64,000 nt of DNA from Bifidobacteriaceae bacterium. Lineage in GTDB: Bacteria > Actinomycetota > Actinomycetes > Actinomycetales > WQXJ01. Of the stretch, positions 1 through 64,000 are shown piece after piece (within the stretch, counting starts at the first letter, position 1; every line of letters starts with the position of its first letter). A program made the position numbers and the translations under genes. Where the stretch lies: positions 5,881 to 69,880 of the forward strand of contig JAITJZ010000010.1 in the NCBI GenBank assembly GCA_031278655.1. The letters run 5' to 3'. The notes beneath the pieces were generated by a model. That model was not told the DNA's origin. It searched no databases and saw only the letters and a program-made list of their open reading frames with translations.

Positions 1-31
1 GCCTCTTAGCCAGCCGCCGCCGAGGGCGGCG

Positions 32-1939
32 CTACTTGACGGTGACGCCGTGCTCCTTGAGGAAGGCCACCGGATCGGTCGTCTCGCCCGCGACGAGCAC
101 CTCGAAGTGCAGGTGCGGGCCGGTCGATTGGCCGGAGTTGCCGGTCAGGGCGATCTGCTCGCCGGCCACGACCTCATCGCCCTCCTTGACCAGGATGCCG
201 CCCAAGCCGTCCATGTGCAGGTAACGGGTGGCGATCCCGCCGGGATGCTCGATCTCGATGGTCCAGTTGCCGCCCGAATCCTGGTAGACGCGCGTGACAT
301 CGCCGTCGCGGGCGGCGTAGATCGGCTTGCCGCGCGAACCCGTCATGTCGATCCCGGCGTGGAGTTTGACCACGCCGTAGATCGGGTGCAGGCGCATGCC
401 GTAGGGCGAGGACACCGGTCCGGCGCCCGGCTGCGTCCAACCGTCCGCGCTGACCGCGTAGGGCGAGTCGCCGCCGCGCAGTTGGTAACCCTGTTCTGCG
501 GAGGACCAGACCACCTGGGCGTTGGCGTCCAGCAGTTGCAGCGCCCCGGCGTCGGTCAGGATCAGGCTGGCGCCGGCGGCTTTGGCGTCCGCCGTCCAGA
601 CGGCCTGGTCCGCGACGCTGACCACCAGGGCGCCGTCTTGCGTCAGCGCCAGGCTGGCCTCCGGGTGGGGCTCGGCGTCCAGCGACCACAGTTTTTGGTT
701 GCGGTTGTTTTGGAGCACGATGCCGCCGTCGCCGTCGACGCTCACAAAGTAGGTGTTGGATGGGCTGGTCAGGCGGTCCCCGGCGATGACCCTGTCGCCG
801 GGCAGCAATTCGGTCGGGTAGAGCCGGGTCGAGGCGATGACCTGGGCCAGGACCTCCGGTTTGGCGCCGGGCCGTTGGATGAAAAGGGTGTAGCTGTAGC
901 TGGTGTCGGGCTGGAGCCCCATGTCCACCACCGTGCCGGGGTCTTCGCCGAGCGGCACGTCGACGCCTTCGACCGGGGTCTGCGGCGGCGCGTCGCCAAC
1001 CCCGCGGCGCAGGGTCAGGACCGCCTCCGGCTCAGCCGCCAGGGCGCTGGTGTCCCAGTTCAGCACCAAGCCGGCGTTTGACTGGGTGGCGGCGCTGATG
1101 GCGGGGCCGGTTTCGGCCGGGGCGGCCGCCTGGGCGACCTGTGCGGTCATGGAACGGGCCGTCAGTTCGGCCATGCTCCGGCGGGAGACTACCTCGATGG
1201 TGTCCGCCAGTGGGCTGAGCGCGTCGGCGCCGGCGGTGGGCGCGGCGTTCGAGGAACTGCCGCCCAGCCCAATGAAGACGGTCCCGGCCAGCAGGCCGGC
1301 GCAGGCCACCGCCGCCGCCCGCTCGGTGTTGCAGCGCAGGAAGACGCGGGCGCGGTCGAGCGGTTCGGCGACACGTTCAAGCTTCAGCTTGGTCGCCAGC
1401 GCGTTCCAGGCCAGCCCCGGTCCTTGCCAGGCGCGAAGCCGTTCGAGACCTTGGGCGCTGAGGCGGCCGATGGCCGCCAACGGCGGTCCGGCCGCCCTCC
1501 GGGCGGCCTCCAGCCACGCGGTCAAGCGCTCGCTGGCGGCGCCCGACCGGCTGGCAACGGCCGGCGCGGCCTCGGCTTGCTGCAGGGCGCTTAGCTCCGC
1601 CAACGCCTCAGCCGCCGGCACGGGGGCGGCCTGCTCCGGGGCGGCATCCTCCAGCCACGCCTCAGCCGCCGGCTCGGGCTGAGCCGCCTGCTGCTCCAGC
1701 CAGGCGGCGGCCCGCAATTCGATCTCCGCCTGCTGCTCCAGCCATTCGGCCGCATGCGACTCGGCTGGGACCGCCGGCAGTTGCCTGGGAGTCGCTGGCC
1801 GGGCAGGGGCGGCGTGGGCGCCGTGGCCGTTCAGCGGCGCCATTGCCGCCAGCTGCCGCAGCACCCGAGGCTTCGATTGAGTCTCCAACCGGAGTTGACG
1901 CCGCGTCAGCGGTTGAGACTCATCTGGTCGCTCGAGCAT
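32..1939 (-). CDS. Membrane-anchored M23/LytM family metallopeptidase with lectin-like middle region
   Basis: C-terminus has M23 motifs (KLHAGIDM ... GNSGQSTGPHLHFEV). Upstream repeats LQNNRNQKLW / LTQDGALVV resemble a bulb-type lectin. One hydrophobic segment (AAAVACAGLLAGTVFIGLGG). Start placed at ATG 1939 (MLERPDE); the track ORF extends to a TTG at 2011. Confidence 0.8.
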   Translation of the reverse strand: MLERPDESQPLTRRQLRLETQSKPRVLRQLAAMAPLNGHGAHAAPARPATPRQLPAVPAESHAAEWLEQQAEIELRAAAWLEQQAAQPEPAAEAWLEDAAPEQAAPVPAAEALAELSALQQAEAAPAVASRSGAASERLTAWLEAARRAAGPPLAAIGRLSAQGLERLRAWQGPGLAWNALATKLKLERVAEPLDRARVFLRCNTERAAAVACAGLLAGTVFIGLGGSSSNAAPTAGADALSPLADTIEVVSRRSMAELTARSMTAQVAQAAAPAETGPAISAATQSNAGLVLNWDTSALAAEPEAVLTLRRGVGDAPPQTPVEGVDVPLGEDPGTVVDMGLQPDTSYSYTLFIQRPGAKPEVLAQVIASTRLYPTELLPGDRVIAGDRLTSPSNTYFVSVDGDGGIVLQNNRNQKLWSLDAEPHPEASLALTQDGALVVSVADQAVWTADAKAAGASLILTDAGALQLLDANAQVVWSSAEQGYQLRGGDSPYAVSADGWTQPGAGPVSSPYGMRLHPIYGVVKLHAGIDMTGSRGKPIYAARDGDVTRVYQDSGGNWTIEIEHPGGIATRYLHMDGLGGILVKEGDEVVAGEQIALTGNSGQSTGPHLHFEVLVAGETTDPVAFLKEHGVTVK

Positions 1940-2087
1940 GCAGAGGGAACCTCGCCTTATAATCTGTCCGCAGGAAGTTGGCCAAGCCTGGGGGGCGCTG
2001 ACCGCGATCAATTCCCTAGCCTAGTACGGCCGCGCGCATGAAGTCGAGTCCCGAGGTTTCGGCCGGCGGCGGCCTCAAGGATTACCG

Positions 2088-4052
2088 TTGGTGGCTATGA
2101 CCGATCCGTCGAGCTACCGGCCGCCGCCGGGGGCGATCCCGACCGATCCGGGGGTCTACCGCTTCCGGGACGCGGTTGGGCGGGTCATTTATGTGGGCAA
2201 GGCCAAGAACCTGCGGGCGCGCCTGGGCAACTATTTCCAGCCGCTCGACTCCCTGCACCCGCGCACCCGCCAAATGGTGACGACGGCGGCCGGCGTCGAT
2301 TGGACGGTTGTCGGCACCGAGGTCGAGGCCCTGGCCCTGGAGTACACCTGGATCAAGCAGTTCGAGCCGCGCTTCAACGTCAAATACCGCGACGACAAGT
2401 CTTATCCCTATCTGGCCGTGACCGTGGCCGAGCCGTTCCCGCGCGCCCAGGTCATGCGCGGCGCCAAGCGCAAAGGCGTCAAATACTACGGGCCCTTCGG
2501 CCACGCCTGGGCCATCCGCGAGACCCTCGACCTGCTGACGCGCGTCTTCCCGCTGCGGACCTGCTCAGCCACAGTCTTCCGGCGCTACCAGGCCCAGGGG
2601 CGGGCCTGCCTGCTGGGCTACATCGAGAAGTGCTCCGCCCCCTGCGTCGGCCGGGTCACCGAGGCCGAGCACCGCCGCGTCGTGGATGACTTCATCGCCT
2701 TCATGGACGGCGACAGCGCCCGTTTCCTGGCCGCCATCGAAGCCGCCATGGCGCAGGCCGCCGCCGCTGAGGACTTCGAGCGCGCCGCCCGCCTGCGCGA
2801 CGACGCGGCGGCCCTGTCACGGGTGGTCGAGCGCAACGCCGTGGTGTTGAGCGAGCAGACCGACGCCGACCTGTTCGCCATCGCCCAGGACCAGTTGGAG
2901 GCCGCCATCCAGGTTTTCTTCATCCGCCGGGGCCGGGTCACCGGCCAGAGGGGCTGGATCGTTGAGAAGGTCGAGGATTTGTCCGATGCCGAGTTGACGG
3001 CCTCGCTCTTGCAGACGGTTTACAGCGGCGAGGACCAGGCGCCGCGAGAGATCCTGGTGCCGACGCCGCCGGCGGGCCTGGCGCAGTTGACGGATTACTT
3101 GCGGGTCCGCCGCGGCGGACCCGTCACCGTCAAGACGCCCCGGCGGGGCGCCAAACGGCGCCTGGCGGAAACGCTGCAGAAGAACGCCGATCAGGCGCTG
3201 GCCTTCCACAAGCTCAGGCGGGGGTCGGACTTGACCAGCCGCTCGCAGGCGTTGAAGGAACTCCAGGAGGCCCTCGACCTTGACGACGCGCCGCTGCGGA
3301 TCGAGTGCTATGACATCTCCCACACCGGCGGGGCCGCCCAGGTCGGCTCGATGGTGGTGTTCGAGGATGGCCTGGCGCGCAAATCGGAGTACCGCCATTT
3401 CAATGTGCGCGGTCCGGACGGACTCGGCGCCGCGGATGACACCGCCGCCATGGCTGAGGTCCTGACCAGGCGCTTCGCCCGCCAAACGGCCGCGAACGAA
3501 GCCCGCCCTGACGGCGGCGGCCAGCCAGACGGCATCGGACCTGGGCAAACGCCCGGCCAAGAGCGGCGGCGCTTCGCCTACCCGCCTAACCTGCTGGTGG
3601 TGGACGGCGGGGCGCCCCAAGTCGGGGCCGCGGCCAAGGCCCTGAAAGACCTGGGCGTGGCGGACGTGGCGCTGATCGGGCTGGCCAAACGGCTGGAGGA
3701 GGTGTGGCGGCCGGGCGAGGCCTTCCCGGTCATCTTGCCGCGCGGCTCTGACGGGCTGTTCCTGCTCCAGCGCGTGCGCGACGAGGCCCACCGCTTCGCC
3801 ATCACCGCCCACCGCAAGCGGCGCTCGAAGGCGATGACGCGCTCGGCGCTGGACGCGGTGGCGGGACTCGGCCCGGCCAAACAGAAGGCGCTGCTGGCGC
3901 GGTTCGGCTCGGTCAAGCGGCTGCGGGCGGCCAGCGTGGAGGAATTGGCGGCGGTCAGATCGATCGGGCCGAAGCTGGCGGAGCGGATCGCCCGGGCCCT
4001 GGCGGACGGCGGGACCGAGGTGCTTGCGGGGGATGAGAAACTGGAACGGTGA
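2088..4052 (+). CDS. uvrC: Excinuclease ABC subunit C
   Basis: 654-aa ORF with an N-terminal GIY-YIG motif (PGVYRFRD...[18 protein letters not shown]) and a C-terminal helix-hairpin-helix region. Alternative ATG start at 2097. Confidence 0.95.
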
Positions 4053-4981
4053 CCCAGCCGAATGACGTCCCGACCTTCCCGGCCGGCATCCCCGTGCGGG
4101 ACGCGCTCGGCGGCAAAGAGGACCGCGGCGAGGTCCTCATCATCACGGGCATGTCCGGCGCCGGGCGGACCCAAGCCGCCGGCGTGCTGGAGGACCTGGG
4201 CTGGTATGTGGTCGACAACCTGCCGCCGCAGATGATCGAGCCGCTGGCCGGGATGATGACCCCGGCCGGGGGCGGGGTCAAGAAGCTGGCGGTGGTCGTG
4301 GACGTGCGCTCGGGGGAGTTCTTCCGCACCTTGATGGACGCGCTGGAGTCGTTGCGGGCCAGCGGCGTCAGCCACCGGATCGTCTTCCTCGACGCCTCCG
4401 ACGCGGAGTTGATCCGGCGCTACGAGTCGGTCCGCCGGCCGCATCCGCTGCAGGGCGACGCCACCGTCCTGACCGGGATCGGCAGGGAGCGGGAGCTGCT
4501 GACCGACCTGCGCGAGCAGGCCGACGACTACGTCGACACCTCGGCCTTCTCGGTCCACGAGTTGAGCGCGCACATGGCGCAGATCGCCGACCCGAGCCAG
4601 AAGGACGAGGTCACGGTGACGGTGTCCTCGTTCGGCTTCAAATACGGCGTCCCCGCGGACGCCAGCTCGGTCATCGACGTCCGCTTCCTGGCCAACCCCT
4701 ATTGGGTGGACGAACTGCGCCATCTCACCGGCGCCGACTTGGCCGTGCGCGATTACGTGATGGCGTCCGGCGAGGCGCAGGCCTTCCTCAAACTCTATGT
4801 CGAGGCCCTGATGGTGTCCCTGGAGGGCTTTGTCCGCCAGCGCAAACGCCATCTGTCGGTGGCGGTCGGTTGCACCGGCGGCAAGCACCGTTCGGTGGCC
4901 ATGACCGAGGTCCTGACCGCCATGCTGCGGGCGCGCGGCGTCAGGGCCCGGGCCAGCCACCGCGACGTGGGGCGCGAATGA
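4049..4981 (+). CDS. rapZ: RNase adapter protein RapZ (P-loop ATPase, YvcJ family)
   Basis: Walker A GMSGAGRT followed by [13 protein letters not shown]. Overlaps the uvrC stop, in the conserved uvrC-rapZ-yvcK-whiA order. Confidence 0.9.
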
Positions 4982-6009
4982 TGCCCGCCGATGCCGTCCG
5001 GCCGGGTCGCGCTGGCGGCGGCCGCGCCCGGGCCAAGGGCGGGCGGCCGCGTCCGCCCCGGGTGGTGGCCCTGGGCGGCGGTCACGGCCTGGCGGCCTCG
5101 CTGCGGGCGCTCAGACACGTCACTTCGGAGTTGACGGCGGTGGTGACGGTGGCCGATTCGGGCGGCTCGTCCGGGCGCTTGCGGGAGGAGTTCAACTGCC
5201 TGCCGCCCGGTGACCTGCGGATGGCGCTGGCGGCCCTGTCCGGCCATGACGAATGGGGTGTGACCTGGCGCGAGGTCCTCCAGCACAGGCTCGGCGGGAA
5301 CGGCGAGCTGGCTGGGCACGCGCTCGGCAACCTGCTGATCATGGGGTTGTGGGAGATGTGGCCGGGCGACCCGGCCACCGGGCTGGACTTTGTCGGCAAG
5401 CTGGTCGGCGCCGAGGGCCGGGTGTTGCCCATGGCCAGCGTGCCCCTGGACGTCGAGGCGGACATCACCCGCCTGGTCGACGGCCGCGAATGGCACACAT
5501 CCGTGCGCGGCCAGGCCAATGTCGCCAAGGCCATGGGCCGAGTCGACGCCGTCCGGCTGCGCCCAGACGGCGCCCCGGCCTGCCCCGAGGCGGTGGCGGC
5601 GGTGGCGGCGGCGGACTGGGTGGTGTTGGGGCCGGGCTCCTGGTACACATCTGTCATCCCGCATCTGCTGATCCCCGAATTGGCGGCGGCGGTGCTGGAT
5701 GATCGCGTCAAGCGCTGCGTCACCTTGAACTTGGAGGGGCAGGCGGGGGAGACCAGCGGTTACTCCCCGGCCGACCATCTCAAAGCGCTTGGCGCCTACG
5801 CGCCCGGCCGCCGCTTCGACGTGGTGATCGTGGACGAGTCCTCGGCCGGGGATTTGACGGAGTTGGACCAATGGGTGTCGCGCCAGGGCGGCCGACTGCT
5901 AGTCTGGCCCGTCCGCAAGTCTGGCCGCGCCGCCGAGCACGACTCGCTCAGATTGGCGGCCGCCTACCGCGAAGCATTCTTGGGAGGGGATCAAGTCCAA
6001 TGGCGCTGA
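4978..6009 (+). CDS. yvcK: YvcK/CofD-like gluconeogenesis factor (UPF0052)
   Basis: [17 protein letters not shown] motif. ATG at 4978 forms an ATGA overlap with the rapZ stop. The track ORF start at 4702 lies inside rapZ and was trimmed. Confidence 0.85.
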
Positions 6010-6980
6010 CCGCCACCGTCAAAGAGGAACTCGGCCGGCTCAAAGTCGAGGCGGCTTGTTGCCGCAGGGCTGAGGTCGCGGTCACGCTGCGCTTCGCCGG
6101 GGGCTTGCACATCATTTCCGGCCGGATCGTGGTCGAGGCTGAGTTGGACACCGCCTTGGCGGCCCGGCGCCTGCGCCAGGCCGTCCTCGACCTCTACGGC
6201 AAACGATCGCAGATCGTGCTCGTGTCGGGGGGCGCTCTCAGGCGCCACAACCGTTTTCACGTTCGTTTCGCGGACGATGGCGAGGGGCTGGCCCGCCAGA
6301 CCGGCCTGCTGGACACCAGGGGGCGGCCGGTGTTGGGCTTGCCGCCGTCGATAGTCGGCGCCAGCCTCTGTGACGTCGAGGCGGCTTGGCGGGGCGCTTT
6401 CATCGCCCACGGCTCGCTGACCGAGCCGGGCCGCTCCGGCGCCCTGGAGATCACCGCCCCCGGACCGGAGGCGGCCCTGGCGCTGGTCGGCGCCGCCAGG
6501 CGCCTGGGCGTGGCGGCCAAGGCCCGCGACGTGCGCGGGGTGGACCGGGTGGTGGTCCGCGACGGCGACGCCATCAGGACCATCCTGACCCGCATGGGCG
6601 CCCATGAGACGGTCATGGCCTGGGAGGAGCGCCGGGTGCGGCGCGAAGTCATCGGCAACGCCAACCGGCTGGCCAATTTTGACGACGCCAATCTGCGCCG
6701 GTCGGTGCGGGCGGCGGTCGCCGCCGCCGCCCGGGTCGAGCGCGCTTTCGAAATCCTCGGCTACGCCGTGCCGGACCACCTGCGCCAGGCGGCCGAGCTG
6801 AGGCTGGCCAACAAGGAGGCGTCCCTTGAGGACCTCGGCCTGATGGCCAACCCGCCGCTGACCAAGGACGCCGTCGCCGGGCGGATCAGGCGCTTGTTGG
6901 CGATGGCCGACAAACGGGCCGTCGAATTGGGCATACCGCTCACAGAAGCCGCCGTCCCGCCCGATCTATACGACATGTGA
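6000..6980 (+). CDS. whiA: Sporulation/cell-division transcription regulator WhiA
   Basis: [14 protein letters not shown]...CCRRAEV N-terminus typical of WhiA. C-terminal HTH region. ATG at 6000. Confidence 0.9.
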
Positions 6981-7167
6981 CCTGAGCTTTTGCCGCCGCC
7001 GGCGACACTTGGACTTTGGGCCCAAAGTGCTGACGGGGTGGTGGCCATGATGCTAGGGTCGATTGTTGGCGCTGGCGGATCAACCCCGGCGCCTGTATCT
7101 ACCCAGTCCATATCAGTGGGTGGCCGGCCCCGCCAGGCCCGCCGCCATGGCAAACCCGCGCCGGTGA

Positions 7168-8202
<1,035 letters not shown>

Positions 8203-8268
8203 GCGACGCCTGAGCGGCCGCTGAGACGACGGGCGTCCGCCTGGGCCGGCGTGTAGGAGTTGAGGAAA

Positions 8269-9465
8269 ATGGCTTTGAAAACAATTGACTCGCTCGGCGA
8301 CCTCAAAGGCCGCCGGGTGTTGGTGCGCGCGGACTTGAATGTGCCGCTGGACGGCCAGCGCATCACCGACGACGGCCGCGTCCGGGCCTCCCTCCCGACG
8401 ATCGAACGCCTGTCTGGGGCGGGCGCCAAGGTGGTCGTGATGGCGCACCTGGGGCGGCCCAAGGGCGCGCCGGAGGCGAAGTACTCGTTGCAGCCGGTGG
8501 CTCTCAGGCTGGCCGAGCTGTTGGGCCGCCCGGTCGCCTTCGCCGGCGACACGGTTGGGCCGTTGGCGGCCGAGGCGGTCGCGCGGGCCCAGGACGGCGA
8601 CGTGGTGGCGTTGGAGAACGTCCGCTTCAACGAGGGCGAGACCGCCAAGTCCGATGCCGTCCGCCAGGCTTTCGCCGCCCAGTTGGCCGCGCTCGGGGAC
8701 GCCTTCGTCTCGGACGGTTTCGGCGTGCTCCACCGCAAGCAGGCCTCCGTCTACGACATCGCCCAGTTGTTGCCCGCCGCCGCCGGCGGGCTGGTCCTGG
8801 CCGAGGTCGAGGCCCTGTCCAAGGCCATCGACAACCCCGCCCGTCCCTATGTGGTGGTGCTGGGAGGCTCGAAGGTCTCCGACAAACTCGGCGTCATCGG
8901 AAACCTGCTGACCAAGGCCGACGCCCTGCTGATAGGCGGCGGCATGGTCTACACCTTCCTGGCCGCCAAGGGCTGCCCGGTGGGGGAGTCGCTGCTGGAG
9001 GCGGACCAGATCGACACGGTCAAGGGCTACCTGGAGCGAGCCGGCGCCGAGGGCGTCGACATCGTGCTGCCGACGGACATCGTGGTGGCGGACAAATTCG
9101 ACCGCGACGCCGCCCACTACGACGTGGCGGCCGACCAAATCCCCGATGGCTGGATGGGCCTCGACATCGGCCCCGAGTCGCGCAAGGACTTCGCCGCGCG
9201 CCTGCTCGACGCGGCCACGATCGTCTGGAACGGCCCGATGGGCGTGTTCGAGTTCCCGGTCTTCGCCGGGGGCACCCGGGCGGTGGCCCAGGCCATGATC
9301 GACTCGACGGCCTTCTCGGTGGTCGGCGGCGGCGACAGCGCCGCGGCCGTGCGCATCTTGGGGTTGGACGAGTCCGGCTTCGGCCACATCTCGACCGGCG
9401 GCGGGGCGTCGCTGGAATTGTTGGAGGGCAAAGTGTTGCCCGGCATCGCCGTATTGGAGGGCTGA
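8269..9465 (+). CDS. pgk: Phosphoglycerate kinase
   Basis: Full-length PGK-like sequence ([12 protein letters not shown]..., [23 protein letters not shown]). ATG 8269 preceded by AGGAG/GAGGA. Confidence 0.97.
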
Positions 9466-9469
9466 GCCA

Positions 9470-10258
9470 ATGACCCGCATCCCCTTGATGGCTGGCAACT
9501 GGAAGATGAACTTGGATCATCTCGAGGCCACCGCCACAGTCCAGCGCCTGCATTGGGCGCTGCAGGACGCCGCCTTCGACTACGCCAAGGTCGAGGTGGC
9601 GGTCTTGGCGCCGTTCACCGACCTGCGTTCGGTCCAGACCGTCACCGACGCCGACAACATGTCGATCCGCCACGGCGCCCAGGACGTCTCCGTCCATCCG
9701 TCCGGCGCCTACACCGGCGAGATCGCCGCCTCCATGCTGGCGAAGCTGGGCTGCTCGTTCGTGGTGGTGGGCCACTCGGAGCGCCGCCAGTACCACGGCG
9801 AGACCGATCAAGAGGTCGGCGAGAAGGCGTTGGCCGCCTTCGGCGGCGGCATGGTGCCGATCATCTGCGTGGGCGAGGCCCTGGCCATCCGCAAGGCCGG
9901 CGAGCACGTCGCCTACACCTTGGCCCAACTCGACGCCGTCTTCGCCGAACTGTCCCCGGAGTTGGCCAGCCGCGCGGTGGTTGCCTATGAGCCGATCTGG
10001 GCGATCGGCACCGGCGAGGTCGCCACCCCGGCTGACGCCCAGGAGGTCTGCGGCGCCATCCGCGAGCGCCTGGCCGAGTTGTACGGCCGCGAGGCGGCCG
10101 AGGGCATCAGGATCCTCTACGGCGGCTCAGTCAAATCTTCGAATGTGGCGGCCCTGATGGCCGAGGCGGACGTCGATGGCGGCCTGGTGGGCGGCGCCTC
10201 ACTCGACCCCGAGGAGTTCGCCCGCATCTGCCGGTTCTCCGAACACAGCGCCGCCTGA
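9470..10258 (+). CDS. tpiA: Triosephosphate isomerase
   Basis: MAGNWKMN..., [19 protein letters not shown] and YGGSVK motifs. Confidence 0.97.
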
Positions 10259-10312
10259 GCCTGCCTCCTGAGGCGCGGCGGTCTGCGCGCTTGGGCGGCG
10301 CATGGCGTAAGA

Positions 10313-10564
10313 TTGGCGGCCGTGACTGTAGTGACCATTCTTTGCCAGGTGATACTGGTGGCGACCAGCGCCTTCCTGATCTTGCTCATCCTCATGCACA
10401 AGGGCAAGGGCGGTGGGCTTTCGGACCTGTTCGGCGGCGGCTTCTCGTCCAACCTGGGCTCGTCCGGCGTGGCCGAGAAGAACCTCAATATGTTCACAGT
10501 GATAGTGGGAATTGTCTGGATAACGATGGTGTTAGCTCTGGCGTTGATCCACAAGTTCACCTGA
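10313..10564 (+). CDS. secG: Preprotein translocase subunit SecG
   Basis: 83-aa two-TM protein with HKGKGGGLSDLFGGG, placed after tpiA as in many actinobacteria. Exact start uncertain (TTG 10313 or downstream GTG). Confidence 0.85.
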   Translation: MAAVTVVTILCQVILVATSAFLILLILMHKGKGGGLSDLFGGGFSSNLGSSGVAEKNLNMFTVIVGIVWITMVLALALIHKFT

Positions 10565-10593
10565 GCGGTGACAGATTTCAGGAGGCAGAGCAA

Positions 10594-10980
10594 ATGGCAG
10601 GTGGAAGTGCGATCCGGGGTTCGCGCGTTGGCGCGGGACCGATGGGCGAGGAGGAGCGGGGCGAGGTCGCGCCCCGCGTGACGATCTCATATTGGTGCAT
10701 CAACGGGCACGAGACGCGCCCGAGCTTCGTGGACGACCCGGGCACCACGGTGCCCGCGGAATGGGACTGCCCGCGCTGCGGGCTGCCGGCCGGCATGGAC
10801 GCGCTCAGGCCGCCGTCGCCGCCGCGCAACGAGCCTTACAAGACGCATCTGGCCTACGTCAAAGAGCGCCGCTCGGACGAGGACGGGGCCGAGCTGCTGG
10901 AGGAGGCGCTGGCGGCCCTGCGGGCGCGGCGGCGCGCCGCCGAGGATCCGGACGCCGCCAAAGCCGCGGCCGTCGGCTGA
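10594..10980 (+). CDS. rbpA: RNA polymerase-binding protein RbpA
   Basis: MAGGSAIRGSRVGAGPMGE...ISYWCINGHE...WDCPRCG...YKTHLAYVKERR matches the RbpA pattern. ATG 10594 preceded by AGGAGG. The track ORF start (10291) overlaps secG out of frame. Confidence 0.9.
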   Translation: MAGGSAIRGSRVGAGPMGEEERGEVAPRVTISYWCINGHETRPSFVDDPGTTVPAEWDCPRCGLPAGMDALRPPSPPRNEPYKTHLAYVKERRSDEDGAELLEEALAALRARRRAAEDPDAAKAAAVG

Positions 10981-11146
10981 AGCCGCCGGACCGGTTGCGC
11001 CCGGTCGCCCTCAGGCGCTGGTAGAGTTTTCGTCTGGCGCGCCCACCTGGGCGCCCCTGGGGCCTTAGCCATCAGTGTCGGCCCCACGCACCCCGCCCGC
11101 GCGGGCGTGCGCGATTCGGACTATGACGAACAGGAGAGACCCGGCA

Positions 11147-11776
11147 ATGACTTCAGTGCGCCGCGCGCGCCGCCAGGTGCGCGAATCAAGGGCTTTGGGC
11201 TTGGCCCTGACGCCAAAAGCGGCCAAATACTTCGACAAGCGGCCCTACCCGCCCGGCGAGCACGGGCGCGGCCGGCGCCGCACCGAATCCGACTACGCCA
11301 TCCGGCTGCGCGAGAAGCAACGCCTGCGGGCCCAGTACGGCCTGCGTGAGAAGCAGATCGTGCGCGCCTTCCAGGACGCCCGCAAGCAGCCGGGCCTGAC
11401 CGGCGAGGCGCTGGTGGAACTGCTCGAAGTGCGGCTGGACTCGCTGGTGCTGCGGTCCGGCTTCGCCCGCACCATCTTCCAGGCCCGTCAGGTCGTGGTC
11501 CACCGTCATGTGCTGGTCGACGGCAAACTTGTCGACCGCCCGTCCTTCCGGGTCAAGCCCGGCCAGGTCATCATGATCAAGCCGAAGTCGCAGCCGCTGG
11601 TGCCCTTCCAGGTGGCGGCGGCCGGCGCGCACCGCGACATTCAGGTCTGGCAGATTCCGGAATACCTGGACGTCAACTTGGAGCGCCTGCGGGCGCAACT
11701 GGTCCGGGCGCCGAAGCGCTCCGAGGTCCCGGTCACCTGCGACGTCCAACTGGTCGTGGAGCACTACTCCCGCTGA
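11147..11776 (+). CDS. rpsD: 30S ribosomal protein S4
   Basis: RLREKQRLRAQYGLREKQ plus an S4 RNA-binding domain (LVLRSGFARTIFQARQVVVHRHVLVDG). ATG 11147 with CAGGAGAG 9 nt upstream. Confidence 0.9.
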   Translation: MTSVRRARRQVRESRALGLALTPKAAKYFDKRPYPPGEHGRGRRRTESDYAIRLREKQRLRAQYGLREKQIVRAFQDARKQPGLTGEALVELLEVRLDSLVLRSGFARTIFQARQVVVHRHVLVDGKLVDRPSFRVKPGQVIMIKPKSQPLVPFQVAAAGAHRDIQVWQIPEYLDVNLERLRAQLVRAPKRSEVPVTCDVQLVVEHYSR

Positions 11777-11789
11777 CAAGGAGGCCCTT

Positions 11790-12221
11790 ATGACCGTCGG
11801 CGAGATCGCGGGCTTGATAGCGGCCGTCGCCTTCGTGGCCCTGGTTGGGCTGCTGGCGGTGCCGGTGCTGCGATTGGGGCGGGTGCTGGAGGAAGCCACT
11901 CGCTCGGTCAAGGAGTTGACCGAGCACACCCTGCCGATCCTGGACGAGGCGGCCACCACGGTGGCCGCCACCAACGGGCAGTTCGAGAAGGTCGACACCA
12001 TCACCACGGCGGCGGCCGACGTCTCGCAAAACGTCTCCGCCCTGACCGCGCTGGTCTCGGCCACGATCGGCGGGCCGCTGATCAAATTGGCGGCCTTCAC
12101 CTACGGCGTCAGAACCACCTTCGCCAAGCGCGCCGGCGCCCAGGGCGGCGCCGGCCGGTCCGGGCGCGGCCGCCACCGCACCCGCCGGGCGGGCGCCCCA
12201 GCTCCGGCAGAGGAACCCTGA
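11790..12221 (+). CDS. DUF948-like membrane protein
   Basis: N-terminal TM helix followed by a coiled region (RLGRVLEEATRSVKELTEHTLPILDEA), typical of DUF948 proteins found next to alaS. Confidence 0.7.
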   Translation: MTVGEIAGLIAAVAFVALVGLLAVPVLRLGRVLEEATRSVKELTEHTLPILDEAATTVAATNGQFEKVDTITTAAADVSQNVSALTALVSATIGGPLIKLAAFTYGVRTTFAKRAGAQGGAGRSGRGRHRTRRAGAPAPAEEP

Positions 12222-12222
12222 C

Positions 12223-12462
12223 GTGCGCCGGCTGGTTTGGACCGGTGTCACCGTGACCCTGGGGGTCGGCATCGGGCTCGGTCTGGCCTGGTGGGCCTAC
12301 CGGCGCTTCGACGCCGCCAAACGGGCCGTCTCGCCGGAGGGGATCGCCGGCCGGGTCGATGACGCGCTGGCGAGCGCCCACGGAATTGTCGGCGAAATCC
12401 GCCAAGCCGCCCAGGCGCGCGAGGCCGAACTGCGGCGGGCGCTGTTCGCCGGGGAGAACTGA
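12223..12462 (+). CDS. Small membrane protein, hypothetical
   Basis: 79-aa ORF with one TM helix. GTG start 2 nt after the preceding stop, and its stop abuts the alaS ATG. Confidence 0.5.
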   Translation: MRRLVWTGVTVTLGVGIGLGLAWWAYRRFDAAKRAVSPEGIAGRVDDALASAHGIVGEIRQAAQAREAELRRALFAGEN

Positions 12463-15126
12463 ATGCGAACTTCGGAAATCCGCCAACGCTTCCTGTCCCA
12501 TTTCGAGGAGCGCGGGCACGTCATAGTCCCCTCGGCCTCGCTCATCAGCGAAGACCCGTCGCTGCTGTTCACCGTGGCCGGGATGGTCCCGTTCATCCCC
12601 TACATGCTGGGCCAGGTGCCGCCGCCTTGGCCGCGGGCGGCCTCGGTCCAGAAGTGCTTGCGCACCGGCGACATCGACGAGGTCGGCAAGACCACCCGCC
12701 ACGGCACGTTCTTCCAGATGAACGGCAATTTCTCGTTCGGGGACTACTTCAAGGAGGGCGCCATAGCGCACGCCTGGGAGCTGGTCACCGGCGCGCAGGC
12801 GGACGGCGGTTTGGGCTTCGACCCGGACCGCATTTGGGTGACCGTCTATTTGGACGATGACGAGGCGGCGGCTTTGTGGCGGAAGGTGGCCGGCCTGGCG
12901 CCCGAACGCATCCAACGGCGGGGCATCAAGGACAATTTCTGGTCCACCGGCCAGCCCGGCCCGGCCGGGCCGTGCTCGGAGATTTACGTGGACCGGGGAC
13001 CGGACTTCGGCCCGGAGGGCGGACCGGTCGTCGACGAGGACCGCTTCCTCGAAATCTGGAACCTGGTCTTCATGGAGTTCGAGCGCGGCGCCGGGGGCGC
13101 CAAAGAGGACTACCCGCTGTTGGGCGAGCTGGACCAGAAGAACATCGACACCGGCATGGGACTGGAGAGGGTGGCGTTCCTGCTCCAGGACGCCGCCAAC
13201 GTCTACGAGATCGATGAGATCGCGCCGGTCATCCGCCGCACCGAGGAGCTGACCGGCCGCTCCTACGGCGCCGACCGCGAGGCTGACGTCAGGATGCGCG
13301 TCATCGCCGACCACGTCCGTTCCGGGCTGATGGTGATCGGGGACGGCGTGACGCCGTCGAACGAGGGCCGCGGCTACGTGCTGCGCCGCCTGCTGCGGCG
13401 GGTGGTGCGCTCGATCCGCCTGCTGGGCGTCGAGGAACCGGTCTTCCCAGAGCTGTTCGCGGTCTCAAAGGACGCCATGAAGGCCTCCTACCCGGAGTTG
13501 GAGCGCGATTGGGAGCGCATCGCCGGCACCGCCTACGGCGAGGAGGAGGCTTTTCTGCGCACGCTGGCGTCCGGGTCGACCATCTTGGACACGGCCGTGG
13601 CCCGGACCAAGGCCGCCGGGGGGCTGGCGCTGTCCGGCCGCGACGCCTTCCAACTGCATGACACCTACGGCTTTCCCATCGACCTGACCTTGGAGATCGC
13701 CGCCGAGGAAGGCCTGGCGGTGGACCAGGACGCCTTCAGGACGCTCATGAGGGAGCAGAAGGAGCGGGCGCGGGCGGACGCGGCCGCCAAGAAGACCGGC
13801 CACGCCGACACCTCGCTCTATCAGGAGCTGGCCGGCCAGACCGGCCTGACCGACTTCACCGGTTACACCCAGTTCGAGTCGCGCGGGCGCGTGTTGGCGC
13901 TGATCAGCGACGGCCGGCCGGCGCCGCTGGCGTCCGCCCCCGCCAACGTCGAGTTGATCTTGGACAGGACCCCGTTTTACGCCGAGGCCGGCGGCCAGTT
14001 GGCGGACCAGGGGACCATCGAGTTCGACTCCGGCGCCGTCTTCGAGGTCGATGACGTCCAGCGGCCGATCAAGGGCCTGTCGGTCCATCGCGGCCGCCTG
14101 GTCGAGGGCCGCTTGGCGACCGGTGACCAGGGCTTCGGCCGGATCGATGTGCAACGGCGGCGGGCCATCTCGCGCGCCCACACCGCCACCCACATGGTCC
14201 ACAAGTCCCTGCGCGAGCACTTGGGGTCGACAGCCACCCAGGCCGGCTCGGAGAACGCCCCGTCGCGCCTGCGCTTCGACTTCCGTTACGGCTCCGGCGT
14301 GCCGCAGTCCGCGCTCGGCGAGATCGAGGAGCGGGTCAACAGCGTCTTGGCCGAGGACTTGGCCGTGACCGAGGAATTGATGGAGTTGGACAAGGCCCGC
14401 GAGCTTGGCGCCATGGCCCTGTTCGGCGAGAAGTACGGGCAGATCGTCCGGGTGGTGTCGATCGGCGGCGACTGGTCGCGCGAGCTGTGCGCCGGGACGC
14501 ATATGCGCCGCTCCGGCGAGTTGGGCCGGGTGACATTGCTGGGGGAGGCCTCGATCGGCTCCGGCGTGCGGCGCGTGGAGGCGTTGGTGGCCGATGGCGC
14601 CTACGCCCACCAGGCCAAGGAGCACCTGCTGGTCTCGCAGTTGACCGAGACGCTGAAGGTCCGCCCGGACGAGTTGGTCGATCGCGTCGGCTCGCTGGTG
14701 GCCAAGCTCAAGGAGGCCGACAAGGCCTTGGCGGCGATGCGCTCCGCCCGCCTGGCCGAGCAGGCCCCGGCGCTGGCGGCGTCCGCCCGGCCGGTGGGGG
14801 GCGCGCGGTTGGTGACGGCCACTTTGGAGGGGGCTGGGGCGGACGACCTGCGCCAGTTGGCGATCGATGTGCGGTCGCGTTTGGGCGAGGCGGAGGCGGC
14901 CGTGGTGGCCCTCGGGTCGCGGGACGCCGCCAGCGGGCGCGGCCTGGTGGCGGTGGCGGTGAACGATGCCGCGCAGCGGGCCGGTCTGGCGGCCGGGGTT
15001 TTGGTGGGGCTGGCTTCGAAGGCGCTGGGCGGCGGCGGCGGCGGCAAGCCGGCGCTGGCGCAGGGCGGCGGCGCCGACGGCGCCAAATTGGACGACGCCT
15101 GGTCCGCCATCGCGGCGGCGCTTTGA
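12463..15126 (+). CDS. alaS: Alanine--tRNA ligase
   Basis: 887-aa ORF with class II aaRS motifs (FTVAGMVPF, FFQMNGNFSFGDYFK) and an editing-domain HTATH motif. Confidence 0.97.
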   Translation: MRTSEIRQRFLSHFEERGHVIVPSASLISEDPSLLFTVAGMVPFIPYMLGQVPPPWPRAASVQKCLRTGDIDEVGKTTRHGTFFQMNGNFSFGDYFKEGAIAHAWELVTGAQADGGLGFDPDRIWVTVYLDDDEAAALWRKVAGLAPERIQRRGIKDNFWSTGQPGPAGPCSEIYVDRGPDFGPEGGPVVDEDRFLEIWNLVFMEFERGAGGAKEDYPLLGELDQKNIDTGMGLERVAFLLQDAANVYEIDEIAPVIRRTEELTGRSYGADREADVRMRVIADHVRSGLMVIGDGVTPSNEGRGYVLRRLLRRVVRSIRLLGVEEPVFPELFAVSKDAMKASYPELERDWERIAGTAYGEEEAFLRTLASGSTILDTAVARTKAAGGLALSGRDAFQLHDTYGFPIDLTLEIAAEEGLAVDQDAFRTLMREQKERARADAAAKKTGHADTSLYQELAGQTGLTDFTGYTQFESRGRVLALISDGRPAPLASAPANVELILDRTPFYAEAGGQLADQGTIEFDSGAVFEVDDVQRPIKGLSVHRGRLVEGRLATGDQGFGRIDVQRRRAISRAHTATHMVHKSLREHLGSTATQAGSENAPSRLRFDFRYGSGVPQSALGEIEERVNSVLAEDLAVTEELMELDKARELGAMALFGEKYGQIVRVVSIGGDWSRELCAGTHMRRSGELGRVTLLGEASIGSGVRRVEALVADGAYAHQAKEHLLVSQLTETLKVRPDELVDRVGSLVAKLKEADKALAAMRSARLAEQAPALAASARPVGGARLVTATLEGAGADDLRQLAIDVRSRLGEAEAAVVALGSRDAASGRGLVAVAVNDAAQRAGLAAGVLVGLASKALGGGGGGKPALAQGGGADGAKLDDAWSAIAAAL

Positions 15127-15563
15127 CCGGCGCCGGCCGGCCCGGCCCTTGGCTGGGCGTGGACTTGGGCCAGGCGCGGGTCGGCCTGGCCGCCTCAGAC
15201 CCCGATCTGTTGCTGGCCAACCCGGTGGCGACCCTGGCGCGGGCCGGGATGTCGGTCCCGGCGCTGGCCGCGCGCCTGGTCGAGGTCGCGGCCGAGCGCG
15301 GCGCCCGCCGCGTGATCGTCGGCTGGCCCCTGAACATGAACGGGACGGTTGGGCCAAAGGCCGCCGAGGCGGCCGAGTTGGCGGCCGCCTTGGAGGCGGC
15401 CGGGATGCCGGCGGCGCTCCAGGACGAGCGCCGCACCACCGCCCAGGCGCAGGCGCAACTGCGCGCGGCCGGGCGCGCCGCCAGGGCGCAGCGCCCGATC
15501 ATCGACCAAGCCGCCGCCGTCCTGATTCTCCAGGCCGCCCTCGACGCCCACCGCCGGTGCTAG
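15123..15563 (+). CDS. ruvX: Holliday junction resolvase-like nuclease RuvX/YqgF
   Basis: WLGVDLGQARVGLAASD start of the RNase H-like YqgF fold. TTG at 15123 overlaps the alaS stop. The track ORF start at 14487 is inside alaS. Confidence 0.8.
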   Translation: MTGAGRPGPWLGVDLGQARVGLAASDPDLLLANPVATLARAGMSVPALAARLVEVAAERGARRVIVGWPLNMNGTVGPKAAEAAELAAALEAAGMPAALQDERRTTAQAQAQLRAAGRAARAQRPIIDQAAAVLILQAALDAHRRC

Positions 15564-15572
15564 GGTCGGCGG

Positions 15573-16391
15573 GTGAGTGTCGCAGAACCGATCCAATCAG
15601 CCGGCGATCCCCGGGCGCAGCGCATCGCCGACCTGGCCAAGCCGGGGCACGCCAACACCAAAGTGGCCTTGGTCGAGGACGAGGCGCCGCTGGTCAACGC
15701 CTTGGCGGCGGGCGTGGGCGTGCTTGAGGTCTACTGCGAGGCCGGCCAGACGGCATCGGGCGAGTTGGTGGAGGCCTGCGCCCGGGCGGGCGTGGCGATC
15801 ACCGCCATCGACCCGGCGCTGCTGACAAAACTGTTCCGAACCGACAAACGGCCCCGGCTGTTCGGGGTGGTGAAGGTGCCCCACCCGGCCCGGCTGGGCG
15901 CGCTGCTGGAACGCCCGGGCGACATCGTGGTCCTGGACGGGGTGCGGATCGTCGGCAACATCGGGGCCATCATCCGCACGGCGACGGCCTTCGCCGCCGC
16001 CGGTGTGGTGCTGGTCGACAGCGGCCTGACCAGCGTCGCCGACCGGCGCCTGCTGCGCGCCAGCCGGGGCCATGTCTTCTCGCTGCCGGTGATCCTGGCC
16101 GAGGGCGGCCCGGCGCGGGAGTTCTTGCGCGAGCAGCGGATCGGCGGGTTGGTGGCGGACGCCCGCGGGGAGTTGACGCTGGCCCAGGCGGCGGCCGCGC
16201 CGGGACGCCTGGCCCTGGTCTTCGGCGGCGAGCGCGGCGGGCCGTCCGGGCAGTTCGGCGGGGAGGCAGGCTTCCAGACCGCCGCCATCGCCATGCCCGG
16301 GCCGGTCGAGTCGCTGAACGTGTCCGTGGCGGTGGGGATAGTGCTCCAGGCGCGATCGCTGAGAGCGCATCCGGCAGGGGGCCTGGACTAG
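15573..16391 (+). CDS. SpoU/TrmH family RNA 2'-O-methyltransferase
   Basis: SPOUT motifs: VVLDGVRIVGNIGAIIRTA, LVFGGERGGPS, IAMPGPVESLNVSVAVGIVL. Confidence 0.85.
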   Translation: MSVAEPIQSAGDPRAQRIADLAKPGHANTKVALVEDEAPLVNALAAGVGVLEVYCEAGQTASGELVEACARAGVAITAIDPALLTKLFRTDKRPRLFGVVKVPHPARLGALLERPGDIVVLDGVRIVGNIGAIIRTATAFAAAGVVLVDSGLTSVADRRLLRASRGHVFSLPVILAEGGPAREFLREQRIGGLVADARGELTLAQAAAAPGRLALVFGGERGGPSGQFGGEAGFQTAAIAMPGPVESLNVSVAVGIVLQARSLRAHPAGGLD

Positions 16392-16427
16392 ACCCGCCGC
16401 CGGGCTCTGGCGGTAAGCTCATTACCC

Positions 16428-17801
16428 GTGAGTGACCAGTGGAGCCCTTTTGGGCAAGACCCCGCCGCCTCGGGGCCGCCGGTTCAGCCCCCCGCCAGGC
16501 CCCAGGGCGACGGCGTGGGCGGCGTGGGCGGCGCCGTCCCCCCGCCTCCGGCTGATGCCGCCCGGGAAGCGCGACGGGTGCCCTGGGCGCCCGGTCCCGC
16601 CGCCCCGCAGGCGGCGCCGGCCTTGTCGCGGCGGGCGCTGCGCGAGGCGCAGGGCGCCCAGGACGAGGCGGATCGGGAGGCGGTCCAGGCCAAACGCCGC
16701 CGCCCGATCACCGCGGTGGTGGTTCTGACGCTGGTGGCCTTGGTCGCGGTGGTCGGCTTCGTGGCCGGCAAACCGATCTACGACGAGTGGGTCAAGCCCA
16801 ACGGCGAGGCCGAGCAGGCGGATTATCCCGGCCCGGGGGAGGGCCAGGCGATCATCACCGTCGACCCGGGCGACACGGGCAGCCGCATCGGCGAGAAACT
16901 GGTGGCCGCCGGAGTGGTGGCGACCACCGGCGCCTTTGTCGAGGCTTGCGCGCAGGCCGGGGAGCGGGCGGCGTCGATCCAACCCGGCACCTACACGTTG
17001 ATGAAGAAGATGAGCGCCACCGGCGCCTTGGCGGCGCTGCTCGACCCCGCCAACCGCAGCGCCATCGCCTTCACGGTGCCGGAGGGCAAACGCGCCGAGG
17101 AGGTCTATCAGATCATCGGCCGGGCGCTGGCCGATGCCGAACTGGGCGCCGGCGCCGACGCGGGCGCCATCGACGCCAAGACCGCCGAACAAACCGCCCT
17201 GGTCAAGGCGGCGGCCAACGACACCGCCGCCATCGGCCTGCCGCCGGAGGCCAACGGCCTGGTGGAGGGCTGGCTGTTCCCGGAGACCTACGCCTTCAAC
17301 CTCGCCACCGAGCCGACGGTGATCCTCGGCCAGATGGTCAAGACCACTGTCGGCGTCCTCGAAGACCTCGGCGTGCCGCGCGAGCGCTGGTTCGAGATCA
17401 TCGTCATGGGCTCGCTGGTGGAGAAGGAGTCGAAACTGGCGCCGGACCGTCCCAAGGTGGCGCGGGTCTTCTACAACCGGCTGGCGAAGAACTGGAGGCT
17501 GGAATCGGACGCCACCGTCAAATACGGCTGGGGCAACTTCGACTCGGACGTCGCCTCCAGCAACGAGGCCCTGGCCGACCCGAACCCTTACAACACCTAT
17601 ATCCATGACGGGCTGCCGGCCGGGGCGATCTGCAACCCGGGCCGGGAGGCGCTGAAGGCGGCCCTGACGCCGGCCGACGGGAACTGGCTGTTCTTCTGCG
17701 CCGTCAACCCGCAGACCGGCGAGACCGAGTTCAACGAGACCGCCGAGGGACACGCTCAATCGGTGGCGAAGTGGCAGGCGTGGGAGCGCGAACACGCCTG
17801 A
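16428..17801 (+). CDS. mltG: Endolytic murein transglycosylase MltG (YceG-like)
   Basis: Pro/Ala-rich cytoplasmic N-terminus, one TM helix, then a YceG domain (GWLFPETYAF, MGSLVEKES, YNTYIHDGLP). Confidence 0.9.
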   Translation: MSDQWSPFGQDPAASGPPVQPPARPQGDGVGGVGGAVPPPPADAAREARRVPWAPGPAAPQAAPALSRRALREAQGAQDEADREAVQAKRRRPITAVVVLTLVALVAVVGFVAGKPIYDEWVKPNGEAEQADYPGPGEGQAIITVDPGDTGSRIGEKLVAAGVVATTGAFVEACAQAGERAASIQPGTYTLMKKMSATGALAALLDPANRSAIAFTVPEGKRAEEVYQIIGRALADAELGAGADAGAIDAKTAEQTALVKAAANDTAAIGLPPEANGLVEGWLFPETYAFNLATEPTVILGQMVKTTVGVLEDLGVPRERWFEIIVMGSLVEKESKLAPDRPKVARVFYNRLAKNWRLESDATVKYGWGNFDSDVASSNEALADPNPYNTYIHDGLPAGAICNPGREALKAALTPADGNWLFFCAVNPQTGETEFNETAEGHAQSVAKWQAWEREHA

Positions 17802-18628
17802 TGAACCGGCGCGCGGCCGTGCTCGGCAGGCCCATAGGGCATTCGCTCTCACCGGCGCTGCACCGGGCCGGCTACCGGGCGCTGGGCTTGGACGACTGGA
17901 CCTATGAGGCCGTCGAACTGGCTGAGCCGGAGCTGGGGCCGTGGCTGGCCTCGCGCGGGCCGGAATGGCAGGGCCTGTCGCTGACAATGCCCCTGAAACG
18001 GGCGGTCTTAGGCCTGGTGGACCACGTTCAACCGGCGGCCCGGCAGGTCGGCGGCGCCAACACGGTGCTGTTCACTCCCGCCGGGACGGTGGCGGCCAAC
18101 ACCGACATTTACGGGATTGTGGCCGCCGTCCGCGAGGCGGCGCCGGGGCGGTCCTTCCGATCCGCCAGCGTCCTGGGCGGCGGCGCCACGGCGGCGGCGG
18201 CGCTGGCGGCGCTGGCCGAACTGGGGTTGCGGCGTCCCCGGGTCTACGTCCGGGCCTTGGGCACGGCCGGGGCGACCATCGAGGCCGCGCGGCGCCTCGG
18301 CGCCGAGCCGGAGTTGCGCAAGCTGAACATGGACCGCCCGCCCTTGGATTGGCCGGCCGACCTGACGATCGCCACCCTGCCGCCCCGGGCCGCCGACCCG
18401 TTGGCGGCGGCGCTGGCGGCGCCGCCGGCGGCAAGCCTCCCAGACGGCGCGGTGCTGCTCGACGCCGCCTACGAGCCCTGGCCGTCCGCCCTGGCGCGAG
18501 CCTGGCAAGCCGCCGGCGGCGTGGTGGTCAGCGGCAAGATCATGCTCTTGCACCAGGCGGCAGCCCAGTTCCAGATGATGACCGGGCGGGCCGCGCCGGT
18601 CGCGGCGATGCGCGCGGCACTCGGTTGA
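17801..18628 (+). CDS. aroE: Shikimate dehydrogenase
   Basis: [15 protein letters not shown] and NTVL motifs. ATG 17801 shares one base with the mltG stop (TGATG). Confidence 0.88.
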
Positions 18629-18645
18629 CAGGGCACAATGGTTCC

Positions 18646-19864
18646 ATGCTGCGTTGGTTGACGGCCGGAGAATCCCACGGCCCGGCGATCCTTGGCGTCC
18701 TGGAGGGCATGCCCGCGGGGGTGGCCGTCGCCCCGGCAGACATCGCCGCCGCCCTGGCCCGCCGCCGCCTCGGCCACGGCCGCGGCGCGCGAATGGGCTT
18801 CGAATCAGACGATCTGCACGTCATCGGCGGCATTTGGCGGGGCCTGACCACGGGCGGGCCGGTCGCGCTGGCCATCGCCAACGCCGAATGGCCGAAGTGG
18901 CGCGAGGTCATGTCGCCGGAGCCGGGCGAGGCGCCCGACGCCGCCCGCGCCGCCAAGTTGACCCGTCCGCGCCCAGGCCACGCCGACCTGCCGGGGGTCG
19001 TCAAATACGGGCACGATGACGCCAGGGCCGTCCTCGAGCGTTCCTCCGCCCGCGAGACGGCCGCCAGGGTGGCGATCGGCGCGGTCGCGGCCGCCTTCCT
19101 CGATCAGGCCCTGGGCGTCCGGCTGGTCAGTCACGTGGTGGCGCTCGGCGGGGTGGCGGCGGACGGCCGCCAGCCCTCGCCCGATGACGTCGCCCGCCTC
19201 GACGCCAGTCCCGCGCGCACGCTCGACCCGGCCGCCGAACGAGCCATGACAGCGCGCGTCGATGAGGCCAAAGCCGCCGGGGACAGCCTCGGCGGGGTGG
19301 TCGAGGTCATAGCTCACGGCCTGCCGGCCGGGCTCGGGTCGCATGTCCAGGCCGACCGCCGTTTGGACGCGGCCCTGGCCTGGGCCTTGATGAGCGTCCC
19401 GGCTATCAAAGCGGTCGAGGTCGGCCTGGGGGCCGAGGCGGCCGCCCGCCCCGGCTCGGCCGTCCACGACCAGATTTATCGCCAGGACGGGCTGGTCAGG
19501 CGCCGCAGCAACCACGCCGGAGGCGTCGAGGGGGGCATCTCCAACGGCGAGCCGGTGGTGGTGCGCGCCGCCGTCAAACCGATCCCGACGCTGACGCGGG
19601 CGCTGGCCACCATCGACATCGCCACCGGCGAGGCGGCCCTGGCCAACCATCAGCGCTCCGACACCACCGCCGTCCCGGCGGCCGCCGTCGTGGCCGAGGC
19701 CATGACGGCGTTGGTCCTGGCCAGGGCGGCGCTGGAGAAATTCGGCGGCGACTCGCTGACGGAGGTCCGGCGCAATCTGGCCGGGTACCTGGCGGCCGTC
19801 CCGGAAACCGTCCGCTGGGCGCCAGCCGGACCAACAACAGTCGAACGAGCAGGAAGAGGCAGCG

Positions 19865-19890
<26 letters not shown>
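18646..19890 (+). CDS. aroC: Chorismate synthase
   Basis: [14 protein letters not shown]-terminus, with RPGHAD and SARETAARV motifs. The track ORF start (17941) lies in aroE out of frame. Confidence 0.93.
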
Positions 19891-21081
<1,191 letters not shown>

Positions 21082-21085
<4 letters not shown>

Positions 21086-21552
21086 GCGCGGCCGAGGCCG
21101 GGACGGGCGGCGCCGTCAAGGTCCTGGTGGCGAACGGCCCGAACCTGGGCCGGCTGGGCGCGCGCGAGCCGGAGGTCTACGGGCGCTCAAGCCTGGCGGA
21201 GCTGGCGGCCAAATGCGGCGCCTGGGCGGCCGCGCTGGGCCTGGCGGCGGATGTGCGCCAGACCGATTCGGAGGCGGAGTTGGTCGGCTGGCTGCACCAG
21301 GCGGCCGACGAAGCCTGGCCGGTGGTCTTGAACCCGGCCGCGTTCACGCATTACTCATACGCCCTGCGCGATGCCGTCGCCCAGGTCCCGCTCGTCATCG
21401 AGGTCCACTTGTCGAATCCGGCCGCCCGCGAGGACTTCCGGCGCCAATCCGTGATCGCGCCGGTCGTCAGGGGCACGATCGCCGGTTTCGGCCTGGACTC
21501 ATATCACTTGGCTTTGGCCGAGTTGGCCCGGCTGGCGGCGGCCTCGGCGTAG
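21082..21552 (+). CDS. aroQ: Type II 3-dehydroquinate dehydratase
   Basis: VLVANGPNLGRLGAREPEVYG and VIEVHLSNPAARE motifs. Confidence 0.93.
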
Positions 21553-23315
21553 AGGGCGTCGATCTCGGCCGCGAAATCGCGCAGCACCAGCGAGCGCTTG
21601 ACCTTCATCGACGGCGTCAGGTAGCCGTTGGCCTCGGTGAAATCCGTGCTGAGGATCCTGAACTCGCGGATCGACTCAGCCCTGGAGACCGCCTGATTGG
21701 TGCGCGCCACCGCCCGCTCCAGGGAGGCGCGGATGTCCGGGTCGATCCGGGCCTGCTCAATCGTCAGCGCCGACTTGCCGTGGCTGGAGAGCCAATTCGG
21801 GACCATCTCCTCGTCCAAGGTGACCAGGGCGGCGACGAAGGGACGCTGGTCGCCGACAACCACCACCTGCGAGACCAGCGGATGCCCGCGCAGCCGGTCC
21901 TCCAAGATGGCGGGGGCCACGTTCTTGCCCCCGGCGGTGACGATCAACTCCTTGCGCCGCCCGGTGATGGTGAGATAGCCGTCATCGTCCAGGGAGCCGA
22001 CATCGCCGGTGTGGAACCAGCCGTCCGCCAGCGCCGCGGCGGTCGCCTCCGGGTTGTCCCGGTAGCCGCGGAAGATGTGCGTCCCCTGGGCGAGGATCTC
22101 GCCATCGTCCGCGACCGCCACGCTCTGACCCGGCAGCGGCCGGCCGACCGAACCGATCTTGTTCACGAACTGCCGGTTGACGGCCGTCGGCGCGGAGGTC
22201 TCGGTCAGGCCGTAGCCCTCGTAGACGGTCAGCCCGATCCCCCGGAAGAAGTGCCCCAGACGTTCGCCCAGGGGCGCGCCGCCGGAGACGGCGTGGACCA
22301 GCCGGCCGCCCATCAGCTTGGTCAGTTTGCGGAAGACGAGCCGCTTGGCGATGGCGTACTGGACGCGGCGCACGGGCGTGAAACCGCCGCGCGAGTCCTG
22401 CTCGCGCGAGGAGACGATGGCGACCTTGGCCGCCCAGCGGAAGAGCTTCAGTTTGAAGCCGCCGCCGGTGGAGGCCTCGGCGGCGTTGTAGACCTTCTCC
22501 AGGACGCGCGGCACCACCAACAGGAAGGTCGGTTTGAACGTGCCCAGGTCCGCGACCAGGGTCTTTGTGTTCGGGAGGTAGCCCATGACGGCGGGCGAGG
22601 CCAGGGCGATGACGTTGATGACGCGGGCGAAGACGTGCGCCAGCGGCAGGAACAGCACCGAGCGGGCGCCGGGGCGGACTATCCAGGACAGCTCGGCGAC
22701 GGCGTTGCGCGCGGCGGTGGTGAAATTGAGGTGCGTCAACTCGACGCCCTTGGGCCGCCCGGTGGTGCCGGAGGTGTAGATCAAGGCGGCCAGGTCCGCC
22801 CCGGTGACGGCCTCGCGCCTGGCCGCCAAGACGGCATCGGACACCGAACGGGCGCCGGCCGCCAACTCGGCCCAAGCCGGGCCGCCCAAAACCCACAAAC
22901 GTCCCTGGTAGACCGAGCCGAGCAGCTCCGCCTGCGCCTGCGTCTCGCAGACAACGGCCGCCAAGGCGCCGTTCTCGCAGATCCAGGCCACCTGTTCGGG
23001 CGAGGACGTCTCGTAGATGGGCGTCCCGGCCGCGCCGATGAACCACAGGGCGTAGTCGAGCCGGGTCCATTCGACGGACGTCGCGGCCATGATCCCGACC
23101 CGGTCGCCGTGCTCGATCCCGGCCGCGATCAGCCCTTTGGCCAGGGCCTCGACCGAGCCGACAAACTCATGCGCGGTCACCGGCCGCCAGGCGGCGCCGT
23201 CGGGGACCTCGATGATGGTCTGGGCCGGGTCGGCGTCGCGGCGCTCCAACAGGAGGTCCGCGATCGACTCGTCGGGATTTGGCGGAAACAGCGGGGGCGT
23301 GCTAGAAACCTTCAC
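21504..23315 (-). CDS. fadD: Long-chain fatty-acid--CoA ligase (AMP-forming)
   Basis: AMP-binding motif [17 protein letters not shown], plus GYGLTETS and a C-terminal TPSMKVKR motif. Confidence 0.9.
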
Positions 23316-23415
23316 GCCCCGTGACCTTAGCGGCTCGATCCCTCCTTACGCACGCGTAAGTGGGCGGACAGTAAGATGTCCAGGGCCTATCCCTGCAACA
23401 ACGACGGAGAGATTT

Positions 23416-23979
23416 GTGGCAACCACCAATGATTTGAAGAACGGACTGGTGCTGAACCTGGACGGCCAGCTATGGACCGTGGTCGAGTTCCAGCACGTCA
23501 AGCCCGGCAAGGGCCCGGCTTTTGTGCGCACCAAGCTGAAGAACGTGTTGACGGGGAAGGTGGTCGACAAGACTTTCAACGCTGGCGTCAAAGTCGACAC
23601 CGCCACTGTCGACAAGCGCACCATGCAATACCTTTACCGCGACGGCGACGCCTTCGTCTTCATGGACCACGACACCTACGAGCAGGTCTCGGTCGCGGAG
23701 GCGACCGTTGGGGACGGCGCCCATTTCCTGTTGGAGGGCCAGGACGCGATCGTCGCCACCCATGATTCCGAGCCCCTGTACGTGGAACTGCCCGCGGCGG
23801 TGGTCTTGGAGATCACCTACACCGAGCCCGGCCTCCAAGGCGACCGTTCCACCGGCGGCACCAAGCCGGCCACGCTTGAGACCGGCCACGTGATCCAGGT
23901 GCCGCTGTTCGTGGAGCAGGGCACGCGCGTCAAAGTTGACACCCGCAGCGGCGATTACCTGGGCCGGGTCACGGAGTGA
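23416..23979 (+). CDS. efp: Elongation factor P
   Basis: [13 protein letters not shown]...[22 protein letters not shown] at 23416. The track ORF start (23089) lies in the fadD antisense. Confidence 0.95.
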
Positions 23980-24452
23980 GCCAAGCAGAGGATTCCGACG
24001 CGCGGCCCAAGTCGCGGGGCGGGTCGCGCGCGACCGCCCGGCGCCGGGCCGTCGAGTTGGTCTTCGAGGCTTTCCAGCGCCGCCTCGGCTTGGTCCAGTT
24101 GTTGCGCCAGCGGGCGGCTTTGCGGGGGTCGGGCGCCGAGGGTTTGCCCGATGCCGTCGAGGCGCCCCCGTACACCATTGAGCTGGTCACGGGGGTGGCC
24201 GAGCATCAAACTGAGATCTCCGAGTGGCTGGACAGCTACTCGCAGGGCTGGCCGCAGAGCCGCATGCCGGCGGTCGACCGCGCCATCTTGTACGTCGGGG
24301 CTTATGAGGTCGTCTTCGAGGACGATGTGCCTGATCCGGTGGTCCTGAAGGCAGCCGCCGATCTGGCCGGCAAGCTGTCCACGGCCAAGTCAGCCGATTT
24401 TGTCTCCGGCCTGCTGGGCCGCCTGGCCAAGATCAAGGCCACCCTGCGCTGA
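23976..24452 (+). CDS. nusB: Transcription antitermination factor NusB
   Basis: Overlaps the efp stop. [12 protein letters not shown] and [13 protein letters not shown] motifs. Confidence 0.9.
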
Positions 24453-24520
24453 GCGGCCGGCGCGGGGCGGCGCCGGGCGGCTGTTAGGCTGTCTGCGGCG
24501 CGTTTCAGCCGCCATTTCCT

Positions 24521-24551
24521 TTAAGACCCGTCCGGTGAGGCGGGGAAGGAG
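24521..24551 (+). promoter_or_regulatory. Candidate PyrR-binding RNA hairpin overlapping the pyrR ribosome-binding site
   Basis: CCCGUC (24527-24532) pairs with GGCGGG (24539-24544) around the loop CGGUGA. The core GUCCGGUGAGGC resembles the PyrR box UCCAGAGAGG. The GGAAGGAG Shine-Dalgarno follows directly, a few nt before the pyrR ATG (24558). Confidence 0.5.
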
Positions 24552-24557
24552 CGTGAC

Positions 24558-25100
24558 ATGGCCACCACCGAGGTCCTCGACGGGCCGGACATCTCGCGGG
24601 CCGTTCTGCGCATCGCGCACCAGGTGATCGAGAAGAACCACGGGGCTGAGGGCCTGGTGGTGCTGGGCATCCCGACCCGGGGCGTGCCGCTGGCGGCGCG
24701 CTTGGCGGGCGCCATCGCCCAAATCGAACCGGATTGGGCCAAGGCGCTGGGCCAACTCGACGTCACCATGCACCGCGACGACCTCTCACGGGCGCCCACG
24801 CGGACGGTCGGTTTGACGGCGGTGCCCGCGGGCGGCATCGACGGCGCCACGGTGGTGCTGGTCGATGACGTCCTCTACTCCGGGCGGACCATCCGGGCGG
24901 CGCTGGACGCGCTGGCGGACCTCGGCCGCCCGAAGGCGGTCCGCCTGGCCGTGCTGGTCGACCGCGGCCACCGCGAACTGCCGATCCGGGCCGATTACGT
25001 GGGCAAGAACCTGCCGACCGCGCTGGCCGAACGGGTCAGGGTCCTGCTGAGCGAGGTCGACGGCCGCGACGCCGTCCTGATCGACGGGGCGACGCGATGA
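24558..25100 (+). CDS. pyrR: Bifunctional pyrimidine operon regulator / uracil phosphoribosyltransferase PyrR
   Basis: PRPP loop [17 protein letters not shown] and a C-terminal DYVGKN motif. Confidence 0.95.
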
Positions 25101-26068
25101 AGCACCTGCTCAGCGCCGCCGATCTGGATCATGACGAGGCGGTGGCGGTGCTCGACGCGGCCGAGCGGATGGCCGCCACCCAGGCTCGAGAGATCAAGAA
25201 GCTGCCGACCCTGCGCGGGCAGACGGTGGTCAACCTTTTCTTCGAGGACTCGACCAGGACGCGCATCTCCTTCGAGACGGCGGCCAAACGCCTGAGCGCC
25301 GATGTCATCAACTTCTCGCCCAAGGGCTCATCGGTGTCGAAGGGCGAGTCGCTCAAGGACACGGTCCTGACGCTGGGCGCCATGCGCGCCGACGCCATCG
25401 TGGTGCGCCACCCGGCCTCCGGCGCGCCCTCGCGGATCGCCGGCTCGACCTGGACCGACGCCTCGGTCATCACCGCCGGGGACGGCACCCACCAGCACCC
25501 GACCCAGGCGCTGTTGGACGCCATGACGATCCGGCGCCACCTGAAGGCGGGCGCCGGCGACCTGGCCGGGCGGGACCTGGCCGGGCTCAGCGTCATGATT
25601 GTTGGCGACGTGCTCCACTCGCGCGTGGCGCGCTCCGGCGTCGACCTGTTCACCACCCTTGGCGCCGAGGTGACGCTGGTGGCGCCGGCCACCCTGCTGC
25701 CGGTGGGAGTCGAGACCTGGCCGGCCGCCCGTTTCTACGACCTCGACCGGGCCTTGGCCGAGGCGCCCCCGGACGCCCTGATGATGCTGCGGGTGCAGCG
25801 TGAACGCATGTCCAGCGCCGGCGGCGGTTTCTTCCCCAGCCCGCAGGAGTACACCCGCGAATACGGGCTCGACGCGCGGCGGGCGGCGGCGTTGGCGCCG
25901 CACGCGATCGTGTTGCACCCGGGGCCGATGAACCGCGGTCTGGAGATCACTTCAGAGGCGGCGGACGGCCCCCGCTCTGTCGTCGTGGAGCAGGTCGCCA
26001 ACGGCGTGGCGGTGCGCATGGCGGTCCTCTATTTGGCCATGACCGGGGAGAAGGAGCCGGCGGTATGA
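25097..26068 (+). CDS. pyrB: Aspartate carbamoyltransferase catalytic subunit
   Basis: [21 protein letters not shown] and HPGPMNRG motifs. Confidence 0.96.
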
Positions 26069-27363
26069 ACTATCTGATCAAGGGCGCGACGCTGCCCGGC
26101 GGGCGCCGGGCCGACATCCGGATCGAAGACGGCGCCATTGTGCTGATCGGCCGCGCCGGCGCGGCCGAGGGCGCCAAGGTGGTGGACGCGGACGGGCTGA
26201 TCGCGCTGCCCGGCCTGGTCGACGTCCACACGCATTTGCGCGAGCCCGGCCGCGAGGACGCCGAGACGGTGCTGAGCGGCTCGCGGGCGGCCGCCGCCGG
26301 CGGTTACACCTGTGTTCACGCCATGGCCAACACCTATCCGGTGGCGGACACCGCCGGGGTGGTGGAGCAGGTCTGGCGGCTGGGCCGGGACGCGGGTTAT
26401 GTCGACGTGCGCCCGGTCGGAGCCGTCTCGGTCGGCTTGGAGGGGCGGCATTTGGCGGAGCTGGCCGCCATGGCCCGCTCGGCCGCCCAGGTCCGGGTCT
26501 TCTCCGACGACGGCATGTGCGTCTGGGACGCCGTCCTGATGCGGCGGGCGCTGGAGTACGTCAAGGGCATTGACGGCGTGGTCGCCCAGCACGCCCAGGA
26601 GCCGCGCCTGACCGAGGGCGCCCAGATGCACGAGGGCGTGGTCTCCAGCCAGGTCGGGTTGGCCGGTTGGCCGGCCGTTGCCGAGGAGTCGATCATCGCC
26701 CGCGACGTCCTGTTGGCCGAACACGTCGGCTCCCGCCTGCACGTCTGCCACGTCTCGACGGCCGGGTCGGTTGAGATCATCCGCTGGGCCAAGGCCCGCT
26801 CGATCGCCGTCACCGCCGAGGTCACGCCGCACCATTTGTTGTTGACCGACGAGTTGGCGCGCACCTACGACCCGGTTTACAAGGTCAACCCGCCGTTGCG
26901 GTCCGCCGATGACGTCGAGGCTGTCCGTCAGGCGTTGGCGGACGGGACGATTGACGTGGTTGGCACCGACCACGCGCCGCATCCGCGCGAGGCCAAGGAC
27001 TGCGAGTGGGCGGCGGCGGCCTTCGGCATGACCGGGCTGGAGACGGCGCTGCCGATTGTGCATCAGCTGATGGTCGAGACGGGCCGGATGACCTGGGCGC
27101 ACGTGGCCGAAGCGATGTCCGCCCGGCCGGCCCGGATCGGCCGGGTGGCCTCCCAGGGCCGCCCGCTGGCGGTCGGGGAGAGCGCCAACCTGACGCTCTT
27201 CGACCCGGCTGCCAACTGGAAGGTGGTGCCGGAACTGTTGCAGACGGCATCGGGCAACACCCCGGTGGCGGGGCGCCAAATGCGCGGCCGGACGGTGGCG
27301 ACGTTCTACGCCGGGCGGCCAACTGTGCTGGACGGAAGGGTGTTGGAAGGGGTGGCGGGATGA
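26065..27363 (+). CDS. pyrC: Dihydroorotase
   Basis: [19 protein letters not shown] and GTDHAPH motifs. Confidence 0.95.
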
Positions 27364-28529
27364 GCGCGGAGGGCGAGCTGGCGCTGTTGGTGCTGGAGGA
27401 CGGGCGGCATTTCCGGGGGCGGCCGTTCGGCGCCCGCGGGACGGCGACCGGGGAGATCGTTTTCAACACGGCCATGACCGGTTACCAGGAGACGCTGACC
27501 GATCCGTCGTACCACCGGCAGATCGTGGTCATGACGGCGCCGCACATCGGCAACACCGGCGTCAACTCGGCCGACCCGGAGTCGGGGCGGATTTGGGTGG
27601 CCGGTTATGTTGTGCGGGACCCGGCGCCGCGACCGTCGAACTGGCGTTCGGAAGGTTCGCTGGAGGACGAATTGGCGGCGCAGGGGATTGTCGGCATGTG
27701 CGACGTCGACACCCGCGCCATCACGCTCCATCTGCGCGAACGCGGCGCCATGCGGGCGGGGCTGTTCACCGGGACGGCGGCCGTCGACGGGTTCGGGCGG
27801 CGCCGCCCCTACGAGGAGTTGGCGCAGGTGGTGCGCGGCGTGCCGCCGATGACGGGTCAAGACTTGGCCGGGGAGGTCACCGCCGCCGCGCCCTATCTGA
27901 TCTCGCCGCCGGACGGCACGCCGGTGGCGGCCACCGTCGTGGCCGTGGACCTGGGCATCAAAGGCATGACGCCGCAGTTGTTGGCCCGGCGCGGCGTGCG
28001 GGTCTGGGTGGTGCCGCGCTCGACATCGTTCGAGGAGGTCATGGCGCTGGCGCCGGACGGCGTCTTCTTCTCCAACGGGCCGGGCGACCCGGCGGCGGCC
28101 GGGTCGGAGCTGGAGTTGCTGCGGGCGGTGCTGGACGCGGGCGTGCCCTTCTTCGGCATCTGCTACGGCAATCAGTTGCTGGGCCGGGCCCTCGGCTTTG
28201 AGACCTACAAGCTGGGCTTCGGCCACCGCGGCGTCAACCATCCGGTGCTGGACCGCTCCACCGGCAAGGTCGAGATCACCGCCCACAATCACGGCTTCGC
28301 CGTCGATGTGCCCCTCGACGGCGGACCGGTGCTGGCCCCCTTCGGGGGCGGGCGCTTCGGCCGCGTCGAGGTTTCGCATGTGGACTTGAACGACCAGGTG
28401 GTCGAGGGCCTGCGCCTGCTCGACCGCCCCGCCTTCTCGGTCCAATACCACCCCGAGGCGGCCGCCGGCCCCCACGACGCCGCCTACCTGTTCGACCGCT
28501 TCCTGGACCTGATGCTCAGCTCGCGCTGA
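27360..28529 (+). CDS. carA: Carbamoyl-phosphate synthase small (glutaminase) subunit
   Basis: [26 protein letters not shown] and SVQYHPEA motifs. ATG 27360 forms an ATGA overlap with pyrC. No carB follows. Confidence 0.95.
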
Positions 28530-28743
28530 CACCAGCCGTGTCAGCCGTCGCCACGACCGGCAGCGGACCGAAGAACTCGGCCGGGTAGGCCCGGCCGTAG
28601 GGGTGGTCGTCATCGCCGGGCCCAAGCCAGGCCAGGTGCTCCCAAGCGCCCTCGCCGCAGGCGAAGGCGTGGGCCGAGTACCAAGGGGGCGGACCCGAGG
28701 GGCTCGCCGCCGGCGTCCGGGTCTTGGTGATTTCCTCGGCCAC
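28516..28743 (-). CDS. Small hypothetical ORF, or a C-terminal remnant of a degraded gene
   Basis: 75-codon ORF whose codon third positions are mostly G/C by eye, as in real genes here. No recognisable motif. Its last codons overlap the carA 3' end. Confidence 0.3.
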
Positions 28744-28924
28744 GCCCGGCAGTTGGCGCAGGAAACTGGTCTTGATAAAGGGCTTGAAGAATGATGTGAA
28801 GTTTCACATCACCCACCAAGACTCTGTCGAAGCACAACGGTGTCCGGGACAACCCAAGACCGCCGGCTCCCAAATCAATTTCAGGGATACGTGGGCCAAC
28901 CGCAGCAGTCCCCGCTGGTTCCGG

Positions 28925-30147
28925 TCAGGTCCACCCCAGGGCGATCCGGGCCTTCGCCGAAAGTTTGCCTTTGAACGCGCCCCGGCCCTTGCCCGCCTCG
29001 GGTCCGGTCGGGGCGGCCTGGAAACTCAACGCGCCGTGCTCCAAGACGTACTTCTCACGGTAGCCCCTGTACCTCTCCAGGTCGCGCAAGAAAGACCGGC
29101 GCCGCTACGGCGGGATGTAAGTCGACAAGGACTGGTCGAGGAAGAGCCGGCTATTGTCCCGGTACACCTGCTCCGCCACCCAGATCGGTCTCGCCGCCCC
29201 GGGGTAGACGCCGATGTCGAGGGTGAACTTCCCGGACCGGGGCGTGTTGCACTGGGTGTCGCGCCAGCACACCCACTGGGAGCCAGGCAGCTGGTCGATC
29301 AGCACGTCCGCGTAATAGATCGCCACCCTCTCCTGCATCCGCACCAACACGTCCCTGCTCAAACCGGTGTCCTTGTTAGCTTTGCCGCCCAGGACCGTCC
29401 AGGTCGGAGCCCAGTCGGCGCCGTCGTCGAACGGCCCCGACGTCACATCCAAGAACCAGCGCTCCAAGCCGACCAGCGACGCCGGCGTGCCCAACAACGG
29501 CGGCCCGCCGGTGGCCGCGACCAACTCCCGCAACTCGTCCACATGAGCCCGCTGGGTGGACATGAACCGGTCGAACAACTCGTCCGAAGCCGCCCAGAAC
29601 TTCTTCGTCCCCAGATCGTAGGGGACCTTCAACAAGTTCGGGATGCCGTCCGCGATCCCCTCCAAACCGGGCCAGCCGCTCACGGGCGCCCCAAGAAGAT
29701 GTAGTACGGGAACTTCGCGTCCTTCAACCACTGAAGCAGAGCCTCGTCCGGGCCGCACGCCCCCCGCTTGGACTCCTTGGCGAAAAACACATAGCCGATC
29801 GAATCGAAATCGAGCGCGTCCTTGTATGTGCTATCGCCGCTCATCGCCTCTGCGATGAGCCGGTCGGTGGTGACTTGCCCTTTCGCGCGGGAGGTGTGGC
29901 GGACCACGTAGGTCTTGTTCTCCAGGGCCATCTTGCCTTGGGCGGCCCTGATGACGTCCGGGTGCAACGTGTCGTTGACCCAGTCCATGGCGTCATCCAG
30001 GCCGCTGCCGATCACGTCCATGAGCCGTTTGGACTGGTCGGCTCCCGCCGGCAGGGGCAGGACCCGCTGGCGCGGCTCGACAACCCTCATCACATCACGC
30101 AGGATAGCGTCCCCGTCCGATTCGCGGGCCACCTCGACAAGACTCAC
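28925..30147 (-). pseudogene. Disrupted gene of unknown function (one frameshift plus one in-frame TAG)
   Basis: Track ORFs 29680-30147 and 29105-29758 join as ...KFPYYIFLG|APVSGWPGLEG... with a 1-nt frame change near ttcttgggg (about 29690-29700). After the TAG at 29105-29107 the same frame stays open for 59 more codons (RRRSFLRDLERYRGYREKYVLEHGAL...) to the TGA at 28925-28927. Confidence 0.6.
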
Positions 30148-30168
30148 CTAATGTGATCGCCAAACGCC

Positions 30169-31977
30169 GTGGTCGCTGGCGCTTGGCGGGCTTCGCCGGG
30201 TGTTTGCTGGCTGGACATGGCGGAGGACTTCGCACACCCTGGTTTGAGTGTCAGAGGTGCCTTGTACGGTGTTGGTATGACGATGATGTTGCCTGTTGGA
30301 CCAGCGGGTTGTGGGAGCGGCCCGCCGGACTGGCCGGTTGACGGGCTCGGGGACATGGACTTGGTCGAACTGTTGGACTTCGCTGAGTCATCGGGGCCGG
30401 GGGCGGCGGCCGGGTGGGCGTTGGACGAGGCTGCGGCGAGGGAGTGCGCCTCGCAGCGGGACTCGATCAGGCTGGTCGGCTTGTTGCACCGGCAGGGGGA
30501 GTGGGCGCGCGCCCAGGCGGCGTTGGTGCTGGCGAGGGCTTGCGCGGGCGCCGTTGAGGCTTTGGCCGGCGGCGAGGGCGGGGTCTGCCCGCCGCGATCG
30601 CTGGTGGCGGAGGCGGCGTTGATCTGCGGTGTCACCCAGTGGGAGGCCAACCAGCTAGCGCGGGTCGGGCGGGCAGGGTTGACCGAGCCGACGCTGGGGC
30701 GGGCCTTGGCACAAGGGCGGGTGTCGGTCGGCTGCGCCGATTCGGTCCGGCGCGCGGCCGAACGCCTCGACGACCCAACAGACCGTGGGCGGGTCGTGGG
30801 TCTGGGCCTGCGGCTGGCGGGTGGGGGCCACTGCCGGCCGCGAGTTGAGGAGGCTTGCGAGGCGCTGGCCGCAGACTTGCACCCGGAGGGCTTCTCCGGC
30901 GCGCACGAGGTCGCCTTCGCCGAGCGTTGCGTCTGGTACCGCCCGAGGGCCGCCGGCATGGCGCTGGTGACCCTGTTCGGCGCGGCCGACCAATTGCGCG
31001 CCGCCATGGAGGCGGCCGGATCATCGGCGTCGCCGGTGGGGGAGAATGACCACCGGACCGCGGACCAGCGGCTGTATGACGCAATGGTCGAGCGCCTGGT
31101 CGGGGCGGAGCCGGCGGGCGGGGACCCGGCCCGGTGGCAGGTGCTGGTGCGTTTGGACGCGGCGACGCTGCTGGGGTTGGACGAGCGCCCAGGCCTGATC
31201 CCGGGCGTGGGGCCCGTGTCAGCGGAGGTTGGCCGGTTGATCGCGCGTGACGCGACTTGGCGGGGATTGTTGACCGATCCCGGCTCGGGCCGCCCGGTCT
31301 GGCTGTCAGAGCGGGCTTACCCGCCGGGCGCGGTGCTCGGGCGGGCGCGGGGCGATGGCACCCAGCGGGCCCGCCCGCCAGATGACGATGACGATGGCGG
31401 CGGCCCGGGTGGGTCCGGCGTGGGCCGTGGTGGTGGCCCGAGCGGGTGCGGGCCGCCGAACGGGTGCGGGCCTCCGAACGGGTGCGGGCCGCGCCTGGCC
31501 GGCCCGGGTGGGTCCGGCGTGGGCCGTGGTGGTGGTCCGAGCGGGTGCGGGCCGCCCAACGGGTGCGGGCCGCGCGTGGCTGGCCCGGGGCGTGGTGGCA
31601 CGGGGCTTGGTGGCACGGCATCGGGCGGGGTGTTCGGACCGGCCCGGTCCTGGCCGGTGGAAACCGCCTCGGCCGATTCATACCTGCCCGGCTCGCGCCT
31701 GCGCTTGCTGTTGGCGGTGCGCCAGCCGCGTTGCGCGAATCCGGCTTGCGGGCAGCCGAGCCGGCGCTGCGAGGTGGACCACATTCGCCCGTTCGACCGC
31801 TCCCGCGCCGCCGCCGACCAGACCGTGGCCTCGAATTTGCAACACCTGAACAAGGCCTGCCACCAATTGAAGACCCGCTGGGGCTGGCGCTATGTCCGCG
31901 ATGTCGACACCGGTGTGACCACCATCACCACGCCGCTGGGATTCGACTACCGAGTCCCTCCCTGCAGGCTTGATTGA
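30169..31977 (+). CDS. DUF222 / HNH endonuclease family protein (REP13E12-like)
   Basis: C-terminus has the HNH region (CANPACGQPSRRCEVDHIRPF...NLQHLNKACHQLKTRWGW), typical of actinobacterial DUF222-HNH proteins. The N-terminal start is uncertain. Confidence 0.8.
   Translation: MVAGAWRASPGVCWLDMAEDFAHPGLSVRGALYGVGMTMMLPVGPAGCGSGPPDWPVDGLGDMDLVELLDFAESSGPGAAAGWALDEAAARECASQRDSIRLVGLLHRQGEWARAQAALVLARACAGAVEALAGGEGGVCPPRSLVAEAALICGVTQWEANQLARVGRAGLTEPTLGRALAQGRVSVGCADSVRRAAERLDDPTDRGRVVGLGLRLAGGGHCRPRVEEACEALAADLHPEGFSGAHEVAFAERCVWYRPRAAGMALVTLFGAADQLRAAMEAAGSSASPVGENDHRTADQRLYDAMVERLVGAEPAGGDPARWQVLVRLDAATLLGLDERPGLIPGVGPVSAEVGRLIARDATWRGLLTDPGSGRPVWLSERAYPPGAVLGRARGDGTQRARPPDDDDDGGGPGGSGVGRGGGPSGCGPPNGCGPPNGCGPRLAGPGGSGVGRGGGPSGCGPPNGCGPRVAGPGRGGTGLGGTASGGVFGPARSWPVETASADSYLPGSRLRLLLAVRQPRCANPACGQPSRRCEVDHIRPFDRSRAAADQTVASNLQHLNKACHQLKTRWGWRYVRDVDTGVTTITTPLGFDYRVPPCRLD
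31402..31590 (+). repeat. In-frame tandem repeat (99-nt and 81-nt copies plus a partial third) inside the HNH gene
   Basis: Copy 1 (31402-31500) and copy 2 (31501-31581) are near identical (ggcccgggtgggtccggcgtgggccgtggtggtgg...). Copy 1 carries one extra 18-nt sub-repeat aacgggtgcgggcc(t/g)cc(g). Encodes GGSGVGRGGGPSGCGPPNGCGP(PNGCGP)R. Confidence 0.9.
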
Positions 31978-32019
31978 GCCCGGCCAACTCCGCCGCCCGC
32001 CATGACGGATTGTCTGGCG

Positions 32020-33987
32020 TCAGCCGCCGGGCATCATTGGGGCGCCGCCGCCCATGTTCGGGACCACGTTGACGCTCAGGCCGCCGCCGCGGCCAGGCGT
32101 GGTCTGGCCGCCAAGGAGCGATGAACTGCCGCCGGTCGTGGACGACTCAGTGACCACGTCCTTGGACAGGTCCGCGAGGACGACCTCATCTCCTGGTGAC
32201 AAGCCGTCAGCGATTTCGGTCAACTCCGCGCCCAGCGCGCCCACCACCACCGGCACATCGACCAGTTCGGAGTCCACCACCTGCTGAACGGTGGCCTCGG
32301 TCCCGGAGACATGCACCGCCGAAGTCGGCACGGTCACCACGTTGTCGCTGCTGGCGACGGTGATCAGGACAGTGGCGCTGGCCCCGTCAAAGAGGACGGC
32401 GTCGGTCTGGTCCACCGCCAAGACCACAGCGAACGAGGGGACGGATGTGGAGGACAGATTGGTCACCCCGATTGACGCGATCTGGCCGGTCAGTTCCTGA
32501 TCGGTCGAACCGGCGGTGAACACCGCCGAGTTGCCGATCGCCAGCTCTTTGATCGTGCTCAGGGGCAGGGTCAATGTGACCGTGAATCCCTGGCCGCCGT
32601 CGATCACCGCGACCGCCTGTCCGGCGGTGACCGAATCGCCCGCCGCCGCGTCCACGGCCAGGACCGTGCCGGTGATCGCGGAGGTCAAGACCGCCGCCTG
32701 GCGCTGCTGGACGGTGATGGCCAATTCCGCCTCCAACAACTCGATTTGGGCGCGGTCGCTCAGGATCTGTTCGGCGGTGATGGTCACCTGGACGGCGCCG
32801 CCGCCGGAGGCGGTCCCGCCCGGTTGGCCGGTCCCGTCTTGGGCCTGGTCGCCGCCGGCGCCGCCTGGGCCGGACCCGCCCGCGTCTGCGCCATCGCCGG
32901 GATCGGCGCCGGCGCCGTCGCCCGGGTCCGTGCCCGTGCCCGTGCCGTCGCCCGGGTTCTCCCCGCCGGCGCCGCCCTCGGCCGCCGCCACGGCCGCGGC
33001 CAGTTCGTCCACGGCCGCGTTCAGGGCCGCCGCCTTCTCCATCAACTCCAATTGGGCGGCGCCGAGGGCGCTCTGACCGGATTGGGTGGCGGCGATGGCG
33101 CTCTGGCAGTCCTTGAGCGACTGCTGGATGGCTGCCAGGGCCTGCGCGCCAGCCTCGGCGGCGTCAGCGGCGTCAGGATCGTCCGGGTCGGCCGGGCTCG
33201 GGAAGACGGCCGCCAGGAAGTCGACGCAAGCCGCCTGGGACGCCTCCAACTCCCCGGCGGACGCCTCCAGCAGCCCGCTGACCACGTCATATGCGGCCAG
33301 CAACTCGTCTTGGGCCGCCTTGACGGCATCGGCGGCGGCGGTGACTTGTTCAAGGCCCCCAGCGCCGCCGCCAGCGCCGCCGCCCTGGCTGGACGGGCGG
33401 TTGACCGCGTTGACGATCACCAGTTCGCCGCCCTGCCCGCCGGTCCGGCTGGCGGCGGCGACCACCGCGCCGCCGGTGGCCCGAGCGGTCGTGCCGACGC
33501 TCACGGCAGCCCCCTGGCCAGCCGAGGCGCTGGACGATGACGACGTGCCCGAGGCTTGGTCCTCCAGGTCCGTCGCCAGCTGGTCCTCGGCCTCGGCCAG
33601 GGCTTCCTCGGCCGTTTGGACGGATTCCTCCAGGTCGGTCGGGTCCAAGGTGGCCAGGGTTTGCCCCGCCTGCACGATGTCGCCCACAGCCACATCGACC
33701 GAGCCGACCGTCCCGGCGACCTGGAAGGCGGCCTGCTGCTGGGCGACAAGGCCGATGGTTCCAACGCCCGACGCCTGCTGCACCACCGAGCCGATGGCGG
33801 CGACGGCCGTGCGGTACTCGGGTCCGCCGGGGCGGACCAGGGCGTAGGCAGCCGTCCCGGCGCCGCCAAGGGCGACCAAGCAGACGGCGGTGGCGACGAT
33901 GACGCGGCGGCGCCGCCGGGCGCTCCGGCGCCGGGAGGACTCGGAACTGACCGGCTCGCCCGCGCCGGGAACTGTGCGCCGACTCAT
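32020..33987 (-). CDS. HlyD/MacA-type periplasmic adaptor (membrane fusion protein) with long low-complexity insert
   Basis: N-terminal TM helix and a lipoyl-like motif (GDIVQAGQTLATLDPTDLEESV), then coiled-coil and a beta-barrel C-terminus. Long Gly/Asp/Ala-rich insert and a Met/Gly-rich tail. Confidence 0.8.
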   Translation of the reverse strand: MSRRTVPGAGEPVSSESSRRRSARRRRRVIVATAVCLVALGGAGTAAYALVRPGGPEYRTAVAAIGSVVQQASGVGTIGLVAQQQAAFQVAGTVGSVDVAVGDIVQAGQTLATLDPTDLEESVQTAEEALAEAEDQLATDLEDQASGTSSSSSASAGQGAAVSVGTTARATGGAVVAAASRTGGQGGELVIVNAVNRPSSQGGGAGGGAGGLEQVTAAADAVKAAQDELLAAYDVVSGLLEASAGELEASQAACVDFLAAVFPSPADPDDPDAADAAEAGAQALAAIQQSLKDCQSAIAATQSGQSALGAAQLELMEKAAALNAAVDELAAAVAAAEGGAGGENPGDGTGTGTDPGDGAGADPGDGADAGGSGPGGAGGDQAQDGTGQPGGTASGGGAVQVTITAEQILSDRAQIELLEAELAITVQQRQAAVLTSAITGTVLAVDAAAGDSVTAGQAVAVIDGGQGFTVTLTLPLSTIKELAIGNSAVFTAGSTDQELTGQIASIGVTNLSSTSVPSFAVVLAVDQTDAVLFDGASATVLITVASSDNVVTVPTSAVHVSGTEATVQQVVDSELVDVPVVVGALGAELTEIADGLSPGDEVVLADLSKDVVTESSTTGGSSSLLGGQTTPGRGGGLSVNVVPNMGGGAPMMPGG

Positions 33988-35069
33988 GCCAGCGTCCCGT
34001 CGTCGGCCTCGGCGTCAGCTTGGCCTCGGCCCGGTCGGCCCCCGGAGTTCGTCTGGCCCTCAGGAACGCCCTCGCGGCCGCCGTCCGGCCTGCCCGATCC
34101 GCCCCAGCCCGCGTCATCGCCGGAGCCAAAGGCGGCGCGCCCGCCCATGGCCGTGGAGCAACCGTTCTCGCCCGGGTCGGAGACGGCCAGGGATTCGGCG
34201 TTGACCCGGCCGGAGGCGTCGGCCTCGCCGAGGGCGACCACGCACCGGCCGACCTGCAGGGCGCTCGAATCAGACGTCTTGGTGGTGGTGATGGCCGCCT
34301 CCGCGATGGTGAAACTGCGGGTCACGGTGGCGGACGGGTCATCGGTCGAGGCCGCCTCCGGGTCCTGGCCGCCGCCGAAGGCCGCCCCCGACTGCTCGAC
34401 GGTCACGGTGTCGCCATCGACGGCCGTCACCAAGCCGGAAGCCAGGTTCGCCATCATCGCGGCGCCCGGCATCTGGCCGGCGTCCTCGCCCGATGCCGCG
34501 CCGCCGGGCATGCCTGAGGGCCCGCCGGAAGGCATCCGGCCCGGCATCCCAGACGGCATGTCAGACGGCATGTCGGAAGGCGACCCCTCAGACCAGCCGC
34601 CACCGCCGGGCAGGCTCCTGCCGCCGCCAAATCCACCGGCCGCGCAGGCGCCGTCAGCCTCGGCGGGCGTCACCGTGACGGTCGTGGCCGCGAAAACGTC
34701 CGCGGCGGCATCGGCCGTCTCGTCGCCCCCTGACGCCGCCGCCTCGCCGATGGCCGTGACGCAACTGCCGACCACGACATCGGCGGCGGCGCCGGACACC
34801 TGCTCGGTGATGACCGTCTCAGCCGAATAGCCGACCGCCGTCTGCTTCTCCGAATCTTGCACCTGGATCAAGGCGTTCGTGACAGCGGCGATGGTCCCGG
34901 AGACGCCGGGCGCGGCCTCAGCCGTCTGGGCGCTTGGCGGCGCCGACTCGGCGGCCGGGGTGTCAGCGGCCGTCGGCTGTTCCTCGGCGCCGCCGCACCC
35001 GGTCAGGGCCAGCGCGGCCGCGCCGACGGCGGCCACGCCGCCAATCCGGATCTTCAGTGACAGCTTCAT
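33984..35069 (-). CDS. Secreted lipoprotein (DUF5666-like) with Met/Pro/Gly-rich repeats
   Basis: Lipobox signal MKLSLKIRIGGVAAVGAAALALTGCGG starting at ATG 35069. Repeated beta segments (GTIAAVTNALIQVQD, GLVTAVDGDTVTVEQ). SDMPSDMPSGMPGRMPSGGPSGMPGG repeat. Overlaps the downstream adaptor start. Confidence 0.7.
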   Translation of the reverse strand: MKLSLKIRIGGVAAVGAAALALTGCGGAEEQPTAADTPAAESAPPSAQTAEAAPGVSGTIAAVTNALIQVQDSEKQTAVGYSAETVITEQVSGAAADVVVGSCVTAIGEAAASGGDETADAAADVFAATTVTVTPAEADGACAAGGFGGGRSLPGGGGWSEGSPSDMPSDMPSGMPGRMPSGGPSGMPGGAASGEDAGQMPGAAMMANLASGLVTAVDGDTVTVEQSGAAFGGGQDPEAASTDDPSATVTRSFTIAEAAITTTKTSDSSALQVGRCVVALGEADASGRVNAESLAVSDPGENGCSTAMGGRAAFGSGDDAGWGGSGRPDGGREGVPEGQTNSGGRPGRGQADAEADDGTLA

Positions 35070-35121
35070 GAGCGACTCCATTTCTCGAGAAATTGCGGGC
35101 GCGGTGACATCGGGCCGGCCC

Positions 35122-36354
35122 TCATTCCGCCCGCAGCGCGTCGACGGGCGCCAGTTTGGCCGCGCGGGTGGCGGGATAAACGCCGAAGACCACGCCGATC
35201 CCGACAGCCACCGCCAGGGCGCCGAACACCGCCGGCCAGGAAACAACGATCGACGAGCCGAGCACCGTGGGCAGGGCCAGCGCCAGGGTCACGCCCAACC
35301 CCACCCCCAGCACGCCGCCGACCAGCCCAAGGGTGGTGGCCTCGACCAGGAATTGCCGGCGGATGGCGAAGGGTTTGGCGCCCAGCGCCTTGCGCAACCC
35401 GATCTCGCGGGTCCGTTCGGTGACGGAGACCAACATGATGTTCATCACTCCAATCCCGCCCACCAGCAGGGCGATGGCCGCGATCCCGACCAGCAGCACC
35501 GTCAGGGTGCGGTAGACGGCGGTGGCGGTGGACACCAACGCGTCCTGGGAGGAGATCGAGAAGTCGGCCGCCGAAGCGTCGGTGATCCCGTGGAGGTTCA
35601 ACAACAGCGTCTCGGCCTCTTGGTACGCCGCCGAAAGCGTGTCCTGGGCGGTCGCCTGGATGTAGATCGTCTGCACCGACGCGCCGGTGGTGGAGGTCGA
35701 GATCTGCGCCGAGTAGGTCGCCATCGGCACCACTGCGAGGTCGTCCAGGTTGGTGTCGTCAGACGAGCCCTGTTCCGCCAGCACGCCGATGACCTCGTAG
35801 GTGACCGAGTCGATGGTCAGGGAACGCCCGGCCGCCCAGGCGCTGCCGAACAGTTCGGCGGCGGTTTCCGAACCGAGCACGATGACGTTGGCGCCGGCCT
35901 CGGCGTCATCATCGGAGAAGAACTCGCCTTGCAGCAGCGTCCGCGAGCGGACCTGGGGCCATGAGGTGGTGGTGCCGGTGACGGTGGTGGTCCAGTTGGT
36001 GTCGCCGTTCTCCAAGGACACCGATGTCGAAGCCTCCGCAGCCACGTCGGCGATGTCCGGCGCGGCCACCGCCGAACCCAAGGCCGCGGCATCGTCCAAG
36101 GTCAGGCTGGTGGATGAGCCGAAACCGCCGCGAATGCCCTCCGAACTGGTGACGGACCCCGGGCGAACGATCAACAAATTCGACCCGAGCGAGGAAATCG
36201 ACTCCGAGACGTCCTTCTGCGTGCCCAAGCCCAAACCCACGGTCAGAATCACGGCCGCGATGCCGATCAAGATGCCGACAATCGTCAACACCGACCGCAT
36301 CGCGTGCGAGCGGATGGCCGCCAGGCCGGTGCGGATCGTCTCGCCCCAGCTCAT
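35122..36354 (-). CDS. ABC transporter permease, MacB/FtsX family
   Basis: [36 protein letters not shown]-terminus, a large periplasmic domain and a C-terminal FtsX-type 3-TM bundle. ATGA overlap with the ATPase gene. Confidence 0.88.
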   Translation of the reverse strand: MSWGETIRTGLAAIRSHAMRSVLTIVGILIGIAAVILTVGLGLGTQKDVSESISSLGSNLLIVRPGSVTSSEGIRGGFGSSTSLTLDDAAALGSAVAAPDIADVAAEASTSVSLENGDTNWTTTVTGTTTSWPQVRSRTLLQGEFFSDDDAEAGANVIVLGSETAAELFGSAWAAGRSLTIDSVTYEVIGVLAEQGSSDDTNLDDLAVVPMATYSAQISTSTTGASVQTIYIQATAQDTLSAAYQEAETLLLNLHGITDASAADFSISSQDALVSTATAVYRTLTVLLVGIAAIALLVGGIGVMNIMLVSVTERTREIGLRKALGAKPFAIRRQFLVEATTLGLVGGVLGVGLGVTLALALPTVLGSSIVVSWPAVFGALAVAVGIGVVFGVYPATRAAKLAPVDALRAE

Positions 36355-37064
36355 GACTCGTCCGCCTGACTGGCGGGGGCCTGCGGCCGCTCCAGGATCA
36401 TCCCGTCGCGGACCTCGATGGAGCGGTCGGTCCGCCGCGCCACATCCCAATCGTGGGTGATCAGCACCACGGTCCGCCCGCTGCGGTGGACCTGGTCGAA
36501 GACATCCAGAATCTCCCGCGCCGAAGCCGAATCAAGGTTGCCGGTCGGCTCGTCCGCCAGCAGCAATGTCGGCTCGGTCACCAGCGCGCGGGCGATGGCC
36601 ACCCGCTGCTGCTGGCCGCCGGACAATTGGCCGGGCCGGTTGCCCAGCTTCTCGCCCAGCCCGACGCTCTCCAGCGCCGCCACCGCCCGGCGTTTGCGTT
36701 CGGCCGGGCCAACCCCGGCGTAGGACAGCGGCAATTCGACGTTGCGCCAGGCCGACATCGCCGGCAGGAGGTTGAACTGTTGGAAGACGAAGCCGATCCG
36801 TCGGCCGCGGACTTCGGCCAAGTCGACCTCGTCCATCTGGCTGACGTCCTCGCCCGCGATCTCATAGCGACCCTCGGTCGCCACGTCCAGGCAGCCGAGG
36901 ATGTTCATCAGGGTCGACTTGCCAGAGCCAGACGGGCCGACAACGGCCACGTACTCGCCTTCGTCAATGGTCAGGCTGACTCCGCGCAAGGCCTCGCATT
37001 CGATTTCTCCGCTGGAGTAAACCTTGCGCACATTGTCCAACCGAATCACGGCCGCCTCAGCCAT
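36351..37064 (-). CDS. ABC transporter ATP-binding protein (MacB/LolD-like)
   Basis: Walker [11 protein letters not shown], signature [15 protein letters not shown], Walker [13 protein letters not shown]. Confidence 0.95.
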
Positions 37065-38403
37065 TGGGCATGCCCCCTCCGCCCATTTGGAACCCGCCGC
37101 CCCCGGGCGCGCCGCCGCCCGGCATGTTCTCGAAGGAGAATTCGCCGCCGCCGGGCATGCCGCCGCCCATTTGGAAGCGCTCCTCGAAGCCGGTCTCCCC
37201 GCCTGACTCGGTCGATCCGGTCGAGACCGCGACCGTGATCTGGACCTCGTCGCCTTCGGCCAGGCCGGATGTGATCTCGATCAGGGAGCCGGCCGTCTCG
37301 CCGACGGCGACCTCCGTCCTGGTGGCGACCGAGTCGACCAGCTTGTCCACGTAGGTGACGCCATCGATGGTCTGGACCGCGCTCAGCGGCACCGTCAGAA
37401 CGTCGGCGCGCCGCTCGTAGATCAGCTCCACGGTGGCGCTGAGACCGTCGAACAGACCCTCTGGCTGCCCGGTGACCTCCACCACGACGGGGAACATGGC
37501 GCTCCCGCCGGAGGTTGAGGCCACCCGGCCCAACGACGAGATGACGCCGAAGATCGTGTCGGTGATCCCGTCGACGGTGATCTCCGCCTGGCCGCCTATC
37601 TCCAGCAAGGCCAGGTCGGCGTCCGAGACCCGCAGGTCGATCGACCAGGAGTCGGCGCCCACAATGGTGAACGCGGCCGTCGTGGTGCTGGTCGCGGTTG
37701 CGGCGCCGCCGCCGGCGCCCATGCCCCCGGCCGTCCCGGAGCTTGACCCGCCGGCGCCGGACGACCCGACGGCATCGCCCACCGCCACGCTGACCGACGT
37801 GATCTGGCCGGCCGCCGGGGCCACCAAGACGGCATCGGCCATGTTTTCCTCGGCTGTGTCGAGGTTGGCCTGCGCGACCTCGACCTGCGCCTCGGCGGCC
37901 GCGATCTTGGCGTCCGAGGCGGTGCTGGCGTCCGCGGCCGCCTGCGCCGAGGCCAGCGTGGCTTCGGCCTGCGCCAAGGTCGCCACCGCCTCCAGCCGGG
38001 CCGCCTCCAGGCGGAGGGTGTCAATGGTGGCCAGCGTCTGTCCCGCCTCGACCATGTCTCCCTCGGCCACGTCGACGCTCAGGACGGTTCCGCTGGCCTC
38101 GAAGGCGACGGTCTCGTTGACGGCTTGGGTGATGGTGCCGGTCGCGGAGACGGACTTGTCGAGGGTTTGGAGGCTGGCCGTGGCCGTCTGGGTGATGACC
38201 GCGTCGGCTTCGGCTTCGGGGGTGCCCCACACCAGCCAATAGGTGCCCACGCCCACCACCAGGACGCCGCCGGCGGCCACCGCCCAGGGCCAGCGCCGCC
38301 GCCGCCCGCGTCCGTTTTTGCGCCCTTTGCCCGATGCCGTCCGGGCGGCGCCCGCGCCCGGGTCCTTCCCGGTTTGGGCCCGCTGACGTGTCCGAGCGAA
38401 CAT
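37057..38403 (-). CDS. HlyD-type periplasmic adaptor (membrane fusion protein)
   Basis: Basic N-terminus plus a TM helix (WPWAVAAGGVLVVGVGTYWLVW). Lipoyl motif GDMVEAGQTLATIDTLRLEAA. C-terminal Gly/Met-rich tail. Start at ATG 38403; the track ORF start at 38649 is unsupported. Confidence 0.85.
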   Translation of the reverse strand: MFARTRQRAQTGKDPGAGAARTASGKGRKNGRGRRRRWPWAVAAGGVLVVGVGTYWLVWGTPEAEADAVITQTATASLQTLDKSVSATGTITQAVNETVAFEASGTVLSVDVAEGDMVEAGQTLATIDTLRLEAARLEAVATLAQAEATLASAQAAADASTASDAKIAAAEAQVEVAQANLDTAEENMADAVLVAPAAGQITSVSVAVGDAVGSSGAGGSSSGTAGGMGAGGGAATATSTTTAAFTIVGADSWSIDLRVSDADLALLEIGGQAEITVDGITDTIFGVISSLGRVASTSGGSAMFPVVVEVTGQPEGLFDGLSATVELIYERRADVLTVPLSAVQTIDGVTYVDKLVDSVATRTEVAVGETAGSLIEITSGLAEGDEVQITVAVSTGSTESGGETGFEERFQMGGGMPGGGEFSFENMPGGGAPGGGGFQMGGGGMPNG

Positions 38404-38534
38404 GTGGGGGAGTCCTTTCAGTCGGCTGTTTGGACCAACCATGGCAGGCCAATCTCGTTGAATCATTGAAATAGCCTGTGAACGGCCTGGGAACGGTTGT
38501 GGCGTTCGCCGACGCCCGATGCCGTCTGGCCGGG

Positions 38535-39332
38535 TCAGCGCTTGAGGCTGGCGGTGACGATCAGGGTCGAAGGCACCAGGCGGCCGCGTGCGCGCGACCA
38601 GGCGCCCCACTGGCCGTCGGCGGCCGCGGCCCCAAGGTCCGCCGGCCATTCCGGCTCGATCAGGCCGTTGATCGTGAAGCCGGCCGCCGTCAGCGCGAAG
38701 ACGTGGTCGGCGAAGGTGGCGTGGTACTGCGTGTAGCGCAGGCGGCCGTCATCGGACCGTTCGAAGTAAGGCTCGCGGTCGAAGTAGGACCGCTGCACCG
38801 ACAAGAGCGCCGGGTCGGGGGAGTCTGGGAAGACCCAGGCGAACGGGTGGTCGGTGGCGAAGACCCAACGCCCGCCGGGCCGCAGGACCCGCGCCACCTC
38901 GCGGTGAACGGCCGCCAGTGACGGGACGAACGGCAAGGCGCCCATGGCGCTGAAGGCCAGGTCGAAGCTGCCGCCGGCGAATGGCAGGGCGGCGGCGTCG
39001 GCTTGGGCCAACGCGAAACCGGAGACGCCCAAGCGCCGGGCCACGGCCAACATGCCCGCCGACGAGTCGATCCCGACCGCCTGGGCGCCGGCCCCGGCCG
39101 CCCAGCGCGATCCCTGGGCGGCGCCGCAGCCGATCTCGATGACCCGGCGGCCCGCGACTTCGCCCAGCAGCCGCGCCCGGTCCTCGTCAACGCCCTCCGG
39201 GCACCAGATCAACCGGTCGTCGCCAAGGAACTGTCCGTGCTGGCGGTAATAGTCCTCGGCCTGCGTCTCCCAGTAGGCGACTTCGGGATCGGGGCGCTCA
39301 TCGGCGCCGACCGGGCCGTAACCGCTCATCAC
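38535..39332 (-). CDS. Class I SAM-dependent methyltransferase
   Basis: SAM motif I VIEIGCGAAQGS and post-I/II motifs (GIDSSAGML, FDLAFS). Confidence 0.8.
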   Translation of the reverse strand: MMSGYGPVGADERPDPEVAYWETQAEDYYRQHGQFLGDDRLIWCPEGVDEDRARLLGEVAGRRVIEIGCGAAQGSRWAAGAGAQAVGIDSSAGMLAVARRLGVSGFALAQADAAALPFAGGSFDLAFSAMGALPFVPSLAAVHREVARVLRPGGRWVFATDHPFAWVFPDSPDPALLSVQRSYFDREPYFERSDDGRLRYTQYHATFADHVFALTAAGFTINGLIEPEWPADLGAAAADGQWGAWSRARGRLVPSTLIVTASLKR

Positions 39333-39432
39333 TGGTTCAGTATGGCGCCACGGCTTTCGGGGACACGCCGGTAGGATTCTTCAGGACGCGACGCCCGGCC
39401 GCGGGCGATCGCCAAGAGGGAGAGGAACGGTC

Positions 39433-40458
39433 ATGCGAATCGGAGTTTTGACTGGTGGGGGAGACGTTCCGGGCCTGAACGCCGCGATCAGGGCGGTCGT
39501 CAAGCGGGCTGAGATGGAGTACGGGCACTCGGTGGTCGGGTTCCGCAACGGCTGGCGCGGCGTGGTAGAGGGCGACATCACGGCGCTGACCCGCGAGGAT
39601 GTGCGCGGGATTCTGCCGCGCGGCGGCACCATGCTGGGCACCGCCCGCTACCATCCGCACAAGAATGAGGGCGGGATCGACGGCGTCCTTTCGACCCTCG
39701 AGGCTGAGCGCGTCGAGGCGCTGATCTGCATCGGCGGCGACGGCACGCTCAAAGCCGCGCACAGGGTCGCCAAGGCGGGCGTCAAAGTGGTGGGCATTCC
39801 CAAGACCATCGACAACGATGTCGAGGGCACCGACCTGTCGATCGGCTTCCACACCGCCATCAACATCGCCACCGAGGCGATCGACCGCCTGCACACGACC
39901 GCCGAGTCGCACAACCGCGTCATGGTGGTCGAGGTCATGGGCCACACAGTTGGTTGGATCGCGGTCAACGCCGGCATCGCCGGCGGCGCCGACCTCATCA
40001 TCACCCCCGAGGAACCTTTCGACATCGAGGAGATCGCGCGTTTCCTGCGCCGTCGCCACCGTTCGCACGCGAACTTCTCAATCGTGGTGGTGGCGGAGGG
40101 CGCCGAGCCCGCCGAGGGCACTGACCTGCAGTTCTCCACCCAAATCGATGAGAAGGGGCGGATTGTGGCCGGCTCGATCGGCGAGCGGCTGATGATGGAG
40201 TTGAAGGAGCGCACCGGTTTCGACACCCGCCTGACGGTCCTTGGCCACGTCCAGCGCGGCGGCACGCCGACGCCGACCGACCGCATCCTGGGCTCGCGCT
40301 TCGGGATCGCGGCGGTGGACGCCCTGTCCAACGGCGCCTTCGGCGTCATGACGGCGGTCCGCGGCGAGGAGATCGTGCTGGTGCCGCTGGAGGAGATCGC
40401 CGGCAAGGTCAAGCAGGTGCCCGAGGACCTGGTGGAGGTGGCCCGCGCGCTCTGGTGA
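39433..40458 (+). CDS. pfkA: 6-phosphofructokinase (GGDGT / PKTIDND type)
   Basis: MRIGVLTGGGDVPGLNAAIRAVV, IGGDGT, PKTIDNDV and MGHTVGWIA motifs. Confidence 0.92.
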   Translation: MRIGVLTGGGDVPGLNAAIRAVVKRAEMEYGHSVVGFRNGWRGVVEGDITALTREDVRGILPRGGTMLGTARYHPHKNEGGIDGVLSTLEAERVEALICIGGDGTLKAAHRVAKAGVKVVGIPKTIDNDVEGTDLSIGFHTAINIATEAIDRLHTTAESHNRVMVVEVMGHTVGWIAVNAGIAGGADLIITPEEPFDIEEIARFLRRRHRSHANFSIVVVAEGAEPAEGTDLQFSTQIDEKGRIVAGSIGERLMMELKERTGFDTRLTVLGHVQRGGTPTPTDRILGSRFGIAAVDALSNGAFGVMTAVRGEEIVLVPLEEIAGKVKQVPEDLVEVARALW

Positions 40459-40482
40459 CGCCGCGCGGCCGCGTCTTGGCGG

Positions 40483-41586
40483 TCAGCGGTTGACGCGGGC
40501 GTTTCCGCCGCCGGCCAGCCGCCTGACCTCGGCTTCGGTCGCCATCGAGACGTCGCCTGGGGTGGTCATGGCCAGGGCGCCGTGGGCGGCGCCCAAGTTG
40601 ACGGCGGCTGCCAGGTCCTCGCCGCCCAGCAGGGCGTGGATCAAGCCGGAGGCGAAGGAGTCGCCGCCGCCAACGCGGTCCAAAATCTCCAAGCGGTCCC
40701 GCTGCGCGGCCCGCACCAGGCCCGTCTCACGCGACCAGGCGACCGCGCCCCAATCGTTGACGCTGGCGGAACGGACCCGACGCAGGGTCGTGGCCACCAC
40801 CTTGAGGTTGGGATACGTCTCGACGACGCGCTCGATCATGGCGCCGAACGATTCGACGGGCAGGTCGGAGAGGTTCTCATCGACGCCTTCGACGTCGAAG
40901 CCCAAGGCGGCCGTGAAGTCTTCCTCGTTGCCTATCATCACGTCCACCAAGGGGGCGATGGCGCGGTTGACTTCTCGGGCGCGGTCGCGTCCGCCGGACG
41001 CCCGCCACAGGCTCGGGCGGTAGTTGAGGTCGTAGGAGACCACCGCGCCGTGGCGATGAGCGGCTTCGGCGGCGGCCAAGGCGGTCTCGGCCGAGGCGTC
41101 AGACAGGGCGGCGTAGATGCCGCCGGTGTGCAGCCAGCGGGCGGCGCGCCCCCCGAACAGGCCCTCCAGGTCGATGTCCGCGGGGCGCAGGGCGCCGATG
41201 GCGGTGTGGCCGCGATCGGAGACCCCGACGGCGCCGCGCACGCCGAAGCCGCGTTCGGTGAAGTTCAAGCCGTTGCGGGCGGCCCGGCCGACACCGTCGA
41301 AGTCGAGCCACTTGATCCAGGACGTGTCCACCCCGCCCGCCAGGATCAATTCCTCGATCAGGCGGCCGACGCCGTTGTCCACCAAGGCCGTGACCACGGC
41401 CGCCGAACGGCCGAAGACCCGGCTGAGCCCCCTGGCGACGTTGTATTCGCCGCCGCCCTCCCAGCAGCGAAAGCTCCGCGCCGAACGGATGCGGCCCTCG
41501 CCCGGGTCCAGCCGGAGCATGACCTCGCCCAAGGAGACGATGTCGTAGCACCCGCCGCCGGCCGGCCTCACCTCCACAGCCGCCAT
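40483..41586 (-). CDS. kdgK: 2-dehydro-3-deoxygluconokinase (PfkB family sugar kinase)
   Basis: PfkB signatures (SLGEVMLRLDP, GGGDSFASGLIHALL). Adjacent to eda. ATG at 41586. Confidence 0.85.
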   Translation of the reverse strand: MAAVEVRPAGGGCYDIVSLGEVMLRLDPGEGRIRSARSFRCWEGGGEYNVARGLSRVFGRSAAVVTALVDNGVGRLIEELILAGGVDTSWIKWLDFDGVGRAARNGLNFTERGFGVRGAVGVSDRGHTAIGALRPADIDLEGLFGGRAARWLHTGGIYAALSDASAETALAAAEAAHRHGAVVSYDLNYRPSLWRASGGRDRAREVNRAIAPLVDVMIGNEEDFTAALGFDVEGVDENLSDLPVESFGAMIERVVETYPNLKVVATTLRRVRSASVNDWGAVAWSRETGLVRAAQRDRLEILDRVGGGDSFASGLIHALLGGEDLAAAVNLGAAHGALAMTTPGDVSMATEAEVRRLAGGGNARVNR

Positions 41587-41587
41587 C

Positions 41588-42235
41588 TCAGTTGTCCTTC
41601 CCCGCCGCCTGGGCCGCGGCCACGGCATCGGCGGTCAATTCTGTGATCCGGCCCCAATCGCCGTCCCTGATCGCGTCCCGGGGCACCATCCAGGAGCCGC
41701 CGACCGCCGCCACATTCGGCAGGGCCAGGTAGGCGCCCAGGTTGGCCGGGCCGATCCCGCCCGTCGGCACGAACTTGACCTGCCCAAACGGGCCGCCAAG
41801 GGCCTTGATGGCGGCCGGGCCGCCAGCGATCGAGGCGGGGAAGAACTTGAGCGTGTCGAGCCCAAGCTCAAGCGCGACCTGCACCTCGGTGGCGGTCACC
41901 GCCCCCGGCAAGGCGACCATCCCGACCTCGCGGCAACGCTCGACCACGGACCGCGACAATCCGGGGCTGACCGCGAAGCGAGCCCCGGCGGCGGCGGCGG
42001 CGTCGACTTGCTCGACGCTGAGCACGCTGCCCGCGCCCACCAACAGCCCGGGCGTGGAGGCGATCTGACGGATGGCGCTGAGGCCCGCCGGGGTCCTGAG
42101 CGTGATCTCCGCCACCGGCAACCCGCCGGCCTGCAACGCTCGCGCCAACGGCGCGGCCGCGTCCGGGTTGTCCAACACCACCACCGGCACTATCAAATGC
42201 CTGGTCAATTCCGTGGCCACATCGCCACTTGCCAT
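41588..42235 (-). CDS. eda: 2-dehydro-3-deoxyphosphogluconate (KDPG) aldolase
   Basis: EITLRTPAGL, LKFFPA and KFVPTGGI motifs of the Eda family. Confidence 0.9.
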   Translation of the reverse strand: MASGDVATELTRHLIVPVVVLDNPDAAAPLARALQAGGLPVAEITLRTPAGLSAIRQIASTPGLLVGAGSVLSVEQVDAAAAAGARFAVSPGLSRSVVERCREVGMVALPGAVTATEVQVALELGLDTLKFFPASIAGGPAAIKALGGPFGQVKFVPTGGIGPANLGAYLALPNVAAVGGSWMVPRDAIRDGDWGRITELTADAVAAAQAAGKDN

Positions 42236-42256
42236 GTCAGTTCCTTTCGTGTGCTT

Positions 42257-43384
42257 TCACTTGTTCTGTTCAGATTGGTCTTCGCCGCCGGCGCCGCCCA
42301 GTCGCAGCATCACCTTGCTGGAACCGGTGGTGCGGTCGGCCGCGACCGCCATCGCCCGCGCCGCCTGGTCCAGGTCGAAGGTGTGCGTCATGACCGCGTC
42401 AACACTAAGCCCGTCCGCCAGCAGCGCCAACGCGTCGCTCATCTCGCCGACGAAGCGGAAACTGCCCAGCCAGGTGATCTCGCGGGTGATCAGGTCGCCC
42501 AGAGCGGCGCTGACCGGCGCCGCGGGCAGGTTGCCGACCTGCACCAAGACCCCGCCGGGGGCGGTCGCGCGGAGCACCCCGGCCAGGGCCGGGGCGGCGC
42601 CGGAGGCCTCGAAGACCAGCGGGCAGCCATCCGGGAGCGCCGCTTCGGCGGTGTTGACGACGGCGTCCGCGCCCATCGCGCGAGCGATCCCGAGTGGCGC
42701 GGCGGCCACGTCGGCGGCTATGACATGGCGCGCGCCCAGCCGCTTGGCCACTGCCACGACCATCGAGCCGATCGGTCCGGCGCCGTTGACCAAGACCGGT
42801 CCGGCGCTGAGCGGGCCGAAGGCCGTCAGGGCGCGGTTGACGGCGTGGATGGCGACCGCGAGCGGTTCGGCCAGGGCGGCGTGACGGGTGTCGACGGCAT
42901 CGGGCAGAGGCAACAACTGGTCCGCTGGGACCACCTTGTATTCGGCGAAACCGCCGTCTGTGTGTGGGAACACGGCCGCCGAGCCGTAGTAGCGGACGCG
43001 CGGATGCAGGTTCGAACGGCCGGCGATCCGGGCGGGCAGCGTGGCGTCGCCGATCGGCGCGGCCGGGTAGACGGCCACGGGCAGGCCCAAGTCGATCCGC
43101 CCCACGCCCGCCGCCAGGGCGGCCTCCCGCGACCCCGGCCCCAGCGCGGCGATCCGCCCGGCGAACTCGTGCCCCAGCACCAACGGGGCCTTGAGCTGGG
43201 CCGTCCCGGACCCGCCGTGGCGCCAATAGGCCACGTCAGAGCCGCAAATCCCGCCCCATTCGACGGCCAGCAGGACCTCGCCGGGCCCGGGCGGCGCCAC
43301 CGGGCGCCGCTCGACGCGCAAATCGCCGGGGCCGTGGACCACGACGGCTTTCATGGTCGCCGCCGGCGCGGCGCCGGCCGTCAC
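42257..43384 (-). CDS. Zinc-dependent alcohol/polyol dehydrogenase (L-gulonate/L-idonate 5-dehydrogenase-like)
   Basis: GICGSDV and LGHEFAG zinc motifs, and a VNGAGPIGS Rossmann motif. Substrate is inferred from context only. Confidence 0.8.
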   Translation of the reverse strand: MTAGAAPAATMKAVVVHGPGDLRVERRPVAPPGPGEVLLAVEWGGICGSDVAYWRHGGSGTAQLKAPLVLGHEFAGRIAALGPGSREAALAAGVGRIDLGLPVAVYPAAPIGDATLPARIAGRSNLHPRVRYYGSAAVFPHTDGGFAEYKVVPADQLLPLPDAVDTRHAALAEPLAVAIHAVNRALTAFGPLSAGPVLVNGAGPIGSMVVAVAKRLGARHVIAADVAAAPLGIARAMGADAVVNTAEAALPDGCPLVFEASGAAPALAGVLRATAPGGVLVQVGNLPAAPVSAALGDLITREITWLGSFRFVGEMSDALALLADGLSVDAVMTHTFDLDQAARAMAVAADRTTGSSKVMLRLGGAGGEDQSEQNK

Positions 43385-44886
43385 TTCGGCGCCCCTTCGG
43401 CCGCCAGTGATTCCATCCGCGCGGCCACCCGGCCGATCAGTTCGCCGTCCGCGGCCAGATCGGGGGCGCCCACCAGGGTCAGGATTTGCCCGATGCCGTC
43501 GCCGCGGCTGCCAGCGGACGCCCAGATGGCCGCGAACCGCTCGGCCTTCGGGTCGCTGACGCCGCCGCCGCGCCCGCCGTCCGGCCTGGTGGCGGCGGCC
43601 CAGGCGGCCAGGGCCAGGACGAGCGTGTCGACTGGCCGGGCGGCGCGCCGCAGTTGGCGCAGCGGCGTCAGCCAGCGCTCCTGGACTTTGAGGGAGCCGT
43701 CCGAGGCGATCTGGCGGAGTTGGTGTTTGATGGCCGGATTGGCGAAGCGGCTGATCAGCTCCTCGGCGTAGGCGGCCGGGTCGGGTCCGCCTGGCGGCAA
43801 GGTCGCCGCCACCTCTGCGGCCAGGGCCCTGACCAGGCTCGGGCCCCAGGCGGTGCGCATGGTCTGGTCAACGGTGTCCAGGCCGGCGGCCAGCCCAAGG
43901 TAGGCGATGACCGAATGCGCCCCGTTCAGCAAGCGCAGCTTTGTCAGGGCGAAGGGCGCCACGTCGGCGGTGAACTGGGCGCCGGCCGCCTGCCAGGGCG
44001 GGCGGGCGGTGGCGAAAGAGTCTTCGATGACCCATTGCCGGTAAGGCTCGCCGACAACCGCCATCGAATCCTCGAGCCCGAGCGCCGCCTCGGCGGCGGC
44101 GCGGTCGCTGTCAGTGGTCGCTGGCACAATCCTGTCGACAACAGTTTCTGGGAAGGCGGCCGAGTCGGCGACCCAGGCGGCGAGGGCCGCCGAGTCGGCC
44201 CAATGAGAGGCGGTGATGAAATCGAGGACCACTTGACGCAGGGCCGGACCGTTTCCGGCCATATTGTCGGCTGACACGATTGTCAGCGGCGCCCGGTGGG
44301 CGTGGAAGCGCCGCGCCAGGCCAAAAGCCAGGTGCCCGATGACGCTGACCGGCCGCCGTCCTTGGGGCCCGGACCCGGCGGCGGGGCTGGCTGCGGCCGC
44401 GCGGCCGGTGAGGGCCAGGTCGGCGGCGATGGCCGGGTTGGCGGTGTCGAGGCGGCCCGTGCCCGCCAGGCGCGCGTAGCCCTTCTCGGTCACCGTCAAC
44501 GTGACCACCCCCAAATCGGCGCTGGCCAGGAGGCTTTGGACGCGCTCGGCGCTGGCGGCGGCGTGCAGGACCTCGATGATCGACCCGATCAGGCGCGTGC
44601 TGGGCGCGCCCGGGGCCTTGTCTGTGACCGAGTAGAGGCAGTCCTGGGCGCGCAGGCGGCTGACGGTGGCGGCCGAACTGGGCGCCACCGCCACGATGCC
44701 CCAGTCGCCGCCGGTGGCATGATTGCCGATTTCTGTGTACACGGCCTGGTGGGCGCGGTGGAACGCGCCCAGGCCGAAGTGCAGGATTCGCGGCGCCAGG
44801 CGGGCGCGGTCCACCAGCGGCTGGCGTTCGGGCGGCAAGGCGGCGGCGGCGCGCGCGCACAACTGCGGTCTCATCGGTCTCACCAA
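43381..44886 (-). CDS. uxuB: Mannitol dehydrogenase family oxidoreductase (fructuronate reductase-like)
   Basis: [18 protein letters not shown]-terminal motif and about 500 aa length, typical of UxuB/mannitol 2-dehydrogenase. An alternative ATG lies four codons downstream. Confidence 0.82.
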
Positions 44887-46091
44887 TCGTGGACCGAGCC
44901 GTCGAGGCGGCGCGCGACCGGCAGGTACTTGGGCGAGAAATCGGCGAAGCGGGCGGCGGCGGCATCGTCGTATTCGACTCCCAGCCCTGGCGCCTCGCTG
45001 ACGTGCAGGTAACCGCCGTCCAGGCGCAGGCCGGTGTGAAAGACCTCGGCCGCCTCGGGCGGATGCCCCATGTGCTCCTGAATGCCGAAGTTGGGGATGG
45101 CGGTGTCGATGTGGGCGGCCGCGGCCATCGCCACCGGCGACAGGTCGGAGGCCCCGTGCGAGCCGGAGCGGACTTGGTAGAGCGCGGCCAGATCGAAGAT
45201 GCGCTTGAGATGCGTCAAGCCGCCGGCGTGGACCACGGTGGTGCGGACGTAGTCGATCAATTGGCGCGTGATCAGGTGTTGCACGTCCCAGATCGAGGTC
45301 AGAGCCTCGCCAACCGCGATCGGCGTGGTGGTGTGGCGGCGGATCAATTCGAAAGACTCCTGACTGTCCGCGGGAGTCGGGTCCTCCATCCAGAACAGGC
45401 GCAGCGGCTCGACGGCCTTGCCGAAGCGGGCGGCCTCGATTGGCGTCAACCGGTGGTGGACGTCATGGAGCAGATGGAAGCCGAAGCCGAAGCGTTCGCG
45501 GACCTGGGCCAGGTAGGTCGGCGCGAAGTCGAGGTAGGCCTCGGTCGACCAGGGCTGTTCCTCCGGCAGGGCGGCGTTGGCGGGCTCGTAGCGCCCGCCG
45601 TGGGCCACCCCGTAGGTGCCGGCGATCCCAGGCACTTGGGCTTGGGCGCGGATGGCCAAGAATCCGGCGTCGAGCAGGCGGGCGACGTCATCCAGCAGCT
45701 CGGGCACGGACGCGCCGGAGGCGTGCGGGTAGACCATGACGCCGTCGCGCGAGCGCCCGCCCAACAGCTGATAGACGGGCAGGCCGGCGGTCTTGCCTTT
45801 GATGTCCCACAGGGCGGTGTCGACCGCGGCGATGGCGGTCATGGTGACCGGCCCCCGGCGCCAGTAGGCGCCCTTGAACAGGTATTGCCAGGTGTCCTCG
45901 ATTCGGGCTGGATCGCGGCCTATCAGCAACGGCGCAACGTGGTCCCTCAGGTAGTGGGCCACGGCCAGCTCGCGCCCGTTGAGGGTGGCGTCGCCAAGCC
46001 CGGTGACGCCGTCGGTTGTCGTCAGCCGCAGGCTGACGAAATTGCGGCCGGGGCTGGTCAAGAGGACTTCGGCGGATTCGACGCGGCTCAT
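44880..46091 (-). CDS. manD: D-mannonate dehydratase, enolase-superfamily type (ManD)
   Basis: N-terminus (...[32 protein letters not shown]...[25 protein letters not shown]) matches the ManD subgroup pattern. Confidence 0.85.
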
Positions 46092-46130
46092 TCAGGACGC
46101 TCCTTAGGTTCGCAGACCAATGTATACCGC

Positions 46131-46150
46131 GCTTGTATGGTAGCGCAAGC
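46131..46150. promoter_or_regulatory. Candidate operator box in the manD / gntR divergent promoter region
   Basis: gCTTGTATGGTAGCGCAAGc with GCTTG/CAAGC inverted ends. A related box occurs at 49334-49360. Upstream neighbour CCAATGTATACC at 46117-46128. Confidence 0.3.
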
Positions 46151-46210
46151 GTTTTGGGCGGGTTCTCAGAACTTGTTTACCACGCCGCCGCCTGGAGCTA
46201 GTCTTGGACG

Positions 46211-46939
46211 ATGGCTCAAACGCACGCGCCCAAATCGGCCGCCGCCAAGGGGCGCCGAGGGGTCTATGAAGACCTCCGCCGGCGAATCGTGACCCTGGAT
46301 TTGGCGCCGGGCGCCGCTCTGTCAGAGAACGAATTGGCGGCCCGCCTCGGCGTCAGCCGCACTCCTGTGCGCGAGGCGCTGATCCTGCTCGCCGACGAGG
46401 GCCTGGTCAGGGTCTTTCCCAAAGTCGGCTCCTTCGTCTCGCGGGTCGACCTGCAGGCGGTCGAAGACGCCCAATTTCTGCGCGAAGCCGTCGAGTTGGC
46501 GGCGCTCGGGGCCATCCCGGCCAAACCGGCCCCGGGCATTGTCGACCGGCTCGTGGCCAACCTGGCCGAACAGGAGCGCGCGGGCATCGAGGCGGAGGAG
46601 TTCATGGCCCTTGACGAGGTCTTCCACCGCGACCTGCTGGACCTGTCCGGCCACGCGAATGTCTGGACCACCGTCGAGGCGGCCAAGGCTCAACTCGACC
46701 GGGCGCGACGGCTGGGCCTGAGCCTGGAACCAGACCCGCTGGCCCGTTTCGCGGCCGAGCATCGGGCCATCTTCGACGCCGTCATGGCGCCCGACCGGGC
46801 GCGCGCCCGGCGGCTGCTGCGGGCGCATCTGCGCGCCGTCTTCAACGACATCGAGCAGGTCCGGGCCGTCTCGCCGGAGTTGTTCGCGGGCGACCCGGAC
46901 TCGGCGCCGACCCGGCGCTCGGTGGCGGTCTGGGAATAG
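46211..46939 (+). CDS. GntR family transcriptional regulator (FadR/FCD subfamily)
   Basis: Winged-HTH LSENELAARLGVSRTPVREAL followed by an all-helical FCD-like C-terminal domain. Confidence 0.9.
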   Translation: MAQTHAPKSAAAKGRRGVYEDLRRRIVTLDLAPGAALSENELAARLGVSRTPVREALILLADEGLVRVFPKVGSFVSRVDLQAVEDAQFLREAVELAALGAIPAKPAPGIVDRLVANLAEQERAGIEAEEFMALDEVFHRDLLDLSGHANVWTTVEAAKAQLDRARRLGLSLEPDPLARFAAEHRAIFDAVMAPDRARARRLLRAHLRAVFNDIEQVRAVSPELFAGDPDSAPTRRSVAVWE

Positions 46940-46980
46940 GCGCCGAAAGAGGCGCCCGCGTGGCGCACCCCCCGGAGAAC

Positions 46981-47856
46981 CTAAAGAATCTCACTCATGT
47001 CGATGCGCGTGATGTGCCAGCGCCCCAAGTTGGCGACATAAGCGTCGGTGCCGCGGAAGACCAAGTTGGCTGGGTTGGACAGGACGCCGCCGAACGGATC
47101 TTCGAAGGCCAGCCGGACGGCGCCGTCCGCCTCCAGCCGCAGGATTTGGCTGGGGTAGTAGCAGCCAACATAGAGGCGGCCGTCTGGGCCGAAGGCCAGC
47201 CCGTCCGGCACGCGGTCGCCCAGCGACCAGGGCCGCGTCAGGGCGCCGGCGCTGCCGTCAGGCAGGATCTCGACGGCGGCCACGGCGCGGCCGTCTGACT
47301 CGGCCACGTACAGCGCCGACCCGTCTGGCGCCAGCGCCACCCCGTTGGCGAAGCGGAACGGGCCTTCGTGCCAAAGGCTTGGCACGGCATCGGGCGTCAC
47401 CCGGAAAATGCCGCCGCTGGGAGGCCCGTTGTGCGAGTCGGAGAAGTACATGACGCCGTCCGGGGCGAAGGCGAGGGCGTTGGGATAAACCAACTCCCGC
47501 TCGCCCACCCGGCCGTCGATGAAGGCCTCGGCCCGGGCGCCCGTGCCCACGGCCAGCCGTCGCACCTGGCGGCGCACGGCGTCGAGCCAGTAGAGGGTCC
47601 GGTCCGGGCCGAAGCCCATGCCCAGCGTGAAGCCGCCCGGGTTGTGGTCGACCAGCTCGATGGTCTGGGCCGCCAGGTCGAGGTGGAAGATTTGCCCGGC
47701 CTCGCCGCCGCACCAGACCGTGCCGTCGACCGGGTCGAAGGCCAGGCATTCGGGATGGTCGAGCACGGGCGAGGTCCTGAAGCCGTCGAAGGCGACCTCG
47801 GCGCGGTCGAGCGGCAGTAACGCGGTCAGATGTCCGATGTCGTCGAACGAGTTCAT
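46981..47856 (-). CDS. SMP-30/gluconolactonase/LRE family lactonase
   Basis: 291-aa six-bladed propeller pattern (ECLAFDP..., PNALAFAPDG, ANGVALAPDG, PDGLAFGPDGRLYV). ATG at 47856. The rest of the 860-aa track ORF is an out-of-frame read over the MFS gene. Confidence 0.85.
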   Translation of the reverse strand: MNSFDDIGHLTALLPLDRAEVAFDGFRTSPVLDHPECLAFDPVDGTVWCGGEAGQIFHLDLAAQTIELVDHNPGGFTLGMGFGPDRTLYWLDAVRRQVRRLAVGTGARAEAFIDGRVGERELVYPNALAFAPDGVMYFSDSHNGPPSGGIFRVTPDAVPSLWHEGPFRFANGVALAPDGSALYVAESDGRAVAAVEILPDGSAGALTRPWSLGDRVPDGLAFGPDGRLYVGCYYPSQILRLEADGAVRLAFEDPFGGVLSNPANLVFRGTDAYVANLGRWHITRIDMSEIL

Positions 47857-47864
47857 GGTTTCCC

Positions 47865-49265
47865 TCACTTCGTCGTGGGGCCGGCCGGGGCTTGGCCGAC
47901 TGGTTGGACCGTCTCGGTGATCCTGGCGAGCGGGATGAGGCAGGTCAAGGCGATCACAGCCAGAATAACGTAGTGGGCGGTGAAGCCGAAGTGCTCGATC
48001 ACCCAGCCGCTGGCGGCCGCGGCCACCACCCCGGACAATCCCGACGAGATGCCGATCAGCAGGCCCATGCCGGTGCCCGCCGCCCGCGGCACCGAGTCGA
48101 GGATGAGCGCGTAGACCACCGGGTAGGGGGCGTTCCGGAACAGGCCCCAGGCGAGCAGGACCACCCAGCCGCTGGCGGCGCCGCCGATGAAGATCATCGC
48201 CACCAGGGAGGCGGCCCAGCCCAGGACCAGCACGGTGAGCGCTGGTTTGCGCCCGAACCGGTCTGACCAGGTGCCCCAGACCACCTGGCCGATCCATCCG
48301 GTCAGCCCGGACGCCCCGGCGACCAGCGCCGCCTCGGCGAAGTCCATGCCGCCGTCGACGAATTGGGTGGTCAGGAAGGTCGAGGCGCCGTATTCGGCGT
48401 ACAAGAAGAGGAATATCAGCAGCACCGACCAGCGCACATTGGCGTTGGCGAGGCAGGCTTTGAGCGGCGCCATCAGGCCGCCGGGCAGCCGAGGGGACAG
48501 TTCCGGGAGCGGCTTGGTCAGGCCGTTGGCGTCGATCCAGTCGTAGACGCGCTGTTGGTTGCGGCGGGTGCCGATTATCCCTTGGGCGATGACGATGACG
48601 AGCCCCAGCATCGGTATCAGGAGGAAGGCCTCGCGCCAGCCGGCCACGCCGAGCACGCCGGCGATCAACGCTCCGGTCAGGAATTGCCCCAGGGGGAAGC
48701 CGGTGTGGTGGACGCCGACGGCGAAGCCGCGATGCTCTTTTGGCCACCATTCGCCGACCAGCGCCACGTTGATCGGCTCTGAGCCGCCGCGGCTCAGCCC
48801 CATCGGTATGCGCAGCAGCAGGAAGGCGGTGAAGCCGCCGGACAGCCCGAAGGTCGCCACCCCGCCGACGATGGCGAGCAGCATGGCGGTGTTCCAGGTC
48901 CAGGTCCGGCGGTAGCCGGTGCCGATCCGATCTGACAGCCATCCGAATCCGAAGGCGCCGACCAGCAACGCGGCGAAGAAGACGGAGTTGACCAGCCCGG
49001 CTTGGGCGGTGGTCAGATCGAACTCTTTGACGATGGCTGGCAGGACGGCGGGCAGGATCCCGCCGTCGATCGAGGTCATCAGGATGGCGCCGGTGGTCAC
49101 CGCCAAGGTGGCCCAGGAGACGGCGTGCGCCCGCGGGCGCCAGGAGTGGGTCGGCGGTGATCCCGCTGATCGGGGACTCTTTGGCCGAGGGCTGGCCGCT
49201 TGGCCGCCAGCCGGATCGGCGCTGTTGTGAACGGCCTGGTGGGACTGGGTCTCTGGGGTGTCCAT
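47865..49265 (-). CDS. MFS transporter (anion/sugar-acid type)
   Basis: Twelve hydrophobic segments. The MFS loop motif region SDRIGTGYRRT. Start at ATG 49265 (MDTPE) is preferred over 49328. Confidence 0.85.
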   Translation of the reverse strand: MDTPETQSHQAVHNSADPAGGQAASPRPKSPRSAGSPPTHSWRPRAHAVSWATLAVTTGAILMTSIDGGILPAVLPAIVKEFDLTTAQAGLVNSVFFAALLVGAFGFGWLSDRIGTGYRRTWTWNTAMLLAIVGGVATFGLSGGFTAFLLLRIPMGLSRGGSEPINVALVGEWWPKEHRGFAVGVHHTGFPLGQFLTGALIAGVLGVAGWREAFLLIPMLGLVIVIAQGIIGTRRNQQRVYDWIDANGLTKPLPELSPRLPGGLMAPLKACLANANVRWSVLLIFLFLYAEYGASTFLTTQFVDGGMDFAEAALVAGASGLTGWIGQVVWGTWSDRFGRKPALTVLVLGWAASLVAMIFIGGAASGWVVLLAWGLFRNAPYPVVYALILDSVPRAAGTGMGLLIGISSGLSGVVAAAASGWVIEHFGFTAHYVILAVIALTCLIPLARITETVQPVGQAPAGPTTK

Positions 49266-49333
49266 AGCACTTCCTTGTGTTGCGTCGGCGGGTCGGACCG
49301 TGTCGGGTCCATGACTGAACACTGCCACACACT

Positions 49334-49360
49334 ACTTGCATACTAGCCTTGTACGCAAGC
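49334..49360. promoter_or_regulatory. Candidate operator box upstream of the MFS-lactonase operon
   Basis: aCTTGCATACTAGCcTTGTACGCAAGc. The 13-mer CTTGCATACTAGC matches CTTGTATGGTAGC (46132-46144) at 10/13 positions, and both boxes end in GCAAGC. Confidence 0.3.
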
Positions 49361-49396
49361 CCCCAAAGGCCCCGGCTTTCCGCCCGGCCGCCGCCT

Positions 49397-50428
49397 TCAG
49401 GCGGCGGCGAACAGAGGCGCGTGGGCGGCCAGCGTCTGCGGCGGCACGGTCTTGAGGGTGGCGGTGGCCTCGGCCAGGGAGACGGTCTCAATGGCGCCAC
49501 CGCGCAGAGCCACCATGACACCGCTCTGGCCGCGATGCAGGGCCTCGACGCCAGCGGCGCCAAGGCGCGTGGTCAACACCCGGTCGAAGGCGCACGGGCT
49601 GCCCCCGCGCTGGACGTGGCCCAGCACCACCGAGCGAGTCTCAACGCCCGCCAACTCCGCCAGCCGGCCGGCCAAGAGGCCGGCGATCCCGCCCACCTGG
49701 ACGTGGCCGAACTCATCGACCGGCGCGCCGCTGTCGCCCTCGACGGCGCCGGCGCGAGCCACCGCCCCCTCCGCCACCACCACCACCGCGTCACGCCTGG
49801 CCGCCACCAACGCGCCGACCCGCGCGGCGACATCGGGCAGAGAAAACTCAACCTCCGGGATCAAAGCGGCGGCGGCCGAGGTCGCCAAACCGACATGCAG
49901 GGCGATCCAACCGGCGTGACGGCCCATGACTTCGACCACCAAGGCGCGGTGGTGCGAGCGGGAAGTGGTCCGCAGGCGGTCCACCGCCTCGGTGGCGATC
50001 TCGACCGCGGTGGTGAAACCGAAGGTCACGTCGGTGCCAGAAAGGTCGTTGTCGATGGTCTTGGGCACGCCGACGCAACGCACCCCGGCGCCGGCCAGCC
50101 GGGCCGCGGCCCCCAAGGTGTCCTCGCCGCCGATCGGCATCAGCGCGTCGACGCCGTCCGCCGCCAACTGGGCCTTGATCCGATCGATCCGGTCGGCGCG
50201 GCCGGCGTTGGTGCGCGAGGCGCCCAGGATGGTGCCGCCGAGCGGCAGGATCTCCTCGACGTCGGGCACCCCGAGGGGCTGGCTGAGACCCTCAAGGGGG
50301 CCGCGCCAGCCGTCGAGGTAGCCGATGAAATCATCACCGTGGGCGCGCGCGCCCTGCAAGACGGCCGCGCGGATGACGCCGTTGAGCCCGGGGCAGTCGC
50401 CGCCGCCGGTCAGCAAGCCGATCCTCAC
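49397..50428 (-). CDS. 6-phosphofructokinase paralogue (GGEDT / PKTIDND type)
   Basis: MRIGLLTGGGDCPGLNGVIRAAV, IGGEDT, PKTIDNDL and MGRHAGWIA motifs. Overlaps the upstream aldolase gene by 4 nt. Confidence 0.9.
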   Translation of the reverse strand: MRIGLLTGGGDCPGLNGVIRAAVLQGARAHGDDFIGYLDGWRGPLEGLSQPLGVPDVEEILPLGGTILGASRTNAGRADRIDRIKAQLAADGVDALMPIGGEDTLGAAARLAGAGVRCVGVPKTIDNDLSGTDVTFGFTTAVEIATEAVDRLRTTSRSHHRALVVEVMGRHAGWIALHVGLATSAAAALIPEVEFSLPDVAARVGALVAARRDAVVVVAEGAVARAGAVEGDSGAPVDEFGHVQVGGIAGLLAGRLAELAGVETRSVVLGHVQRGGSPCAFDRVLTTRLGAAGVEALHRGQSGVMVALRGGAIETVSLAEATATLKTVPPQTLAAHAPLFAAA

Positions 50429-51255
50429 GCGATCACCCCCAGGAGCCCGGCCACTGCCGCCGCCACCGCCTCGCGGGCGGGGGAGAAGTACTTGCGAGTG
50501 TCGACCAGTTCCGGAGCGGCCGCCAATTCGGCCCGGACCCGGCCGGTGAAAGTCTGGGACAACAGCGTGGCGATGTTGATCTTGGTCATCCCGGCCCGCA
50601 CCGCCGCCGCCAGATCGCCGTCCGCCACCCCGGACGAGCCGTGCAGCACCAAGGGGACCGGCACGGCCGCGTGGATGGCTGCGATCAAGTCGAAGTCCAA
50701 GAGGGCGGCGCGCGTGGTCATGGCGTGCGACGAGCCGACTGCCACGGCCAGGGAATCGACGCCGGTGGCGGCGACGAAGCCGGCGGCCGCGGCCGGGTCG
50801 GTCCTGACCCCTGGGGCGTGCGCACCGTCCTTGCCGCCGACCTCTCCCAACTCGGCCTCCACCCAGGCGCCGCGGGCGTGGGCGAGCGCGGCCACGGCCT
50901 CGGTGGCGGCCCGGTTGGCGTCATCGGGCAACTTCGAGCCGTCATACATTATCGAGTCCAACCCCAGGTCAAGCGCCTGGCCGATGAGCTCGAACGACTC
51001 GGCGTGGTCCAGGTGGACCGCCACCGGCACGTCCGCCGCTCGCGCCAACGCCTGACAGGCCGAGGCGATCGGGGCCAGCGCGCCGTGGTACTTGACGCAG
51101 TTCTGCGAAATCTGGAGGATGACGGGGCGGCCGGCCGCCTCCGCGCCGGCGGTGATGGCCTCGGCCAGCTCCAGTTGGATGACGTTGAAGGCGCCGACTC
51201 CGCGTCCAGCGGCGGCGGCGGGACGGATGACCTCGGCGGGGGGGACTAGTGGCAT
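50425..51255 (-). CDS. Class II fructose/tagatose-bisphosphate aldolase family protein
   Basis: VGAFNV, PVILQISQ, VAVHLDHAE and LVLHGSSG motifs of class II (FbaA/KbaY/GatY) aldolases. Confidence 0.85.
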   Translation of the reverse strand: MPLVPPAEVIRPAAAAGRGVGAFNVIQLELAEAITAGAEAAGRPVILQISQNCVKYHGALAPIASACQALARAADVPVAVHLDHAESFELIGQALDLGLDSIMYDGSKLPDDANRAATEAVAALAHARGAWVEAELGEVGGKDGAHAPGVRTDPAAAAGFVAATGVDSLAVAVGSSHAMTTRAALLDFDLIAAIHAAVPVPLVLHGSSGVADGDLAAAVRAGMTKINIATLLSQTFTGRVRAELAAAPELVDTRKYFSPAREAVAAAVAGLLGVIA

Positions 51256-51520
51256 GGAAGGGCCTCGATCTTGCCGGTGGCTGGCAGTTGCTCAAATTGG
51301 CGCATGTTCTGAATCCTGACGGTCAGCGTGAAGGGTGTCGCCCGAACAGTCTACGCGATTGCCGGCGCTCGACGAACGCCGAAACGCTCAATATTGCGCA
51401 GTGAACCCGCCTGAAGTGCGGTGGTGCGCGCGGGGGCCAATGAGCGATTATGATCAGATGTCAGCGCCCGCCGGGCGAGAGGACCAGACCAACCGGAGAG
51501 CGCCAAGGAAAGGTGTGACA

Positions 51521-52309
51521 GTGGACCGCTACCAGCGCATCGCCGCCCTGCTGGAGATGTTGGCCAAGAACGGCAAAGTCGAGGTCGAACAGGCCGTTGC
51601 CGCCCTCGGCGCCTCCGCCGCCACCATCCGCCGCGACCTCGTCTACCTGGACGAACAACGCCTGGCGAGGCGCACCCACGGCGGCGCCATCGCCAATTCA
51701 GGCTCGTTCGACTTGCCCTTGCGCTTCAAGACCGGCCGGGCCCTGGCCGAGAAGCAACGCATCGGAGCCGCCGCCGCCGCCCTGGCGCCCGTCGGCGGCA
51801 TCGTCGGCATCAACGGCGGCAGCACAACGCTGGAAGTGGCCCGGGGCTTGGCCGCGCGAGCCGACCTGGTCTCGACCGAGGGCGCGGGCCGGGCGCTGAC
51901 CATTGTCACCAACGCCGTCAACGTGGCCGGCGAATTGCTGGTCCGGCCCCAATTCAAGGTGGTGGTGACCGGCGGCGTGGTGCGCGCCCACTCCTACGAG
52001 CTGTTCGGGCCCCTGGCCGAGCGCTCACTCGAATCGCTGTCAGTGGAACTGGTGTTCCTCGGGGTCGACGGCTTCGACGCGGCCTTCGGCGCCAGCGCCC
52101 ACTCGGAGGCCGAGGCGTCCACCAACTCGATGCTGGCCCTGGCCGCCGCCAAGGTGGTGGTCGTCTGCGACGCGAGCAAAGTGGGGCGACGGGCCTTCGC
52201 CCAAATCTGCCCCCCGACCAAGGTCGACACCTTGGTCACAGACACCGGCGTGGCGCCGCAAGTGGCCGCCCAACTGAAATCCCTCGGCATCAAAGTGATA
52301 GCGGTCTAG
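51521..52309 (+). CDS. DeoR family transcriptional regulator
   Basis: HTH (RYQRIAALLEMLAKNGKVEVEQAVAALGASAATIRRDLVYLDEQ) plus a DeoR C-terminal sugar-phosphate sensor domain. GTG start at 51521 (or 51515); the upstream part of the track ORF is unsupported. Confidence 0.85.
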   Translation: MDRYQRIAALLEMLAKNGKVEVEQAVAALGASAATIRRDLVYLDEQRLARRTHGGAIANSGSFDLPLRFKTGRALAEKQRIGAAAAALAPVGGIVGINGGSTTLEVARGLAARADLVSTEGAGRALTIVTNAVNVAGELLVRPQFKVVVTGGVVRAHSYELFGPLAERSLESLSVELVFLGVDGFDAAFGASAHSEAEASTNSMLALAAAKVVVVCDASKVGRRAFAQICPPTKVDTLVTDTGVAPQVAAQLKSLGIKVIAV

Positions 52310-52442
52310 CCGCCGCGCCGGCCCCCACACGGCCAGGCGTGACAAGCCGCGACCGGCGGTGTAACGTCGCAGTCAGTCTGTGTCCGCGCGGCTTGTCGGT
52401 TCGCCCATTACTTGATCCGCAGCACGCTTTCCCCAAAGAGGT

Positions 52443-55400
52443 GTGATGACTGACCCGGTGTATGAGATCGACGGCTCTGCGCGCAGTTACTTCGAGGCTT
52501 TGTCGGAGTTTGACCGGCGTAATCTTGATTCCAGCGCGATCCCGACTTTCAAGGTCAGGGTCACCAATGCCACGGTGTTGAACCTGGTGCATCTGTTTTC
52601 GTGGCTTCAGGACCGGGACGGCGCCAATGCGGTGCAGCAGTGCAGGCTTGAGGTGGTCCTAGATCCTGCCGACCCGGAGCCGTACGCGCTGGCCGCGAGG
52701 GTCGCAGCGCTGCTGGGTTCGGAGGAGTGGATAAGGCGAATCGACAATTGGGACACCGCGGAGCATGCCGGGCGAACACGGCGAATCTTGCCGATGATCT
52801 CGATCAATGAGGATACCTATCAGGCGCTCGCCGATCCGGTCCGGAAATTGATCGGCCAGTCGAACGGATCGGAAGCCTTCAAAATAGTCCCTGAGGCGCC
52901 GCCGAAGAGCGACAAGAAAAACGAATCATTCCCTAGATTCGCCCTGCCCGAAGGGCTAGACAGTTCGGTGGCAGCGGTGATCGAAGTATGTGGACGGCTC
53001 CTGTTCATGATCGGTTCCGGAGATAAAGCCGAATCGAGGAGGAGGGTCGAATACAAGCGAAAAGTGTTGTTGAAACAAGATGAAGTTGGCCGCGAGGTTT
53101 TCCGCAGGACCGCAGATTGGCCTTTGCTGGCCTTCCTGCTCTGGACCGCGTTCGACAAAGCGGTCGATATTGCGGAATGTGATGAGCCGAAGCCGAGCCC
53201 GCTTGAAGGGCGGTGGTTGGAGCGTCTGGCCCAGCTCGAGCCGGACGTCCTTGATATCAGCGACGGATTGCTCCAGTTGGCGGAGAACGTTGTGGTCCAC
53301 GCGGGTCCCGACACATCGGAGGGCCGCGCGAAGGGCCGCGGCGTCCTAGCCCTGCGGGTGCACAGCCGGAAGGGCGAATGGCGAGACGGTCCGCTGGGTG
53401 AGCTTTATCCCAATTACTTCCTCGGACGCGACCGCCGTCGAATGATCAACGCGTGGCGCGAACCCAACTCCGGCGAAGATTGGCTGCGCGACCTGTCCAG
53501 CGACGATCTGCTGGACAGAGAATCACACCACCTGGGAGGGGCCGTCCAGCCCTCCTCGCCCGAGGAGCCCGAGGAGCCCGAATGGTGGCTTCGCAACCGC
53601 GCAGAGAGGGCCAGCCGTGAGAGCCGCCGTGGGCAAGTCCAGCAGTATTTGGAGGTCCGGCTAGCCGATCGCGGCGCCAGTGGGGTGGCGGCGACCTTTC
53701 GGGAACGCACTGAGAACGCCGACCTGAAGTCCATTGGCGACCTCCGCGGCTTTTTCGATCCGACGGCAAAGCAGCGGGAAGATTGGAGAACTTTCTCGGG
53801 CACACCTGTGAACGCCGTGAACCATTACGGCCTGGCATTGTTCGACTCGCTGCTCTCTGGCCTCGACGGGAGCCTTGGGGTGGCGAGCCGATCCCCCGAT
53901 GACGCTTGCGATATGTATTCGAGCAGCGGTGACGATCCTGACCAGGGCGGCGATGGCGCCAGCACGGCGGCATCCCTCGGCACACGCTATTCGCTCTTGA
54001 TACCGCTGCGGATGCGCCTGTCGCAGGCGGCGCCATTGGCCCATCACGCCCACGTCGACCTTCGCCTGCCCGCAGATGAGGAGGCCGAGCCGCTGTGCGT
54101 CGAAACGGTCGGCGCCGCGGACTGGAAGAGCTTTCGAGGCACGCTCGAAGGCTGTTCGCCGTCATCCCCCCAAACCAAGATCGGGCATGTTGAATCAGTG
54201 TCTGGCAGTGCCGTCGGCGCAACAGTCAACTGGGGTGTTGAACCGAGAATCGCGGTGTTTGACGCCAGCACGCTCAGCGGATACCAACTCGAAGTTCTGT
54301 GTAAGGCGATCTTGCTCTGGCTCCGCGGCAGGTCGACGACGCACGTGGCGATTCGTGTGCGGGACGAGCACCAGCTGCGCGTCTTGGTCCGGCTGCTGGT
54401 CGTGTTCTTCGACCGCGACGGTCAGAACGCGGCGCTTGAGGGCAGCCAGCTCTATCTGGTCGGTCCGCAGCCGGGTGACGAGTGGTGGCTCCCTGGCACT
54501 CATCTTGGTGACGCGGTCGCCGCGCAATTGAAGCTCTCCGCGGCACGGTCGGTGGGCGGGACCCTGACATCGCCGCTGACCGATGAGCTGACGCGGATGC
54601 TTGCCAGGCACCCCGGTGCGTCTCGGGCCTCGGCGGCGCCGCAGACGGTTCGCTACGAACCGTTTGACCTGAAGGTCAGCGCAGCCCCGAATTCTCCTGA
54701 GACGCTGTTTGATCGCGTTGCGCGGAAGGTGTTGGAGGCGGACATCCAAGACCCGTCAGGGCCGGGTTGCCGACTCGGGGACACGCACGTCCGGATTGGG
54801 TCGAAAGTGCACCTGGGCACCTTTTACGAGGCAGAGCTCCTATTTGGCAACCACTACTACGTCGATCGGTACGCCTGGCTTGTCCGGCGAGCGCTCAAAT
54901 TTCCGGAGCTCCCAGAAGACGAGGTAGCCGCGGTTGGCCAAGACGATGCCTGTTGCGTCATTGGTTATGAGACCTATTCGGAGATGTTGGTCAGGCGCGT
55001 CATCCAGCCGCGAGAGTTCGCTGACAAGCAGTGGATTTATGGGACTCTGGAGGCGGACGGTGACCGAATGCGGCTGCGCGGATTGGAGGCGATTAGCCGC
55101 GAGCCTTGGAATCCTGAGATGAAGCTTGTCTACCTGGTGCCAATTAGCACTACTATGTCCACCTTTCGCAAGATGGACAACGAAGTTCGGCGATGGTTCG
55201 CACAGACGTGGCCAAATTGTGGGCACGAGTTGCCCAAGCCAATCTGTATCACGGTCATCCATGTTCGTAGTGGCTCCGGCGCACAAGGTTCGAACCTAGA
55301 ACAGGAATTCTTCACCCAGCCCAACTCGGACATGAAATTGGTCAAGCTCCAGGAGCTCATCCAGCTCAAACCCCGGAAACCCCGGAAACCCCGGAAACCC

Positions 55401-55607
55401 CAACCCACAGCGACCTGGGTTCGCTACATCCATCAGGTGCAAGCCACCTGGATGGACCCCTTGGCCTGCTCTTATTGCTTCCCCAATGGGGGTTCTGCGA
55501 TCGAGTTGCCACTGGCCGAGCCGGGCAAGTCCCCGGTTGTGCTGTCGCAACTGTTTGGCCGCAAGCCTCAGCCGCCAAGCGCCCTTCGAGCGGATTCGCC
55601 GCGATGA
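52443..55607 (+). CDS. Island gene A: large cytoplasmic protein with GHKL (Bergerat-fold) ATPase motifs and a degenerate PRTase-like C-terminal module
   Basis: 1054 codons. AAGAGG sits 6 nt before ATG 52446 (GTG 52443 is also possible). N-box-like LLQLAENVVVHAG (aa 276-288), G1-like LADRGASGV (407-415), G2-like NHYGLALFDSL (460-470), closing strand GTRYSLLIPL (513-522). C-terminal CCVIGYETYSEMLV...KLVYLVPISTTMSTFRKM...CSYC. No TM segment. Confidence 0.85.
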   Translation: MMTDPVYEIDGSARSYFEALSEFDRRNLDSSAIPTFKVRVTNATVLNLVHLFSWLQDRDGANAVQQCRLEVVLDPADPEPYALAARVAALLGSEEWIRRIDNWDTAEHAGRTRRILPMISINEDTYQALADPVRKLIGQSNGSEAFKIVPEAPPKSDKKNESFPRFALPEGLDSSVAAVIEVCGRLLFMIGSGDKAESRRRVEYKRKVLLKQDEVGREVFRRTADWPLLAFLLWTAFDKAVDIAECDEPKPSPLEGRWLERLAQLEPDVLDISDGLLQLAENVVVHAGPDTSEGRAKGRGVLALRVHSRKGEWRDGPLGELYPNYFLGRDRRRMINAWREPNSGEDWLRDLSSDDLLDRESHHLGGAVQPSSPEEPEEPEWWLRNRAERASRESRRGQVQQYLEVRLADRGASGVAATFRERTENADLKSIGDLRGFFDPTAKQREDWRTFSGTPVNAVNHYGLALFDSLLSGLDGSLGVASRSPDDACDMYSSSGDDPDQGGDGASTAASLGTRYSLLIPLRMRLSQAAPLAHHAHVDLRLPADEEAEPLCVETVGAADWKSFRGTLEGCSPSSPQTKIGHVESVSGSAVGATVNWGVEPRIAVFDASTLSGYQLEVLCKAILLWLRGRSTTHVAIRVRDEHQLRVLVRLLVVFFDRDGQNAALEGSQLYLVGPQPGDEWWLPGTHLGDAVAAQLKLSAARSVGGTLTSPLTDELTRMLARHPGASRASAAPQTVRYEPFDLKVSAAPNSPETLFDRVARKVLEADIQDPSGPGCRLGDTHVRIGSKVHLGTFYEAELLFGNHYYVDRYAWLVRRALKFPELPEDEVAAVGQDDACCVIGYETYSEMLVRRVIQPREFADKQWIYGTLEADGDRMRLRGLEAISREPWNPEMKLVYLVPISTTMSTFRKMDNEVRRWFAQTWPNCGHELPKPICITVIHVRSGSGAQGSNLEQEFFTQPNSDMKLVKLQELIQLKPRKPRKPRKPQPTATWVRYIHQVQATWMDPLACSYCFPNGGSAIELPLAEPGKSPVVLSQLFGRKPQPPSALRADSPR
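55368..55401 (+). repeat. 9-bp tandem repeat (aaaccccgg x3.8) encoding KPRKPRKPRKP inside gene A
   Basis: Direct reading: aaaccccgg at 55368, 55377 and 55386, plus aaacccc at 55395. The period is a multiple of 3. Confidence 0.9.
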
Positions 55608-58600
55608 GCGCTCCCACCCAAGGCGGGCCGCTGGGCGGCCACCCCAATTGGCTGTTCGGTCTCAAACCGAACGCAACGCCACCAGATCGATGCAATAACG
55701 ATGCGCTGGTACGCGACGCCCTGTCCGACGTGTGCTACGGCCACCTGCGCTTGGGCCAGAACGACTTCGAGTTCGCGCTGAACATGGGCGCCTTTTTCAG
55801 CCACAACGAGCCCCGTGTCAGGGCTTGGCTCTCCCAGATCAGCAGCCCAGATCCGAAGCGGCCGCCAGACGGGCAAGCGTTCAACGTCCTGGTTTCGCCG
55901 CTGACGTCACGAAATGCCGCGTTTGTGGCCGCCGTCAACGAGGAGGTCTTCAAGGGCGCTGCCCAAGTGGTCGGCGTGGATGTCGAGGCCGAGTTCAAGG
56001 ATTCTTTCGCCGTCAGGTACGCCGATTTGCGCGCCCTTCGGAGAGACTTGGAAGGGACCGGGCTGAGGCTCGTCCTACATTACGTCGACGACGCCACCGT
56101 CCGCGGCCTCAGCCTGTTGCGCTTGCGCTCGCTGGTGACAGAGCTGTTCGGCGACCGGCGTCACGGCGGCGGCGAAGATTCCCAGAGGGCTGGGGCGCAG
56201 GTGTTTCATTCGGTGTTCGTGCTGGTGGACCGTTGGTCGCCGAACACCTGGAGGAATCTGCTCCAAGACTTCGATCCCCTGGTGCACAGCTACCTCGACA
56301 TCTGGGCGCCCCATCTCAACACGTTTACCAGCGTCTGTCCCGTGTGCCAGGTCAACGATCACCTGCACAAGGCCGAGGACGGCTGTGCAACGGCCCTGCT
56401 GGCGGGGGAAATCCGCTCTCTGCGGATGCGCGAGACGGAGCCGATCCGCTTTGACCGACTGATCGCGCATCAAGCCGAGCCCGCACAGGACCGCGGCGCC
56501 GCGAAGCCCAGGCTCATCCGTTGCTCGAATGGGCAACCTATGCCGGAGCCGGTCCCGGATAGCTGGAAGGGAAGACAAGAGGTCGGCCGTCGCCGCCTGT
56601 GGTGGCGACACCTGCTCACCTACGGGCTGAGACATCTCGGCAGCGAGCCGTTCGTGTCCGGCTCGGACCAGAGCGGCGGTGAGGTTTGGGAGAAGGACCT
56701 GATCAATTGCCCGTCGATCGTCGCCGCCTATCTGATCACAAAGCTGGACCAGATCGCTCGCGGTCGGCCGAGCGAAGTCCCGGGGACACCTGCGGAGCTT
56801 CCCGTCGATCATTTCGCGGCCGCAATCTGGGCCGCCACCACTGGCGAATTGGCGGACCGAAAGTCGGTCCGAGAGGCCGCGTTGGCCGTTGTCAACGGGC
56901 TGATCTTGACCCTGCTAAAGCCTCCGAGAGGTAATGGCGACTGGGCGGCGCCCCCGGCGCCGGGATGGACGGAGGAGCCAGTCCTGGCACAGGTCCAATC
57001 AGCCCGTGAGCAGATGCAGAACCGATGGGCACGCCTGGTCAAGGCACTGGATGGCTTGGCCAAGCAAAAAGAATTCGACCGTTCAATGAGCGACACAACG
57101 GCGTGGGAGAGCCTGCTGCGCTGCCTGATGCGAGCCACTTCAGAATTGGGCGGCACATTGCTGCTTCGTCGGGACACGATGATCCGGGTCTTCGCTTGCG
57201 GAGCCAGCCGCGGCGTGAATCTCCAGCGGCTGATGACCTACTACGTCTACTGCCTGAAGCTGCTGACAAGTCGCGGCCCGGATCGCGCCAAGTCGGCGTT
57301 TCTCGACTACCTGCTGCTCTCAGGGAGCGAAGTCCAGGGCAAGCCGACGAGTTTGCCGTCGCCGCAGGTCCCCTCCAGGACGGTTGGTCAACAGTTTGTC
57401 GATGCTCCGAGCAACAGGTTGGCTATTCCGGATGACATCAAGGCGCGGCTTGCCGAATTCGTGGACTTGGCCTACATCGAGAACACGAAGTGCCTGGAGG
57501 CAGTCATCGATGACATGGGGCCGCTCAGCGCTGGCCAGCCGTCAGAGGCAGATGGGCACGAATACCTGCCGGAGTACTCAGCCGAGTGCCTGACCGGGTG
57601 GCGTTGGCAGGCGGGCTCCGGGCCGGATCTAAACCAGGCGCATGAACTGGCTAGATTGCTCCGGGAGACGGCAGACCTCGTCAGCCCAAACCACCACTCT
57701 GACCCACACAGCGCTTACGACCGGCCGCTTTCCAAGTTGAATGAGCTGTGGGCGTTCTGCCTGGGAAAAGAGTCCGCCAAGTGCGAGGCGCTGCTCGCCC
57801 TGGAGACCCCCGAAGACACGCTCGCGCTGTCCAGCCTGGAGACGGCGCCGATCAGTGCCGGGAGTGCTCAGCCCGCATTCGTCTTGCCGTCATCCGCTTA
57901 CACACAATATGAAGTTGAGCTTGAAGAGAAACCTCGGCATGTCACTTTGGGCCAGTCTGGCGTGGCCCATGAGGTCTGCGCGGTTCAACAATTGGCGCAA
58001 GAAGCCAAAGTCTTCGAGGCAACGTGGCAGGGGACGATTTCCAGTGGGGGCCCTGTTGTTGGCCTGGGGCGGCAGCCCGTTGACGCGGGCGCCGGCACCC
58101 GTCCTTCGATTGTCTTCGGTTTGTCGGCGGCGCAGGAGTCGCAATACCCCGAGGCATACTGCCTGATCAGGCTCGGTTTGACTCCTGACCGCGGCGGCTC
58201 CACGGAGGCAACTCTATTTCTGCACGCGGGGCTCGAGAATGATGAAAAGGTGGACGCGGCCAAGCTGATGAACGCCGTCAGGATCGTGGCCATATTTAGA
58301 GGCAGAATGCTGGACAGACTCCGCTCCGAACAGCGGCGCGGTGTCCTTGACTCTGTCATCACAGGAAAGCTGATCGAGCAGGCTTACGTAAAACAGGGCG
58401 CTCTGGATCACGGTCAGCCGTCTGACAACATCGGGCAGACAACGGGCCTAGCCAAGTACATTGAAGAAGACACAAAGTTCGGTCTTGGCGGGGACGGCCC
58501 CGGCGGCCGGAAGGCCTACGCGCAGGCGCTGAGTGGATACGTCAACTCAGGCATAGCTCAACTCAACCGAGCTGTGGTCATCTATCGGTCGAGGTCCTCA

Positions 58601-59281
58601 ACCACGAGCCCGCAATCCGGTTCGCTCTCCGGTCTGCTCGAGTCGCTCGGGCCAAAGTTTGCCGCCGCCCTGCCGCCCCGCGCCGACCATACACTGACGA
58701 GGATCCTGAGCGCCTGTCGGTCCCTGCCGGGACTCCAGGATCAATCCAAACTGTGGTTGGGTCGTCCCCTCACGAAGGAGCGGCAGGAGGCCGTGGAAGC
58801 GGACGGGGACAGGGTCACGTCATGGATCAACAAGGTGTCAGGAGAGTTCTCGCTTCGGCAAGTCCCCAACTCCGATGGCGATCTGAAGTTGGTTCTCACC
58901 GACCTGGTCCACGTCACCGTCGTGGCCAGCCTGGTTGACAGCGCCGCCCGCCACGGCGCCGGACCGATTCTCGTGGAGGTGGATGAGCACGGATACCTCT
59001 ATGTCACCAACCAAGTCCGCGATGACTTCGACCTTGAATCGATCAGGCGGGGGTTGGCGAGGGACGCCGGCATCTCGCTGCCGGCGGTCGCCGACCTGTT
59101 CTACGAGTCTTCGGGGGATGATAGGAATACCACCGCAGCACATGGACAGCCACGGGGTGTTCGTATAGCATTCGCCGAAGGGCGCCCACCGCCGCCAGTG
59201 AGCTGGCCTGGGAGGCAGCATGACCTGCAAAGTAATAAGTGGCTGAGCGTGGGGGTGCCGCTTTTCCAGCGGTCGACCTGA
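55604..59281 (+). CDS. Island gene B: PRTase-like N-terminal module, long helical body, degenerate histidine-kinase-like ATPase C-terminus
   Basis: 1225 codons from ATG 55604 (ATGA overlap with the gene A stop). PRPP-loop-like LRLVLHYVDDATVRGLSLL (aa 154-172) then CPVC (245-248). C-terminal LVHVTVVASLVDSAARHGAG / ILVEVDEHGYLYVTNQV / AGISLPAVADLF / GVRIAF...WLSVGVPLF follows the N, G1, G2 order of HATPase domains, but the key Asn and Gly residues are replaced. Confidence 0.85.
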   Translation: MSAPTQGGPLGGHPNWLFGLKPNATPPDRCNNDALVRDALSDVCYGHLRLGQNDFEFALNMGAFFSHNEPRVRAWLSQISSPDPKRPPDGQAFNVLVSPLTSRNAAFVAAVNEEVFKGAAQVVGVDVEAEFKDSFAVRYADLRALRRDLEGTGLRLVLHYVDDATVRGLSLLRLRSLVTELFGDRRHGGGEDSQRAGAQVFHSVFVLVDRWSPNTWRNLLQDFDPLVHSYLDIWAPHLNTFTSVCPVCQVNDHLHKAEDGCATALLAGEIRSLRMRETEPIRFDRLIAHQAEPAQDRGAAKPRLIRCSNGQPMPEPVPDSWKGRQEVGRRRLWWRHLLTYGLRHLGSEPFVSGSDQSGGEVWEKDLINCPSIVAAYLITKLDQIARGRPSEVPGTPAELPVDHFAAAIWAATTGELADRKSVREAALAVVNGLILTLLKPPRGNGDWAAPPAPGWTEEPVLAQVQSAREQMQNRWARLVKALDGLAKQKEFDRSMSDTTAWESLLRCLMRATSELGGTLLLRRDTMIRVFACGASRGVNLQRLMTYYVYCLKLLTSRGPDRAKSAFLDYLLLSGSEVQGKPTSLPSPQVPSRTVGQQFVDAPSNRLAIPDDIKARLAEFVDLAYIENTKCLEAVIDDMGPLSAGQPSEADGHEYLPEYSAECLTGWRWQAGSGPDLNQAHELARLLRETADLVSPNHHSDPHSAYDRPLSKLNELWAFCLGKESAKCEALLALETPEDTLALSSLETAPISAGSAQPAFVLPSSAYTQYEVELEEKPRHVTLGQSGVAHEVCAVQQLAQEAKVFEATWQGTISSGGPVVGLGRQPVDAGAGTRPSIVFGLSAAQESQYPEAYCLIRLGLTPDRGGSTEATLFLHAGLENDEKVDAAKLMNAVRIVAIFRGRMLDRLRSEQRRGVLDSVITGKLIEQAYVKQGALDHGQPSDNIGQTTGLAKYIEEDTKFGLGGDGPGGRKAYAQALSGYVNSGIAQLNRAVVIYRSRSSTTSPQSGSLSGLLESLGPKFAAALPPRADHTLTRILSACRSLPGLQDQSKLWLGRPLTKERQEAVEADGDRVTSWINKVSGEFSLRQVPNSDGDLKLVLTDLVHVTVVASLVDSAARHGAGPILVEVDEHGYLYVTNQVRDDFDLESIRRGLARDAGISLPAVADLFYESSGDDRNTTAAHGQPRGVRIAFAEGRPPPPVSWPGRQHDLQSNKWLSVGVPLFQRST

Positions 59282-59321
59282 AAATGAAGAGATTTGTGAT
59301 TTGACAGATTGAGAGAAAACC

Positions 59322-59948
59322 ATGACCGAAAATCAGCCGTCATTCGTTGTAATTGATGACGATCCCGGGCAGGCTGAGCGAATCATGGCCCGGCTGAGCG
59401 ACATTTACCCTGGAGCGACGCCGGTCCGAGTCACTCCCAGCGGCGACACACAATCTCTCGACCGCGGCAACACGATTCCCAGGTCGGATGAGGATGCTCA
59501 GGGCTACGTGCCTGGCAGCACCAACTGGACGCGGTTCATTGAGTCCTTGAACACACTGGCCAGTGGGAATGGCGTCGGTGAGACCTTCGTCATAATCGAC
59601 ATGGTTCTAAATAAGAGCGATCAGAAGGCGTTCACCAATGAACTCAGAACCGGATTCGGCGTCTGGTATCCAAGAGCCGTGGTCGAGATCGTGGCCGCGC
59701 TGTTGAAGGACGGCGCGCAGAATCCTCCATGGATTGTCTTGACAAGTGCCTACCTCGGGTTTCACCCGCGTAACCTCGCTGATCGGCTCCGTGCGCTGAA
59801 GCCCCCTCCCGGCGGTGGAGATGATCAGATCTGCTGGATGCCTTTAGTCATGTTCACGCAGGCGAGCTGGTACTCTGACGCAGAGGTTAAGATGCACCTC
59901 CAGGGCCATCTTGGCCGCGTGTTTCAACCCGACCCGGTAAACAGTTGA
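59322..59948 (+). CDS. Island gene C: stand-alone CheY-like receiver (REC-like) protein with insertions
   Basis: 208 codons. SFVVIDDDPGQAERIMARL (acidic pocket), ETFVIIDMVL (candidate phospho-acceptor D93), PWIVLTSAY (T141/S142), LRALKPP (possible conserved K160-P). Confidence 0.75.
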   Translation: MTENQPSFVVIDDDPGQAERIMARLSDIYPGATPVRVTPSGDTQSLDRGNTIPRSDEDAQGYVPGSTNWTRFIESLNTLASGNGVGETFVIIDMVLNKSDQKAFTNELRTGFGVWYPRAVVEIVAALLKDGAQNPPWIVLTSAYLGFHPRNLADRLRALKPPPGGGDDQICWMPLVMFTQASWYSDAEVKMHLQGHLGRVFQPDPVNS

Positions 59949-61258
59949 CCGCCGCCGCAATGGCTGCGAACAGGTCGGCGGGCGCCCAGTTCGCGGATGC
60001 GGCAATGGCTGCGGTCTTGGACAAAGCGTTCAGGCCGGCCGTGCCGAGGCTCTTCCACTACACCACGCTCGACACCATGTGGAAGATCCTTGAGGGTCAG
60101 GAGCTGTGGGCCACGCACGCGCGATTCTCGAACGACGCTCAAGAAGTCGAGTTGGGCAAGAAGTTGTTGCTCGGCGGCACGAAAACCGATTCCGTGGATG
60201 AGCTGTTCAACCCGTTCGTGGTCTGCCTGTGCGAGAACGGTGACCTCCTCAGCCAGTGGCGGGCGTACGCGCGTGATGGCGTGGCGATCGAGTTGGCGTT
60301 CCCGCCGAGTTCAACAGTCAGAATTATCAAGGATCAGGATCAGGATCAGAAGGTCACCGGAGAGATCGACGGTCTGAGGCCGTACAGAGTGTTCTACGGC
60401 GATGCGGCAGTGTTGAACGATTCCGATCAGACGCACATCGCCGACAGCCAGATTGTGATTTCGTCGGCCGCGGTGACAGGGGACGGCGGGAGCGTCATCA
60501 AGGTAAGTGAACTCGGCGAAAGAGTCAGGAGTGCGGCTGAGACCGGCGGACTCTCAGAGGACGATTTGCTCAAAGCGCTGCTTCCGTACGTCAAGAGCAG
60601 CGGTTTCAAAGAAGAGAGCGAGTGGCGATTGGTCGTCGACCTGTCCCTCCCGGACTTCGCAAGGTTTCGCCAGGCGATCGGCTACCAGGACAACCCAAAT
60701 TTGCCGTCAACGAGGCGACCCTATTTGCGGTTGAAGTATGGGGCCGCCGGGTCCGGCGCCGATGGCGTCACAGTCGATGTCCCGCAGAAGGTCAGTCGTG
60801 CCTGGTCAGACTTTCAGCGTAAGACAGGCACGACGAAAGCGACTGGGCTCAAGAAGGAAGTGCTGCGCGAGTTGGGGAAACTGGGACCGCCGGTCAAGTT
60901 TCGGACACCTCCCGGCTATGGGCGACGCTCGGGCGACGAGACCTATGACATCTCGATCATCACGGAAAACGCCAAAGACGCGGAGGCGGTGTTCGAAGCT
61001 GTTGGGGCGGCGCTGTTGCCGCTCACCAGCGAGAGCCTGGGCGGCGAGGCCACCGACCCGGCGCTTGGCAACAAGGTCAACGTCTGGTGGGGCAACGTCT
61101 GGCCCATCCGTTCGATCCGAGTCGGACCGCACCCGAGGATCGACGAGGTGAAAGAGGCGATCACGCACTATTGCTCGACTCAGTGGTGGATTCGGCAGGT
61201 CAAGGTCGTCGGATCGAGCATTCCGTACCGTCCGCCGCGCAGGCAGGCCGGAGAGTGA
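59945..61258 (+). CDS. Island gene D: DUF2971-like protein
   Basis: 437 codons. TTG 59945 overlaps the gene C stop (TTGA); an ATG alternative lies at 59960. RLFHYTTLDTMWKILEGQELWATHARFSNDAQE, FVVCLCENGDLLSQWRAYARDGVAIELAF and KSSGFKEESEWRLVV follow the DUF2971 motif order. Confidence 0.8.
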   Translation: MTAAAMAANRSAGAQFADAAMAAVLDKAFRPAVPRLFHYTTLDTMWKILEGQELWATHARFSNDAQEVELGKKLLLGGTKTDSVDELFNPFVVCLCENGDLLSQWRAYARDGVAIELAFPPSSTVRIIKDQDQDQKVTGEIDGLRPYRVFYGDAAVLNDSDQTHIADSQIVISSAAVTGDGGSVIKVSELGERVRSAAETGGLSEDDLLKALLPYVKSSGFKEESEWRLVVDLSLPDFARFRQAIGYQDNPNLPSTRRPYLRLKYGAAGSGADGVTVDVPQKVSRAWSDFQRKTGTTKATGLKKEVLRELGKLGPPVKFRTPPGYGRRSGDETYDISIITENAKDAEAVFEAVGAALLPLTSESLGGEATDPALGNKVNVWWGNVWPIRSIRVGPHPRIDEVKEAITHYCSTQWWIRQVKVVGSSIPYRPPRRQAGE

Positions 61259-61446
61259 CGCGCTCCAACCGAGTCGTTGGGCGGCCCGCCCCGGCGCCGG
61301 GGACGCGGCGATGGTCACAGTTTGATTGCGCCAGCGCGTGACGCTGGCGCGGGGTGGTAAACTCGCCGAGCCGTCTTCGTGGCCTCGCGGCCGCTCGGGC
61401 GGCGTGTCCTGTCCGTTTCTATAACCAAAGACGAGTCTTACATTCT

Positions 61447-62919
61447 ATGACAACATCCCTACCCGCAGCAGTCTCTGAGGCCCCGGTGCCCGAAGTCGCC
61501 GTCAACGACATCGGCACAAGCGAAGACCTGCTGGCCGCCATCGACGGCACGATCAAGTACTTCAACGATGGCGACATCGTTGAGGGAACTGTGGTCAAAG
61601 TCGACCGCGACGAGGTCCTCCTCGACATCGGCTACAAGACGGAAGGCGTTATCCCGTCGCGTGAGCTGTCCATCAAACACGACATCGATCCCTCGCAGAT
61701 CGTCTCCGTCGGCGACAAGGTCGAAGCCCTCGTCCTCCAGAAGGAGGACAAAGAAGGCCGTCTGATCCTGTCGAAGAAGCGGGCTCAATACGAGCGCGCC
61801 TGGGGCGCGATCGAGAAGATCAAAGAAGCCGACGGCATTGTCACCGGCACCGTCATCGAAGTCGTCAAGGGCGGCTTGATCGTTGACATCGGGCTGCGCG
61901 GGTTCCTGCCGGCCTCGCTGGTGGAGATGCGGCGCGTGCGCGACCTGCAGCCCTATGTGGGTCAAGAGCTGGACGCCAAGATCATCGAACTCGACAAGTC
62001 GCGCAACAACGTGGTCCTGTCGCGCCGCTCCTGGCTCGAACAGACTCAGTCCGAGGTCCGCTCGACCTTCTTGTCCCAGCTCAAAGAGGGCCAAGTGCGC
62101 ACGGGCGTTGTCTCATCGATCGTCAACTTCGGGGCCTTCGTGGACCTGGGCGGGGTCGACGGACTGGTCCACGTCTCCGAGCTGTCCTGGAAGCACATCG
62201 ACTACCCGAACGAGGTTGTGCACGTCGGCCAGGAGGTCACTGTCGAGGTCCTGTCGGTCGAGCTCGACCGCGAGCGGGTCTCGCTGTCCCTCAAGGCCAC
62301 CCAGGAAGACCCGTGGCAGTTGTTCGCGCGCACCCACGCCATCGGCCAGGTGGTGCCCGGCAAGGTCACCAAACTGGTGCCCTTCGGCGCCTTCGTGTCC
62401 GTCGAGGACGGGATCGAGGGCCTGGTGCACATCTCCGAGTTGGCGGTGCGCCACGTCGAGCAGCCTGAGCAGGTCGTCAAGGTCGGTGAGACGGTCTTCG
62501 TCAAGGTCATCGACGTGGACCTGGACCGCCGCCGCATCTCGTTGTCCCTCAAGCAGGCCAACGAGGGCGTGGACCCGGAGGGCGACGATTCGACCTTCGA
62601 CCCGGCGCTCTACGGCATGGCCGCCGAGTACGACGACGACGGCAACTACAAGTACCCCGAGGGCTTCGACCCGGAGACGAACGAGTGGATGGAGGGCTTC
62701 GAGGCCCAGCGCCAAGCCTGGGAGGAAGCCTACGCCGACGCCTTGGCGCGCTGGCAGGCGCACAAGGCCCAGGTTTCGACCGCCCGCGCGGCCGACCAGC
62801 ACGCGGCCGTCGAAGACGGCACGGCCACGGACTACCGCTCCGAGTTGTCGCAGACCGAGGGCACCTTGGCCTCGGACGAGGCGTTGGCCGCCCTGCGGGA
62901 GAAGCTGACCAGCAACTGA
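61447..62919 (+). CDS. rpsA: 30S ribosomal protein S1
   Basis: Four S1 repeats (GDIVEGTVVKVD..., GTVIEVVKGGLIVDIG, GVVSSIVNFGAFVDLG, GKVTKLVPFGAFVSV) and an acidic C-terminus. ATG at 61447. Confidence 0.95.
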   Translation: MTTSLPAAVSEAPVPEVAVNDIGTSEDLLAAIDGTIKYFNDGDIVEGTVVKVDRDEVLLDIGYKTEGVIPSRELSIKHDIDPSQIVSVGDKVEALVLQKEDKEGRLILSKKRAQYERAWGAIEKIKEADGIVTGTVIEVVKGGLIVDIGLRGFLPASLVEMRRVRDLQPYVGQELDAKIIELDKSRNNVVLSRRSWLEQTQSEVRSTFLSQLKEGQVRTGVVSSIVNFGAFVDLGGVDGLVHVSELSWKHIDYPNEVVHVGQEVTVEVLSVELDRERVSLSLKATQEDPWQLFARTHAIGQVVPGKVTKLVPFGAFVSVEDGIEGLVHISELAVRHVEQPEQVVKVGETVFVKVIDVDLDRRRISLSLKQANEGVDPEGDDSTFDPALYGMAAEYDDDGNYKYPEGFDPETNEWMEGFEAQRQAWEEAYADALARWQAHKAQVSTARAADQHAAVEDGTATDYRSELSQTEGTLASDEALAALREKLTSN

Positions 62920-62942
62920 CGGGTCGCGGCGCCCGGTTTGGC

Positions 62943-62988
62943 GGGTGGCCGGTCGGGTTTCGGCTCGACCGGCCACCCGTTTTTTTTT
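62943..62988 (+). terminator. Intrinsic terminator after rpsA
   Basis: Perfect 13-bp stem: gggtggccggtcg (62943-62955) pairs with cgaccggccaccc (62966-62978). 10-nt loop, then a run of nine T (62980-62988). Confidence 0.9.
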
Positions 62989-63065
62989 CGCCCGATGCCG
63001 TGCCCCAAGTCACGCTCGCCCGCCCGGTCGCGCCGTGGGCGGCGCCGGCCGCATATGCTGGGGGG

Positions 63066-63668
63066 GTGTTGCTTGTGGCCCTGACCGGCGGGATCGCGGC
63101 CGGCAAGTCCGCGGCTCTGGCCTATTTGGCCGAACTCGGGTTCCCGGTGGTGGACTGCGACGCCTTGGCCCGCCTGGTGGTGGCGCCCGGAACGCCTGGC
63201 CTGGCGGCCGTCGCGGGCGAGTTCGGCCCGGGCGTCCTGGCCCAGGACGGCTCGCTTGATCGGGGCGCGCTGGGGCGGGTTGTGTTCGGCGATCCAGCGG
63301 CCCGGGCGCGACTTGAGGCCATCACCCACCCGTTGATTCGGGCCGAGTCGGCGCGCGCTCTTGGGCGCGCCCGCGCCGCGGGCGCGCGAGCCGCGATCTG
63401 TGACATCCCGTTGCTCCTGGAGACGGGCCAGGAGGGCGCCTTCGGCCTGGTGGTGACCGTGTCCGCGCCGGAGGCGATCCGTCTCGAACGGATGGCAGAC
63501 CGGGGTCTCAGCCGCGACCAGGCCCGCGCCCGTCTGGCGGCGCAGGTCGGCGATGAGCGCCGGGAGGCCGCGGCCGATGTGGTCTTGGACGGGGCCGGGC
63601 CGGTCGCGGCCCTGCGCCGGCAGATCGACCAGCGCCTGGTTCCGGCGATCGCCGCCGCCGCGTCCTGA
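63066..63668 (+). CDS. coaE: Dephospho-CoA kinase
   Basis: VALTGGIAAGKS P-loop, and HPLI and DIPLL motifs. GTG 63066. The track ORF start (62685) lies inside rpsA out of frame. Confidence 0.9.
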   Translation: MLLVALTGGIAAGKSAALAYLAELGFPVVDCDALARLVVAPGTPGLAAVAGEFGPGVLAQDGSLDRGALGRVVFGDPAARARLEAITHPLIRAESARALGRARAAGARAAICDIPLLLETGQEGAFGLVVTVSAPEAIRLERMADRGLSRDQARARLAAQVGDERREAAADVVLDGAGPVAALRRQIDQRLVPAIAAAAS

Positions 63669-63704
63669 GCGCCGCGCGCCGAGCGCGCATGCGTGCGGAT
63701 GGCC

Positions 63705-64000
63705 TCAGAAGTACGCCGCCGGGTTGGCCAGGACCTGATCCAGCACCGCCCAGGCGGCGCCCAGGGCGGCGGGGGTGGTGGCGACCCGCGCGGGCCGGAC
63801 CGTCACTTCGGCGCCGCCCCAGCGCGCCGCCAGCGTGCGCCTCTGGAGGGCTGAGCGCAGCGGCTCGGCCAGGACCGGGGCCAGGACGGCGTAGTCGCCG
63901 CCCAGCACCACTTGTGTGATGTCGAGCAGATTGAGCACGCCGGCGAGCCCGGTCGCCAGCGCCGCCACCACGTCATCGAACCGCTTGGCCGCCGCCGGGT
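63705..64000 (-). CDS. ROK family protein (C-terminal part; gene runs off the window)
   Basis: C-terminal ROK-like sequence (LNLLDITQVVLGGDYAVL...PAALGAAWAVLD). The ORF is open to the window edge. Confidence 0.6.
   Translation of the reverse strand, partial: PAAAKRFDDVVAALATGLAGVLNLLDITQVVLGGDYAVLAPVLAEPLRSALQRRTLAARWGGAEVTVRPARVATTPAALGAAWAVLDQVLANPAAYF

Follow-up and report, generated by a model that had tools for sequence, protein, structure and literature searches.

The window analyzed here, a stretch of 64,000 nucleotides from a Bifidobacteriaceae bacterium, contains a block of four genes on the plus strand (A–D; positions 52446–61258). ORF calls and direct reading of the sequence agree with the arrangement proposed in the first-pass annotation. 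Gene A (52446..55607; 1053 aa) overlaps gene B (55604..59281; 1225 aa) by the sequence ATGA (55604–55607), a 40-nt gap separates B from gene C (59322..59948; 208 aa), which opens with the ATG at 59322, and C overlaps gene D (59945..61258; 437 aa; ORF call and Pfam PF11185) by the sequence TTGA (59945–59948). The ATG at 52446, one codon past a GTG option at 52443, is the more likely start of A. The mechanical ORF of B extends upstream to a TTG at 55475, and its start was placed at the ATG at 55604 because the identical ATGA overlap is present in the homologous locus L004. Gene D has a second in-frame ATG option at 59960. The promoter and terminator scan of the locus yielded no signal above shuffled expectation, so that the single-operon reading of A–D relies on how closely the genes are spaced and on their remaining linked in other genomes.

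The A–D block is compositionally foreign, as the drop in composition noted earlier had indicated (G+C of 0.59–0.65 relative to about 0.70 in the flanks). The 1-kb windows from 52.5 to 61.5 kb present a G+C of 0.587–0.650 relative to 0.68–0.76 on either side, and GC3 is 0.72, 0.75, 0.68 and 0.78 in A, B, C and D, respectively, relative to 0.85–0.90 in the comparison genes PFK, FBA, DeoR and rpsA. The flanks are those previously described, i.e., DeoR-linked sugar genes upstream (DeoR, PFK and a class-II aldolase) and S1/rpsA and CoaE downstream. In three relatives whose rpsA is 88–89% identical, PFK lies immediately 5′ of rpsA (spacing of 133–241 bp) and the A–D block is missing at this site. 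Comparison with these relatives and composition delimit in the window about 21 kb (40459..61350) between the orthologous PFK (39433–40458) and rpsA, with a sugar-acid catabolic cluster of native GC at 40.5–52.3 kb followed by the low-GC A–D block.

We searched for relatives using a profile of A and obtained 934 matching cluster representatives out of 1.84 billion, a family much bigger than initial word-based searches indicated. Most of these proteins are about 2,000–2,400 aa long, with an N-terminal half similar to A and a C-terminal half similar to B: A aligns with their initial ~1000 aa, and B aligns with residues 1060–2109 of the 2139-aa protein P0009 (E = 6e-36 and 3e-12). Fused forms are dominant, as 103 of the 150 best matches are 1,900–2,550 aa long. 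Judging from these alignments, A and B are the N- and C-terminal halves of a single protein in most relatives, and the unit is therefore a three-gene module. The giant gene is followed by a gene of 150–220 aa and then by a DUF2971 gene in 16 of the 17 loci with sufficient downstream DNA, and these linked loci span a G+C of 0.31–0.66 and identities to A as low as ~20%. The gene set proposed in the first-pass annotation recurs together in other genomes, mostly with A and B fused. The module is rare and widely scattered, and its ancestral form consists of a multidomain protein of ~2,100 aa, a receiver-like protein of ~180 aa and a DUF2971 ADP-ribosyltransferase (ART)-like effector of ~390 aa.

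The giant gene is stably split in this actinobacterial lineage, at the border between two PRTase-like modules. L012 shares the split point and the ATGA overlap, as does L004 (40% identity), which retains both 4-nt overlaps (A/B and C/D) despite 31–40% identity. This conservation bears on whether the split arose by frameshift and left a decaying, non-functional remnant. The predominance of fused forms would fit such decay, as would an apparently truncated relative (P0004), additional breaks in L001 and L022, and two substitutions in the present copy of B (the Asn of the terminal N box and His54, both replaced by Asp). However, the four ORFs are intact, nearly all family-invariant residues are kept in A–D and the models of A and B are well folded; together with the shared split point, this makes decay highly improbable.

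The AF2 model of A (pLDDT 79.5; pTM 0.78) begins with an alpha/beta N-terminal domain (residues 1–255; 52446..53210), assigned from AF2 secondary structure. This domain is variable or missing in distant relatives; many family matches begin aligning only at query position ~110–430, and in L001 it is a separate 174-aa gene (ORFs 2176–2700 and 2697–5223). Residues 257–520 (53214..54005) resemble a histidine-kinase-type (Bergerat/GHKL) ATPase with a ~90-residue helical insert. Its boxes follow the canonical order: N box Q277-L-x-E280-N281-x3-H285, G1 D408, F box F436-F437, G2 H460-Y-G462-L and G3 G512-T513-x-Y-x-L-L-x-P520. Residues N281, D408, H460, G462 and G475 are 100% conserved across the family, and the topology of the model is helix–strand–(insert)–strand–helix–lid–helix–three strands. 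This domain was unconfirmed by Pfam and PDB HMMs and by hhalign against EnvZ (P = 0.04–0.07). Pfam HisKA and HATPase_c matched neither A, B nor fused homologues, a HATPase_c match in one of 25 family members had an E-value of 0.22, and the Foldseek search of BFVD with A returned GHKL proteins at non-significant ranks only. A kinase-type ATPase in A is plausible from its motifs and model topology, and it is on these that the corresponding part of the first-pass annotation now stands. A second alpha/beta domain follows (residues 560–730; 54123..54635; family conservation and AF2), with near-invariant E616 and K620 and no similarity to the receiver profile.

The PRTase-like part of the earlier description of A and B is borne out by structure comparison. 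The best 29 Foldseek matches of A in PDB are all type I PRTases (6mxb, E = 2.6e-3, probability 1.00), and BFVD returned an OPRT (E = 4.8e-3). As Foldseek reported no query coordinates, module 1 was located at residues 735–1036 (54648..55553) from motifs and the alternating strand–helix pattern. It comprises a beta-hairpin with H781 and H789, a G840-Y-E-x-Y-S-E loop, V898-P-I-x-S/T-T903-x-x-T906-x-x-K909 where a PRPP motif would be expected (the acidic pair is missing), and a C1008-x-x-C1011 knuckle. A tandem repeat of 3.8 copies of AAACCCCGG (55368..55401), encoding PRKPRKPRKP, lies in a loop (residues 971–986) with pLDDT <50; its copy number differs between A and the 98%-identical P0001.

The AF2 model of B (residues 26–1225; pLDDT 70; pTM 0.68) matched in PDB the OPRTase 4ohc_C (E = 4.5e-3, probability 1.00, TM(target) 0.50), then HGPRTs and PyrR. 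Module 2 (residues 40–260; 55721..56383), delimited by Foldseek and family conservation, presents H47 (100% conserved), a position 54 that is His in 96% of relatives, a P99...N104 loop, R210-x-S212 and C245-x-x-C248. Its H159-x-V-D162-D163-x-I/T-x-x-G168-x4-R173 motif keeps the acidic pair intact and lacks the T-G-x-T phosphate loop. Across both models, the best matches (HGXPRT, OPRT, UPRT and PyrR) had probabilities of 0.9–1.0 and E-values of 2.6e-3 to 0.4, and the models support a PRTase core fold in A as well as in B. Neither protein carries a complete PRPP-binding motif; Pfam Pribosyltran matched neither of them, and the whole-family profile matched no PDB sequence.

Downstream of module 2, B continues with a long all-helical region (residues ~290–700; 56471..57703; AF2 and conservation) bearing the conserved E626-N627. 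Conservation and model topology further delimit a terminal region (residues ~885–1225; 58256..59278) in which long helices lead into a degenerate domain resembling a kinase-type ATPase. H936 (codon 58409–58411), on the long helices, is 100% conserved and N1136 is conserved at 95%. The terminal domain contains ...LVDSAARHG... at the N-box position, N1136, G1156-I-S-L and ...VGVPLF. A weak Foldseek match to the DHp+CA core of CpxA (4biz_C; E = 0.49; probability 0.82) was obtained, and in hhalign against EnvZ the boxes were in register with a non-significant score. For this terminal domain, the earlier proposal of a degenerate kinase-type ATPase is accordingly plausible as a reading of motifs and modeled topology.

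Protein C had been described as receiver-like, and profile comparison upholds this. The C family aligned to the receiver profile over ~115 columns (hhalign probability 75–86%; P = 1.7e-6 to 2.5e-5) and 13 control comparisons all gave P-values of at least 0.06. D12/D13, D93 and S142 of C align with D12/D13, D57 and T87 of CheY, and the conserved Lys at the position of CheY K109 is missing. C matched neither Pfam Response_reg nor any PDB entry. The alignments support C as a free receiver-like protein with a conserved acidic pocket; since it lacks the receiver Lys and a Pfam Response_reg match, true His–Asp phosphotransfer is uncertain.

Protein D matched Pfam PF11185 (DUF2971) above the gathering cutoff (24.4 bits relative to 22), in line with the earlier assignment. 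Its homologue in L004 scored 23.4 bits and three further homologues matched DUF2971 weakly. DUF2971 proteins are predicted to form an ART family of the HYE clade, related to DarT/AbiGi, with a variable His (motif I), a strictly conserved Tyr (motif II) and ExE (motif III) (PMC12522546). D carries H38-Y39-T40, Y108 and E224-x-E226-x-R228, and across 13 divergent homologues H38 was conserved in 12 and Y108, E224 and E226 in all 13; a C-terminal region (W-P-I-R-S-I-x-V-G-P ... P-Y-R) is also conserved. DUF2971 is the sole domain reported by Pfam, where DarT was unmatched, and the D family showed no similarity to the receiver profile (P = 0.37), consistent with the claim that D has neither a receiver nor a nucleoside-phosphorylase domain. 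D is thus predicted from its retained H-Y-ExE motifs to be a DarT-like, ADP-ribosyltransferase-like putative effector. The earlier description of D as an unrelated effector did not hold, given this predicted kinship (PMC12522546) and the phage resistance conferred by Aristaios, a DUF2971 protein (PMC11381338).

The module is apparently undescribed. A, B and C had no match in Pfam, PADLOC or PDB; PADLOC-DB v2 returned zero matches for A–D and for fused homologues and their partners, except for a weak match of the D homologue of L008 to the candidate PDC-S31 (E = 7.5e-5). No characterized system matched and our literature search found no description of this gene set, as the first-pass annotation had anticipated. 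We list the neighbors of about seven annotated loci, a small sample given as a plain listing rather than as statistics: a methylase, HATPase_c_3 and HNH in L005; a ScoMcrA-type HNH in L008; integrases, PDDEXK, an SMC-like ATPase and a DUF2726 helicase in L009; SIR2_2 and PHD_like in L010; and, in L007, ParA/ParB on one side and DUF3801/TraG/Maff2 of a conjugative element on the other. The module is thus often found beside defense and mobile-element genes, and it most likely represents a new anti-phage or abortive-infection system. We estimate at about 0.5 the probability that A–D arrived by horizontal transfer and represents a conflict system so far undescribed, whose role would be anti-phage, abortive infection or, closely related, element addiction. 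Counting against this reading, the genes around A–D in the window serve metabolism and housekeeping; the surroundings of the block in the window showed neither an integrase nor a tRNA nor flanking repeats; the most distant loci have a middle gene without recognizable homology to C; and no canonical H-box was found in the proteins. The missing PADLOC matches of A, B and C, the ATPase domains that Pfam and PDB HMMs fail to see, the receiver Lys missing from C and the incomplete PRPP motifs weigh in the same direction.

The same neighborhoods could instead indicate a payload of mobile elements rather than host immunity, i.e., a TA-like addiction module that stabilizes islands and conjugative elements, with D as toxin under the control of A, B and C, or a "polyvalent protein"-style transfer factor. 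The conjugative element of L007, the integrases flanking L009, the closure of the L004 contig into a 9,245-bp circle whose cargo is the four genes only, the patchy distribution and the foreign composition all fit this explanation. However, searches of 72,556 PLSDB plasmids, 50,697 phage genomes and IMG/VR returned no relatives, and several loci, including the present window, have no mobility genes within reach. Addiction and defense roles can also coexist, and we regard a pure payload as rather unlikely. Ordinary cellular signaling, in which an atypical two-component pathway would govern nucleotide metabolism or endogenous ADP-ribosylation and play no part in conflict, would account for the kinase-like and receiver-like parts and for the adjacent sugar-metabolism genes and rpsA. 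It is quite improbable given the empty site in close relatives, the atypical GC3, the rarity of the family and neighbors elsewhere (restriction, SIR2, integrase and conjugation) that share no consistent metabolic theme.

As a conflict system, A and B would assemble into a sensor/regulator. From its N- to its C-terminus, it would hold an ATPase domain of the histidine-kinase type, the two PRTase-like modules in tandem, an extended helical scaffold and, last, a helical segment bearing the invariant His with the degenerate ATPase-like domain behind it. A metal site of the His/His(Asp)+CxxC type would apparently act as a clasp on each PRTase-like module. Infection, or a ribose-phosphate or nucleotide ligand in the PRTase-like pockets, might trigger an ATPase/kinase-like activity that changes the state of C, most simply by phosphorylation of D93. 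C, translationally coupled to D, could then release or activate D, which would transfer ADP-ribose from NAD+ onto nucleic acid or onto an essential protein and so halt replication. Within this scheme, we only infer the kinase-type ATPase, the phosphotransfer, the metal clasp and the target of D.

A conflict system wired through nucleotides, with NAD+/ADP-ribose and ribose-phosphate chemistry in place of a phosphorelay, appears possible, if somewhat unlikely. The product of D would be an ADP-ribosylated or ADPr-derived small molecule, C a candidate cRec-like hydrolase, and the PRTase-like modules would take up the ribose-phosphate product, either binding or converting it, for example in the role of a sensor, a synthase of the signal or an immunity function. 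The cRec proteins are receiver relatives with two Asp, linked to the processing of ADPr-1″-2″-cyclic phosphate with proposed ring opening (PMC9503650). C combines the acidic residues of receivers with the missing Lys and Response_reg match, C and D are the coupled pair, the two PRTase-like folds have the strongest support among the domains of A and B, and neither an H-box nor a DHp domain turned up. Nevertheless, cRec is reported never to occur with a histidine kinase (PMC9503650), whereas this family has kinase-type ATPase motifs and an invariant His; in addition, the PRPP-binding motifs of both modules are incomplete.

The conflict system that we propose can be compared with several known systems. 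Detocs consists of a histidine kinase (DtcA), a buffer receiver (DtcB) and a receiver-PNP effector (DtcC). As we propose for the A–D family, it combines a kinase-type sensor, a free receiver(-like) protein and an effector enzyme whose chemistry involves nucleotides, and both occur in defense islands. However, none of A–D matched the Detocs HMMs of PADLOC; the putative sensor of the A–D family is a ~2,100-aa protein that contains two PRTase-like modules and in which HisKA/DHp is not detectable, D has neither the receiver nor the PNP domain of the Detocs effector, and the family has one receiver-like protein where Detocs has two receiver domains. Classical two-component systems resemble the family in the box order of its putative kinase-type ATPase (N, G1, F, G2, G3) and in having a partner similar to CheY, with a DD...D...S/T pocket. 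A–D differ from them by lacking HisKA, HATPase_c and Response_reg HMM matches, a K109 equivalent, an output domain on C and, apparently, a membrane sensor domain, and by the patchy, horizontally moving distribution of the family.

The type I PRTase-like fold of A and B is common to PyrR, PurR, ComFC and the PRTase effectors of retron type III and ShosT, the latter two being examples of PRTase domains in defense systems. These regulators and effectors differ from A/B, in which two tandem, mutually complementary degenerate modules lie in a giant protein. In ComFC, as in A/B, the PRTase fold comes with a Cys-containing metal knuckle. The zinc finger of ComFC sits at the N-terminus and uses four Cys, whereas A/B would use a His pair before the fold and CxxC after it. 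DarTG pairs DarT, an ssDNA ADP-ribosyltransferase, with the macrodomain protein DarG, and NAD+-dependent ADP-ribosylation halting replication is the likely predicted output of D. No macrodomain was found in A, B or C (Pfam) or among the neighbors of the homologues; control would lie instead with the giant ATPase/PRTase-like protein and the receiver-like protein. DUF2971 proteins are reported to be similar in sequence to DarT, as HYE-type ARTs (PMC12522546), but D (437 aa) has a large conserved C-terminal extension. AbiG likewise includes an ART-like protein, AbiGi. Finally, Aristaios, a single-gene system of lactococcal plasmids, has the same Pfam domain as D, in which H-Y-ExE is intact. Aristaios is a stand-alone protein of 316 aa, whereas genes of the D family are strictly linked to two or three partners and encode extra conserved regions.

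Four genes on the plus strand were identified upstream of rpsA: gene A at 52443/52446-55607, gene B at 55604-59281, gene C at 59322-59948 and gene D at 59945-61258. Direct reading of the sequence showed that A and B overlap as ATGA (55604-55607), that C and D overlap as TTGA (59945-59948) and that a 40-nt spacer separates B from the ATG of C at 59322. The ORF calls and the junctions bear out the four same-strand ORFs, the overlaps and the gap described in the first-pass annotation, which had proposed a candidate signaling or defense operon between a DeoR-linked sugar cluster and the rpsA-coaE pair. The flanking genes agree with this placement (DeoR, aldolase and PFK upstream; S1 and CoaE downstream). 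For gene A, ATG 52446 is the probable start, a second candidate start of D is the in-frame ATG 59960 and the mechanical ORF of B extends back to TTG 55475; we favor the B start at ATG 55604 because a 40%-identical homolog has the identical ATGA overlap. Downstream, at 61354-63668, the mechanical ORFs probably overextend both rpsA (from GTG 61354) and coaE (from GTG 62685, within an overlap with rpsA): the alignment to homologs starts at 61504 for rpsA, at residue 20 of a relative's S1, and that of CoaE starts at 63066. A promoter and terminator scan returned nothing above shuffled expectation. The compositional dip noted earlier is real: G+C is 0.59-0.65 over 52.5-61.5 kb versus 0.68-0.76 on both sides (1-kb windows), and G+C at third codon positions (GC3) is 0.68-0.78 in A-D versus 0.85-0.90 in PFK, aldolase, DeoR and rpsA.

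We further compared this region with three relatives (loci L025, L026 and L027) whose rpsA is 88-89% identical. Each has a PFK gene 133-241 bp upstream of rpsA, and the ortholog of this PFK is found in the window at 39433-40458 (80% identity). Because the orthologous PFK directly precedes rpsA in the relatives, the ~21 kb between PFK 39433-40458 and rpsA are extra in the window. The A-D block is missing between PFK and rpsA in all three relatives, and the comparison indicates that it is an insertion relative to them. The extra ~21 kb comprise a cluster for the catabolism of sugar acids, native in GC (PfkB kinase, KDPG aldolase, dehydrogenases, enolase-superfamily dehydratase, GntR, MFS transporter, a second PFK at 49397-50428, aldolase and DeoR) followed by the low-GC A-D block. 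Since the GC-content of the sugar cluster is native and that of A-D is not, two separate events are suggested, and A-D are of foreign origin. No tRNA, integrase or flanking direct repeats were found bounding the ~21-kb island.

In word-indexed searches, A and B each presented only two matches, all in termite-gut-type Bifidobacteriaceae MAGs, and a B-based scan of GTDB genomes and a first metagenome scan yielded no relatives. With the A alignment as query, an exhaustive HMMER profile search reached 934 cluster representatives with E ≤ 1e-3, of which 504 have E ≤ 1e-10 and 78 have E ≤ 1e-30. This calls for caution in annotation: these proteins, near-orphans in word-indexed searches, belong by exhaustive profile search to a family of more than 900 cluster representatives. 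Among the best 150 relatives, 103 are 1,900-2,550 aa long. Gene A matches the N-terminal ~1,000 residues of these giant proteins, and B matches residues 1060-2109 of the 2,139-aa homolog P0009 (E 6e-36 and 3e-12), so a protein of ~2,100 aa is encoded in the window as two separate genes. A gene in pieces could be read as a decayed locus; L004, where A is 40% identical, and L012 share the A/B break together with its ATGA overlap, which argues that the split is not a recent accident. In locus L001 (2176-5223; JAIROU010000137, MAG Cd354_bin95), the A homolog is composed of a 174-aa ORF (2176-2700) and a remainder starting at 2697 with a 4-nt overlap, so that the giant protein comes in three pieces there, this N-terminal ORF being the third and translationally coupled. 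The break in the giant gene of L022 falls elsewhere again (4678-7425 / 7379-12115). Both the A/B form in two pieces and the L001 form in three mark domain borders that could be used for biochemical and structural work. No Pfam domain was found in the fused giant homologs searched, and the profile of the whole fused family had no match in PDB. A distant fused member (P0111, 2474 aa; L011:1684-9108) presented a weak match to Metallophos (calcineurin-like phosphoesterase), suggesting that some variants of the family bear an extra enzymatic domain. Finally, a perfect 9-nt tandem repeat at 55368-55401 (AAACCCCGG) codes for PRKPRKPRKP in a disordered loop of A; this repeat is length-variable among close strains, since the 98%-identical homolog P0001 carries a shorter, different version.

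Linkage was evaluated from the called-gene tables of the homologs and by scanning all fetched loci locally with HMMs. Of the 17 loci with enough downstream sequence, 16 have a D-like gene after the giant gene; the gene set recurs in other genomes. A C-like gene was detected in 10 of the 17, and the other seven harbor an ORF of 150-220 aa in the same 500-600-bp gap. The linked loci span a G+C of 0.31 to 0.66, with A identities down to ~20%. The exception is L015 (7548-12906), where only unrelated small ORFs and no D-like gene lie downstream of the giant and C-like genes; its effector may have been lost or replaced. The neighbors of the module in other genomes are, in a small sample, the usual company of defense systems: a DNA methylase and a HATPase_c_3 protein upstream and an HNH gene downstream (L005); a ScoMcrA-like HNH gene of type IV restriction-like character (L008); two integrases, PDDEXK, an SMC-like ATPase and an AAA_11/12-DUF2726 helicase (L009); and SIR2_2 upstream with pEK499_p136 and PHD_like downstream (L010). 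The genes upstream of the module in L005 (1142-6994: DNA methylase, 895-aa HATPase_c_3/HATPase_c protein and 681-aa protein without Pfam match) look like a separate MORC-type restriction-modification-like system. One locus lies in a conjugative element (L007; ParA/ParB upstream, and DUF3801, a TraG-type coupling protein and Maff2 downstream). This location would fit the rival explanation of an element-addiction or conjugation payload; IMG/VR, INPHARED phages and PLSDB plasmids yielded no family relatives. In L004 (1-9364; JAITLE010000030, Bifidobacteriaceae MAG Pcl387_bin9), an apparent permuted order C-D-A-B was ruled out: an exact 119-nt terminal overlap, equal to the MEGAHIT assembly k-mer, indicates a circular contig with the order A-B-C-D. 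It closes as a 9,245-bp circle containing only the A-B-C-D genes and ~560 bp, and may stand for a circular element or an excision product, or result from the collapse of a tandem duplication. Read by eye, the ~560 bp encode on the minus strand a C-terminal remnant of a DUF4143-type ATPase (...EVDLVLE...GIEVKAS...).

The domains of A and B were analyzed on AF2 models built from alignments of 36-38 sequences (A: pLDDT 79.5, pTM 0.78; B residues 26-1225: pLDDT 70, pTM 0.68). With Foldseek against PDB, the A model had HGXPRT 6mxb as top match (E 2.6e-3, probability 1.00) and 29 consecutive phosphoribosyltransferase (PRTase) chains, and the B model matched OPRTase 4ohc_C (E 4.5e-3, probability 1.00, target TM 0.50), then HGPRTs and PyrR; a BFVD search agreed on PRTases. 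By these models, A and B contain type I PRTase-like folds, with modest E-values and consistent matches. Since Foldseek gives no query coordinates, the modules were placed at A 735-1036 and B 40-260 from conserved motifs. Module 1 carries the phosphate-loop-like V-P-I-x-S-T-x-x-T-x-x-K and no acidic pair; module 2 carries V-D-D-x-I/T-x-x-G-x4-R, with the acidic pair and no T-G-x-T, in agreement with the PRTase-like modules, and the acidic loop intact in B, proposed initially. A beta-hairpin with two His precedes each module (H781/H789 in A; H47 and position 54 in B, the latter His in 96% of relatives and Asp in the window copy) and an invariant CxxC follows it (C1008/C1011 in A; C245/C248 in B), which might form an H2C2 metal clasp around each module.

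Residues 257-520 of A present ATPase-like boxes in the canonical order: N (Q277-L-x-E280-N281-x3-H285), G1 (D408), F (F436-F437), G2 (H460-Y-G462-L) and G3 (G512-T-x-Y-x-L-L-x-P520), with N281, D408, H460, G462 and G475 invariant in the family. The predicted topology (helix / strand / insert / strand / helix / lid / helix / three strands) corresponds to the pattern of a histidine-kinase catalytic domain. The GHKL ATPase ascribed to A in the first-pass annotation is plausible from motif order and modeled topology but finds no support in the libraries: a Pfam scan of 25 ATPase-region sequences gave no HATPase_c signal, a PDB profile search gave no relatives of this region and hhalign with a single EnvZ sequence as target yielded no significant match. 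The C-terminus of B presents long helices with an invariant H936, then a degenerate form of the box order of A; the degenerate kinase-type fold proposed there is consistent with this order, but its one Foldseek match is weak (CpxA DHp+CA core 4biz_C, E 0.49, probability 0.82). Neither BLASTP of A against B nor hhalign of the PRTase-like modules, or of the ATPase-like regions, against each other revealed a significant duplication.

The family alignment of C (208 aa) has hhhIDD at the N-terminus and two strands of the forms hhhhD(h)xL, with D93, and hhhhS/T, with S142; more distant middle genes read ILVVEDE ... GILLDVxL ... IYIITS. We used a receiver profile of CheY, Spo0F, PhoB, OmpR and NarL sequences, validated on a real Response_reg protein of L025 (E 1e-29) that was then added to the profile. 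Fifteen C-family members matched it by hhalign (probability 75-86%, P 1.7e-6 to 2.5e-5, ~115 columns), with D12/D13, D93 and S142 of C aligned to D12/D13, D57 and T87 of CheY, and thirteen controls (the reversed profile and other domains of the system) gave P ≥ 0.06. Because the match is significant and the controls are not, the sequence profile of C is receiver-like. The initial receiver-like assignment is supported by this profile match, but the conserved Lys of receivers is absent from the C family and a Pfam scan of 10 middle-gene products gave no Response_reg signal; a PDB profile search of the family found no relatives. A real alternative to a phospho-acceptor role, for which the missing Lys and Pfam match would speak, is that C is a cRec-like enzyme; cRec enzymes are receiver-related and proposed to process ADP-ribose cyclic phosphates (PMC9503650). 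The whole module could likewise be wired by nucleotide or ADP-ribose (ADPr) chemistry without a phosphorelay, as a less likely rival reading. Ordinary cellular signaling is another rival, with which kinase- and receiver-like parts would be compatible; the insertion of A-D and the neighbors of its homologs point to a conflict system. No response-regulator or histidine-kinase genes were found in the 64-kb window and ~300 kb of loci L001-L024 (receiver profile and EnvZ; ORFs ≥ 60 aa).

The assignment of D (437 aa) to DUF2971 is confirmed by a match to PF11185 above the gathering threshold. Of 13 divergent homologs, 12-13 conserve its H38-Y39-T40, N63-D64, Y108 and E224-x-E226-x-R228, which include the H-Y-ExE motifs of ADP-ribosyltransferases (ARTs). 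A PDB profile search found no relatives of the D family, and one D homolog weakly matched the PADLOC candidate PDC-S31. In Lactococcus, resistance to phages is conferred by Aristaios, a DUF2971 protein of 316 aa (PMC11381338). ARTs of the DUF2971 family, which are mechanistically unstudied, have been reported from ~6,000 species (PMC12522546).

The best-supported reading is that A-D constitute an undescribed, horizontally moving conflict system in which a receiver-fold adaptor and a giant protein, ATPase/PRTase-like, control an ART effector. More specifically, we give a probability of roughly 0.4 to a new family of prokaryotic immune systems, in which a giant sensor would act on a DarT-like ART through a stand-alone receiver-fold adaptor; the sensor would consist of a kinase-type ATPase and two PRTase-like modules that bind ligands and are metal-clasped, and the family would have been split repeatedly in Actinomycetota into two or three genes coupled in translation. 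In such a system, the PRTase-like pockets would sense a ligand, the giant protein would have kinase-type ATPase activity, His-to-Asp transfer would relay the signal and D would act on a putative target. If true, this would add a defense or abortive-infection system with a ~2,100-residue sensor that has no annotated domain in the libraries searched, and provide a candidate regulator for the DUF2971 ART family. It would also connect immunity based on ADP-ribosylation with signaling parts of the kinase/receiver type, or with ADPr enzymes of the receiver fold, and put the PRTase fold to a new use, as the two modules could sense ribose-phosphate or nucleotide ligands.

Single-sequence searches of Pfam, NCBIfam, PADLOC and PDB with A-D found only DUF2971; A, B and C have no counterpart among PADLOC, Pfam and NCBIfam models or PDB entries. 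Full-text literature searches found the gene set described nowhere, consistent with its not having been recognized as a described system at first reading. The DefensePredictor paper gives the sole possible lead, in a figure legend that lists a system with HATPase and REC domains as an unvalidated prediction. A 2025 survey (PMC12522546) places DUF2971 in the H-Y-E clade of ARTs, nearest to DarT, AbiGi and Tox-ART-HYD1, and the motif pattern of D is exactly alike. We rate A-D as a conflict system of the sensor-adaptor-effector type whose output is an ART, and not as categorically new.

Follow-up and report, generated by a model that had tools for sequence, protein, structure and literature searches.

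The locus described here raises the question of whether gene A, a long reading frame of the window (the whole 64,000-nucleotide stretch of Bifidobacteriaceae DNA that was analysed), encodes a GHKL ATPase, as was proposed from its motifs in the original prediction, and what such a protein would do. Genes A, B and C have zero matches in Pfam, NCBIfam, PADLOC and PHROGs. The reading favoured here, to which a probability of roughly 0.6 is assigned, is that A and B are the constant large subunit of a three-component cassette, which would act as a sensor switched by ATP and would control an ADP-ribosylating toxin, the product of gene D, on an island acquired horizontally.

Gene A and the giant-protein family

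The open reading frame on which the original prediction was based (52443-55607, forward strand) is present. Its likely start is the ATG at 52446, which has AGAGG 7 nt upstream and gives a protein of 1053 aa. Residues were previously counted from a GTG one codon upstream, so that the former E281, N282 and D409 are E280, N281 and D408 here. The features of gene A are as follows.

52446..55607, + strand: gene A, encoding the N-terminal half (1053 aa) of a two-piece giant protein (open reading frame, ribosome-binding site and ATG)
53193..54020, + strand: predicted Bergerat-fold (GHKL, GHL-like) ATP-binding domain, aa ~250-525 (AlphaFold2 models, Foldseek, motif invariance)
53268..53306, + strand: motif I or N-box, LLQLAENVVVHAG (Q277, E280, N281), aa 275-287
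53367..53642, + strand: hairpin insert, aa 308-399 (~92 aa), lying between the N-box strand 299-307 and the G1 strand 400-408
53661..53687, + strand: motif II or G1, LADRGASGV (D408), aa 406-414
53820..53852, + strand: motif III or G2, NHYGLALFDSL (H460, G462), aa 459-469
53979..54008, + strand: motif IV or G3, GTRYSLLIPL (G512, T513, P520), aa 512-521
54078..54650, + strand: alpha/beta region in the middle of the protein, aa 545-735, in which E616 and K620 are invariant (model, alignment)
54948..55445, + strand: phosphoribosyltransferase (PRTase)-like domain, aa ~835-1000, with the VYLVPISTTMSTF loop (Foldseek, alignment)
55368..55401, + strand: tandem 9-nt repeat AAACCCCGG, translated as KPRKPRKPRKP within a loop modelled at low confidence
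55467..55478, + strand: invariant CxxC (C1008, C1011)

Full-length homologues of gene A are 98, 51 and 40% identical to it, and gene A aligns to residues ~1-1050 of single-chain relatives of ~2000-2200 aa. The family of these giant proteins was revealed only by an exhaustive HMMER scan; a word-index homologue search, even with a 40-sequence profile, returned only two relatives. It comprises ~930 relatives (clusters at 50% identity), most of which are one chain of ~2,000-2,200 aa, and its sources are mostly metagenomes of Bacillota-like and actinobacterial genomes. All conservation counts given below refer to an alignment of gene A and 39 relatives (40 sequences) at 22-57% identity.

The second half of the giant protein is encoded immediately downstream.

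55604..59281, + strand: gene B, encoding the C-terminal half (1225 aa) of that giant protein

The start of gene B overlaps the stop of gene A (ATGA). A Bifidobacteriaceae MAG encodes a 100% identical counterpart of gene B. Gene B aligns with two segments of a 2019-aa relative (P0008), residues 972-1721 and 1909-1988, and the A/B split is also kept in two other loci (L002 and L004). These alignments indicate that A and B (~2,280 aa) are a two-piece version of a protein that is fused in most relatives. The actinobacterial gene fission supplies natural domain boundaries and may ease expression compared with a 2,100-aa single chain.

A predicted Bergerat-fold domain in gene A

All four GHKL motifs were found exactly where they had been placed in gene A, and the GHKL reading is supported by the conserved motif residues together with the predicted fold. 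In GHKL proteins, the Asn of motif I is a ligand of Mg2+ on the first long helix. In motif I of gene A, N281 is invariant (40/40) and lies on a long helix (aa 257-285) in the AlphaFold2 model, with E280 present in 38/40 and Q277 in 37/40 sequences. The position four before N281 is thus Gln in 37 and Glu in the remaining 3; in GyrB, MutL and Hsp90, the catalytic (general-base) Glu is found four residues before the motif I Asn. Motif II of the superfamily is DxGxG, its Asp contacting adenine at a strand end; here D408 (39/40) stands at the end of modelled strand 400-408, and the glycines of this motif vary, the +2 position being Ser in 33/40 and the +3 position Gly in 20/40. Motif III of the superfamily is a Gly-rich loop (GxxGxG) that follows the ATP lid and leads into a helix. 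In gene A (HHYGLQLF), H460 and G462 are invariant (40/40) and Y461, L463 and F466 are kept in 39/40; G462 is its sole invariant Gly and begins modelled helix 462-472. Motif IV forms strand 512-521 in the model, with G512 and T513 in 39/40 and P520 in all 40. Given this conservation among relatives of such low identity, the motif match in gene A is judged from the alignment to exceed chance.

The AlphaFold2 model of aa 215-545 has a pLDDT of 82, and in it every motif coincides with its usual structural element in a Bergerat fold. By AlphaFold2 and Foldseek, the modelled domain and solved GHKL domains share the alpha/beta sandwich. When the domain model was searched against the PDB with Foldseek, the best 26 matches were all GHKL proteins (Hsp90 N-domains and CheA), and the top fold matches were GHKL-only in two structure libraries; the statistics are weak, with a best E of 1.6e-3, TM of 0.19-0.28 and none at E <= 1e-3. 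The placement of aa 270-525 in the Bergerat fold was upheld by structure prediction and Foldseek but not by sequence-profile searches. Here, gene A had no match at E <= 1 to Pfam models (HATPase_c, HATPase_c_3, HSP90 and others), HATPase_c-type Pfam models found none of the GHKL regions of 30 family members even at E <= 10, and phmmer and family-profile searches of PDB sequences were empty. An hhalign comparison of the GHKL profile to a single MORC-like HATPase_c_3 protein (locus L007) was uninformative. On the strength of the models, aa ~250-525 is a predicted Bergerat-fold nucleotide-binding domain in which the four GHKL motif positions are kept, and it is best described as a putative, highly divergent Hsp90/MutL-type ATP-binding domain revealed by structure prediction only.

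Compared with known systems, gene A has the same motif I-IV order and secondary-structure placement as the GHL branch (Hsp90, MutL, GyrB/Top6B and MORC/paraMORC), with Hsp90 N-domains providing the best structural matches. The distance from G2 to G3 is ~50 aa with two strands between, and the G462-to-T513 spacing across the giant-protein family is 45-59 aa. In Hsp90, GyrB and MutL, G2 and G3 are separated by ~47-50 aa and in histidine kinases by ~20-25, so that the spacing in gene A resembles the former more than the latter. A further likeness is the large region that follows the ATPase domain, which in gene A carries the invariant K620. Unlike the GHL branch, gene A has no detectable HATPase_c profile similarity, Gln largely replaces Glu, G1 is reduced to D-x-S and PRTase-like modules are attached to the domain. 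In addition, the N-to-G1 segment is 20-30 aa longer in all family members, to which the subfamily of gene A adds a further insert of ~65-70 aa.

An unusual insert of ~120 residues had been claimed between the N-box and G1. It exists: from N281 to D408 there are 127 residues, of which, in the model, ~92 (aa 308-399) separate two neighbouring strands. The acidic/Pro-rich stretch said to be part of it is present (SSPEEPEEPEWW, aa 370-381). The insert is partly helical (helices 352-363 and 377-396 are modelled at a pLDDT of ~90) and carries motifs that are kept in the 51%-identical homologue. Across the family, the N281-to-D408 distance falls into two classes, 105-139 aa and 46-60 aa, and the ~92-residue insert in the beta-hairpin is restricted to one subfamily.

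The C-terminal regions of gene A

The ~300 residues after the ATPase domain had been described as lacking a recognisable motif. This holds for aa 545-735 but not for the last third, where a PRTase fold is predicted and an invariant CxxC is found near the terminus. In the middle region, Pfam gave no recurrent match among 19 family members; a weak EACC1 match on gene A (E 0.14, aa 609-646) failed to reappear in these 19 and was rejected as a chance match.

For the last third, Foldseek of the full gene A model returned type I PRTases (HGXPRT, PyrR, XPRT) as all of the best 50 PDB matches, at E 4e-3 to 3e-2 and a probability of up to 1.0; the residue range, aa ~835-1000, was assigned from secondary structure and the motif. 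As in type I PRTases and related non-catalytic proteins (HGXPRT, PyrR, ComFC), a hydrophobic strand in this region leads into a phosphate-binding-type loop rich in S/T (T903 in 39/40, T906 in 40/40, with K909 also conserved). In contrast to them, the VYLVPISTTMSTF loop has V898-P899-I900 (37-38/40) where the PRPP motif has its acidic pair ahead of a T-G-x-T-type loop, and gene A has no match to Pfam Pribosyltran. Thus, the C-terminal third of gene A is modelled as a PRTase-like fold without the acidic pair, and PRTase-fold modules of this kind are possible ligand sensors.

By eye only, gene B keeps the acidic pair as VDD in a PRTase-like LVLHYVDDATVRG, and also has a CPVC and a degenerate, ATPase-like C-terminus. 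When the PRTase-like region of A was aligned to its counterpart in B using hhalign, the probability was 0.3, with HxDxFYEAELLF set against HFxYYxxTexyF, and so paralogy of the two modules is not established. C1008 and C1011 are conserved in 40/40 sequences, as are H781 and H789 upstream. Together, these four residues are a possible zinc site. ComFC consists of a zinc finger and a PRTase, a layout that the CxxC of gene A recalls.

A conserved cassette with genes C and D

Two further genes follow the giant protein.

59322..59948, + strand: gene C, small conserved partner of 208 aa, at this position in every related locus
59945..61258, + strand: gene D, 432-437 aa, DUF2971 ADP-ribosyltransferase (ART)-like putative effector

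In seven independent loci, the order is giant protein, then gene C, then gene D, and gene D is conserved in every related locus. Sequence comparison thus indicates that the three form a conserved three-component cassette. Gene D matches Pfam DUF2971 (PF11185) at 24.4 bits versus a cut-off of 22 and phrog_1762 at E 1.3e-10. It contains the motifs HYT, LLSQWRxY and EExExRL, and Y103 and E219-x-E221 are invariant among 4 homologues. DUF2971 has a DarT/AbiGi-like ART fold with conserved Tyr and ExE motifs (PMC12522546), and one DUF2971 protein, Aristaios, is a single-gene, abortive-infection-type antiphage protein (PMC11381338). Gene D shares DUF2971 with Aristaios and, through that family, a DarT-like ART fold with DarTG, but differs from both in having an additional conserved C-terminal domain (WPIRSIxVGP...PYR) and in always being paired to the giant protein and gene C. 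Unlike DarTG, the cassette has neither a macrodomain nor a NADAR antitoxin.

Gene C is 31% identical to the copy in locus L004. It has an N-terminal (I/V)DD, a hydrophobic, strand-like run ending in LIDL, in which D93 is invariant, and a later (V/I)(I/L)S. This order is that of CheY-like receivers, so gene C is possibly receiver-like, and one operon would then combine a GHKL-type protein, a small invariant-Asp protein and an effector, as in Detocs and two-component systems. This brings up the likeliest of the alternative explanations, itself improbable, in which the GHKL domain works as a protein kinase of the histidine-kinase type and phosphate is relayed from A/B to Asp93 of C and on to D. 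In keeping with such a relay, the closing motif GT-x-Y-x-[IL]-L-x-P is akin to the histidine-kinase G3 'GT..f.f.LP', and the fold matches include CheA and viral histidine kinases. On the other side, the cassette has no H-box/DHp signature or Hpt: across the 40 sequences, no invariant or near-invariant His precedes N281, and the only invariant histidines of gene A are H460, H781 and H789. Both the G2-to-G3 spacing and the best fold matches, as noted above, point away from histidine kinases. For gene C, a receiver assignment found no profile support (no Pfam Response_reg match in 8 members at E <= 10); D93 alone is invariant, the alignment has no conserved Lys and the L011 copy is without the N-terminal DD.

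Genomic context

The cassette of the window lies between two host genes.

51335..52309, + strand: left flank, DeoR-family regulator, host gene, GC3 0.85
61354..62919, + strand: right flank, ribosomal protein S1 (rpsA), host gene, GC3 0.87

Between these flanks, genes A-D form a low-GC island with a GC of 0.58-0.63 and a GC3 of 0.68-0.78, versus ~0.70 and 0.81-0.94 in the host. Horizontal acquisition is the best explanation for this island. Its borders have no tRNA and only a weak 23-nt inverted repeat, so no insertion mechanism is identified, and neither an integrase nor another defence gene adjoins it in the window. Among the genes beside the related cassettes are integrases, an SMC-like ATPase pair, a methylase with a HATPase_c_3 protein, HNH/ScoMcrA-like proteins, SIR2, HD-CE and ParAB/TraG, and the settings of these cassettes are defence islands or mobile elements. 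PADLOC-DB v2 gave zero component-model matches for A, B, C, D or four fused relatives, and these relatives have zero Pfam matches as well. The constant company of the giant protein, gene C and the DarT-like gene D suggests that this is a candidate immune cassette of bacteria, so far undescribed.

The same settings could be read differently, with the cassette being a weapon or addiction module of mobile elements (polyvalent-protein-like or toxin-antitoxin) that aids maintenance or establishment of the element rather than host immunity. Conjugative elements and phages are known to encode giant multidomain proteins that combine PRTase and ART domains (PMC5512222). The region around one relative is that of a conjugative element, with ParA/ParB, DUF3801 and a TraG-type coupling protein, others adjoin integrases, and D is toxin-like. 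However, the cassettes of the window and of locus L009 stand alone amid housekeeping genes, with no transfer or integration genes, and zero copies were found in 72,556 plasmid records, 50,697 phage records or IMG/VR. As mobile elements commonly carry defence systems, element contexts do not discriminate between immunity and a weapon, and this second alternative is likewise regarded as unlikely.

Proposed mechanism

In the favoured reading, an ATP-switched giant protein controlling toxin D, the GHKL domain would bind Mg-ATP via N281, D408, the H460-G462 loop and T513. Because Gln occupies the catalytic-Glu position, a slow, ATP-dependent conformational or dimerisation switch appears likelier than a fast ATPase, and the domain could be a natural ATP-bound 'trap' design. 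The least probable alternative, that the domain is a pseudo-ATPase relic which binds no nucleotide and leaves function to the PRTase-like and other domains, draws on this same Gln, the lost G1 glycines, the one Gly of G2, the long lid, the 92-aa insert and the invisibility of the domain to sequence profiles, but it is opposed by the (near-)invariance of the ligand-contacting N281, D408, G462, G512 and T513 amid variable surroundings, which indicates selection for nucleotide binding.

The giant protein would serve as sensor and regulator, its PRTase-like modules perhaps binding a nucleotide or nucleic-acid ligand. A trigger, for example entry of phage or foreign DNA, would cause it to release or activate D, which by analogy to DarT may ADP-ribosylate DNA or another essential target and stop growth. 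Gene C could be an adaptor or inhibitor. The parts assigned to gene C, to the PRTase-like modules and to the trigger are guesswork.

There are precedents for a GHKL domain placed above a defence effector. An N-terminal GHKL domain is proposed to control the effector of the type I-D Shedu protein VcSduA (PMC12137116), and a regulatory GHKL domain is likewise proposed for SLFN-pAgo-GHKL (10.64898/2026.05.29.728809). Gene A likewise has an N-terminal GHKL domain in a protein of defence context. In those systems, the GHKL domain matches HATPase_c and is fused to a nuclease or Argonaute effector, whereas in the present cassette an ART-like protein separate from the GHKL carrier is the putative effector, the carrier has ~2,100 aa and PADLOC gives no match. 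If correct, the favoured reading would couple an ADP-ribosylating toxin to a GHKL nucleotide switch in a new way, in a family of hundreds of clusters that current annotation leaves blank. The giant protein of ~2,100 residues has essentially no Pfam coverage. A more ambitious version, put forward tentatively and at somewhat less than an even chance, is that A/B, C and D are a widespread, undescribed anti-phage or anti-plasmid immune system in which an E-to-Q, ATP-locked Bergerat switch gates DarT-like ADP-ribosylation of nucleic acid.

Additional observations

The copy number of the AAACCCCGG repeat in gene A differs in the 98%-identical homologue P0001, and the loop that it encodes has a pLDDT < 50 at aa 980-984. 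Separately, one member of the giant-protein family matches Pfam YxiF (3e-5).

Gene organization of the island

Gene A, which encodes the candidate ATPase, lies in a four-gene island. Its reading frame was confirmed, and the gene models are as follows:

51335-52309: DeoR-family regulator, one border of the island
52443-55607 (+): gene A; likely start at ATG 52446, with AAAGAGG on its 5' side; 1053 residues
55604-59281 (+): gene B; its ATG overlaps the TGA of gene A as ATGA
59322-59948 (+): gene C
59945 or 59960 to 61258 (+): gene D; its start overlaps or closely follows the stop of gene C
61354-62919: ribosomal protein S1, the other border

The GC content is ~70% in the window overall and falls to ~62% over 52-62 kb. 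Similarly, GC3 is 0.68-0.78 in the four genes versus 0.81-0.94 in those surrounding them. Beyond the DeoR gene, on its upstream side, lie genes for sugar-acid catabolism, a GntR regulator, an MFS transporter and phosphofructokinase. Both a tRNA and an integrase were looked for at the borders and neither was found. The ends of the low-GC island nearly coincide with the two arms of an imperfect 23-nt inverted repeat (52252-52274 and 61276-61298, 78% complementary), which may be a remnant of an insertion event or, given the GC-rich DNA, a chance occurrence.

Genes A, B and C have no match in Pfam, NCBIfam, PADLOC or PHROGs. Gene D matches DUF2971 in Pfam (24.4 bits; the threshold is 22), as well as phrog_1762.

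A predicted, divergent Bergerat-fold domain

The original prediction was that gene A carries the four motifs of a GHKL ATPase. These are exactly where they had been placed (residues counted from ATG 52446, which makes them one lower than in the original numbering):

aa 275-287: motif I, N-box, LLQLAENVVVHAG
aa 406-414: motif II, G1, LADRGASGV
aa 459-469: motif III, G2, NHYGLALFDSL
aa 512-521: motif IV, G3, GTRYSLLIPL

Conservation was assessed in an alignment of 40 sequences with 22-57% identity to gene A. Of the gene A columns, just 20 are invariant; five of these (N281, H460, G462, G475 and P520) belong to the proposed motifs or to the closing strand. E280 is kept in 38 of 40 sequences, and D408, G512 and T513 in 39 each. 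The family consensus reads DGLLQLIENxVxHAG ... YLEVxxxDxSG ... NxxHHYGLQLFxSL..DGCFxVxS ... YSSSGD ... PGTQYxILxPF. Here, G1 is pared down to D-x-S/G, while G2 retains a single Gly and an invariant His.

AlphaFold2 with this alignment produced a confident model of full-length gene A (pLDDT 81, pTM 0.82); a model of aa 215-545 is equally confident (pLDDT 82, pTM 0.84). In both, the N-box sits on a long helix (257-285) followed by a strand (299-307), and D408 ends strand 400-408. Several short helices form the lid (414-459), G462 opens helix 462-472, strands 476-482 and 489-492 follow, and G512-T513 begin the closing strand (512-521). Both the order of the motifs and their placement on structural elements are of the GHKL type.

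When the domain model was compared to the PDB with Foldseek, ranks 1-26 were all GHKL domains, namely Hsp90 N-domains of several species and CheA. The best match is the Hsp90 N-domain 2xcm_A (E 1.6e-3, prob 0.77); every match to an unrelated protein has E > 1. A search of the independent BFVD library has among its nine best matches a giant-virus Hsp83, two histidine kinases of viruses and the ATPase subunit of a phage topoisomerase, each of them at E >= 0.07. Sequence-profile searches do not place the domain in the GHKL superfamily, and its G1, G2 and catalytic position are atypical. Motif conservation, the models and the fold matches support the Bergerat-fold reading; judged by motifs and predicted fold, aa ~250-525 is an extremely divergent, new member of the superfamily.

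Branch, catalytic position and insert

The spacing from G2 to G3 is ~47-50 residues in Hsp90, GyrB and MutL, and ~20-25 in histidine kinases. In the gene A family, G462 and T513 are separated by 45-59 residues, with two strands between them. In addition, the segment Y-S-S-S-G-D is reminiscent of Y-x-W-E-S-x-A-G-G in Hsp90. Since Hsp90 is also the best structural match, the modelled domain looks GHL-like rather than kinase-like, which is the first of three refinements to the original prediction.

In GyrB, MutL and Hsp90, the general base is a Glu four residues before the Asn (E42, E29 and E33, respectively). In contrast, this position (Q277 in gene A) is Gln in 37 of the 40 family members and Glu in the other three. 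The substitution suggests that ATP could be bound and hydrolysed slowly or not at all, unless E280 substitutes.

The distance from the Asn to G1 is ~25-42 residues in canonical GHKLs. It is 127 in gene A (N281 to D408) and is bimodal in the family, being 105-139 in closer relatives and 46-60 in a more distant subfamily. Therefore, the insert predicted between N-box and G1 is real, and the model places it as ~92 residues (308-399) in a hairpin between strands. Some 65-70 of these are specific to one subfamily. Two helices are confidently modelled within it (352-363 and 377-396, pLDDT ~90), and the loop that joins them is the acidic, Pro-rich stretch noticed earlier. The insert also contains the motifs RDxRRxIN, SSDDLL and HLGG, which are kept in a 51%-identical homologue. 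With these helices and motifs, it is more than a mere linker.

Genes A and B as halves of a giant protein

A word-index search with gene A returned just two sequences, a copy at 98% identity (Logan) and a partial homologue at 51% in another Bifidobacteriaceae MAG; a genome scan added a 40% homologue from a third. A 100% match to gene B places the window in a high-GC actinobacterial MAG, "Bifidobacteriaceae bacterium". When 1.84 billion representatives were scanned exhaustively with HMMER, 934 proteins were recovered at E <= 1e-3, 78 of them at E <= 1e-30, and family members come nearly all from metagenomes. Most of these relatives are single chains of 1,950-2,350 aa. Gene A aligns to their first ~1,050 residues, and gene B to residues 972-1721 and 1909-1988 of one of them (P0008, 2019 aa). 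A and B are therefore each one half of a single giant protein, which is the second refinement. As the fission recurs in the actinobacterial copies L002 and L004 and in the ~1,000-aa matches P0005, P0006 and P0014, it is a real gene split and not a sequencing error. Four fused relatives gave no Pfam or PADLOC match of substance.

In the L001/L003 copy (JAIROU010000137.1, 2176-5223), the A homologue is itself broken up, with a 174-aa ORF overlapping one of 842 aa, through either a second fission or a MAG frameshift.

Remaining modules of genes A and B

The first 215 residues of gene A are alpha/beta and helical and are poorly conserved. The ~300 residues after the ATPase domain had been described as devoid of recognizable motifs. 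This holds for aa 545-735, an alpha/beta region with no recurrent Pfam match among 19 family members, in which E616 and K620 are invariant and R649, Y655 (Phe in gene A), Q668 and E679 nearly so. One of the 19 matches YxiF (PF24715, E 3e-5, alignment A7) in this region and the other 18 do not; a weak EACC1 match in gene A is likewise not recurrent among them and was dismissed as chance.

It does not hold for the last third, the third refinement. The best 50 PDB matches of the full gene A model are all type I phosphoribosyltransferases (PRTases; HGXPRT, HPRT, PyrR and XPRT; E 4e-3 to 3e-2, prob up to 1.0). From secondary structure and the loop KLVYLVPISTTMSTFRK, we infer that the match lies at aa ~835-1000. 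The S/T-rich loop is kept (T903 in 39/40; T906 and K909 in 40/40). Where the PRPP motif has its acidic pair, V-P-I is found instead, so this region was not classed among PRTase enzymes. A possible metal site consists of the invariant residues H781, H789, C1008 and C1011.

By eye, gene B holds a second PRTase-like module at aa ~95-250 (YGH..., LVLHYVDDATVRG with DD kept, then CPVC), although hhalign did not confirm paralogy with that of A. Also by eye, aa ~1100-1225 is a degenerate ATPase-like segment (ASLVDSAARHG ... GISLPAV ... VPLF) lacking the Asn and DxG. The C-terminal segment of B is conserved with P0008.

At 55368-55401, a perfect 9-nt tandem repeat (AAACCCCGG, overlapping copies) encodes KPRKPRKPRKP, within a gene A loop that is modelled with low confidence. 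P0001, at 98% identity, has six residues fewer here (KPREAEP versus KPRKPRKPRKPQP); thus, the tract varies between strains.

A conserved cassette

Synteny could be assessed in seven independent related loci whose flanks are long enough (L004, L005/6, L007/8, L009, L010, L011 and L012). In all seven, the giant gene is accompanied by a small gene (171-188 aa), often overlapping its stop, and then by a D homologue (378-519 aa), with L004 rotated. This 40%-identical actinobacterial copy (JAITLE010000030.1, 129-9364) has the order C-D-A-B instead of A-B-C-D and keeps the A/B split. Protein C is divergent in sequence and constant in position.

The D motifs HYT, THxRFSND, LLSQWRxY, FxEExExRL and WPIRSIxVGP persist even in the most distant copy. 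There (L011, 14756-16312, beside a SIR2 gene), the 519-aa D homologue is recognizable only by the short blocks FYYTS, LLYLWKMYA, FQAEAESRLV and WPIVSLTVGP, and its small partner has no detectable similarity to gene C. DUF2971 has been described as adopting a DarT/AbiGi-like ADP-ribosyltransferase (ART) fold in which a Tyr and an ExE are conserved (PMC12522546), and the lactococcal antiphage protein Aristaios is DUF2971 over its whole length (PMC11381338).

The neighbourhoods of the relatives are typical of defence islands or mobile elements. That of L005 includes integrases, a PD-(D/E)xK protein and an SMC-like ATPase pair. L007 has a DNA methylase together with a MORC-like HATPase_c_3 protein, as well as an HNH protein, and in L009 a ScoMcrA-like SBD-HNH protein adjoins clpC/radA in a Bacillota-type context. 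L011 has the SIR2 protein, and L012 has HD-CE, ParA/ParB and a TraG-type coupling protein.

Proposed mechanism and alternatives

The anatomy, conservation, synteny and contexts of the cassette being established, the most likely mechanism is proposed to be the following. The GHL-like domain would bind Mg-ATP via N281, D408, H460-G462 and T513. The Gln at its catalytic position could make it a slow, nucleotide-dependent conformational or dimerization switch, with A+B as a whole forming a very large sensor. The modules of PRTase fold would bind a nucleotide-type or nucleic-acid ligand without PRPP catalysis; PyrR and ComFC are non-catalytic precedents of this fold (discussed in PMC5512222). The switch would control the ART-like D, which could arrest the cell or the invader by DarT-like ADP-ribosylation, and C would be an adaptor or inhibitor. 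In VcSduA, too, a defence effector is proposed to be gated by a GHKL domain (PMC12137116). A defence function of the cassette is plausible.

In a histidine-kinase-like phosphorelay, the domain would instead signal to C, whose only functional-looking invariant residue, Asp93, ends a hydrophobic strand-like run. The resemblance of C to a receiver domain is by eye, with no profile support, and the 40-sequence alignment holds no invariant His upstream of the domain; this route is considered unlikely. Similarly unlikely is a mobile-element addiction or offence module; its setting would suit the neighbourhoods, and no cassette copy was found in phage, plasmid and IMG/VR collections. A third alternative, also unlikely, is a nucleotide-blind pseudo-ATPase, in a family of atypical G1 and G2 that nevertheless keeps the N-box Asn.

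On the sensor-effector reading, the cassette would pair a nucleotide-switch sensor with a toxin effector, an arrangement already familiar from other systems. The cassette has no description in PADLOC-DB v2, and a limited search of the DUF2971 literature and the GHKL, PRTase and ART defence literature found none, so that publication elsewhere is possible.

Other features of the window

Just upstream of the DeoR gene, a 568-aa ORF (49349-51055, +), a tentative gene model, has host-like composition (GC3 0.81) and no Pfam match; it is overlapped by long opposite-strand ORFs at 49397-50428 (-) and 50425-51255 (-). Composition departs from that of the host in the stretch 27306-30000 (GC 0.666 at 28-30 kb; ORF 27306-28625, GC3 0.72) and in the ORF at 17941-19890 (GC3 0.77), and both stretches may be further acquired DNA.

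Follow-up and report, generated by a model that had tools for sequence, protein, structure and literature searches.

The window, a 64,000-nt stretch of DNA from a Bifidobacteriaceae bacterium, carries a cassette of four genes, here called A to D, which forms an island of 62% GC in DNA of 70% GC between a gene for a DeoR regulator and rpsA. The features on which the analysis turns are listed below, in coordinates of the window.

52443..55607, plus strand: gene A, 1054 aa, N-terminal half of a split giant protein
53214..54008, plus strand: tentative GHKL/Bergerat-like ATP-binding domain, A aa ~258-522, placed by its invariant motifs
54660..55577, plus strand: PRTase-like domain 1, A aa ~740-1045, placed by Foldseek
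55604..59281, plus strand: gene B, 1225 aa, C-terminal half of the split giant
55721..56413, plus strand: PRTase-like domain 2, the head of B, aa ~40-270, modelled with pLDDT 80-90; Foldseek matches HGPRT and PyrR
55880-55936, plus strand: PPi-loop strand in the head, FNVLVSPLTSRNAAFVAAV, aa 93-111
56063-56119, plus strand: Asp-Asp PRPP-type loop in the head, LRLVLHYVDDATVRGLSLL
56336-56347, plus strand: CPVC in the head
57101..57523, plus strand: conserved helical block of B, aa ~500-640, the second block common to the giants and helical in the model
58409..58411, plus strand: invariant His936 of B, within ALDHGQPSDNI; family motif K-A-R-A-x-x-H
58886..59278, plus strand: degenerate CA/Bergerat-like tail of B, aa ~1095-1225, placed by hhalign
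59322..59948, plus strand: gene C, 208 aa, receiver-like, without an output domain
59945..61258, plus strand: gene D, 437 aa, DUF2971, predicted ADP-ribosyltransferase-like effector

A giant gene in two halves

The original prediction had treated gene B, the open reading frame at 55604-59281, as a gene in its own right. The frame and its motifs are real, but B does not stand alone. Gene A aligns to aa ~30-1000 of proteins of 2,000-2,200 aa (E 1e-98 to 1e-30), and B is collinear with the same giants from aa ~1000 to their end through three conserved blocks, so that A and B, judged by alignment, are the fission products of one protein of ~2,000-2,200 aa. In most organisms the giant is a single polypeptide of ~2,100 aa, while in the Bifidobacteriaceae lineage its two halves are translationally coupled, the stop codon of A and the ATG of B sharing the 4-nt overlap ATGA. 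The same split is present in other Bifidobacteriaceae MAGs (P0164/P0006; L003) and is kept among MAG homologues with merely 38-53% identity, with both frames intact and the key residues of A, B, C and D all retained. A fusion made by the assembly, which the original prediction had named as grounds for abandoning it, can therefore be rejected, since diverged MAGs share the A|B split and B is the product of a fission. One homologue of A (L002) is broken further, its N-terminal part forming a separate ORF of 174 aa. The split point in the giant gene varies between lineages, and this variation marks the domain boundaries of the protein.

The giant family comprises 491 clusters at 50% identity. Finding it took an exhaustive HMMER search; a word-indexed search gave two relatives each for A and B, and a first scan of genome contigs with a family profile built from the B alignment gave no match. 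Neither single-sequence nor family-profile searches with A, B and C produced a match in Pfam, NCBIfam, PADLOC, PHROGs or PDB sequences. The giant likewise has no relative in PLSDB plasmids or INPHARED phages (tblastn) or in IMG/VR (scan), and we found no description of the family or its cassette in the literature. From its N terminus, the giant runs through an alpha/beta region, the GHKL-like ATPase, a middle alpha/beta region and PRTase-like domain 1 with a CxxC; the part encoded by gene B continues with PRTase-like domain 2 and its own CxxC, a long helical region, the invariant His and the degenerate kinase-CA-like tail. BLASTP detected no significant paralogy between A and B, and hhalign comparisons of the head with PRTase-like domain 1, and of the tail with the GHKL region of A, were insignificant; we do not claim a recent duplication for either pair. 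AlphaFold2 modelled B with moderate confidence (pLDDT 66) and A with a pLDDT of 76.

Phosphoribosyltransferase-like and ATPase-like domains

The top PDB matches of the modelled head of B in Foldseek are HGPRT and PyrR (prob 0.99-1.0, TMt 0.39-0.47, E 0.07-0.3), and the model contains the five-stranded parallel alpha/beta core of the phosphoribosyltransferases. By this model the fold of the head is that of a type I PRTase, as had been predicted from the sequence, and the Foldseek search suggested at the time has thus returned the expected fold. The predicted acidic loop is also borne out. Aligned with E. coli Hpt, Gpt and PyrE, it falls on their PRPP motif with equal spacing, and it presents a hydrophobic strand, two acidic residues and a loop of the x-x-[ST]-G-x-[ST] class, in B as LVLHYVDDATVRGLS. 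Among relatives the acidic pair is widely kept (D162 in 148/160, D163 in 127/160), as is G168 (153/161); position 167 is Ser or Thr in 119/161 and position 170 Thr or Ser in 125/161, while R173, R210 and S212 are nearly invariant. Both cysteines of the CxxC, C245 and C248, occur in all 157 of 157 sequences. The resulting family consensus, VDDxIxSGxT, is the canonical PRPP motif, whereas the loop of gene B itself is degraded, with Arg167 in place of Ser/Thr and Ser170 in place of Thr.

Gene A contains a second PRTase-like domain and ATP-binding motifs better preserved than those of B, both of which the original prediction had overlooked. Its PRTase-like domain matches 4paw_A (Foldseek E 2.8e-5, TMt 0.61), as well as HGXPRT and UPRT with prob 1.0. 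The phosphate loop is a variant, LVYLVPISTTMST, without the acidic pair; T907 is conserved in 158/158 sequences, and the Cys pair of CSYC (nt 55467-55478) is at least 90% conserved in the family. With the type I PRTases (HGPRT, OPRT and UPRT, and binding variants of the PyrR/ComF type) both domains thus share a fold (Foldseek prob 0.99-1.0), and the head also shares the strand, the Asp-Asp and the Gly-containing loop. They differ from them in having no Pfam Pribosyltran match, in occurring as two tandem copies within a protein of ~2,100 aa, and in having a conserved CxxC after each copy, quite apart from the missing acidic pair of the first copy and the Arg in the loop of B.

Further upstream in A, four motifs follow one another in the order expected of a Bergerat fold, namely motif I (Asn) in LAENVVVHAG (N282), motif II (Asp-x-Gly) in LEVRLADRG (D409), the Gly-rich motif III in NHYGLALF (G463) and motif IV (Thr) in GTRYSLLIP. 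Their key residues hardly vary (N282 in 134/134, D409 in 134/136, G463 in 139/139, G476 in 126/139 and T514 in 130/139). The AlphaFold2 model of this region shows a consistent order of helix, two strands, lid helices, a further helix and three strands. Similarity to the Hsp90 N-domain is weak (Foldseek E 0.03, prob 0.3-0.4), as is that of pieces of the region to kinase cores (hhalign P 0.004 and 0.012), and hhalign against single HtpG, MutL and GyrB sequences, like the Pfam search, returned nothing. We tentatively regard aa ~258-522 of A as a GHKL ATPase-like domain. The invariant Asn of motif I and Asp of motif II, and the position towards the start of a defence-type protein, recall VcSduA, a Shedu protein with an N-terminal GHKL domain (PMC12137116), and bacterial MORC-like systems, where, as here, the module presumably controls an effector. 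The module in A is unlike these in its lack of a Pfam HATPase_c or HATPase_c_3 match, in the large insertion between motifs I and II, in its fusion partners, which are PRTase-like domains and not a nuclease, and in that its fold is here tentative.

At the other end of the giant, the tail of B had been described as kinase-like with its catalytic motifs replaced, and the profile comparisons are in line with a kinase-like tail. The tail profile matches seven E. coli kinase cores with Prob 85% and P 6e-6 (hhalign), where 14 controls all gave P of at least 0.1; its helix also matches motif I of HtpG, MutL and GyrB (P 0.02-0.05), and the modelled topology, H-E-E-H-H-E-E-E, fits a CA domain. Foldseek did not recover this likeness, there being no histidine kinase among the top 50 PDB matches for B, from which the tail is absent, and the tail has no Pfam match. 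SLVDSAARHG, VTNQV and AGISLP are all located within nt 58886-59269. At the N-box position B carries Ser, as do 36/50 relatives, while eight relatives have Asn there. DxGxG is missing, and the strand where it would lie ends in an invariant Asn1136 (49/50); of the G2 box a single glycine is kept, G1156 (50/50), in a G-I-S-L motif. The tail therefore does not present the N-box Asn, G1 and G2 boxes that serve Mg-ATP binding. It appears to be a degenerate relative of the histidine-kinase CA (Bergerat) domain and, since the N-box Asn and DxGxG are absent, "pseudokinase-like" seems a fair term for it.

The connection between head and tail had been put at about 650 mostly helical residues, which is roughly right: the model is helical at aa ~319-725 and ~870-1080, but a low-confidence beta-rich stretch lies at aa ~728-860. 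The conserved residues of the helical block include R522, D560, K563 and E626-N627. His936, ~175 residues upstream of the CA-like domain, is invariant (106/106), yet the idea that it marks an H-box did not hold up. A canonical H-box is rejected here, for the region around it (B 881-1000) has no similarity to kinase DHp domains (hhalign P 0.8), and the model puts the residue into a loop of pLDDT<50. All motifs quoted in the original prediction lie at the positions given for them and recur in relatives; their conservation across hundreds of these indicates that they are more than chance.

A conserved, mobile cassette with a receiver-like protein and a DUF2971 gene

Gene C had been expected to be receiver-like, and profile comparison agrees. 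It matches eight REC domains with Prob 88.5% and P 2.7e-6 when five C sequences are used and with P 7e-5 when 12 are used (hhalign), against P of at least 0.1 for the controls. The features of a receiver pocket are present, comprising the acidic pair D12-D13, D93 at the acceptor position, and the Thr/Ser of LTSA, which aligns with the T/S of REC domains. D12, D13 and D93 are invariant in a four-sequence alignment, and the acidic pair and acceptor Asp are seen in all 12 sequences. The conserved receiver Lys (K-P) after beta5 is absent from the 12-sequence alignment, and C has neither a Pfam Response_reg match nor a match among PDB sequences. By these profile and motif criteria, gene C is receiver-like.

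The start of gene D overlaps the stop codon of C. Its product matches Pfam PF11185 above the gathering threshold (E 7.4e-5, 24.4 bits against a cutoff of 22) and phrog_1762 (E 1.4e-10), and PF11185 is likewise found in its L005, L006 and L009 homologues. This domain, DUF2971, is a predicted ADP-ribosyltransferase of the HYE clade, DarT/AbiGi-like (PMC12522546), and the HYT..., SQWRAY and EESEWR of D agree with the H-Y-ExE pattern described there. It is also the domain of the antiphage/abortive-infection protein Aristaios, from lactococcal plasmids (PMC11381338). D thus shares with Aristaios PF11185 and a predicted ADP-ribosyltransferase fold (PMC11381338, PMC12522546). Aristaios, however, is a single-gene system of 316 aa that acts alone, whereas the DUF2971 proteins of the cassette have 340-437 aa and a conserved C-terminal extension, and their genes invariably follow those of the giant and the receiver-like protein. 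This conserved partner, which hints at function, had also been overlooked by the original prediction.

The order of giant, receiver-like ORF and DUF2971 gene is found at every locus with enough downstream sequence, in 11 further distinct contexts, and a receiver-like ORF lies between giant and DUF2971 wherever both flanking genes are present. The hosts include Christensenellaceae, Lachnospiraceae, Oscillospiraceae, Eubacterium, Stoquefichus, Bariatricus and others, among them the cultured Candidatus Stoquefichus massiliensis AP9, Bariatricus sp. SGI.154 and Herbivorax sp. ANBcel31. Genes of mobile elements are frequent in the flanks. Neighbours elsewhere include integrase, Phd, Fic and ParAB/TraG ICE genes, as well as HNH, PD-(D/E)XK, FRG and SMC-like DUF2326 genes; some loci adjoin polysaccharide-biosynthesis genes and not defence genes. 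Scans of the island for flanking repeats, promoters and terminators gave nothing beyond chance. The cassette is both conserved and horizontally mobile.

A candidate sensor-adaptor-toxin system

On balance, we think that the giant, the receiver-like C and the DUF2971 protein D probably make up an undescribed sensor-adaptor-toxin system for conflict or anti-phage defence. The giant would be sensor and switch. Its PRTase-like domains would have as their ligand either nucleic acid or a phosphoribosyl compound, PRPP or a nucleotide, and the GHKL-like domain of A would act as an ATP-driven conformational switch, while the pseudo-CA tail and helical region of B would form a scaffold that docks or regulates C. 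C in turn would gate the toxin D, and activation, for instance by a phage or another invading element, would result in growth arrest and in the ADP-ribosylation of some target, either the cell's or the invader's. Which component would sense what, and what D would modify, is pure conjecture on our part.

One could also speculate that the cassette is a divergent phosphorelay, in which His936 is phosphorylated with ATP by the GHKL-like domain of A or, in trans, by the tail, the phosphate passes to Asp93 of C, and phospho-C switches DUF2971 on or off. Such logic, put together from non-canonical parts, would resemble that of Detocs, a two-component-like antiphage system made up of the histidine kinase DtcA, the receiver buffer DtcB and the receiver-effector DtcC. 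The two share an operon logic of a large kinase-like protein, a stand-alone receiver-like protein with an acidic pocket and a toxic effector, an order that is conserved here; the invariance of His936 and its place ahead of a CA-like domain, the invariant ATP-binding motifs of A, and the D12/D13 pocket, Asp93 and Thr/Ser kept by C all fit a relay. Still, we consider it unlikely, because the His936 region has no HisKA/DHp similarity and is modelled as a low-confidence loop rather than mid-helix, N-box Asn and G1 box are missing from the tail, no conserved receiver Lys occurs in the C family, the Foldseek matches of the GHKL-like region are to Hsp90 and not to kinases, and no member tested has a Pfam HisKA, HATPase_c or Response_reg match. 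Nor does the cassette belong to Detocs as defined by PADLOC, where A, B, C and D have no match at E<=0.1; its effector is DUF2971 instead of a PNP and has no receiver domain, and the giant adds a GHKL-like and two PRTase-like domains. We give a similarly low probability to a combined, two-layer immune or conflict system, in which tandem PRTase-like domains sensing a phosphoribosyl compound or nucleic acid would be coupled to an ATP-driven GHKL switch, and a non-canonical His936-to-Asp relay would carry the signal on to a minimal receiver that licenses the DarT-like DUF2971 ADP-ribosyltransferase.

Rather improbable, in our view, is a catalytic role for B in place of a scaffolding one, with PRTase-like domain 2 as the main effector or signal generator, consuming PRPP or nucleotides or making a phosphoribosyl signal that activates D. 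The canonical family consensus and the near-invariant R173, R210 and S212 speak for an enzyme, and there are precedents for PRTase effectors in defence, among them ShosT, which is reported to couple PRTase and pyrophosphatase activities (PMC11961720). Yet the loop of B is degraded at Arg167 and Ser170, there is no acidic pair in domain 1, PRTase folds can also act in binding alone (PyrR, among the Foldseek matches, is an example), and the cassette always includes D as a toxin gene of its own. ShosTA and the retron PRTase effectors share with the giant a PRTase fold in a phage-defence context (PMC11961720); they are small effectors with demonstrated enzymatic toxicity, whereas here the PRTase-like domains are internal and the toxin gene is separate. 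Least probable is that the cassette is not immune at all but an addiction or toxin-antitoxin-like, inter-bacterial or mobile-element regulatory module, or a decaying remnant disabled by an A|B frameshift: its ICE-like, integrase-bearing surroundings, the lack of a match to known defence models (PADLOC) and the further broken A of L002 would suit this, but the split persists in diverged homologues with its 4-nt overlap, intact frames and key residues, and experiments have validated a single-gene DUF2971 relative as an antiphage protein (PMC11381338).

The giants form an unannotated family of proteins of ~2,100 aa, for which the varied split points offer a natural domain dissection. The cassette gives DUF2971, so far known only from the stand-alone Aristaios, a partner. 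If the two-layer system were true, it would be a new architecture joining two-component chemistry to ADP-ribosylation. The strict gene context yields the testable hypothesis of a new sensor-adaptor-toxin system in gut Firmicutes and termite-gut Bifidobacteriaceae, and the cultured carriers make the cassette tractable.

A low-GC island and a giant protein split in two

Genes A-D lie in an island of about 62% GC (52-62 kb, against about 70% for the window), and the drop in GC coincides exactly with these genes. The island is flanked by a DeoR-type regulator gene (51335-52309) and by rpsA, the gene for ribosomal protein S1 (61354-62919).

Genes of the island
52443-55607, + strand: gene A, 1054 aa
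55604-59281, + strand: gene B, 1225 aa
59322-59948, + strand: gene C, 208 aa
59945-61258, + strand: gene D, 437 aa

All four genes point in the same direction, the stop of A is overlapped by the ATG of B (ATGA) and the stop of C by the start of D, and the arrangement looks like a single operon. The low GC is consistent with recent horizontal acquisition, the donor most likely belonging to the low-GC Firmicutes, home of most relatives. The two edges of the island carry the arms of an imperfect inverted repeat of 23 nt (52252-52274 and 61276-61298; 78% complementarity), which may well be due to chance in GC-rich DNA.

A, B and C gave no match in Pfam, NCBIfam, PADLOC, PHROGs or PDB sequences, and a word-indexed search with B returned nothing beyond B itself, which is recorded as a hypothetical protein in a MAG of the Bifidobacteriaceae, and one fragment at 46% identity. 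By searching 1.84 billion representatives exhaustively with HMMER, we recovered 491 proteins at E<=1e-3 (218 at E<=1e-10), most of them 1,950-2,250 aa long, with the head of B aligning near their residue 1000-1300. These giants contain no Pfam domain, and a 40-member family profile found no match among PDB sequences. Since A matches their first ~1000 residues (local phmmer, E down to 1e-98) and B the remainder in three collinear blocks (aa 40-270, 500-640 and 1100-1175, the last being the C-terminus of the giants), A and B are the product of fission of one giant protein. The identical split, 4-nt overlap included, recurs in contigs of other Bifidobacteriaceae MAGs, where the proteins share just 38-53% identity with A and B; this excludes both an assembly artefact and a recent frameshift as its cause. 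A group of proteins of 1,300-1,400 aa starts at A residue ~674, and P0036, P0153 and about 30 others of 1,200-1,500 aa run from there, at PRTase-like domain 1, through the entire B part; other lineages therefore cut the giant at another domain boundary.

The C-terminus of A (SQLFGRKPQPP) and the N-terminus of B (NWLFGLKPNATPP) are alike (window 55550-55680), and both resemble the SQLYGLK linker of unsplit giants; a short stretch may have been duplicated where the protein split, a feature absent from the pair of relatives P0164/P0006. At L002 (= L027), a locus from a different MAG of the Bifidobacteriaceae, the N-terminal 174 aa of the A homologue form their own ORF (2176-2700), with a 4-nt overlap with the remainder (2697-5223), which is either an additional split or due to a frameshift. 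The genes upstream at this locus, one for an ATP-grasp (DcsG_N) protein and one luciferase-like, differ from those in the window.

Two PRTase-like folds and a tentative GHKL-like domain

The original prediction for B, a head of PRTase type whose acidic loop is intact, is borne out. The Asp-Asp loop (nt 56063-56119) and CPVC (56336-56347) were found exactly at these coordinates, and in an AlphaFold2 model based on B aligned to 25 members of its family (pLDDT 66 overall, 80-90 in the head), the head (aa ~40-270) matched nearly exclusively type I PRTases in the PDB by Foldseek, with HGPRT and PyrR at probability 0.99-1.0, TM 0.39-0.47 on the target and a modest E of 0.07-0.3. For the family consensus of the Asp-Asp region, fHyVDDtIisGxTfxR, the best local match in E. 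coli Hpt, Gpt and PyrE falls exactly on their PRPP motif (three independent hhalign runs, P 0.012, 0.07 and 0.009). D162 (148/160), D163 (127/160), G168 (153/161) and C245/C248 (157/157) are conserved, and conservation is also high at R173, R210 and S212. In B, Arg replaces Ser/Thr ahead of the loop Gly, so its loop is slightly degraded compared with the family.

The C-terminal domain of A (AlphaFold2 pLDDT 76) is a second PRTase fold, matching 4paw_A (Foldseek E 2.8e-5, TM 0.61) as well as HGXPRTs and UPRT. Its loop, P-I-[NSG]-[ST]-T-L-[TS]-T, is without the acidic pair, and it has its own conserved CxxC; the giant thus carries two PRTase-like modules in tandem, with a CxxC after each. In a rival reading domain 2, the head of B, would have an enzymatic role; the function we favour for the PRTase-like domains would be ligand binding. 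A KPRKPRKPRKP run in A, encoded by the 9-nt tandem repeat AAACCCCGG (window 55368-55401), sits in a loop with pLDDT<50 (A aa 972-984), and could be a slippage-prone linker of variable length.

Further upstream, A aa 258-522 contains Bergerat-type motifs in order and invariant across the family.

Bergerat-type motifs in A aa 258-522
LLQLxEN: N282, 134/134
LExxxxD-x-[SG]: D409, 134/136
HHYGLxxF: G463, 139/139
G-T-x-Y-x-x-x-x-P: fourth motif of the set

The modelled secondary-structure order fits the Bergerat type, fold matches are weak (Hsp90 N-domain, Foldseek E 0.03; hhalign pieces, P 0.004-0.012), and we tentatively assign a GHKL-like domain, which probably holds the ATP site. The relatives P0166-P0175 (667-846 aa) have only this region (A aa ~268-700) in common with the giant; the B part and the two PRTase-like domains are missing from them, and they form a wider family around the same ATPase-like module.

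The tail of B, His936 and the receiver-like protein

The C-terminal tail of B (aa ~1095-1225) was originally described as kinase-like but apparently dead, which proves a fair account. SLVDSAARHG, VTNQV and AGISLP all lie inside 58886-59269, and a 50-sequence tail profile compared by hhalign with seven real kinase cores (EnvZ, PhoR, PhoQ, CpxA, KdpD, BasS and a kinase taken from one of the retrieved loci) gave Prob 85% and P 6e-6, the helix I-x-E-L-I-x-S-A-x-k-h aligning on the N-box helix and the alignment running on through the G1/F-box region. In 14 controls, run with reversed references, REC and unrelated modules, P was never below 0.1, and the same helix is also the best match of motif I of HtpG, MutL and GyrB (P 0.02-0.05). 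The topology modelled for aa ~1100-1223 (helix, two strands, two helices, three strands) corresponds to the Bergerat fold order with a very short lid; the kinase homology of the tail is based on profile comparison rather than on a structural match. At the N-box Asn position 36/50 sequences have Ser and 8/50 Asn, DxGxG is missing, the strand ending in an invariant Asn1136, and G-I-S-L alone is left at the expected place of G2 (G1156, 50/50). The ATP-binding residues are largely lost.

His936, found at 58409-58411 and proposed as an H-box, is invariant (106/106) within a K-A-R-A-x-x-H motif. Its region has no similarity to kinase DHp (hhalign P 0.8) and is modelled as a loop with pLDDT <50, and it is rejected as a canonical H-box; the residue is important, and a phospho-acceptor role would be putative. 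For C, a 5-member alignment matched eight REC domains (Prob 88.5%, P 2.7e-6), D12/D13 falling at the acidic pocket and D93 at the position of the acceptor Asp; with 12 members the match spans the whole receiver including Thr/Ser (P 7e-5), and the conserved receiver Lys is absent. A real, non-canonical His-Asp relay would be a rival reading of B and C; we favour the tail as part of a scaffold and C as an adaptor.

A conserved, mobile three-gene cassette

D matches Pfam DUF2971 above threshold. Aristaios, a validated lactococcal abortive-infection protein, carries DUF2971 with a predicted ADP-ribosyltransferase (ART) fold (PMC11381338), and the domain has been placed among the DarT/AbiGi-like ARTs, in the HYE clade (PMC12522546). 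In the D family (window 59945-61258; loci L004, L005, L009), a conserved, unannotated C-terminal block past the DUF2971 region, W-P-I-R-S-I-x-V-G-P ... H-Y-C ... P-Y-R, may be a contact site for the giant or the receiver-like protein.

Gene order was checked in 11 further distinct loci with enough downstream sequence (window not counted); their sources include Christensenellaceae, Lachnospiraceae, Oscillospiraceae, Eubacterium, Bariatricus, Candidatus Stoquefichus and a Bacillota MAG without closer classification. In 11/11, the giant is followed by a receiver-like ORF (150-214 aa) and then by a DUF2971 gene. The cassette is mobile: its neighbours vary between loci and are frequently of mobile-element or defence type (integrase, Phd, Fic, ParAB/TraG, HNH, PD-(D/E)XK, FRG, SMC-like DUF2326), with polysaccharide-biosynthesis genes adjoining it at some loci. 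Plasmid, phage and IMG/VR collections yielded no relative.

NTP_transf_5, an uncharacterised family of nucleotidyltransferases, is represented by a gene beside the cassette in two loci that are unrelated to each other (L020 6867-8075; L024 1745-3007); it lies downstream in one and upstream in the other. Upstream of the cassette in L009 (1-2994), an 895-aa protein with HATPase_c_3/HATPase_c is followed by a domain-less 681-aa ORF, which could be a separate MORC-like defence pair.

We infer that the giant would act as sensor and switch: its PRTase-like domains would bind a ligand, ATP would drive switching by the GHKL-like domain, and the pseudo-CA tail would form a scaffold together with the helical region; the DUF2971 toxin would be under its control via the receiver-like adaptor, as in abortive-infection and defence systems. 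The cassette could also be read as a non-immune maintenance module. The four building blocks all come from known superfamilies, and sensor-plus-toxin operons, two-component-like Detocs among them, are already known. No model in the libraries searched matched the giant family, its domain architecture or the obligate association of the giant with DUF2971 and a receiver-like protein, and a literature search found no paper on the family or the cassette. The interest lies mainly in the cassette, not in B by itself.

Follow-up and report, generated by a model that had tools for sequence, protein, structure and literature searches.

A candidate lineage-restricted family of single-domain α/β proteins encoded next to a DUF2971 gene in uncultured Bifidobacteriaceae

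Gene C of a Bifidobacteriaceae bacterium (positions 59,322 to 59,948, plus strand, of the 64,000-nucleotide stretch of DNA analyzed here, the window) encodes a small orphan α/β protein, and its linkage to a DUF2971 gene, D, as well as to two large upstream genes, A and B, is strictly conserved. The best explanation, which we hold tentatively and at somewhat short of an even balance, is that C represents a new protein family, confined to this lineage, whose members consist of one Rossmann-like (three-layer α/β) domain; that it is a constant component of a cassette of four genes, A-B-C-D, which moves horizontally; and that it most likely acts as a switch or adaptor for the neighboring toxin, D, with which it would interact. 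The pocket of C probably binds metal. Since this orphan family has three members, none of them annotated in databases, whatever function is attributed to C would be new knowledge.

The C reading frame starts with ATG and specifies 208 residues, identical to P0001 and carried by NCBI as a "hypothetical protein" (LBD77_00850). It is a genuine ORF: an exhaustive phmmer search of 1.84 billion representative proteins yielded two true homologues and no others, P0002 (E=1.3e-29) and P0003 (E=2e-20), with identities of 39% and 32%, and these support a conserved protein-coding gene. All three family members come from Bifidobacteriaceae MAGs of uncultured organisms. Word-indexed searches, with the protein and with a profile, returned the same three proteins and no further member. 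A 649-residue protein, P0004, was discarded as a spurious match to a repetitive protein, and no C-D fusion was present in the databases by exhaustive phmmer search. None of C, A, and B has a significant match in Pfam, NCBIfam, PADLOC, or PHROGs, and no family library supplies C with a second domain, in agreement with the first-pass annotation, which had described C as a receiver-like domain with no output domain. The few library matches listed for A, B, and C have E values of 0.033-0.34 and, where the library sets a curated cut-off, fall far short of it. When the PDB was searched by profile, residues 67-135 of C also matched ankyrin/DARPin proteins, with a whole-sequence E of 3e-5. This lead was rejected because the score is summed over repeats (the per-domain E is ~0.4 or higher, 0.39-2.9 for the three matches shown) and because a predicted β-strand of C is laid on an ankyrin helix; consensus-designed repeat proteins draw such spurious matches. 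The pI of the family, 4.9-7.1, is not strongly acidic, and thus a role as a DNA mimic is unlikely.

Gene C resides in a low-GC island (52,310 to 61,353) that is foreign in composition, with a GC content of ~0.56-0.65 versus ~0.68-0.74 upstream, or roughly 0.60 against 0.70. The island is flanked by a 324-aa ORF, which we take to encode a DeoR-type regulator, and a 521-aa ORF, which presumably encodes ribosomal protein S1 (rpsA). Its genes are arranged in the order A (~1050 aa), B (~1225 aa), C, and D. C lies directly upstream of a D homologue in all three loci, bearing out the earlier claim of a DUF2971 neighbor, and B lies upstream of C in all three as well; in the apparently circular L003 contig, B spans the junction. 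Gene A is also present in L003, the one locus with enough sequence. The genomic neighborhood of these four genes differs from locus to locus, L001 and L003 included. No att-like direct repeats were found flanking the island, and promoter and terminator signals show no excess over shuffled controls. Since no PADLOC model matches the four proteins of the window or any full-length homologue, the argument for a role in defense comes solely from the family of D and the island-like context.

Neither of the two large proteins has a family match. Gene A (52,443 to 55,607, plus strand) encodes 1054 residues with no match in Pfam, NCBIfam, or PADLOC. Its GHKL-ATPase-like motifs (LAENVVVHAG at residues 277-288, DRGxxG at 409-414, NHYGL at 460-464, and GTxYSLLIPL at 513-522) were read only by eye; when A is compared by hhalign with a genuine histidine kinase, the best local alignment falls on this N-box, at 0.2% probability. 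Gene B (55,604 to 59,281, plus strand), whose start overlaps the stop of A (ATGA), encodes 1225 residues (P0005 is the 1225-aa product annotated by NCBI) and has no Pfam or PADLOC match. At the level of motif reading, its N-terminus contains a PRPP-loop-like HYVDDAxVRG followed by CPxC; its C-terminus weakly resembles the histidine kinase DevS in the ATP-binding domain (E=0.07, PDB profile search), with the N-box Asn replaced. No Pfam match to HisKA, Hpt, or HATPase_c occurs in A or B, and the GHKL resemblance is one of motifs only. The only PADLOC match listed is a non-significant one of the B fragment P0006 to Cyclase (E=0.033). Scans of genome and metagenome contigs with B patterns recovered only the already known L003 contig, and no plasmid gave a tblastn match to A, B, or C. 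By hhalign, no relationship is seen of C to A, B, or D, or of A to B.

Gene D (60,005 to 61,258, plus strand) belongs to DUF2971. It scores 24.4 bits against the Pfam family (PF11185), for which the cut-off is 22, and its homologues match the family too, that of L003 with 23.6 bits; it also matches PHROG 1762 with an E of 1.4e-10, and tblastn finds annotated DUF2971 genes on plasmids. DUF2971 has been described as a DarT-like family within the HYE clade, with its motifs (PMC12522546), and one single-gene DUF2971 protein, Aristaios, provides phage defense by abortive infection (PMC11381338); the assignment to the ADP-ribosyltransferases follows these two papers. Residues invariant in the D alignment include H38-Y39-T40, Y108, and E224-x-E226, the last two being the Tyr and ExE catalytic motifs, and D is predicted to be a DarT-like ADP-ribosyltransferase toxin. 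It has an unmatched C-terminal extension of ~190 aa. The start at ATG 60,005 is supported by the homologues, which align from M21; the alternatives are ATG 59,960, where the Logan gene call starts D, and TTG 59,945. The sequence does contain the TTGA overlap from which translational coupling of C to D had been deduced, but it serves as the start of D neither in the homologues nor in the Logan call, and it is not conserved. In L001 such an overlap is impossible, since the stop codon of C lies in the reading frame of D.

An AlphaFold model of C, made with the three-sequence alignment, has a pLDDT of 62 and a pTM of 0.66 and is reliable for residues 4-142. Block-mean pLDDT is ~57-88 over residues 1-140 (~67-88 up to residue 100) and below 50 over the last third of the protein, residues 143-208. 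The model is a three-layer α/β fold of alternating strands and helices, whose elements follow the order β-α-β-β(hairpin)-α-α-β-α-α-β-α-β-α over ~200 residues. Four residues, D12, D13, D93, and S142, are invariant in the family, although conservation read from three sequences is weak evidence for any single position. On the preferred explanation, these four would sit at the C-terminal edge of the parallel sheet, with D100 and E107 nearby.

The individual landmarks, all encoded on the plus strand, fare unequally. The first-pass annotation had placed an acidic cluster, D12-D14 (59,355 to 59,363), at the first strand; D12 and D13 are indeed found at the C-terminal end of predicted strand 7-12, and position 14 varies (D/D/S). 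D93 (59,598 to 59,600), a candidate acceptor or metal ligand, is the last residue of predicted strand 88-93, the third main strand, as had been anticipated. In the proposed Thr/Ser pair, T141 varies (T/T/L), and S142 is retained at the end of predicted strand 137-142, where it opens the invariant motif S142-x-Y144-x-G146-F147 (59,745 to 59,762); residue 143 is A, G, or S. The proposed receiver Lys-Pro, K160-P161 (59,799 to 59,804), reads K-P, T-A, and K-E in the three sequences and so is not conserved, and pLDDT there is below 50. Further on, W172-M173-P174 (59,835 to 59,843) has an invariant Trp and Pro around a residue that is M, I, or L. By eye, the "TSxYxGF" motif might also suggest a macrodomain or an antitoxin, but neither the PDB profile search nor the Foldseek searches returned a macrodomain.

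Foldseek searches with the model gave no significant match (best E of 0.048 in the PDB and 0.017 among viral structures, TM 0.2-0.35). The recognizable classes, vWA, receiver, flavodoxin, DhaM, and PRTase, are all three-layer α/β folds, with vWA ranked above the receiver and flavodoxin domains. Assignment of the fold beyond "α/β" is backed by no statistically significant similarity to a family or structure. Receivers carry their phospho-acceptor Asp and Mg2+ at the C-terminal edge of the sheet, which is also the site of the MIDAS metal in vWA domains.

It is possible, if somewhat unlikely, that C is a genuine CheY-like receiver that has diverged strongly, which is the first-pass reading in its narrow form; D93 would then be phosphorylated by a kinase activity of A/B or by acetyl phosphate, and C would gate or buffer D, as is proposed for DtcB in Detocs. 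The Asp-Asp, Asp, and Ser landmarks are kept in the correct order, and the first strand and helix of P0003, "FLVVDDSFAQASLIMRRL", can be set beside "FLVVDDFSTMRRIVRNLL" of CheY; the GHKL-like motifs of A and the precedent of a buffering receiver in Detocs are consistent with this reading. However, HMMER against Response_reg, the check that the first-pass annotation had put first, detected none of the three family members at E≤1. No receiver appeared at E≤10 when the PDB, which is rich in receiver structures, was searched by profile. Untrimmed, C aligns by hhalign with a verified 17-sequence receiver profile at a probability of 7% and in a non-colinear register. Post hoc trimming of both supposed insertions makes the hhalign alignment colinear, pairing D12/D13 with CheY D12/D13, D93 with D57, and S142 and A143 with T87 and A88; the correspondence of D12, D13, and D93 with D12, D13, and D57 of CheY is obtained only in trimmed or relaxed-gap runs. 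The "two insertions" of the earlier description exist only relative to a receiver alignment that can be had solely by cutting them out.

The trimmed profile reaches a probability of 50% and a score of 29.7 against the receiver profile, where 34 control windows reach at most 17.6, and its colinear alignment, which extends from strand 1 to strand 4, is above controls. The native order of the βα units ranks first among 120 permutations, and the trimmed protein of the window, taken alone, reaches 82% against receivers, compared with a maximum of 11% for deletion-optimized α/β controls. In contrast, optimized deletions bring P0002 and P0003 to no more than 10% and 5.5%, and a custom receiver HMM gives C at most 6 bits by HMMER, no better than HPRT. 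Relaxing the gap penalties also produces a colinear alignment, but the probabilities are inflated, and this test does not discriminate, since an ABC ATPase, adenylate kinase, and Ras score like single C sequences; with these penalties the ABC ATPase even outscores C against receivers.

About 17 of the best 50 PDB matches by Foldseek are receivers, flavodoxins, or flavodoxin fusions (some GPCR entries among the matches are presumably such fusions), yet for receivers the TM is only ~0.3 and the rmsd 9-11 Å, and they are outranked by vWA domains. C lacks the essential Lys: W172-M173-P174 aligns with V-K109-P110 of CheY, placing M, I, or L173 at the position of K109, before the invariant P174. Besides the lack of HisKA and Hpt, no conserved His was found upstream of the putative N-box of A, and D has no receiver domain with which to take a signal. 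Because there is neither a conserved Lys nor a recognizable histidine kinase, phosphorylation of C is doubtful, and its membership in the CheY/receiver family is unproven. The first-pass annotation is thus borne out in part: the ORF, D12, D13, D93, and S142 hold, as do a single α/β domain, an acidic cluster with a Ser, and a DUF2971 neighbor; D14, T141, K160-P161, the insertions, and the coupling are not confirmed, and the profile searches, the fold comparison, and the search for a kinase do not support a receiver. Receiver landmarks read by eye are insufficient, given that unrelated α/β proteins and an alternative register score similarly, and C serves as a caution in this respect.

An unlikely alternative places C among vWA-like domains, with a degenerate MIDAS (D12-x-[D/S]14 ... 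D93), and has it act as a metal-dependent adaptor between the large ATPase-like proteins and D. In the PDB Foldseek search, vWA domains (Rpn10, PilB, NorD) occupy ranks 2, 3, 4, and 10; in the viral search, vWA domains occupy ranks 3, 4, 6, 8, 9, and 10; and they give the best superpositions (rmsd 5.3-6.1 Å, TMq up to 0.35, probability 0.60). In addition, the predicted order of elements fits a vWA layout without insertions, integrin I-domains being the basis for this comparison. Every one of these matches is, however, non-significant (E ≥0.017; 0.017-0.1 for the top vWA neighbors), hhalign against a verified vWA profile gives a probability of 0.1%, and no family member matches a Pfam vWA family (PF00092 or PF13519). 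Part of the DxSxS motif is lacking, and no residue is identifiable as the MIDAS Thr; only D12, [D/S]14, and D93 are compatible with such a site.

A quite unlikely, more elaborate proposal is that A-B-C-D constitutes an undescribed four-gene anti-phage or conflict system, in which a non-canonical GHKL-type sensor pair, A and B, would act through a stand-alone, Lys-less CheY-like or MIDAS-like switch, C, to unleash D, a Detocs-like logic built from unrelated parts. Very unlikely is a C that is simply the cognate antitoxin or immunity protein of D, or an enzyme that reverses or pre-empts its modification, with no signaling and with A and B as unrelated cargo: in every locus a small gene does directly precede one of a toxin family, DarT, to which DUF2971 is related, is restrained by an adjoining antitoxin (PMC12522546), and the active site of a hydrolase would account for the conserved acidic pocket just as well, but A and B, themselves translationally overlapped, accompany C-D wherever the sequence reaches, C resembles no macrodomain, ARH, or NADAR enzyme in sequence and fold searches, and Aristaios works as a single gene with no antitoxin.

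In the explanation that we prefer, a switch or adaptor within a fixed cassette, C would be a metal-dependent protein that holds the ADP-ribosyltransferase D in check; alternatively, C may couple D to the sensor machinery of A/B. The cassette would then be a candidate abortive-infection or conflict system. If C does control a DarT-like ADP-ribosyltransferase, this would represent a new, multi-component form of regulation for a DUF2971 toxin, and it would illustrate the extent of divergence open to a receiver-like or vWA-like switch that retains its acidic pocket.

Like a CheY-like receiver such as DtcB, C is a small, single-domain α/β protein encoded next to an effector in a putative defense cassette. 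It has Asp-Asp after the first strand, an Asp ending the third main strand, a Ser and a small residue ending the next strand, and a Pro where CheY has P110. It differs in having no significant HMM or profile match and no Lys, and ~45 residues must be removed before it can be aligned. In Detocs, a canonical kinase feeds two canonical receivers, DtcC and the stand-alone DtcB, the latter proposed as a buffer (bioRxiv 10.1101/2023.01.24.525353). In contrast, the cassette has no detectable kinase with a phospho-acceptor His, and its effector, D, has no receiver domain; none of the four proteins matches a kinase or receiver model corresponding to DtcA, DtcB, or DtcC in Pfam, NCBIfam, or PADLOC 2.0.0, from which Detocs models are possibly absent.

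With vWA proteins (NorD, Rpn10, and phage vWA proteins), C shares a length of ~200 aa, a hairpin after the first helix, and acidic residues in a MIDAS-like arrangement where the first strand and the fourth strand end, and these are its top-ranked, though non-significant, structural neighbors. It differs from them in showing no sequence or profile similarity (0.1%), in its incomplete DxSxS, and in the lack of a recognizable MoxR-type AAA+ partner. The cassette also resembles DarTG, in which a small partner gene adjoins the toxin gene, although DarG is a macrodomain and C is not. Gene D shares DUF2971 with Aristaios, which unlike the cassette is a single gene. In contrast to both Aristaios and DarTG, D carries an additional C-terminal region of ~190 aa, and two proteins, each of >1000 aa, always accompany it.

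Gene C occupies positions 59322-59948 of the forward strand and encodes 208 aa, with an ATG start and a TGA stop inside TTGA. It is a genuine gene rather than an ORF that arose by chance in a GC-rich genome: the ORF proposed by the first-pass annotation is present, its product is identical to the NCBI-annotated hypothetical protein LBD77_00850 of a Bifidobacteriaceae MAG, and it has homologues in two other proteins. When 1.84 billion representative proteins were searched exhaustively with phmmer, the homologues returned were P0002 (206 aa; 39% identity, E=1.3e-29) and P0003 (214 aa; 32% identity, E=2e-20); a fourth match, a 649-aa repeat protein, was spurious. Word-indexed searches with the gene C sequence and with the family profile returned the same three proteins and no further members. 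Thus, the family is extremely rare, and all three members come from Bifidobacteriaceae MAGs. The family that gene C represents is new and an orphan; at most, it would be a highly divergent form of an alpha/beta switch fold already known.

In the three-sequence alignment, residues D12, D13, D93, and S142 are invariant, as are D100, E107, R109, R118, K129, Y144, G146, F147, R155, W172, and P174. The first-pass annotation had read the landmarks of a CheY-like receiver in D12-D14, D93, T141/S142, and K160-P161. D93 is kept in every sequence; the acidic cluster stands at D12 and D13, with position 14 varying (D/D/S), and the Thr/Ser pair stands at S142, with position 141 varying (T/T/L). The proposed receiver Lys-Pro falls away, as positions 160-161 are K-P, T-A, and K-E in a region modeled at pLDDT <50.

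That C is a divergent receiver, regulated by phosphorylation, is unlikely. The central claim, a receiver domain, fell short in the tests suggested for it. HMMER against Response_reg, the Pfam receiver family, left all three members without a hit at E<=1, our own receiver HMM gave gene C <=6 bits, and a PDB profile search with gene C contained no receivers at E<=10. (DARPin matches in that search were discarded, their scores being summed over repeats that are each non-significant alone.) When the gene C profile was compared by hhalign with a profile of 17 sequences, each verified as Response_reg by Pfam, the probability was 7% and residues 18-82 fell on the C-terminal half of the receiver, the wrong register; an earlier 5-sequence receiver profile likewise gave a wrong register. 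Once the tail and the two supposed "insertions", 39-65 and 109-128, are cut away post hoc, the trimmed gene C aligns colinearly with the receiver profile from strand 1 to strand 4 (probability 50%, score 29.7), pairing D12/D13 with CheY D12/D13, D93 with D57, D100 with D64, and S142-A143 with T87-A88.

Several controls bear on this alignment. None of 34 windows cut from the family alignments of A, B, and D scores above 17.6, and when the five betaalpha units are permuted, the native order ranks 1/120, yet lies only ~2.6 SD above the mean. When 81 deletion pairs are scanned as a grid, the window gene C alone reaches 82%, P0002 and P0003 reach 10% and 5.5%, respectively, and none of five unrelated alpha/beta proteins exceeds 11%. 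With relaxed gap penalties, single sequences of the C family score 35-41, the same range as an ABC ATPase (43), adenylate kinase (34), and Ras (33). In the colinear alignment, M/I/L173-P174 takes the position of CheY K109-P110, and so the receiver Lys is absent from gene C. The in-register resemblance at strand 1/helix 1 and strands 3-4 is suggestive at the level of sequence; it needs post-hoc trimming, is uneven over the family, and is statistically not established. Having neither the HMM match nor the Lys, two defining features, gene C is not to be classed as a Response_reg member, though it may work like a receiver.

An AlphaFold model built from the gene C sequence alone was poor (pLDDT 46); the three-sequence alignment gave pLDDT 62 and pTM 0.66, with block means of ~57-88 over residues 1-140 (~67-88 to residue 100) and values <50 over residues 143-185 and 195-208. 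The predicted elements (E7-12, H15-28, E35-37, E43-45, H56-60, H67-81, E88-93, H98-108, H118-127, E137-142, H152-157, E176-178, and H186-195) show an alpha/beta pattern and place D12/D13, D93, and S142 at strand C-termini. D93 ends predicted strand 88-93, which formally agrees with the position at the end of beta3 that the first-pass annotation called for, but residues so placed at strand C-termini are also typical of many Rossmann-like active sites.

Foldseek gave no significant match for this model (best E=0.048 in the PDB and 0.017 in BFVD; TM-scores 0.2-0.35). The top ranks are held by DhaM and by von Willebrand factor A (vWA) domains (Rpn10, PilB, NorD, phage vWA proteins), and the best superpositions, at rmsd 5.3-6.1 Å, are to vWA domains; receivers and flavodoxins appear from rank 17 onward, at 9-11 Å. 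In element order and length (200 aa) the prediction suits a vWA layout with no need for insertions, integrin I-domains being the yardstick. Against these superpositions stands a verified vWA profile, which matches gene C at only 0.1% probability in hhalign. A vWA-like adaptor is unlikely, slightly more so than a receiver. Whichever superfamily is right, the conserved D12/D13/D93/S142 pocket is predicted to line the sheet's C-terminal edge. Receivers use this site for Mg2+ and phosphate; in vWA domains it takes the MIDAS metal together with an acidic side chain of the ligand.

Gene C is part of a conserved four-gene set, A-B-C-D. Gene A (52443-55607, 1054 aa) overlaps at its stop, through ATGA, with gene B (55604-59281, 1225 aa from the NCBI-annotated start); gene D ends at 61258. 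Contig JAITLE010000030.1 (L003, identical to L004) carries homologues of all four genes (36-40% identity; gene C, 31%). In loci L001 and L002, C and D follow the end of B; L006, which shares its sample with L001, contains a gene B fragment. In every case gene C is found with D and B, never apart. The island (52310-61353) is foreign in composition, with a GC content of ~0.56-0.65 versus ~0.68-0.74 upstream. In the window it has on one side an ORF that we take to encode a DeoR-type regulator, and the ORFs directly downstream are presumably rpsA (61354-62919), for ribosomal protein S1, and coaE; in L001, an ABC transporter lies downstream of gene D. The differing surroundings and deviant GC argue that the cassette is mobile. 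Neither an integrase nor flanking direct repeats turned up around the window cassette.

The two ends of the L003 contig (9364 bp) are exact direct repeats of 119 bp (1-119 and 9246-9364), the same length as the assembler k-mer that the contig is named for (k119), and gene B reads across the contig-end junction. Together, the repeat and the continuity of B suggest that A-B-C-D and a short spacer may here form a circle of ~9.2 kb or a tandem copy. The D-to-A spacer contains a 75-aa reverse ORF (2306-2533, minus strand; sequence beginning MEVDLVLEDAQRRVVGIEVKASATARGEDF), which by eye resembles the C-terminal fragment of a DUF4143-type ATPase and is presumably a gene remnant carried with the cassette.

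Gene D belongs to DUF2971. It scores 24.4 bits against the Pfam profile (gathering cut-off 22; homologues in L003 and L001, 23.6 and 19.6 bits), matches PHROG 1762 at E=1.4e-10, and matches annotated plasmid DUF2971 genes by tblastn. DUF2971 has been placed among the ADP-ribosyltransferases of the HYE clade, with DarT and AbiGi as its closest relatives and a conserved Tyr and ExE motif (PMC12522546); gene D retains H38-Y39-T40, Y108, and E224-x-E226. For Aristaios, a single-gene DUF2971 protein, abortive infection has been shown by experiment (PMC11381338). The plasmid genes align to ~residue 270 of the 437-aa ORF. The C-terminal region of ~190 aa (residues ~250-437; window 61000-61258) is conserved, contains the motifs WPIRSIRVGPHPR and HYCSTHWW, and lies beyond the Pfam and PHROG matches, with no match in any library searched.

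The coupling of C to D through TTGA, suggested previously, is weak: adjacency is kept across loci, overlap is not. In L001 the gene C stop codon lies in the gene D frame, making an overlap impossible; in L003 an ATGA overlap is possible. Homologues of gene D align from M21 of the long ORF (ATG 60005), the Logan gene call starts at ATG 59960, and in each of the three loci 54-68 nt separate gene C from the conserved start. A 27-nt direct repeat (59942-59968 and 59987-60013; 78% identity, spacing 45 nt) copies the GCAATGGCTGCG start context of gene D, producing the two in-frame ATGs (59960, 60005) and hence the ambiguity of the start.

Genes A and B had no match in family-library and plasmid tblastn searches. 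By eye, stretches resembling the GHKL-ATPase motifs N, G1, G2, and G3 (histidine-kinase/MORC-type) stand out in gene A at residues 277-288, 409-414, 460-464, and 513-522, and they are conserved between the window and L003; the best local hhalign match to a real histidine kinase is this same N-box, at 0.2% probability. At the gene B C-terminus there is weak similarity to the ATP-binding domain of DevS (E=0.07), but another residue stands in place of the N-box Asn. Neither A nor B shows a recognisable HisKA or Hpt domain, no conserved His precedes the putative gene A N-box, and hhalign finds no A-B homology. There are hints, from motifs, of degenerate phosphoribosyltransferase-like modules and a zinc knuckle in both proteins: a PRPP-loop-like LVxHYVDDAxVRG followed by CPxCxxND in B (residues ~156-170 and 245-255), and LVYLVPxSxTxxTFRK followed by CxxCFP in A (residues ~895-910 and 1009-1012). 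Gene A also contains a perfect 9-nt tandem repeat (55368-55401; AAACCCCGG, 3.8 copies) encoding KPRKPRKPRKP, which is missing from the L003 homologue.

Gene C has no output domain, as first described, and this, together with its constant company of D and B, points to a switch or adaptor. Tentatively, and at slightly less than an even chance, we propose that C is a metal-dependent subunit of this kind, whose acidic pocket would bind the metal and which would contact the DarT-like ADP-ribosyltransferase D, restraining it or tying it to the large A/B proteins; the mobile A-B-C-D cassette would then be a candidate abortive-infection system. That C is a plain antitoxin or reversal enzyme is very doubtful. 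The cassette is intriguing; beyond conservation and context its readings are inferred, and all examples come from uncultured organisms.

For the earlier idea that C gates or buffers D, the closest functional precedent comes from the Detocs system: its DtcB is a receiver that stands alone and has been proposed to soak up stray phosphate coming from the kinase DtcA (bioRxiv 10.1101/2023.01.24.525353). A-B-C-D departs from Detocs in every respect open to test: it has neither a canonical kinase nor a canonical receiver, and its effector D lacks a receiver domain and is a predicted DUF2971 ADP-ribosyltransferase, whereas the Detocs effector is a PNP nucleosidase. The A-B-C-D gene cassette, assembled around a toxin family already known, is itself undescribed.
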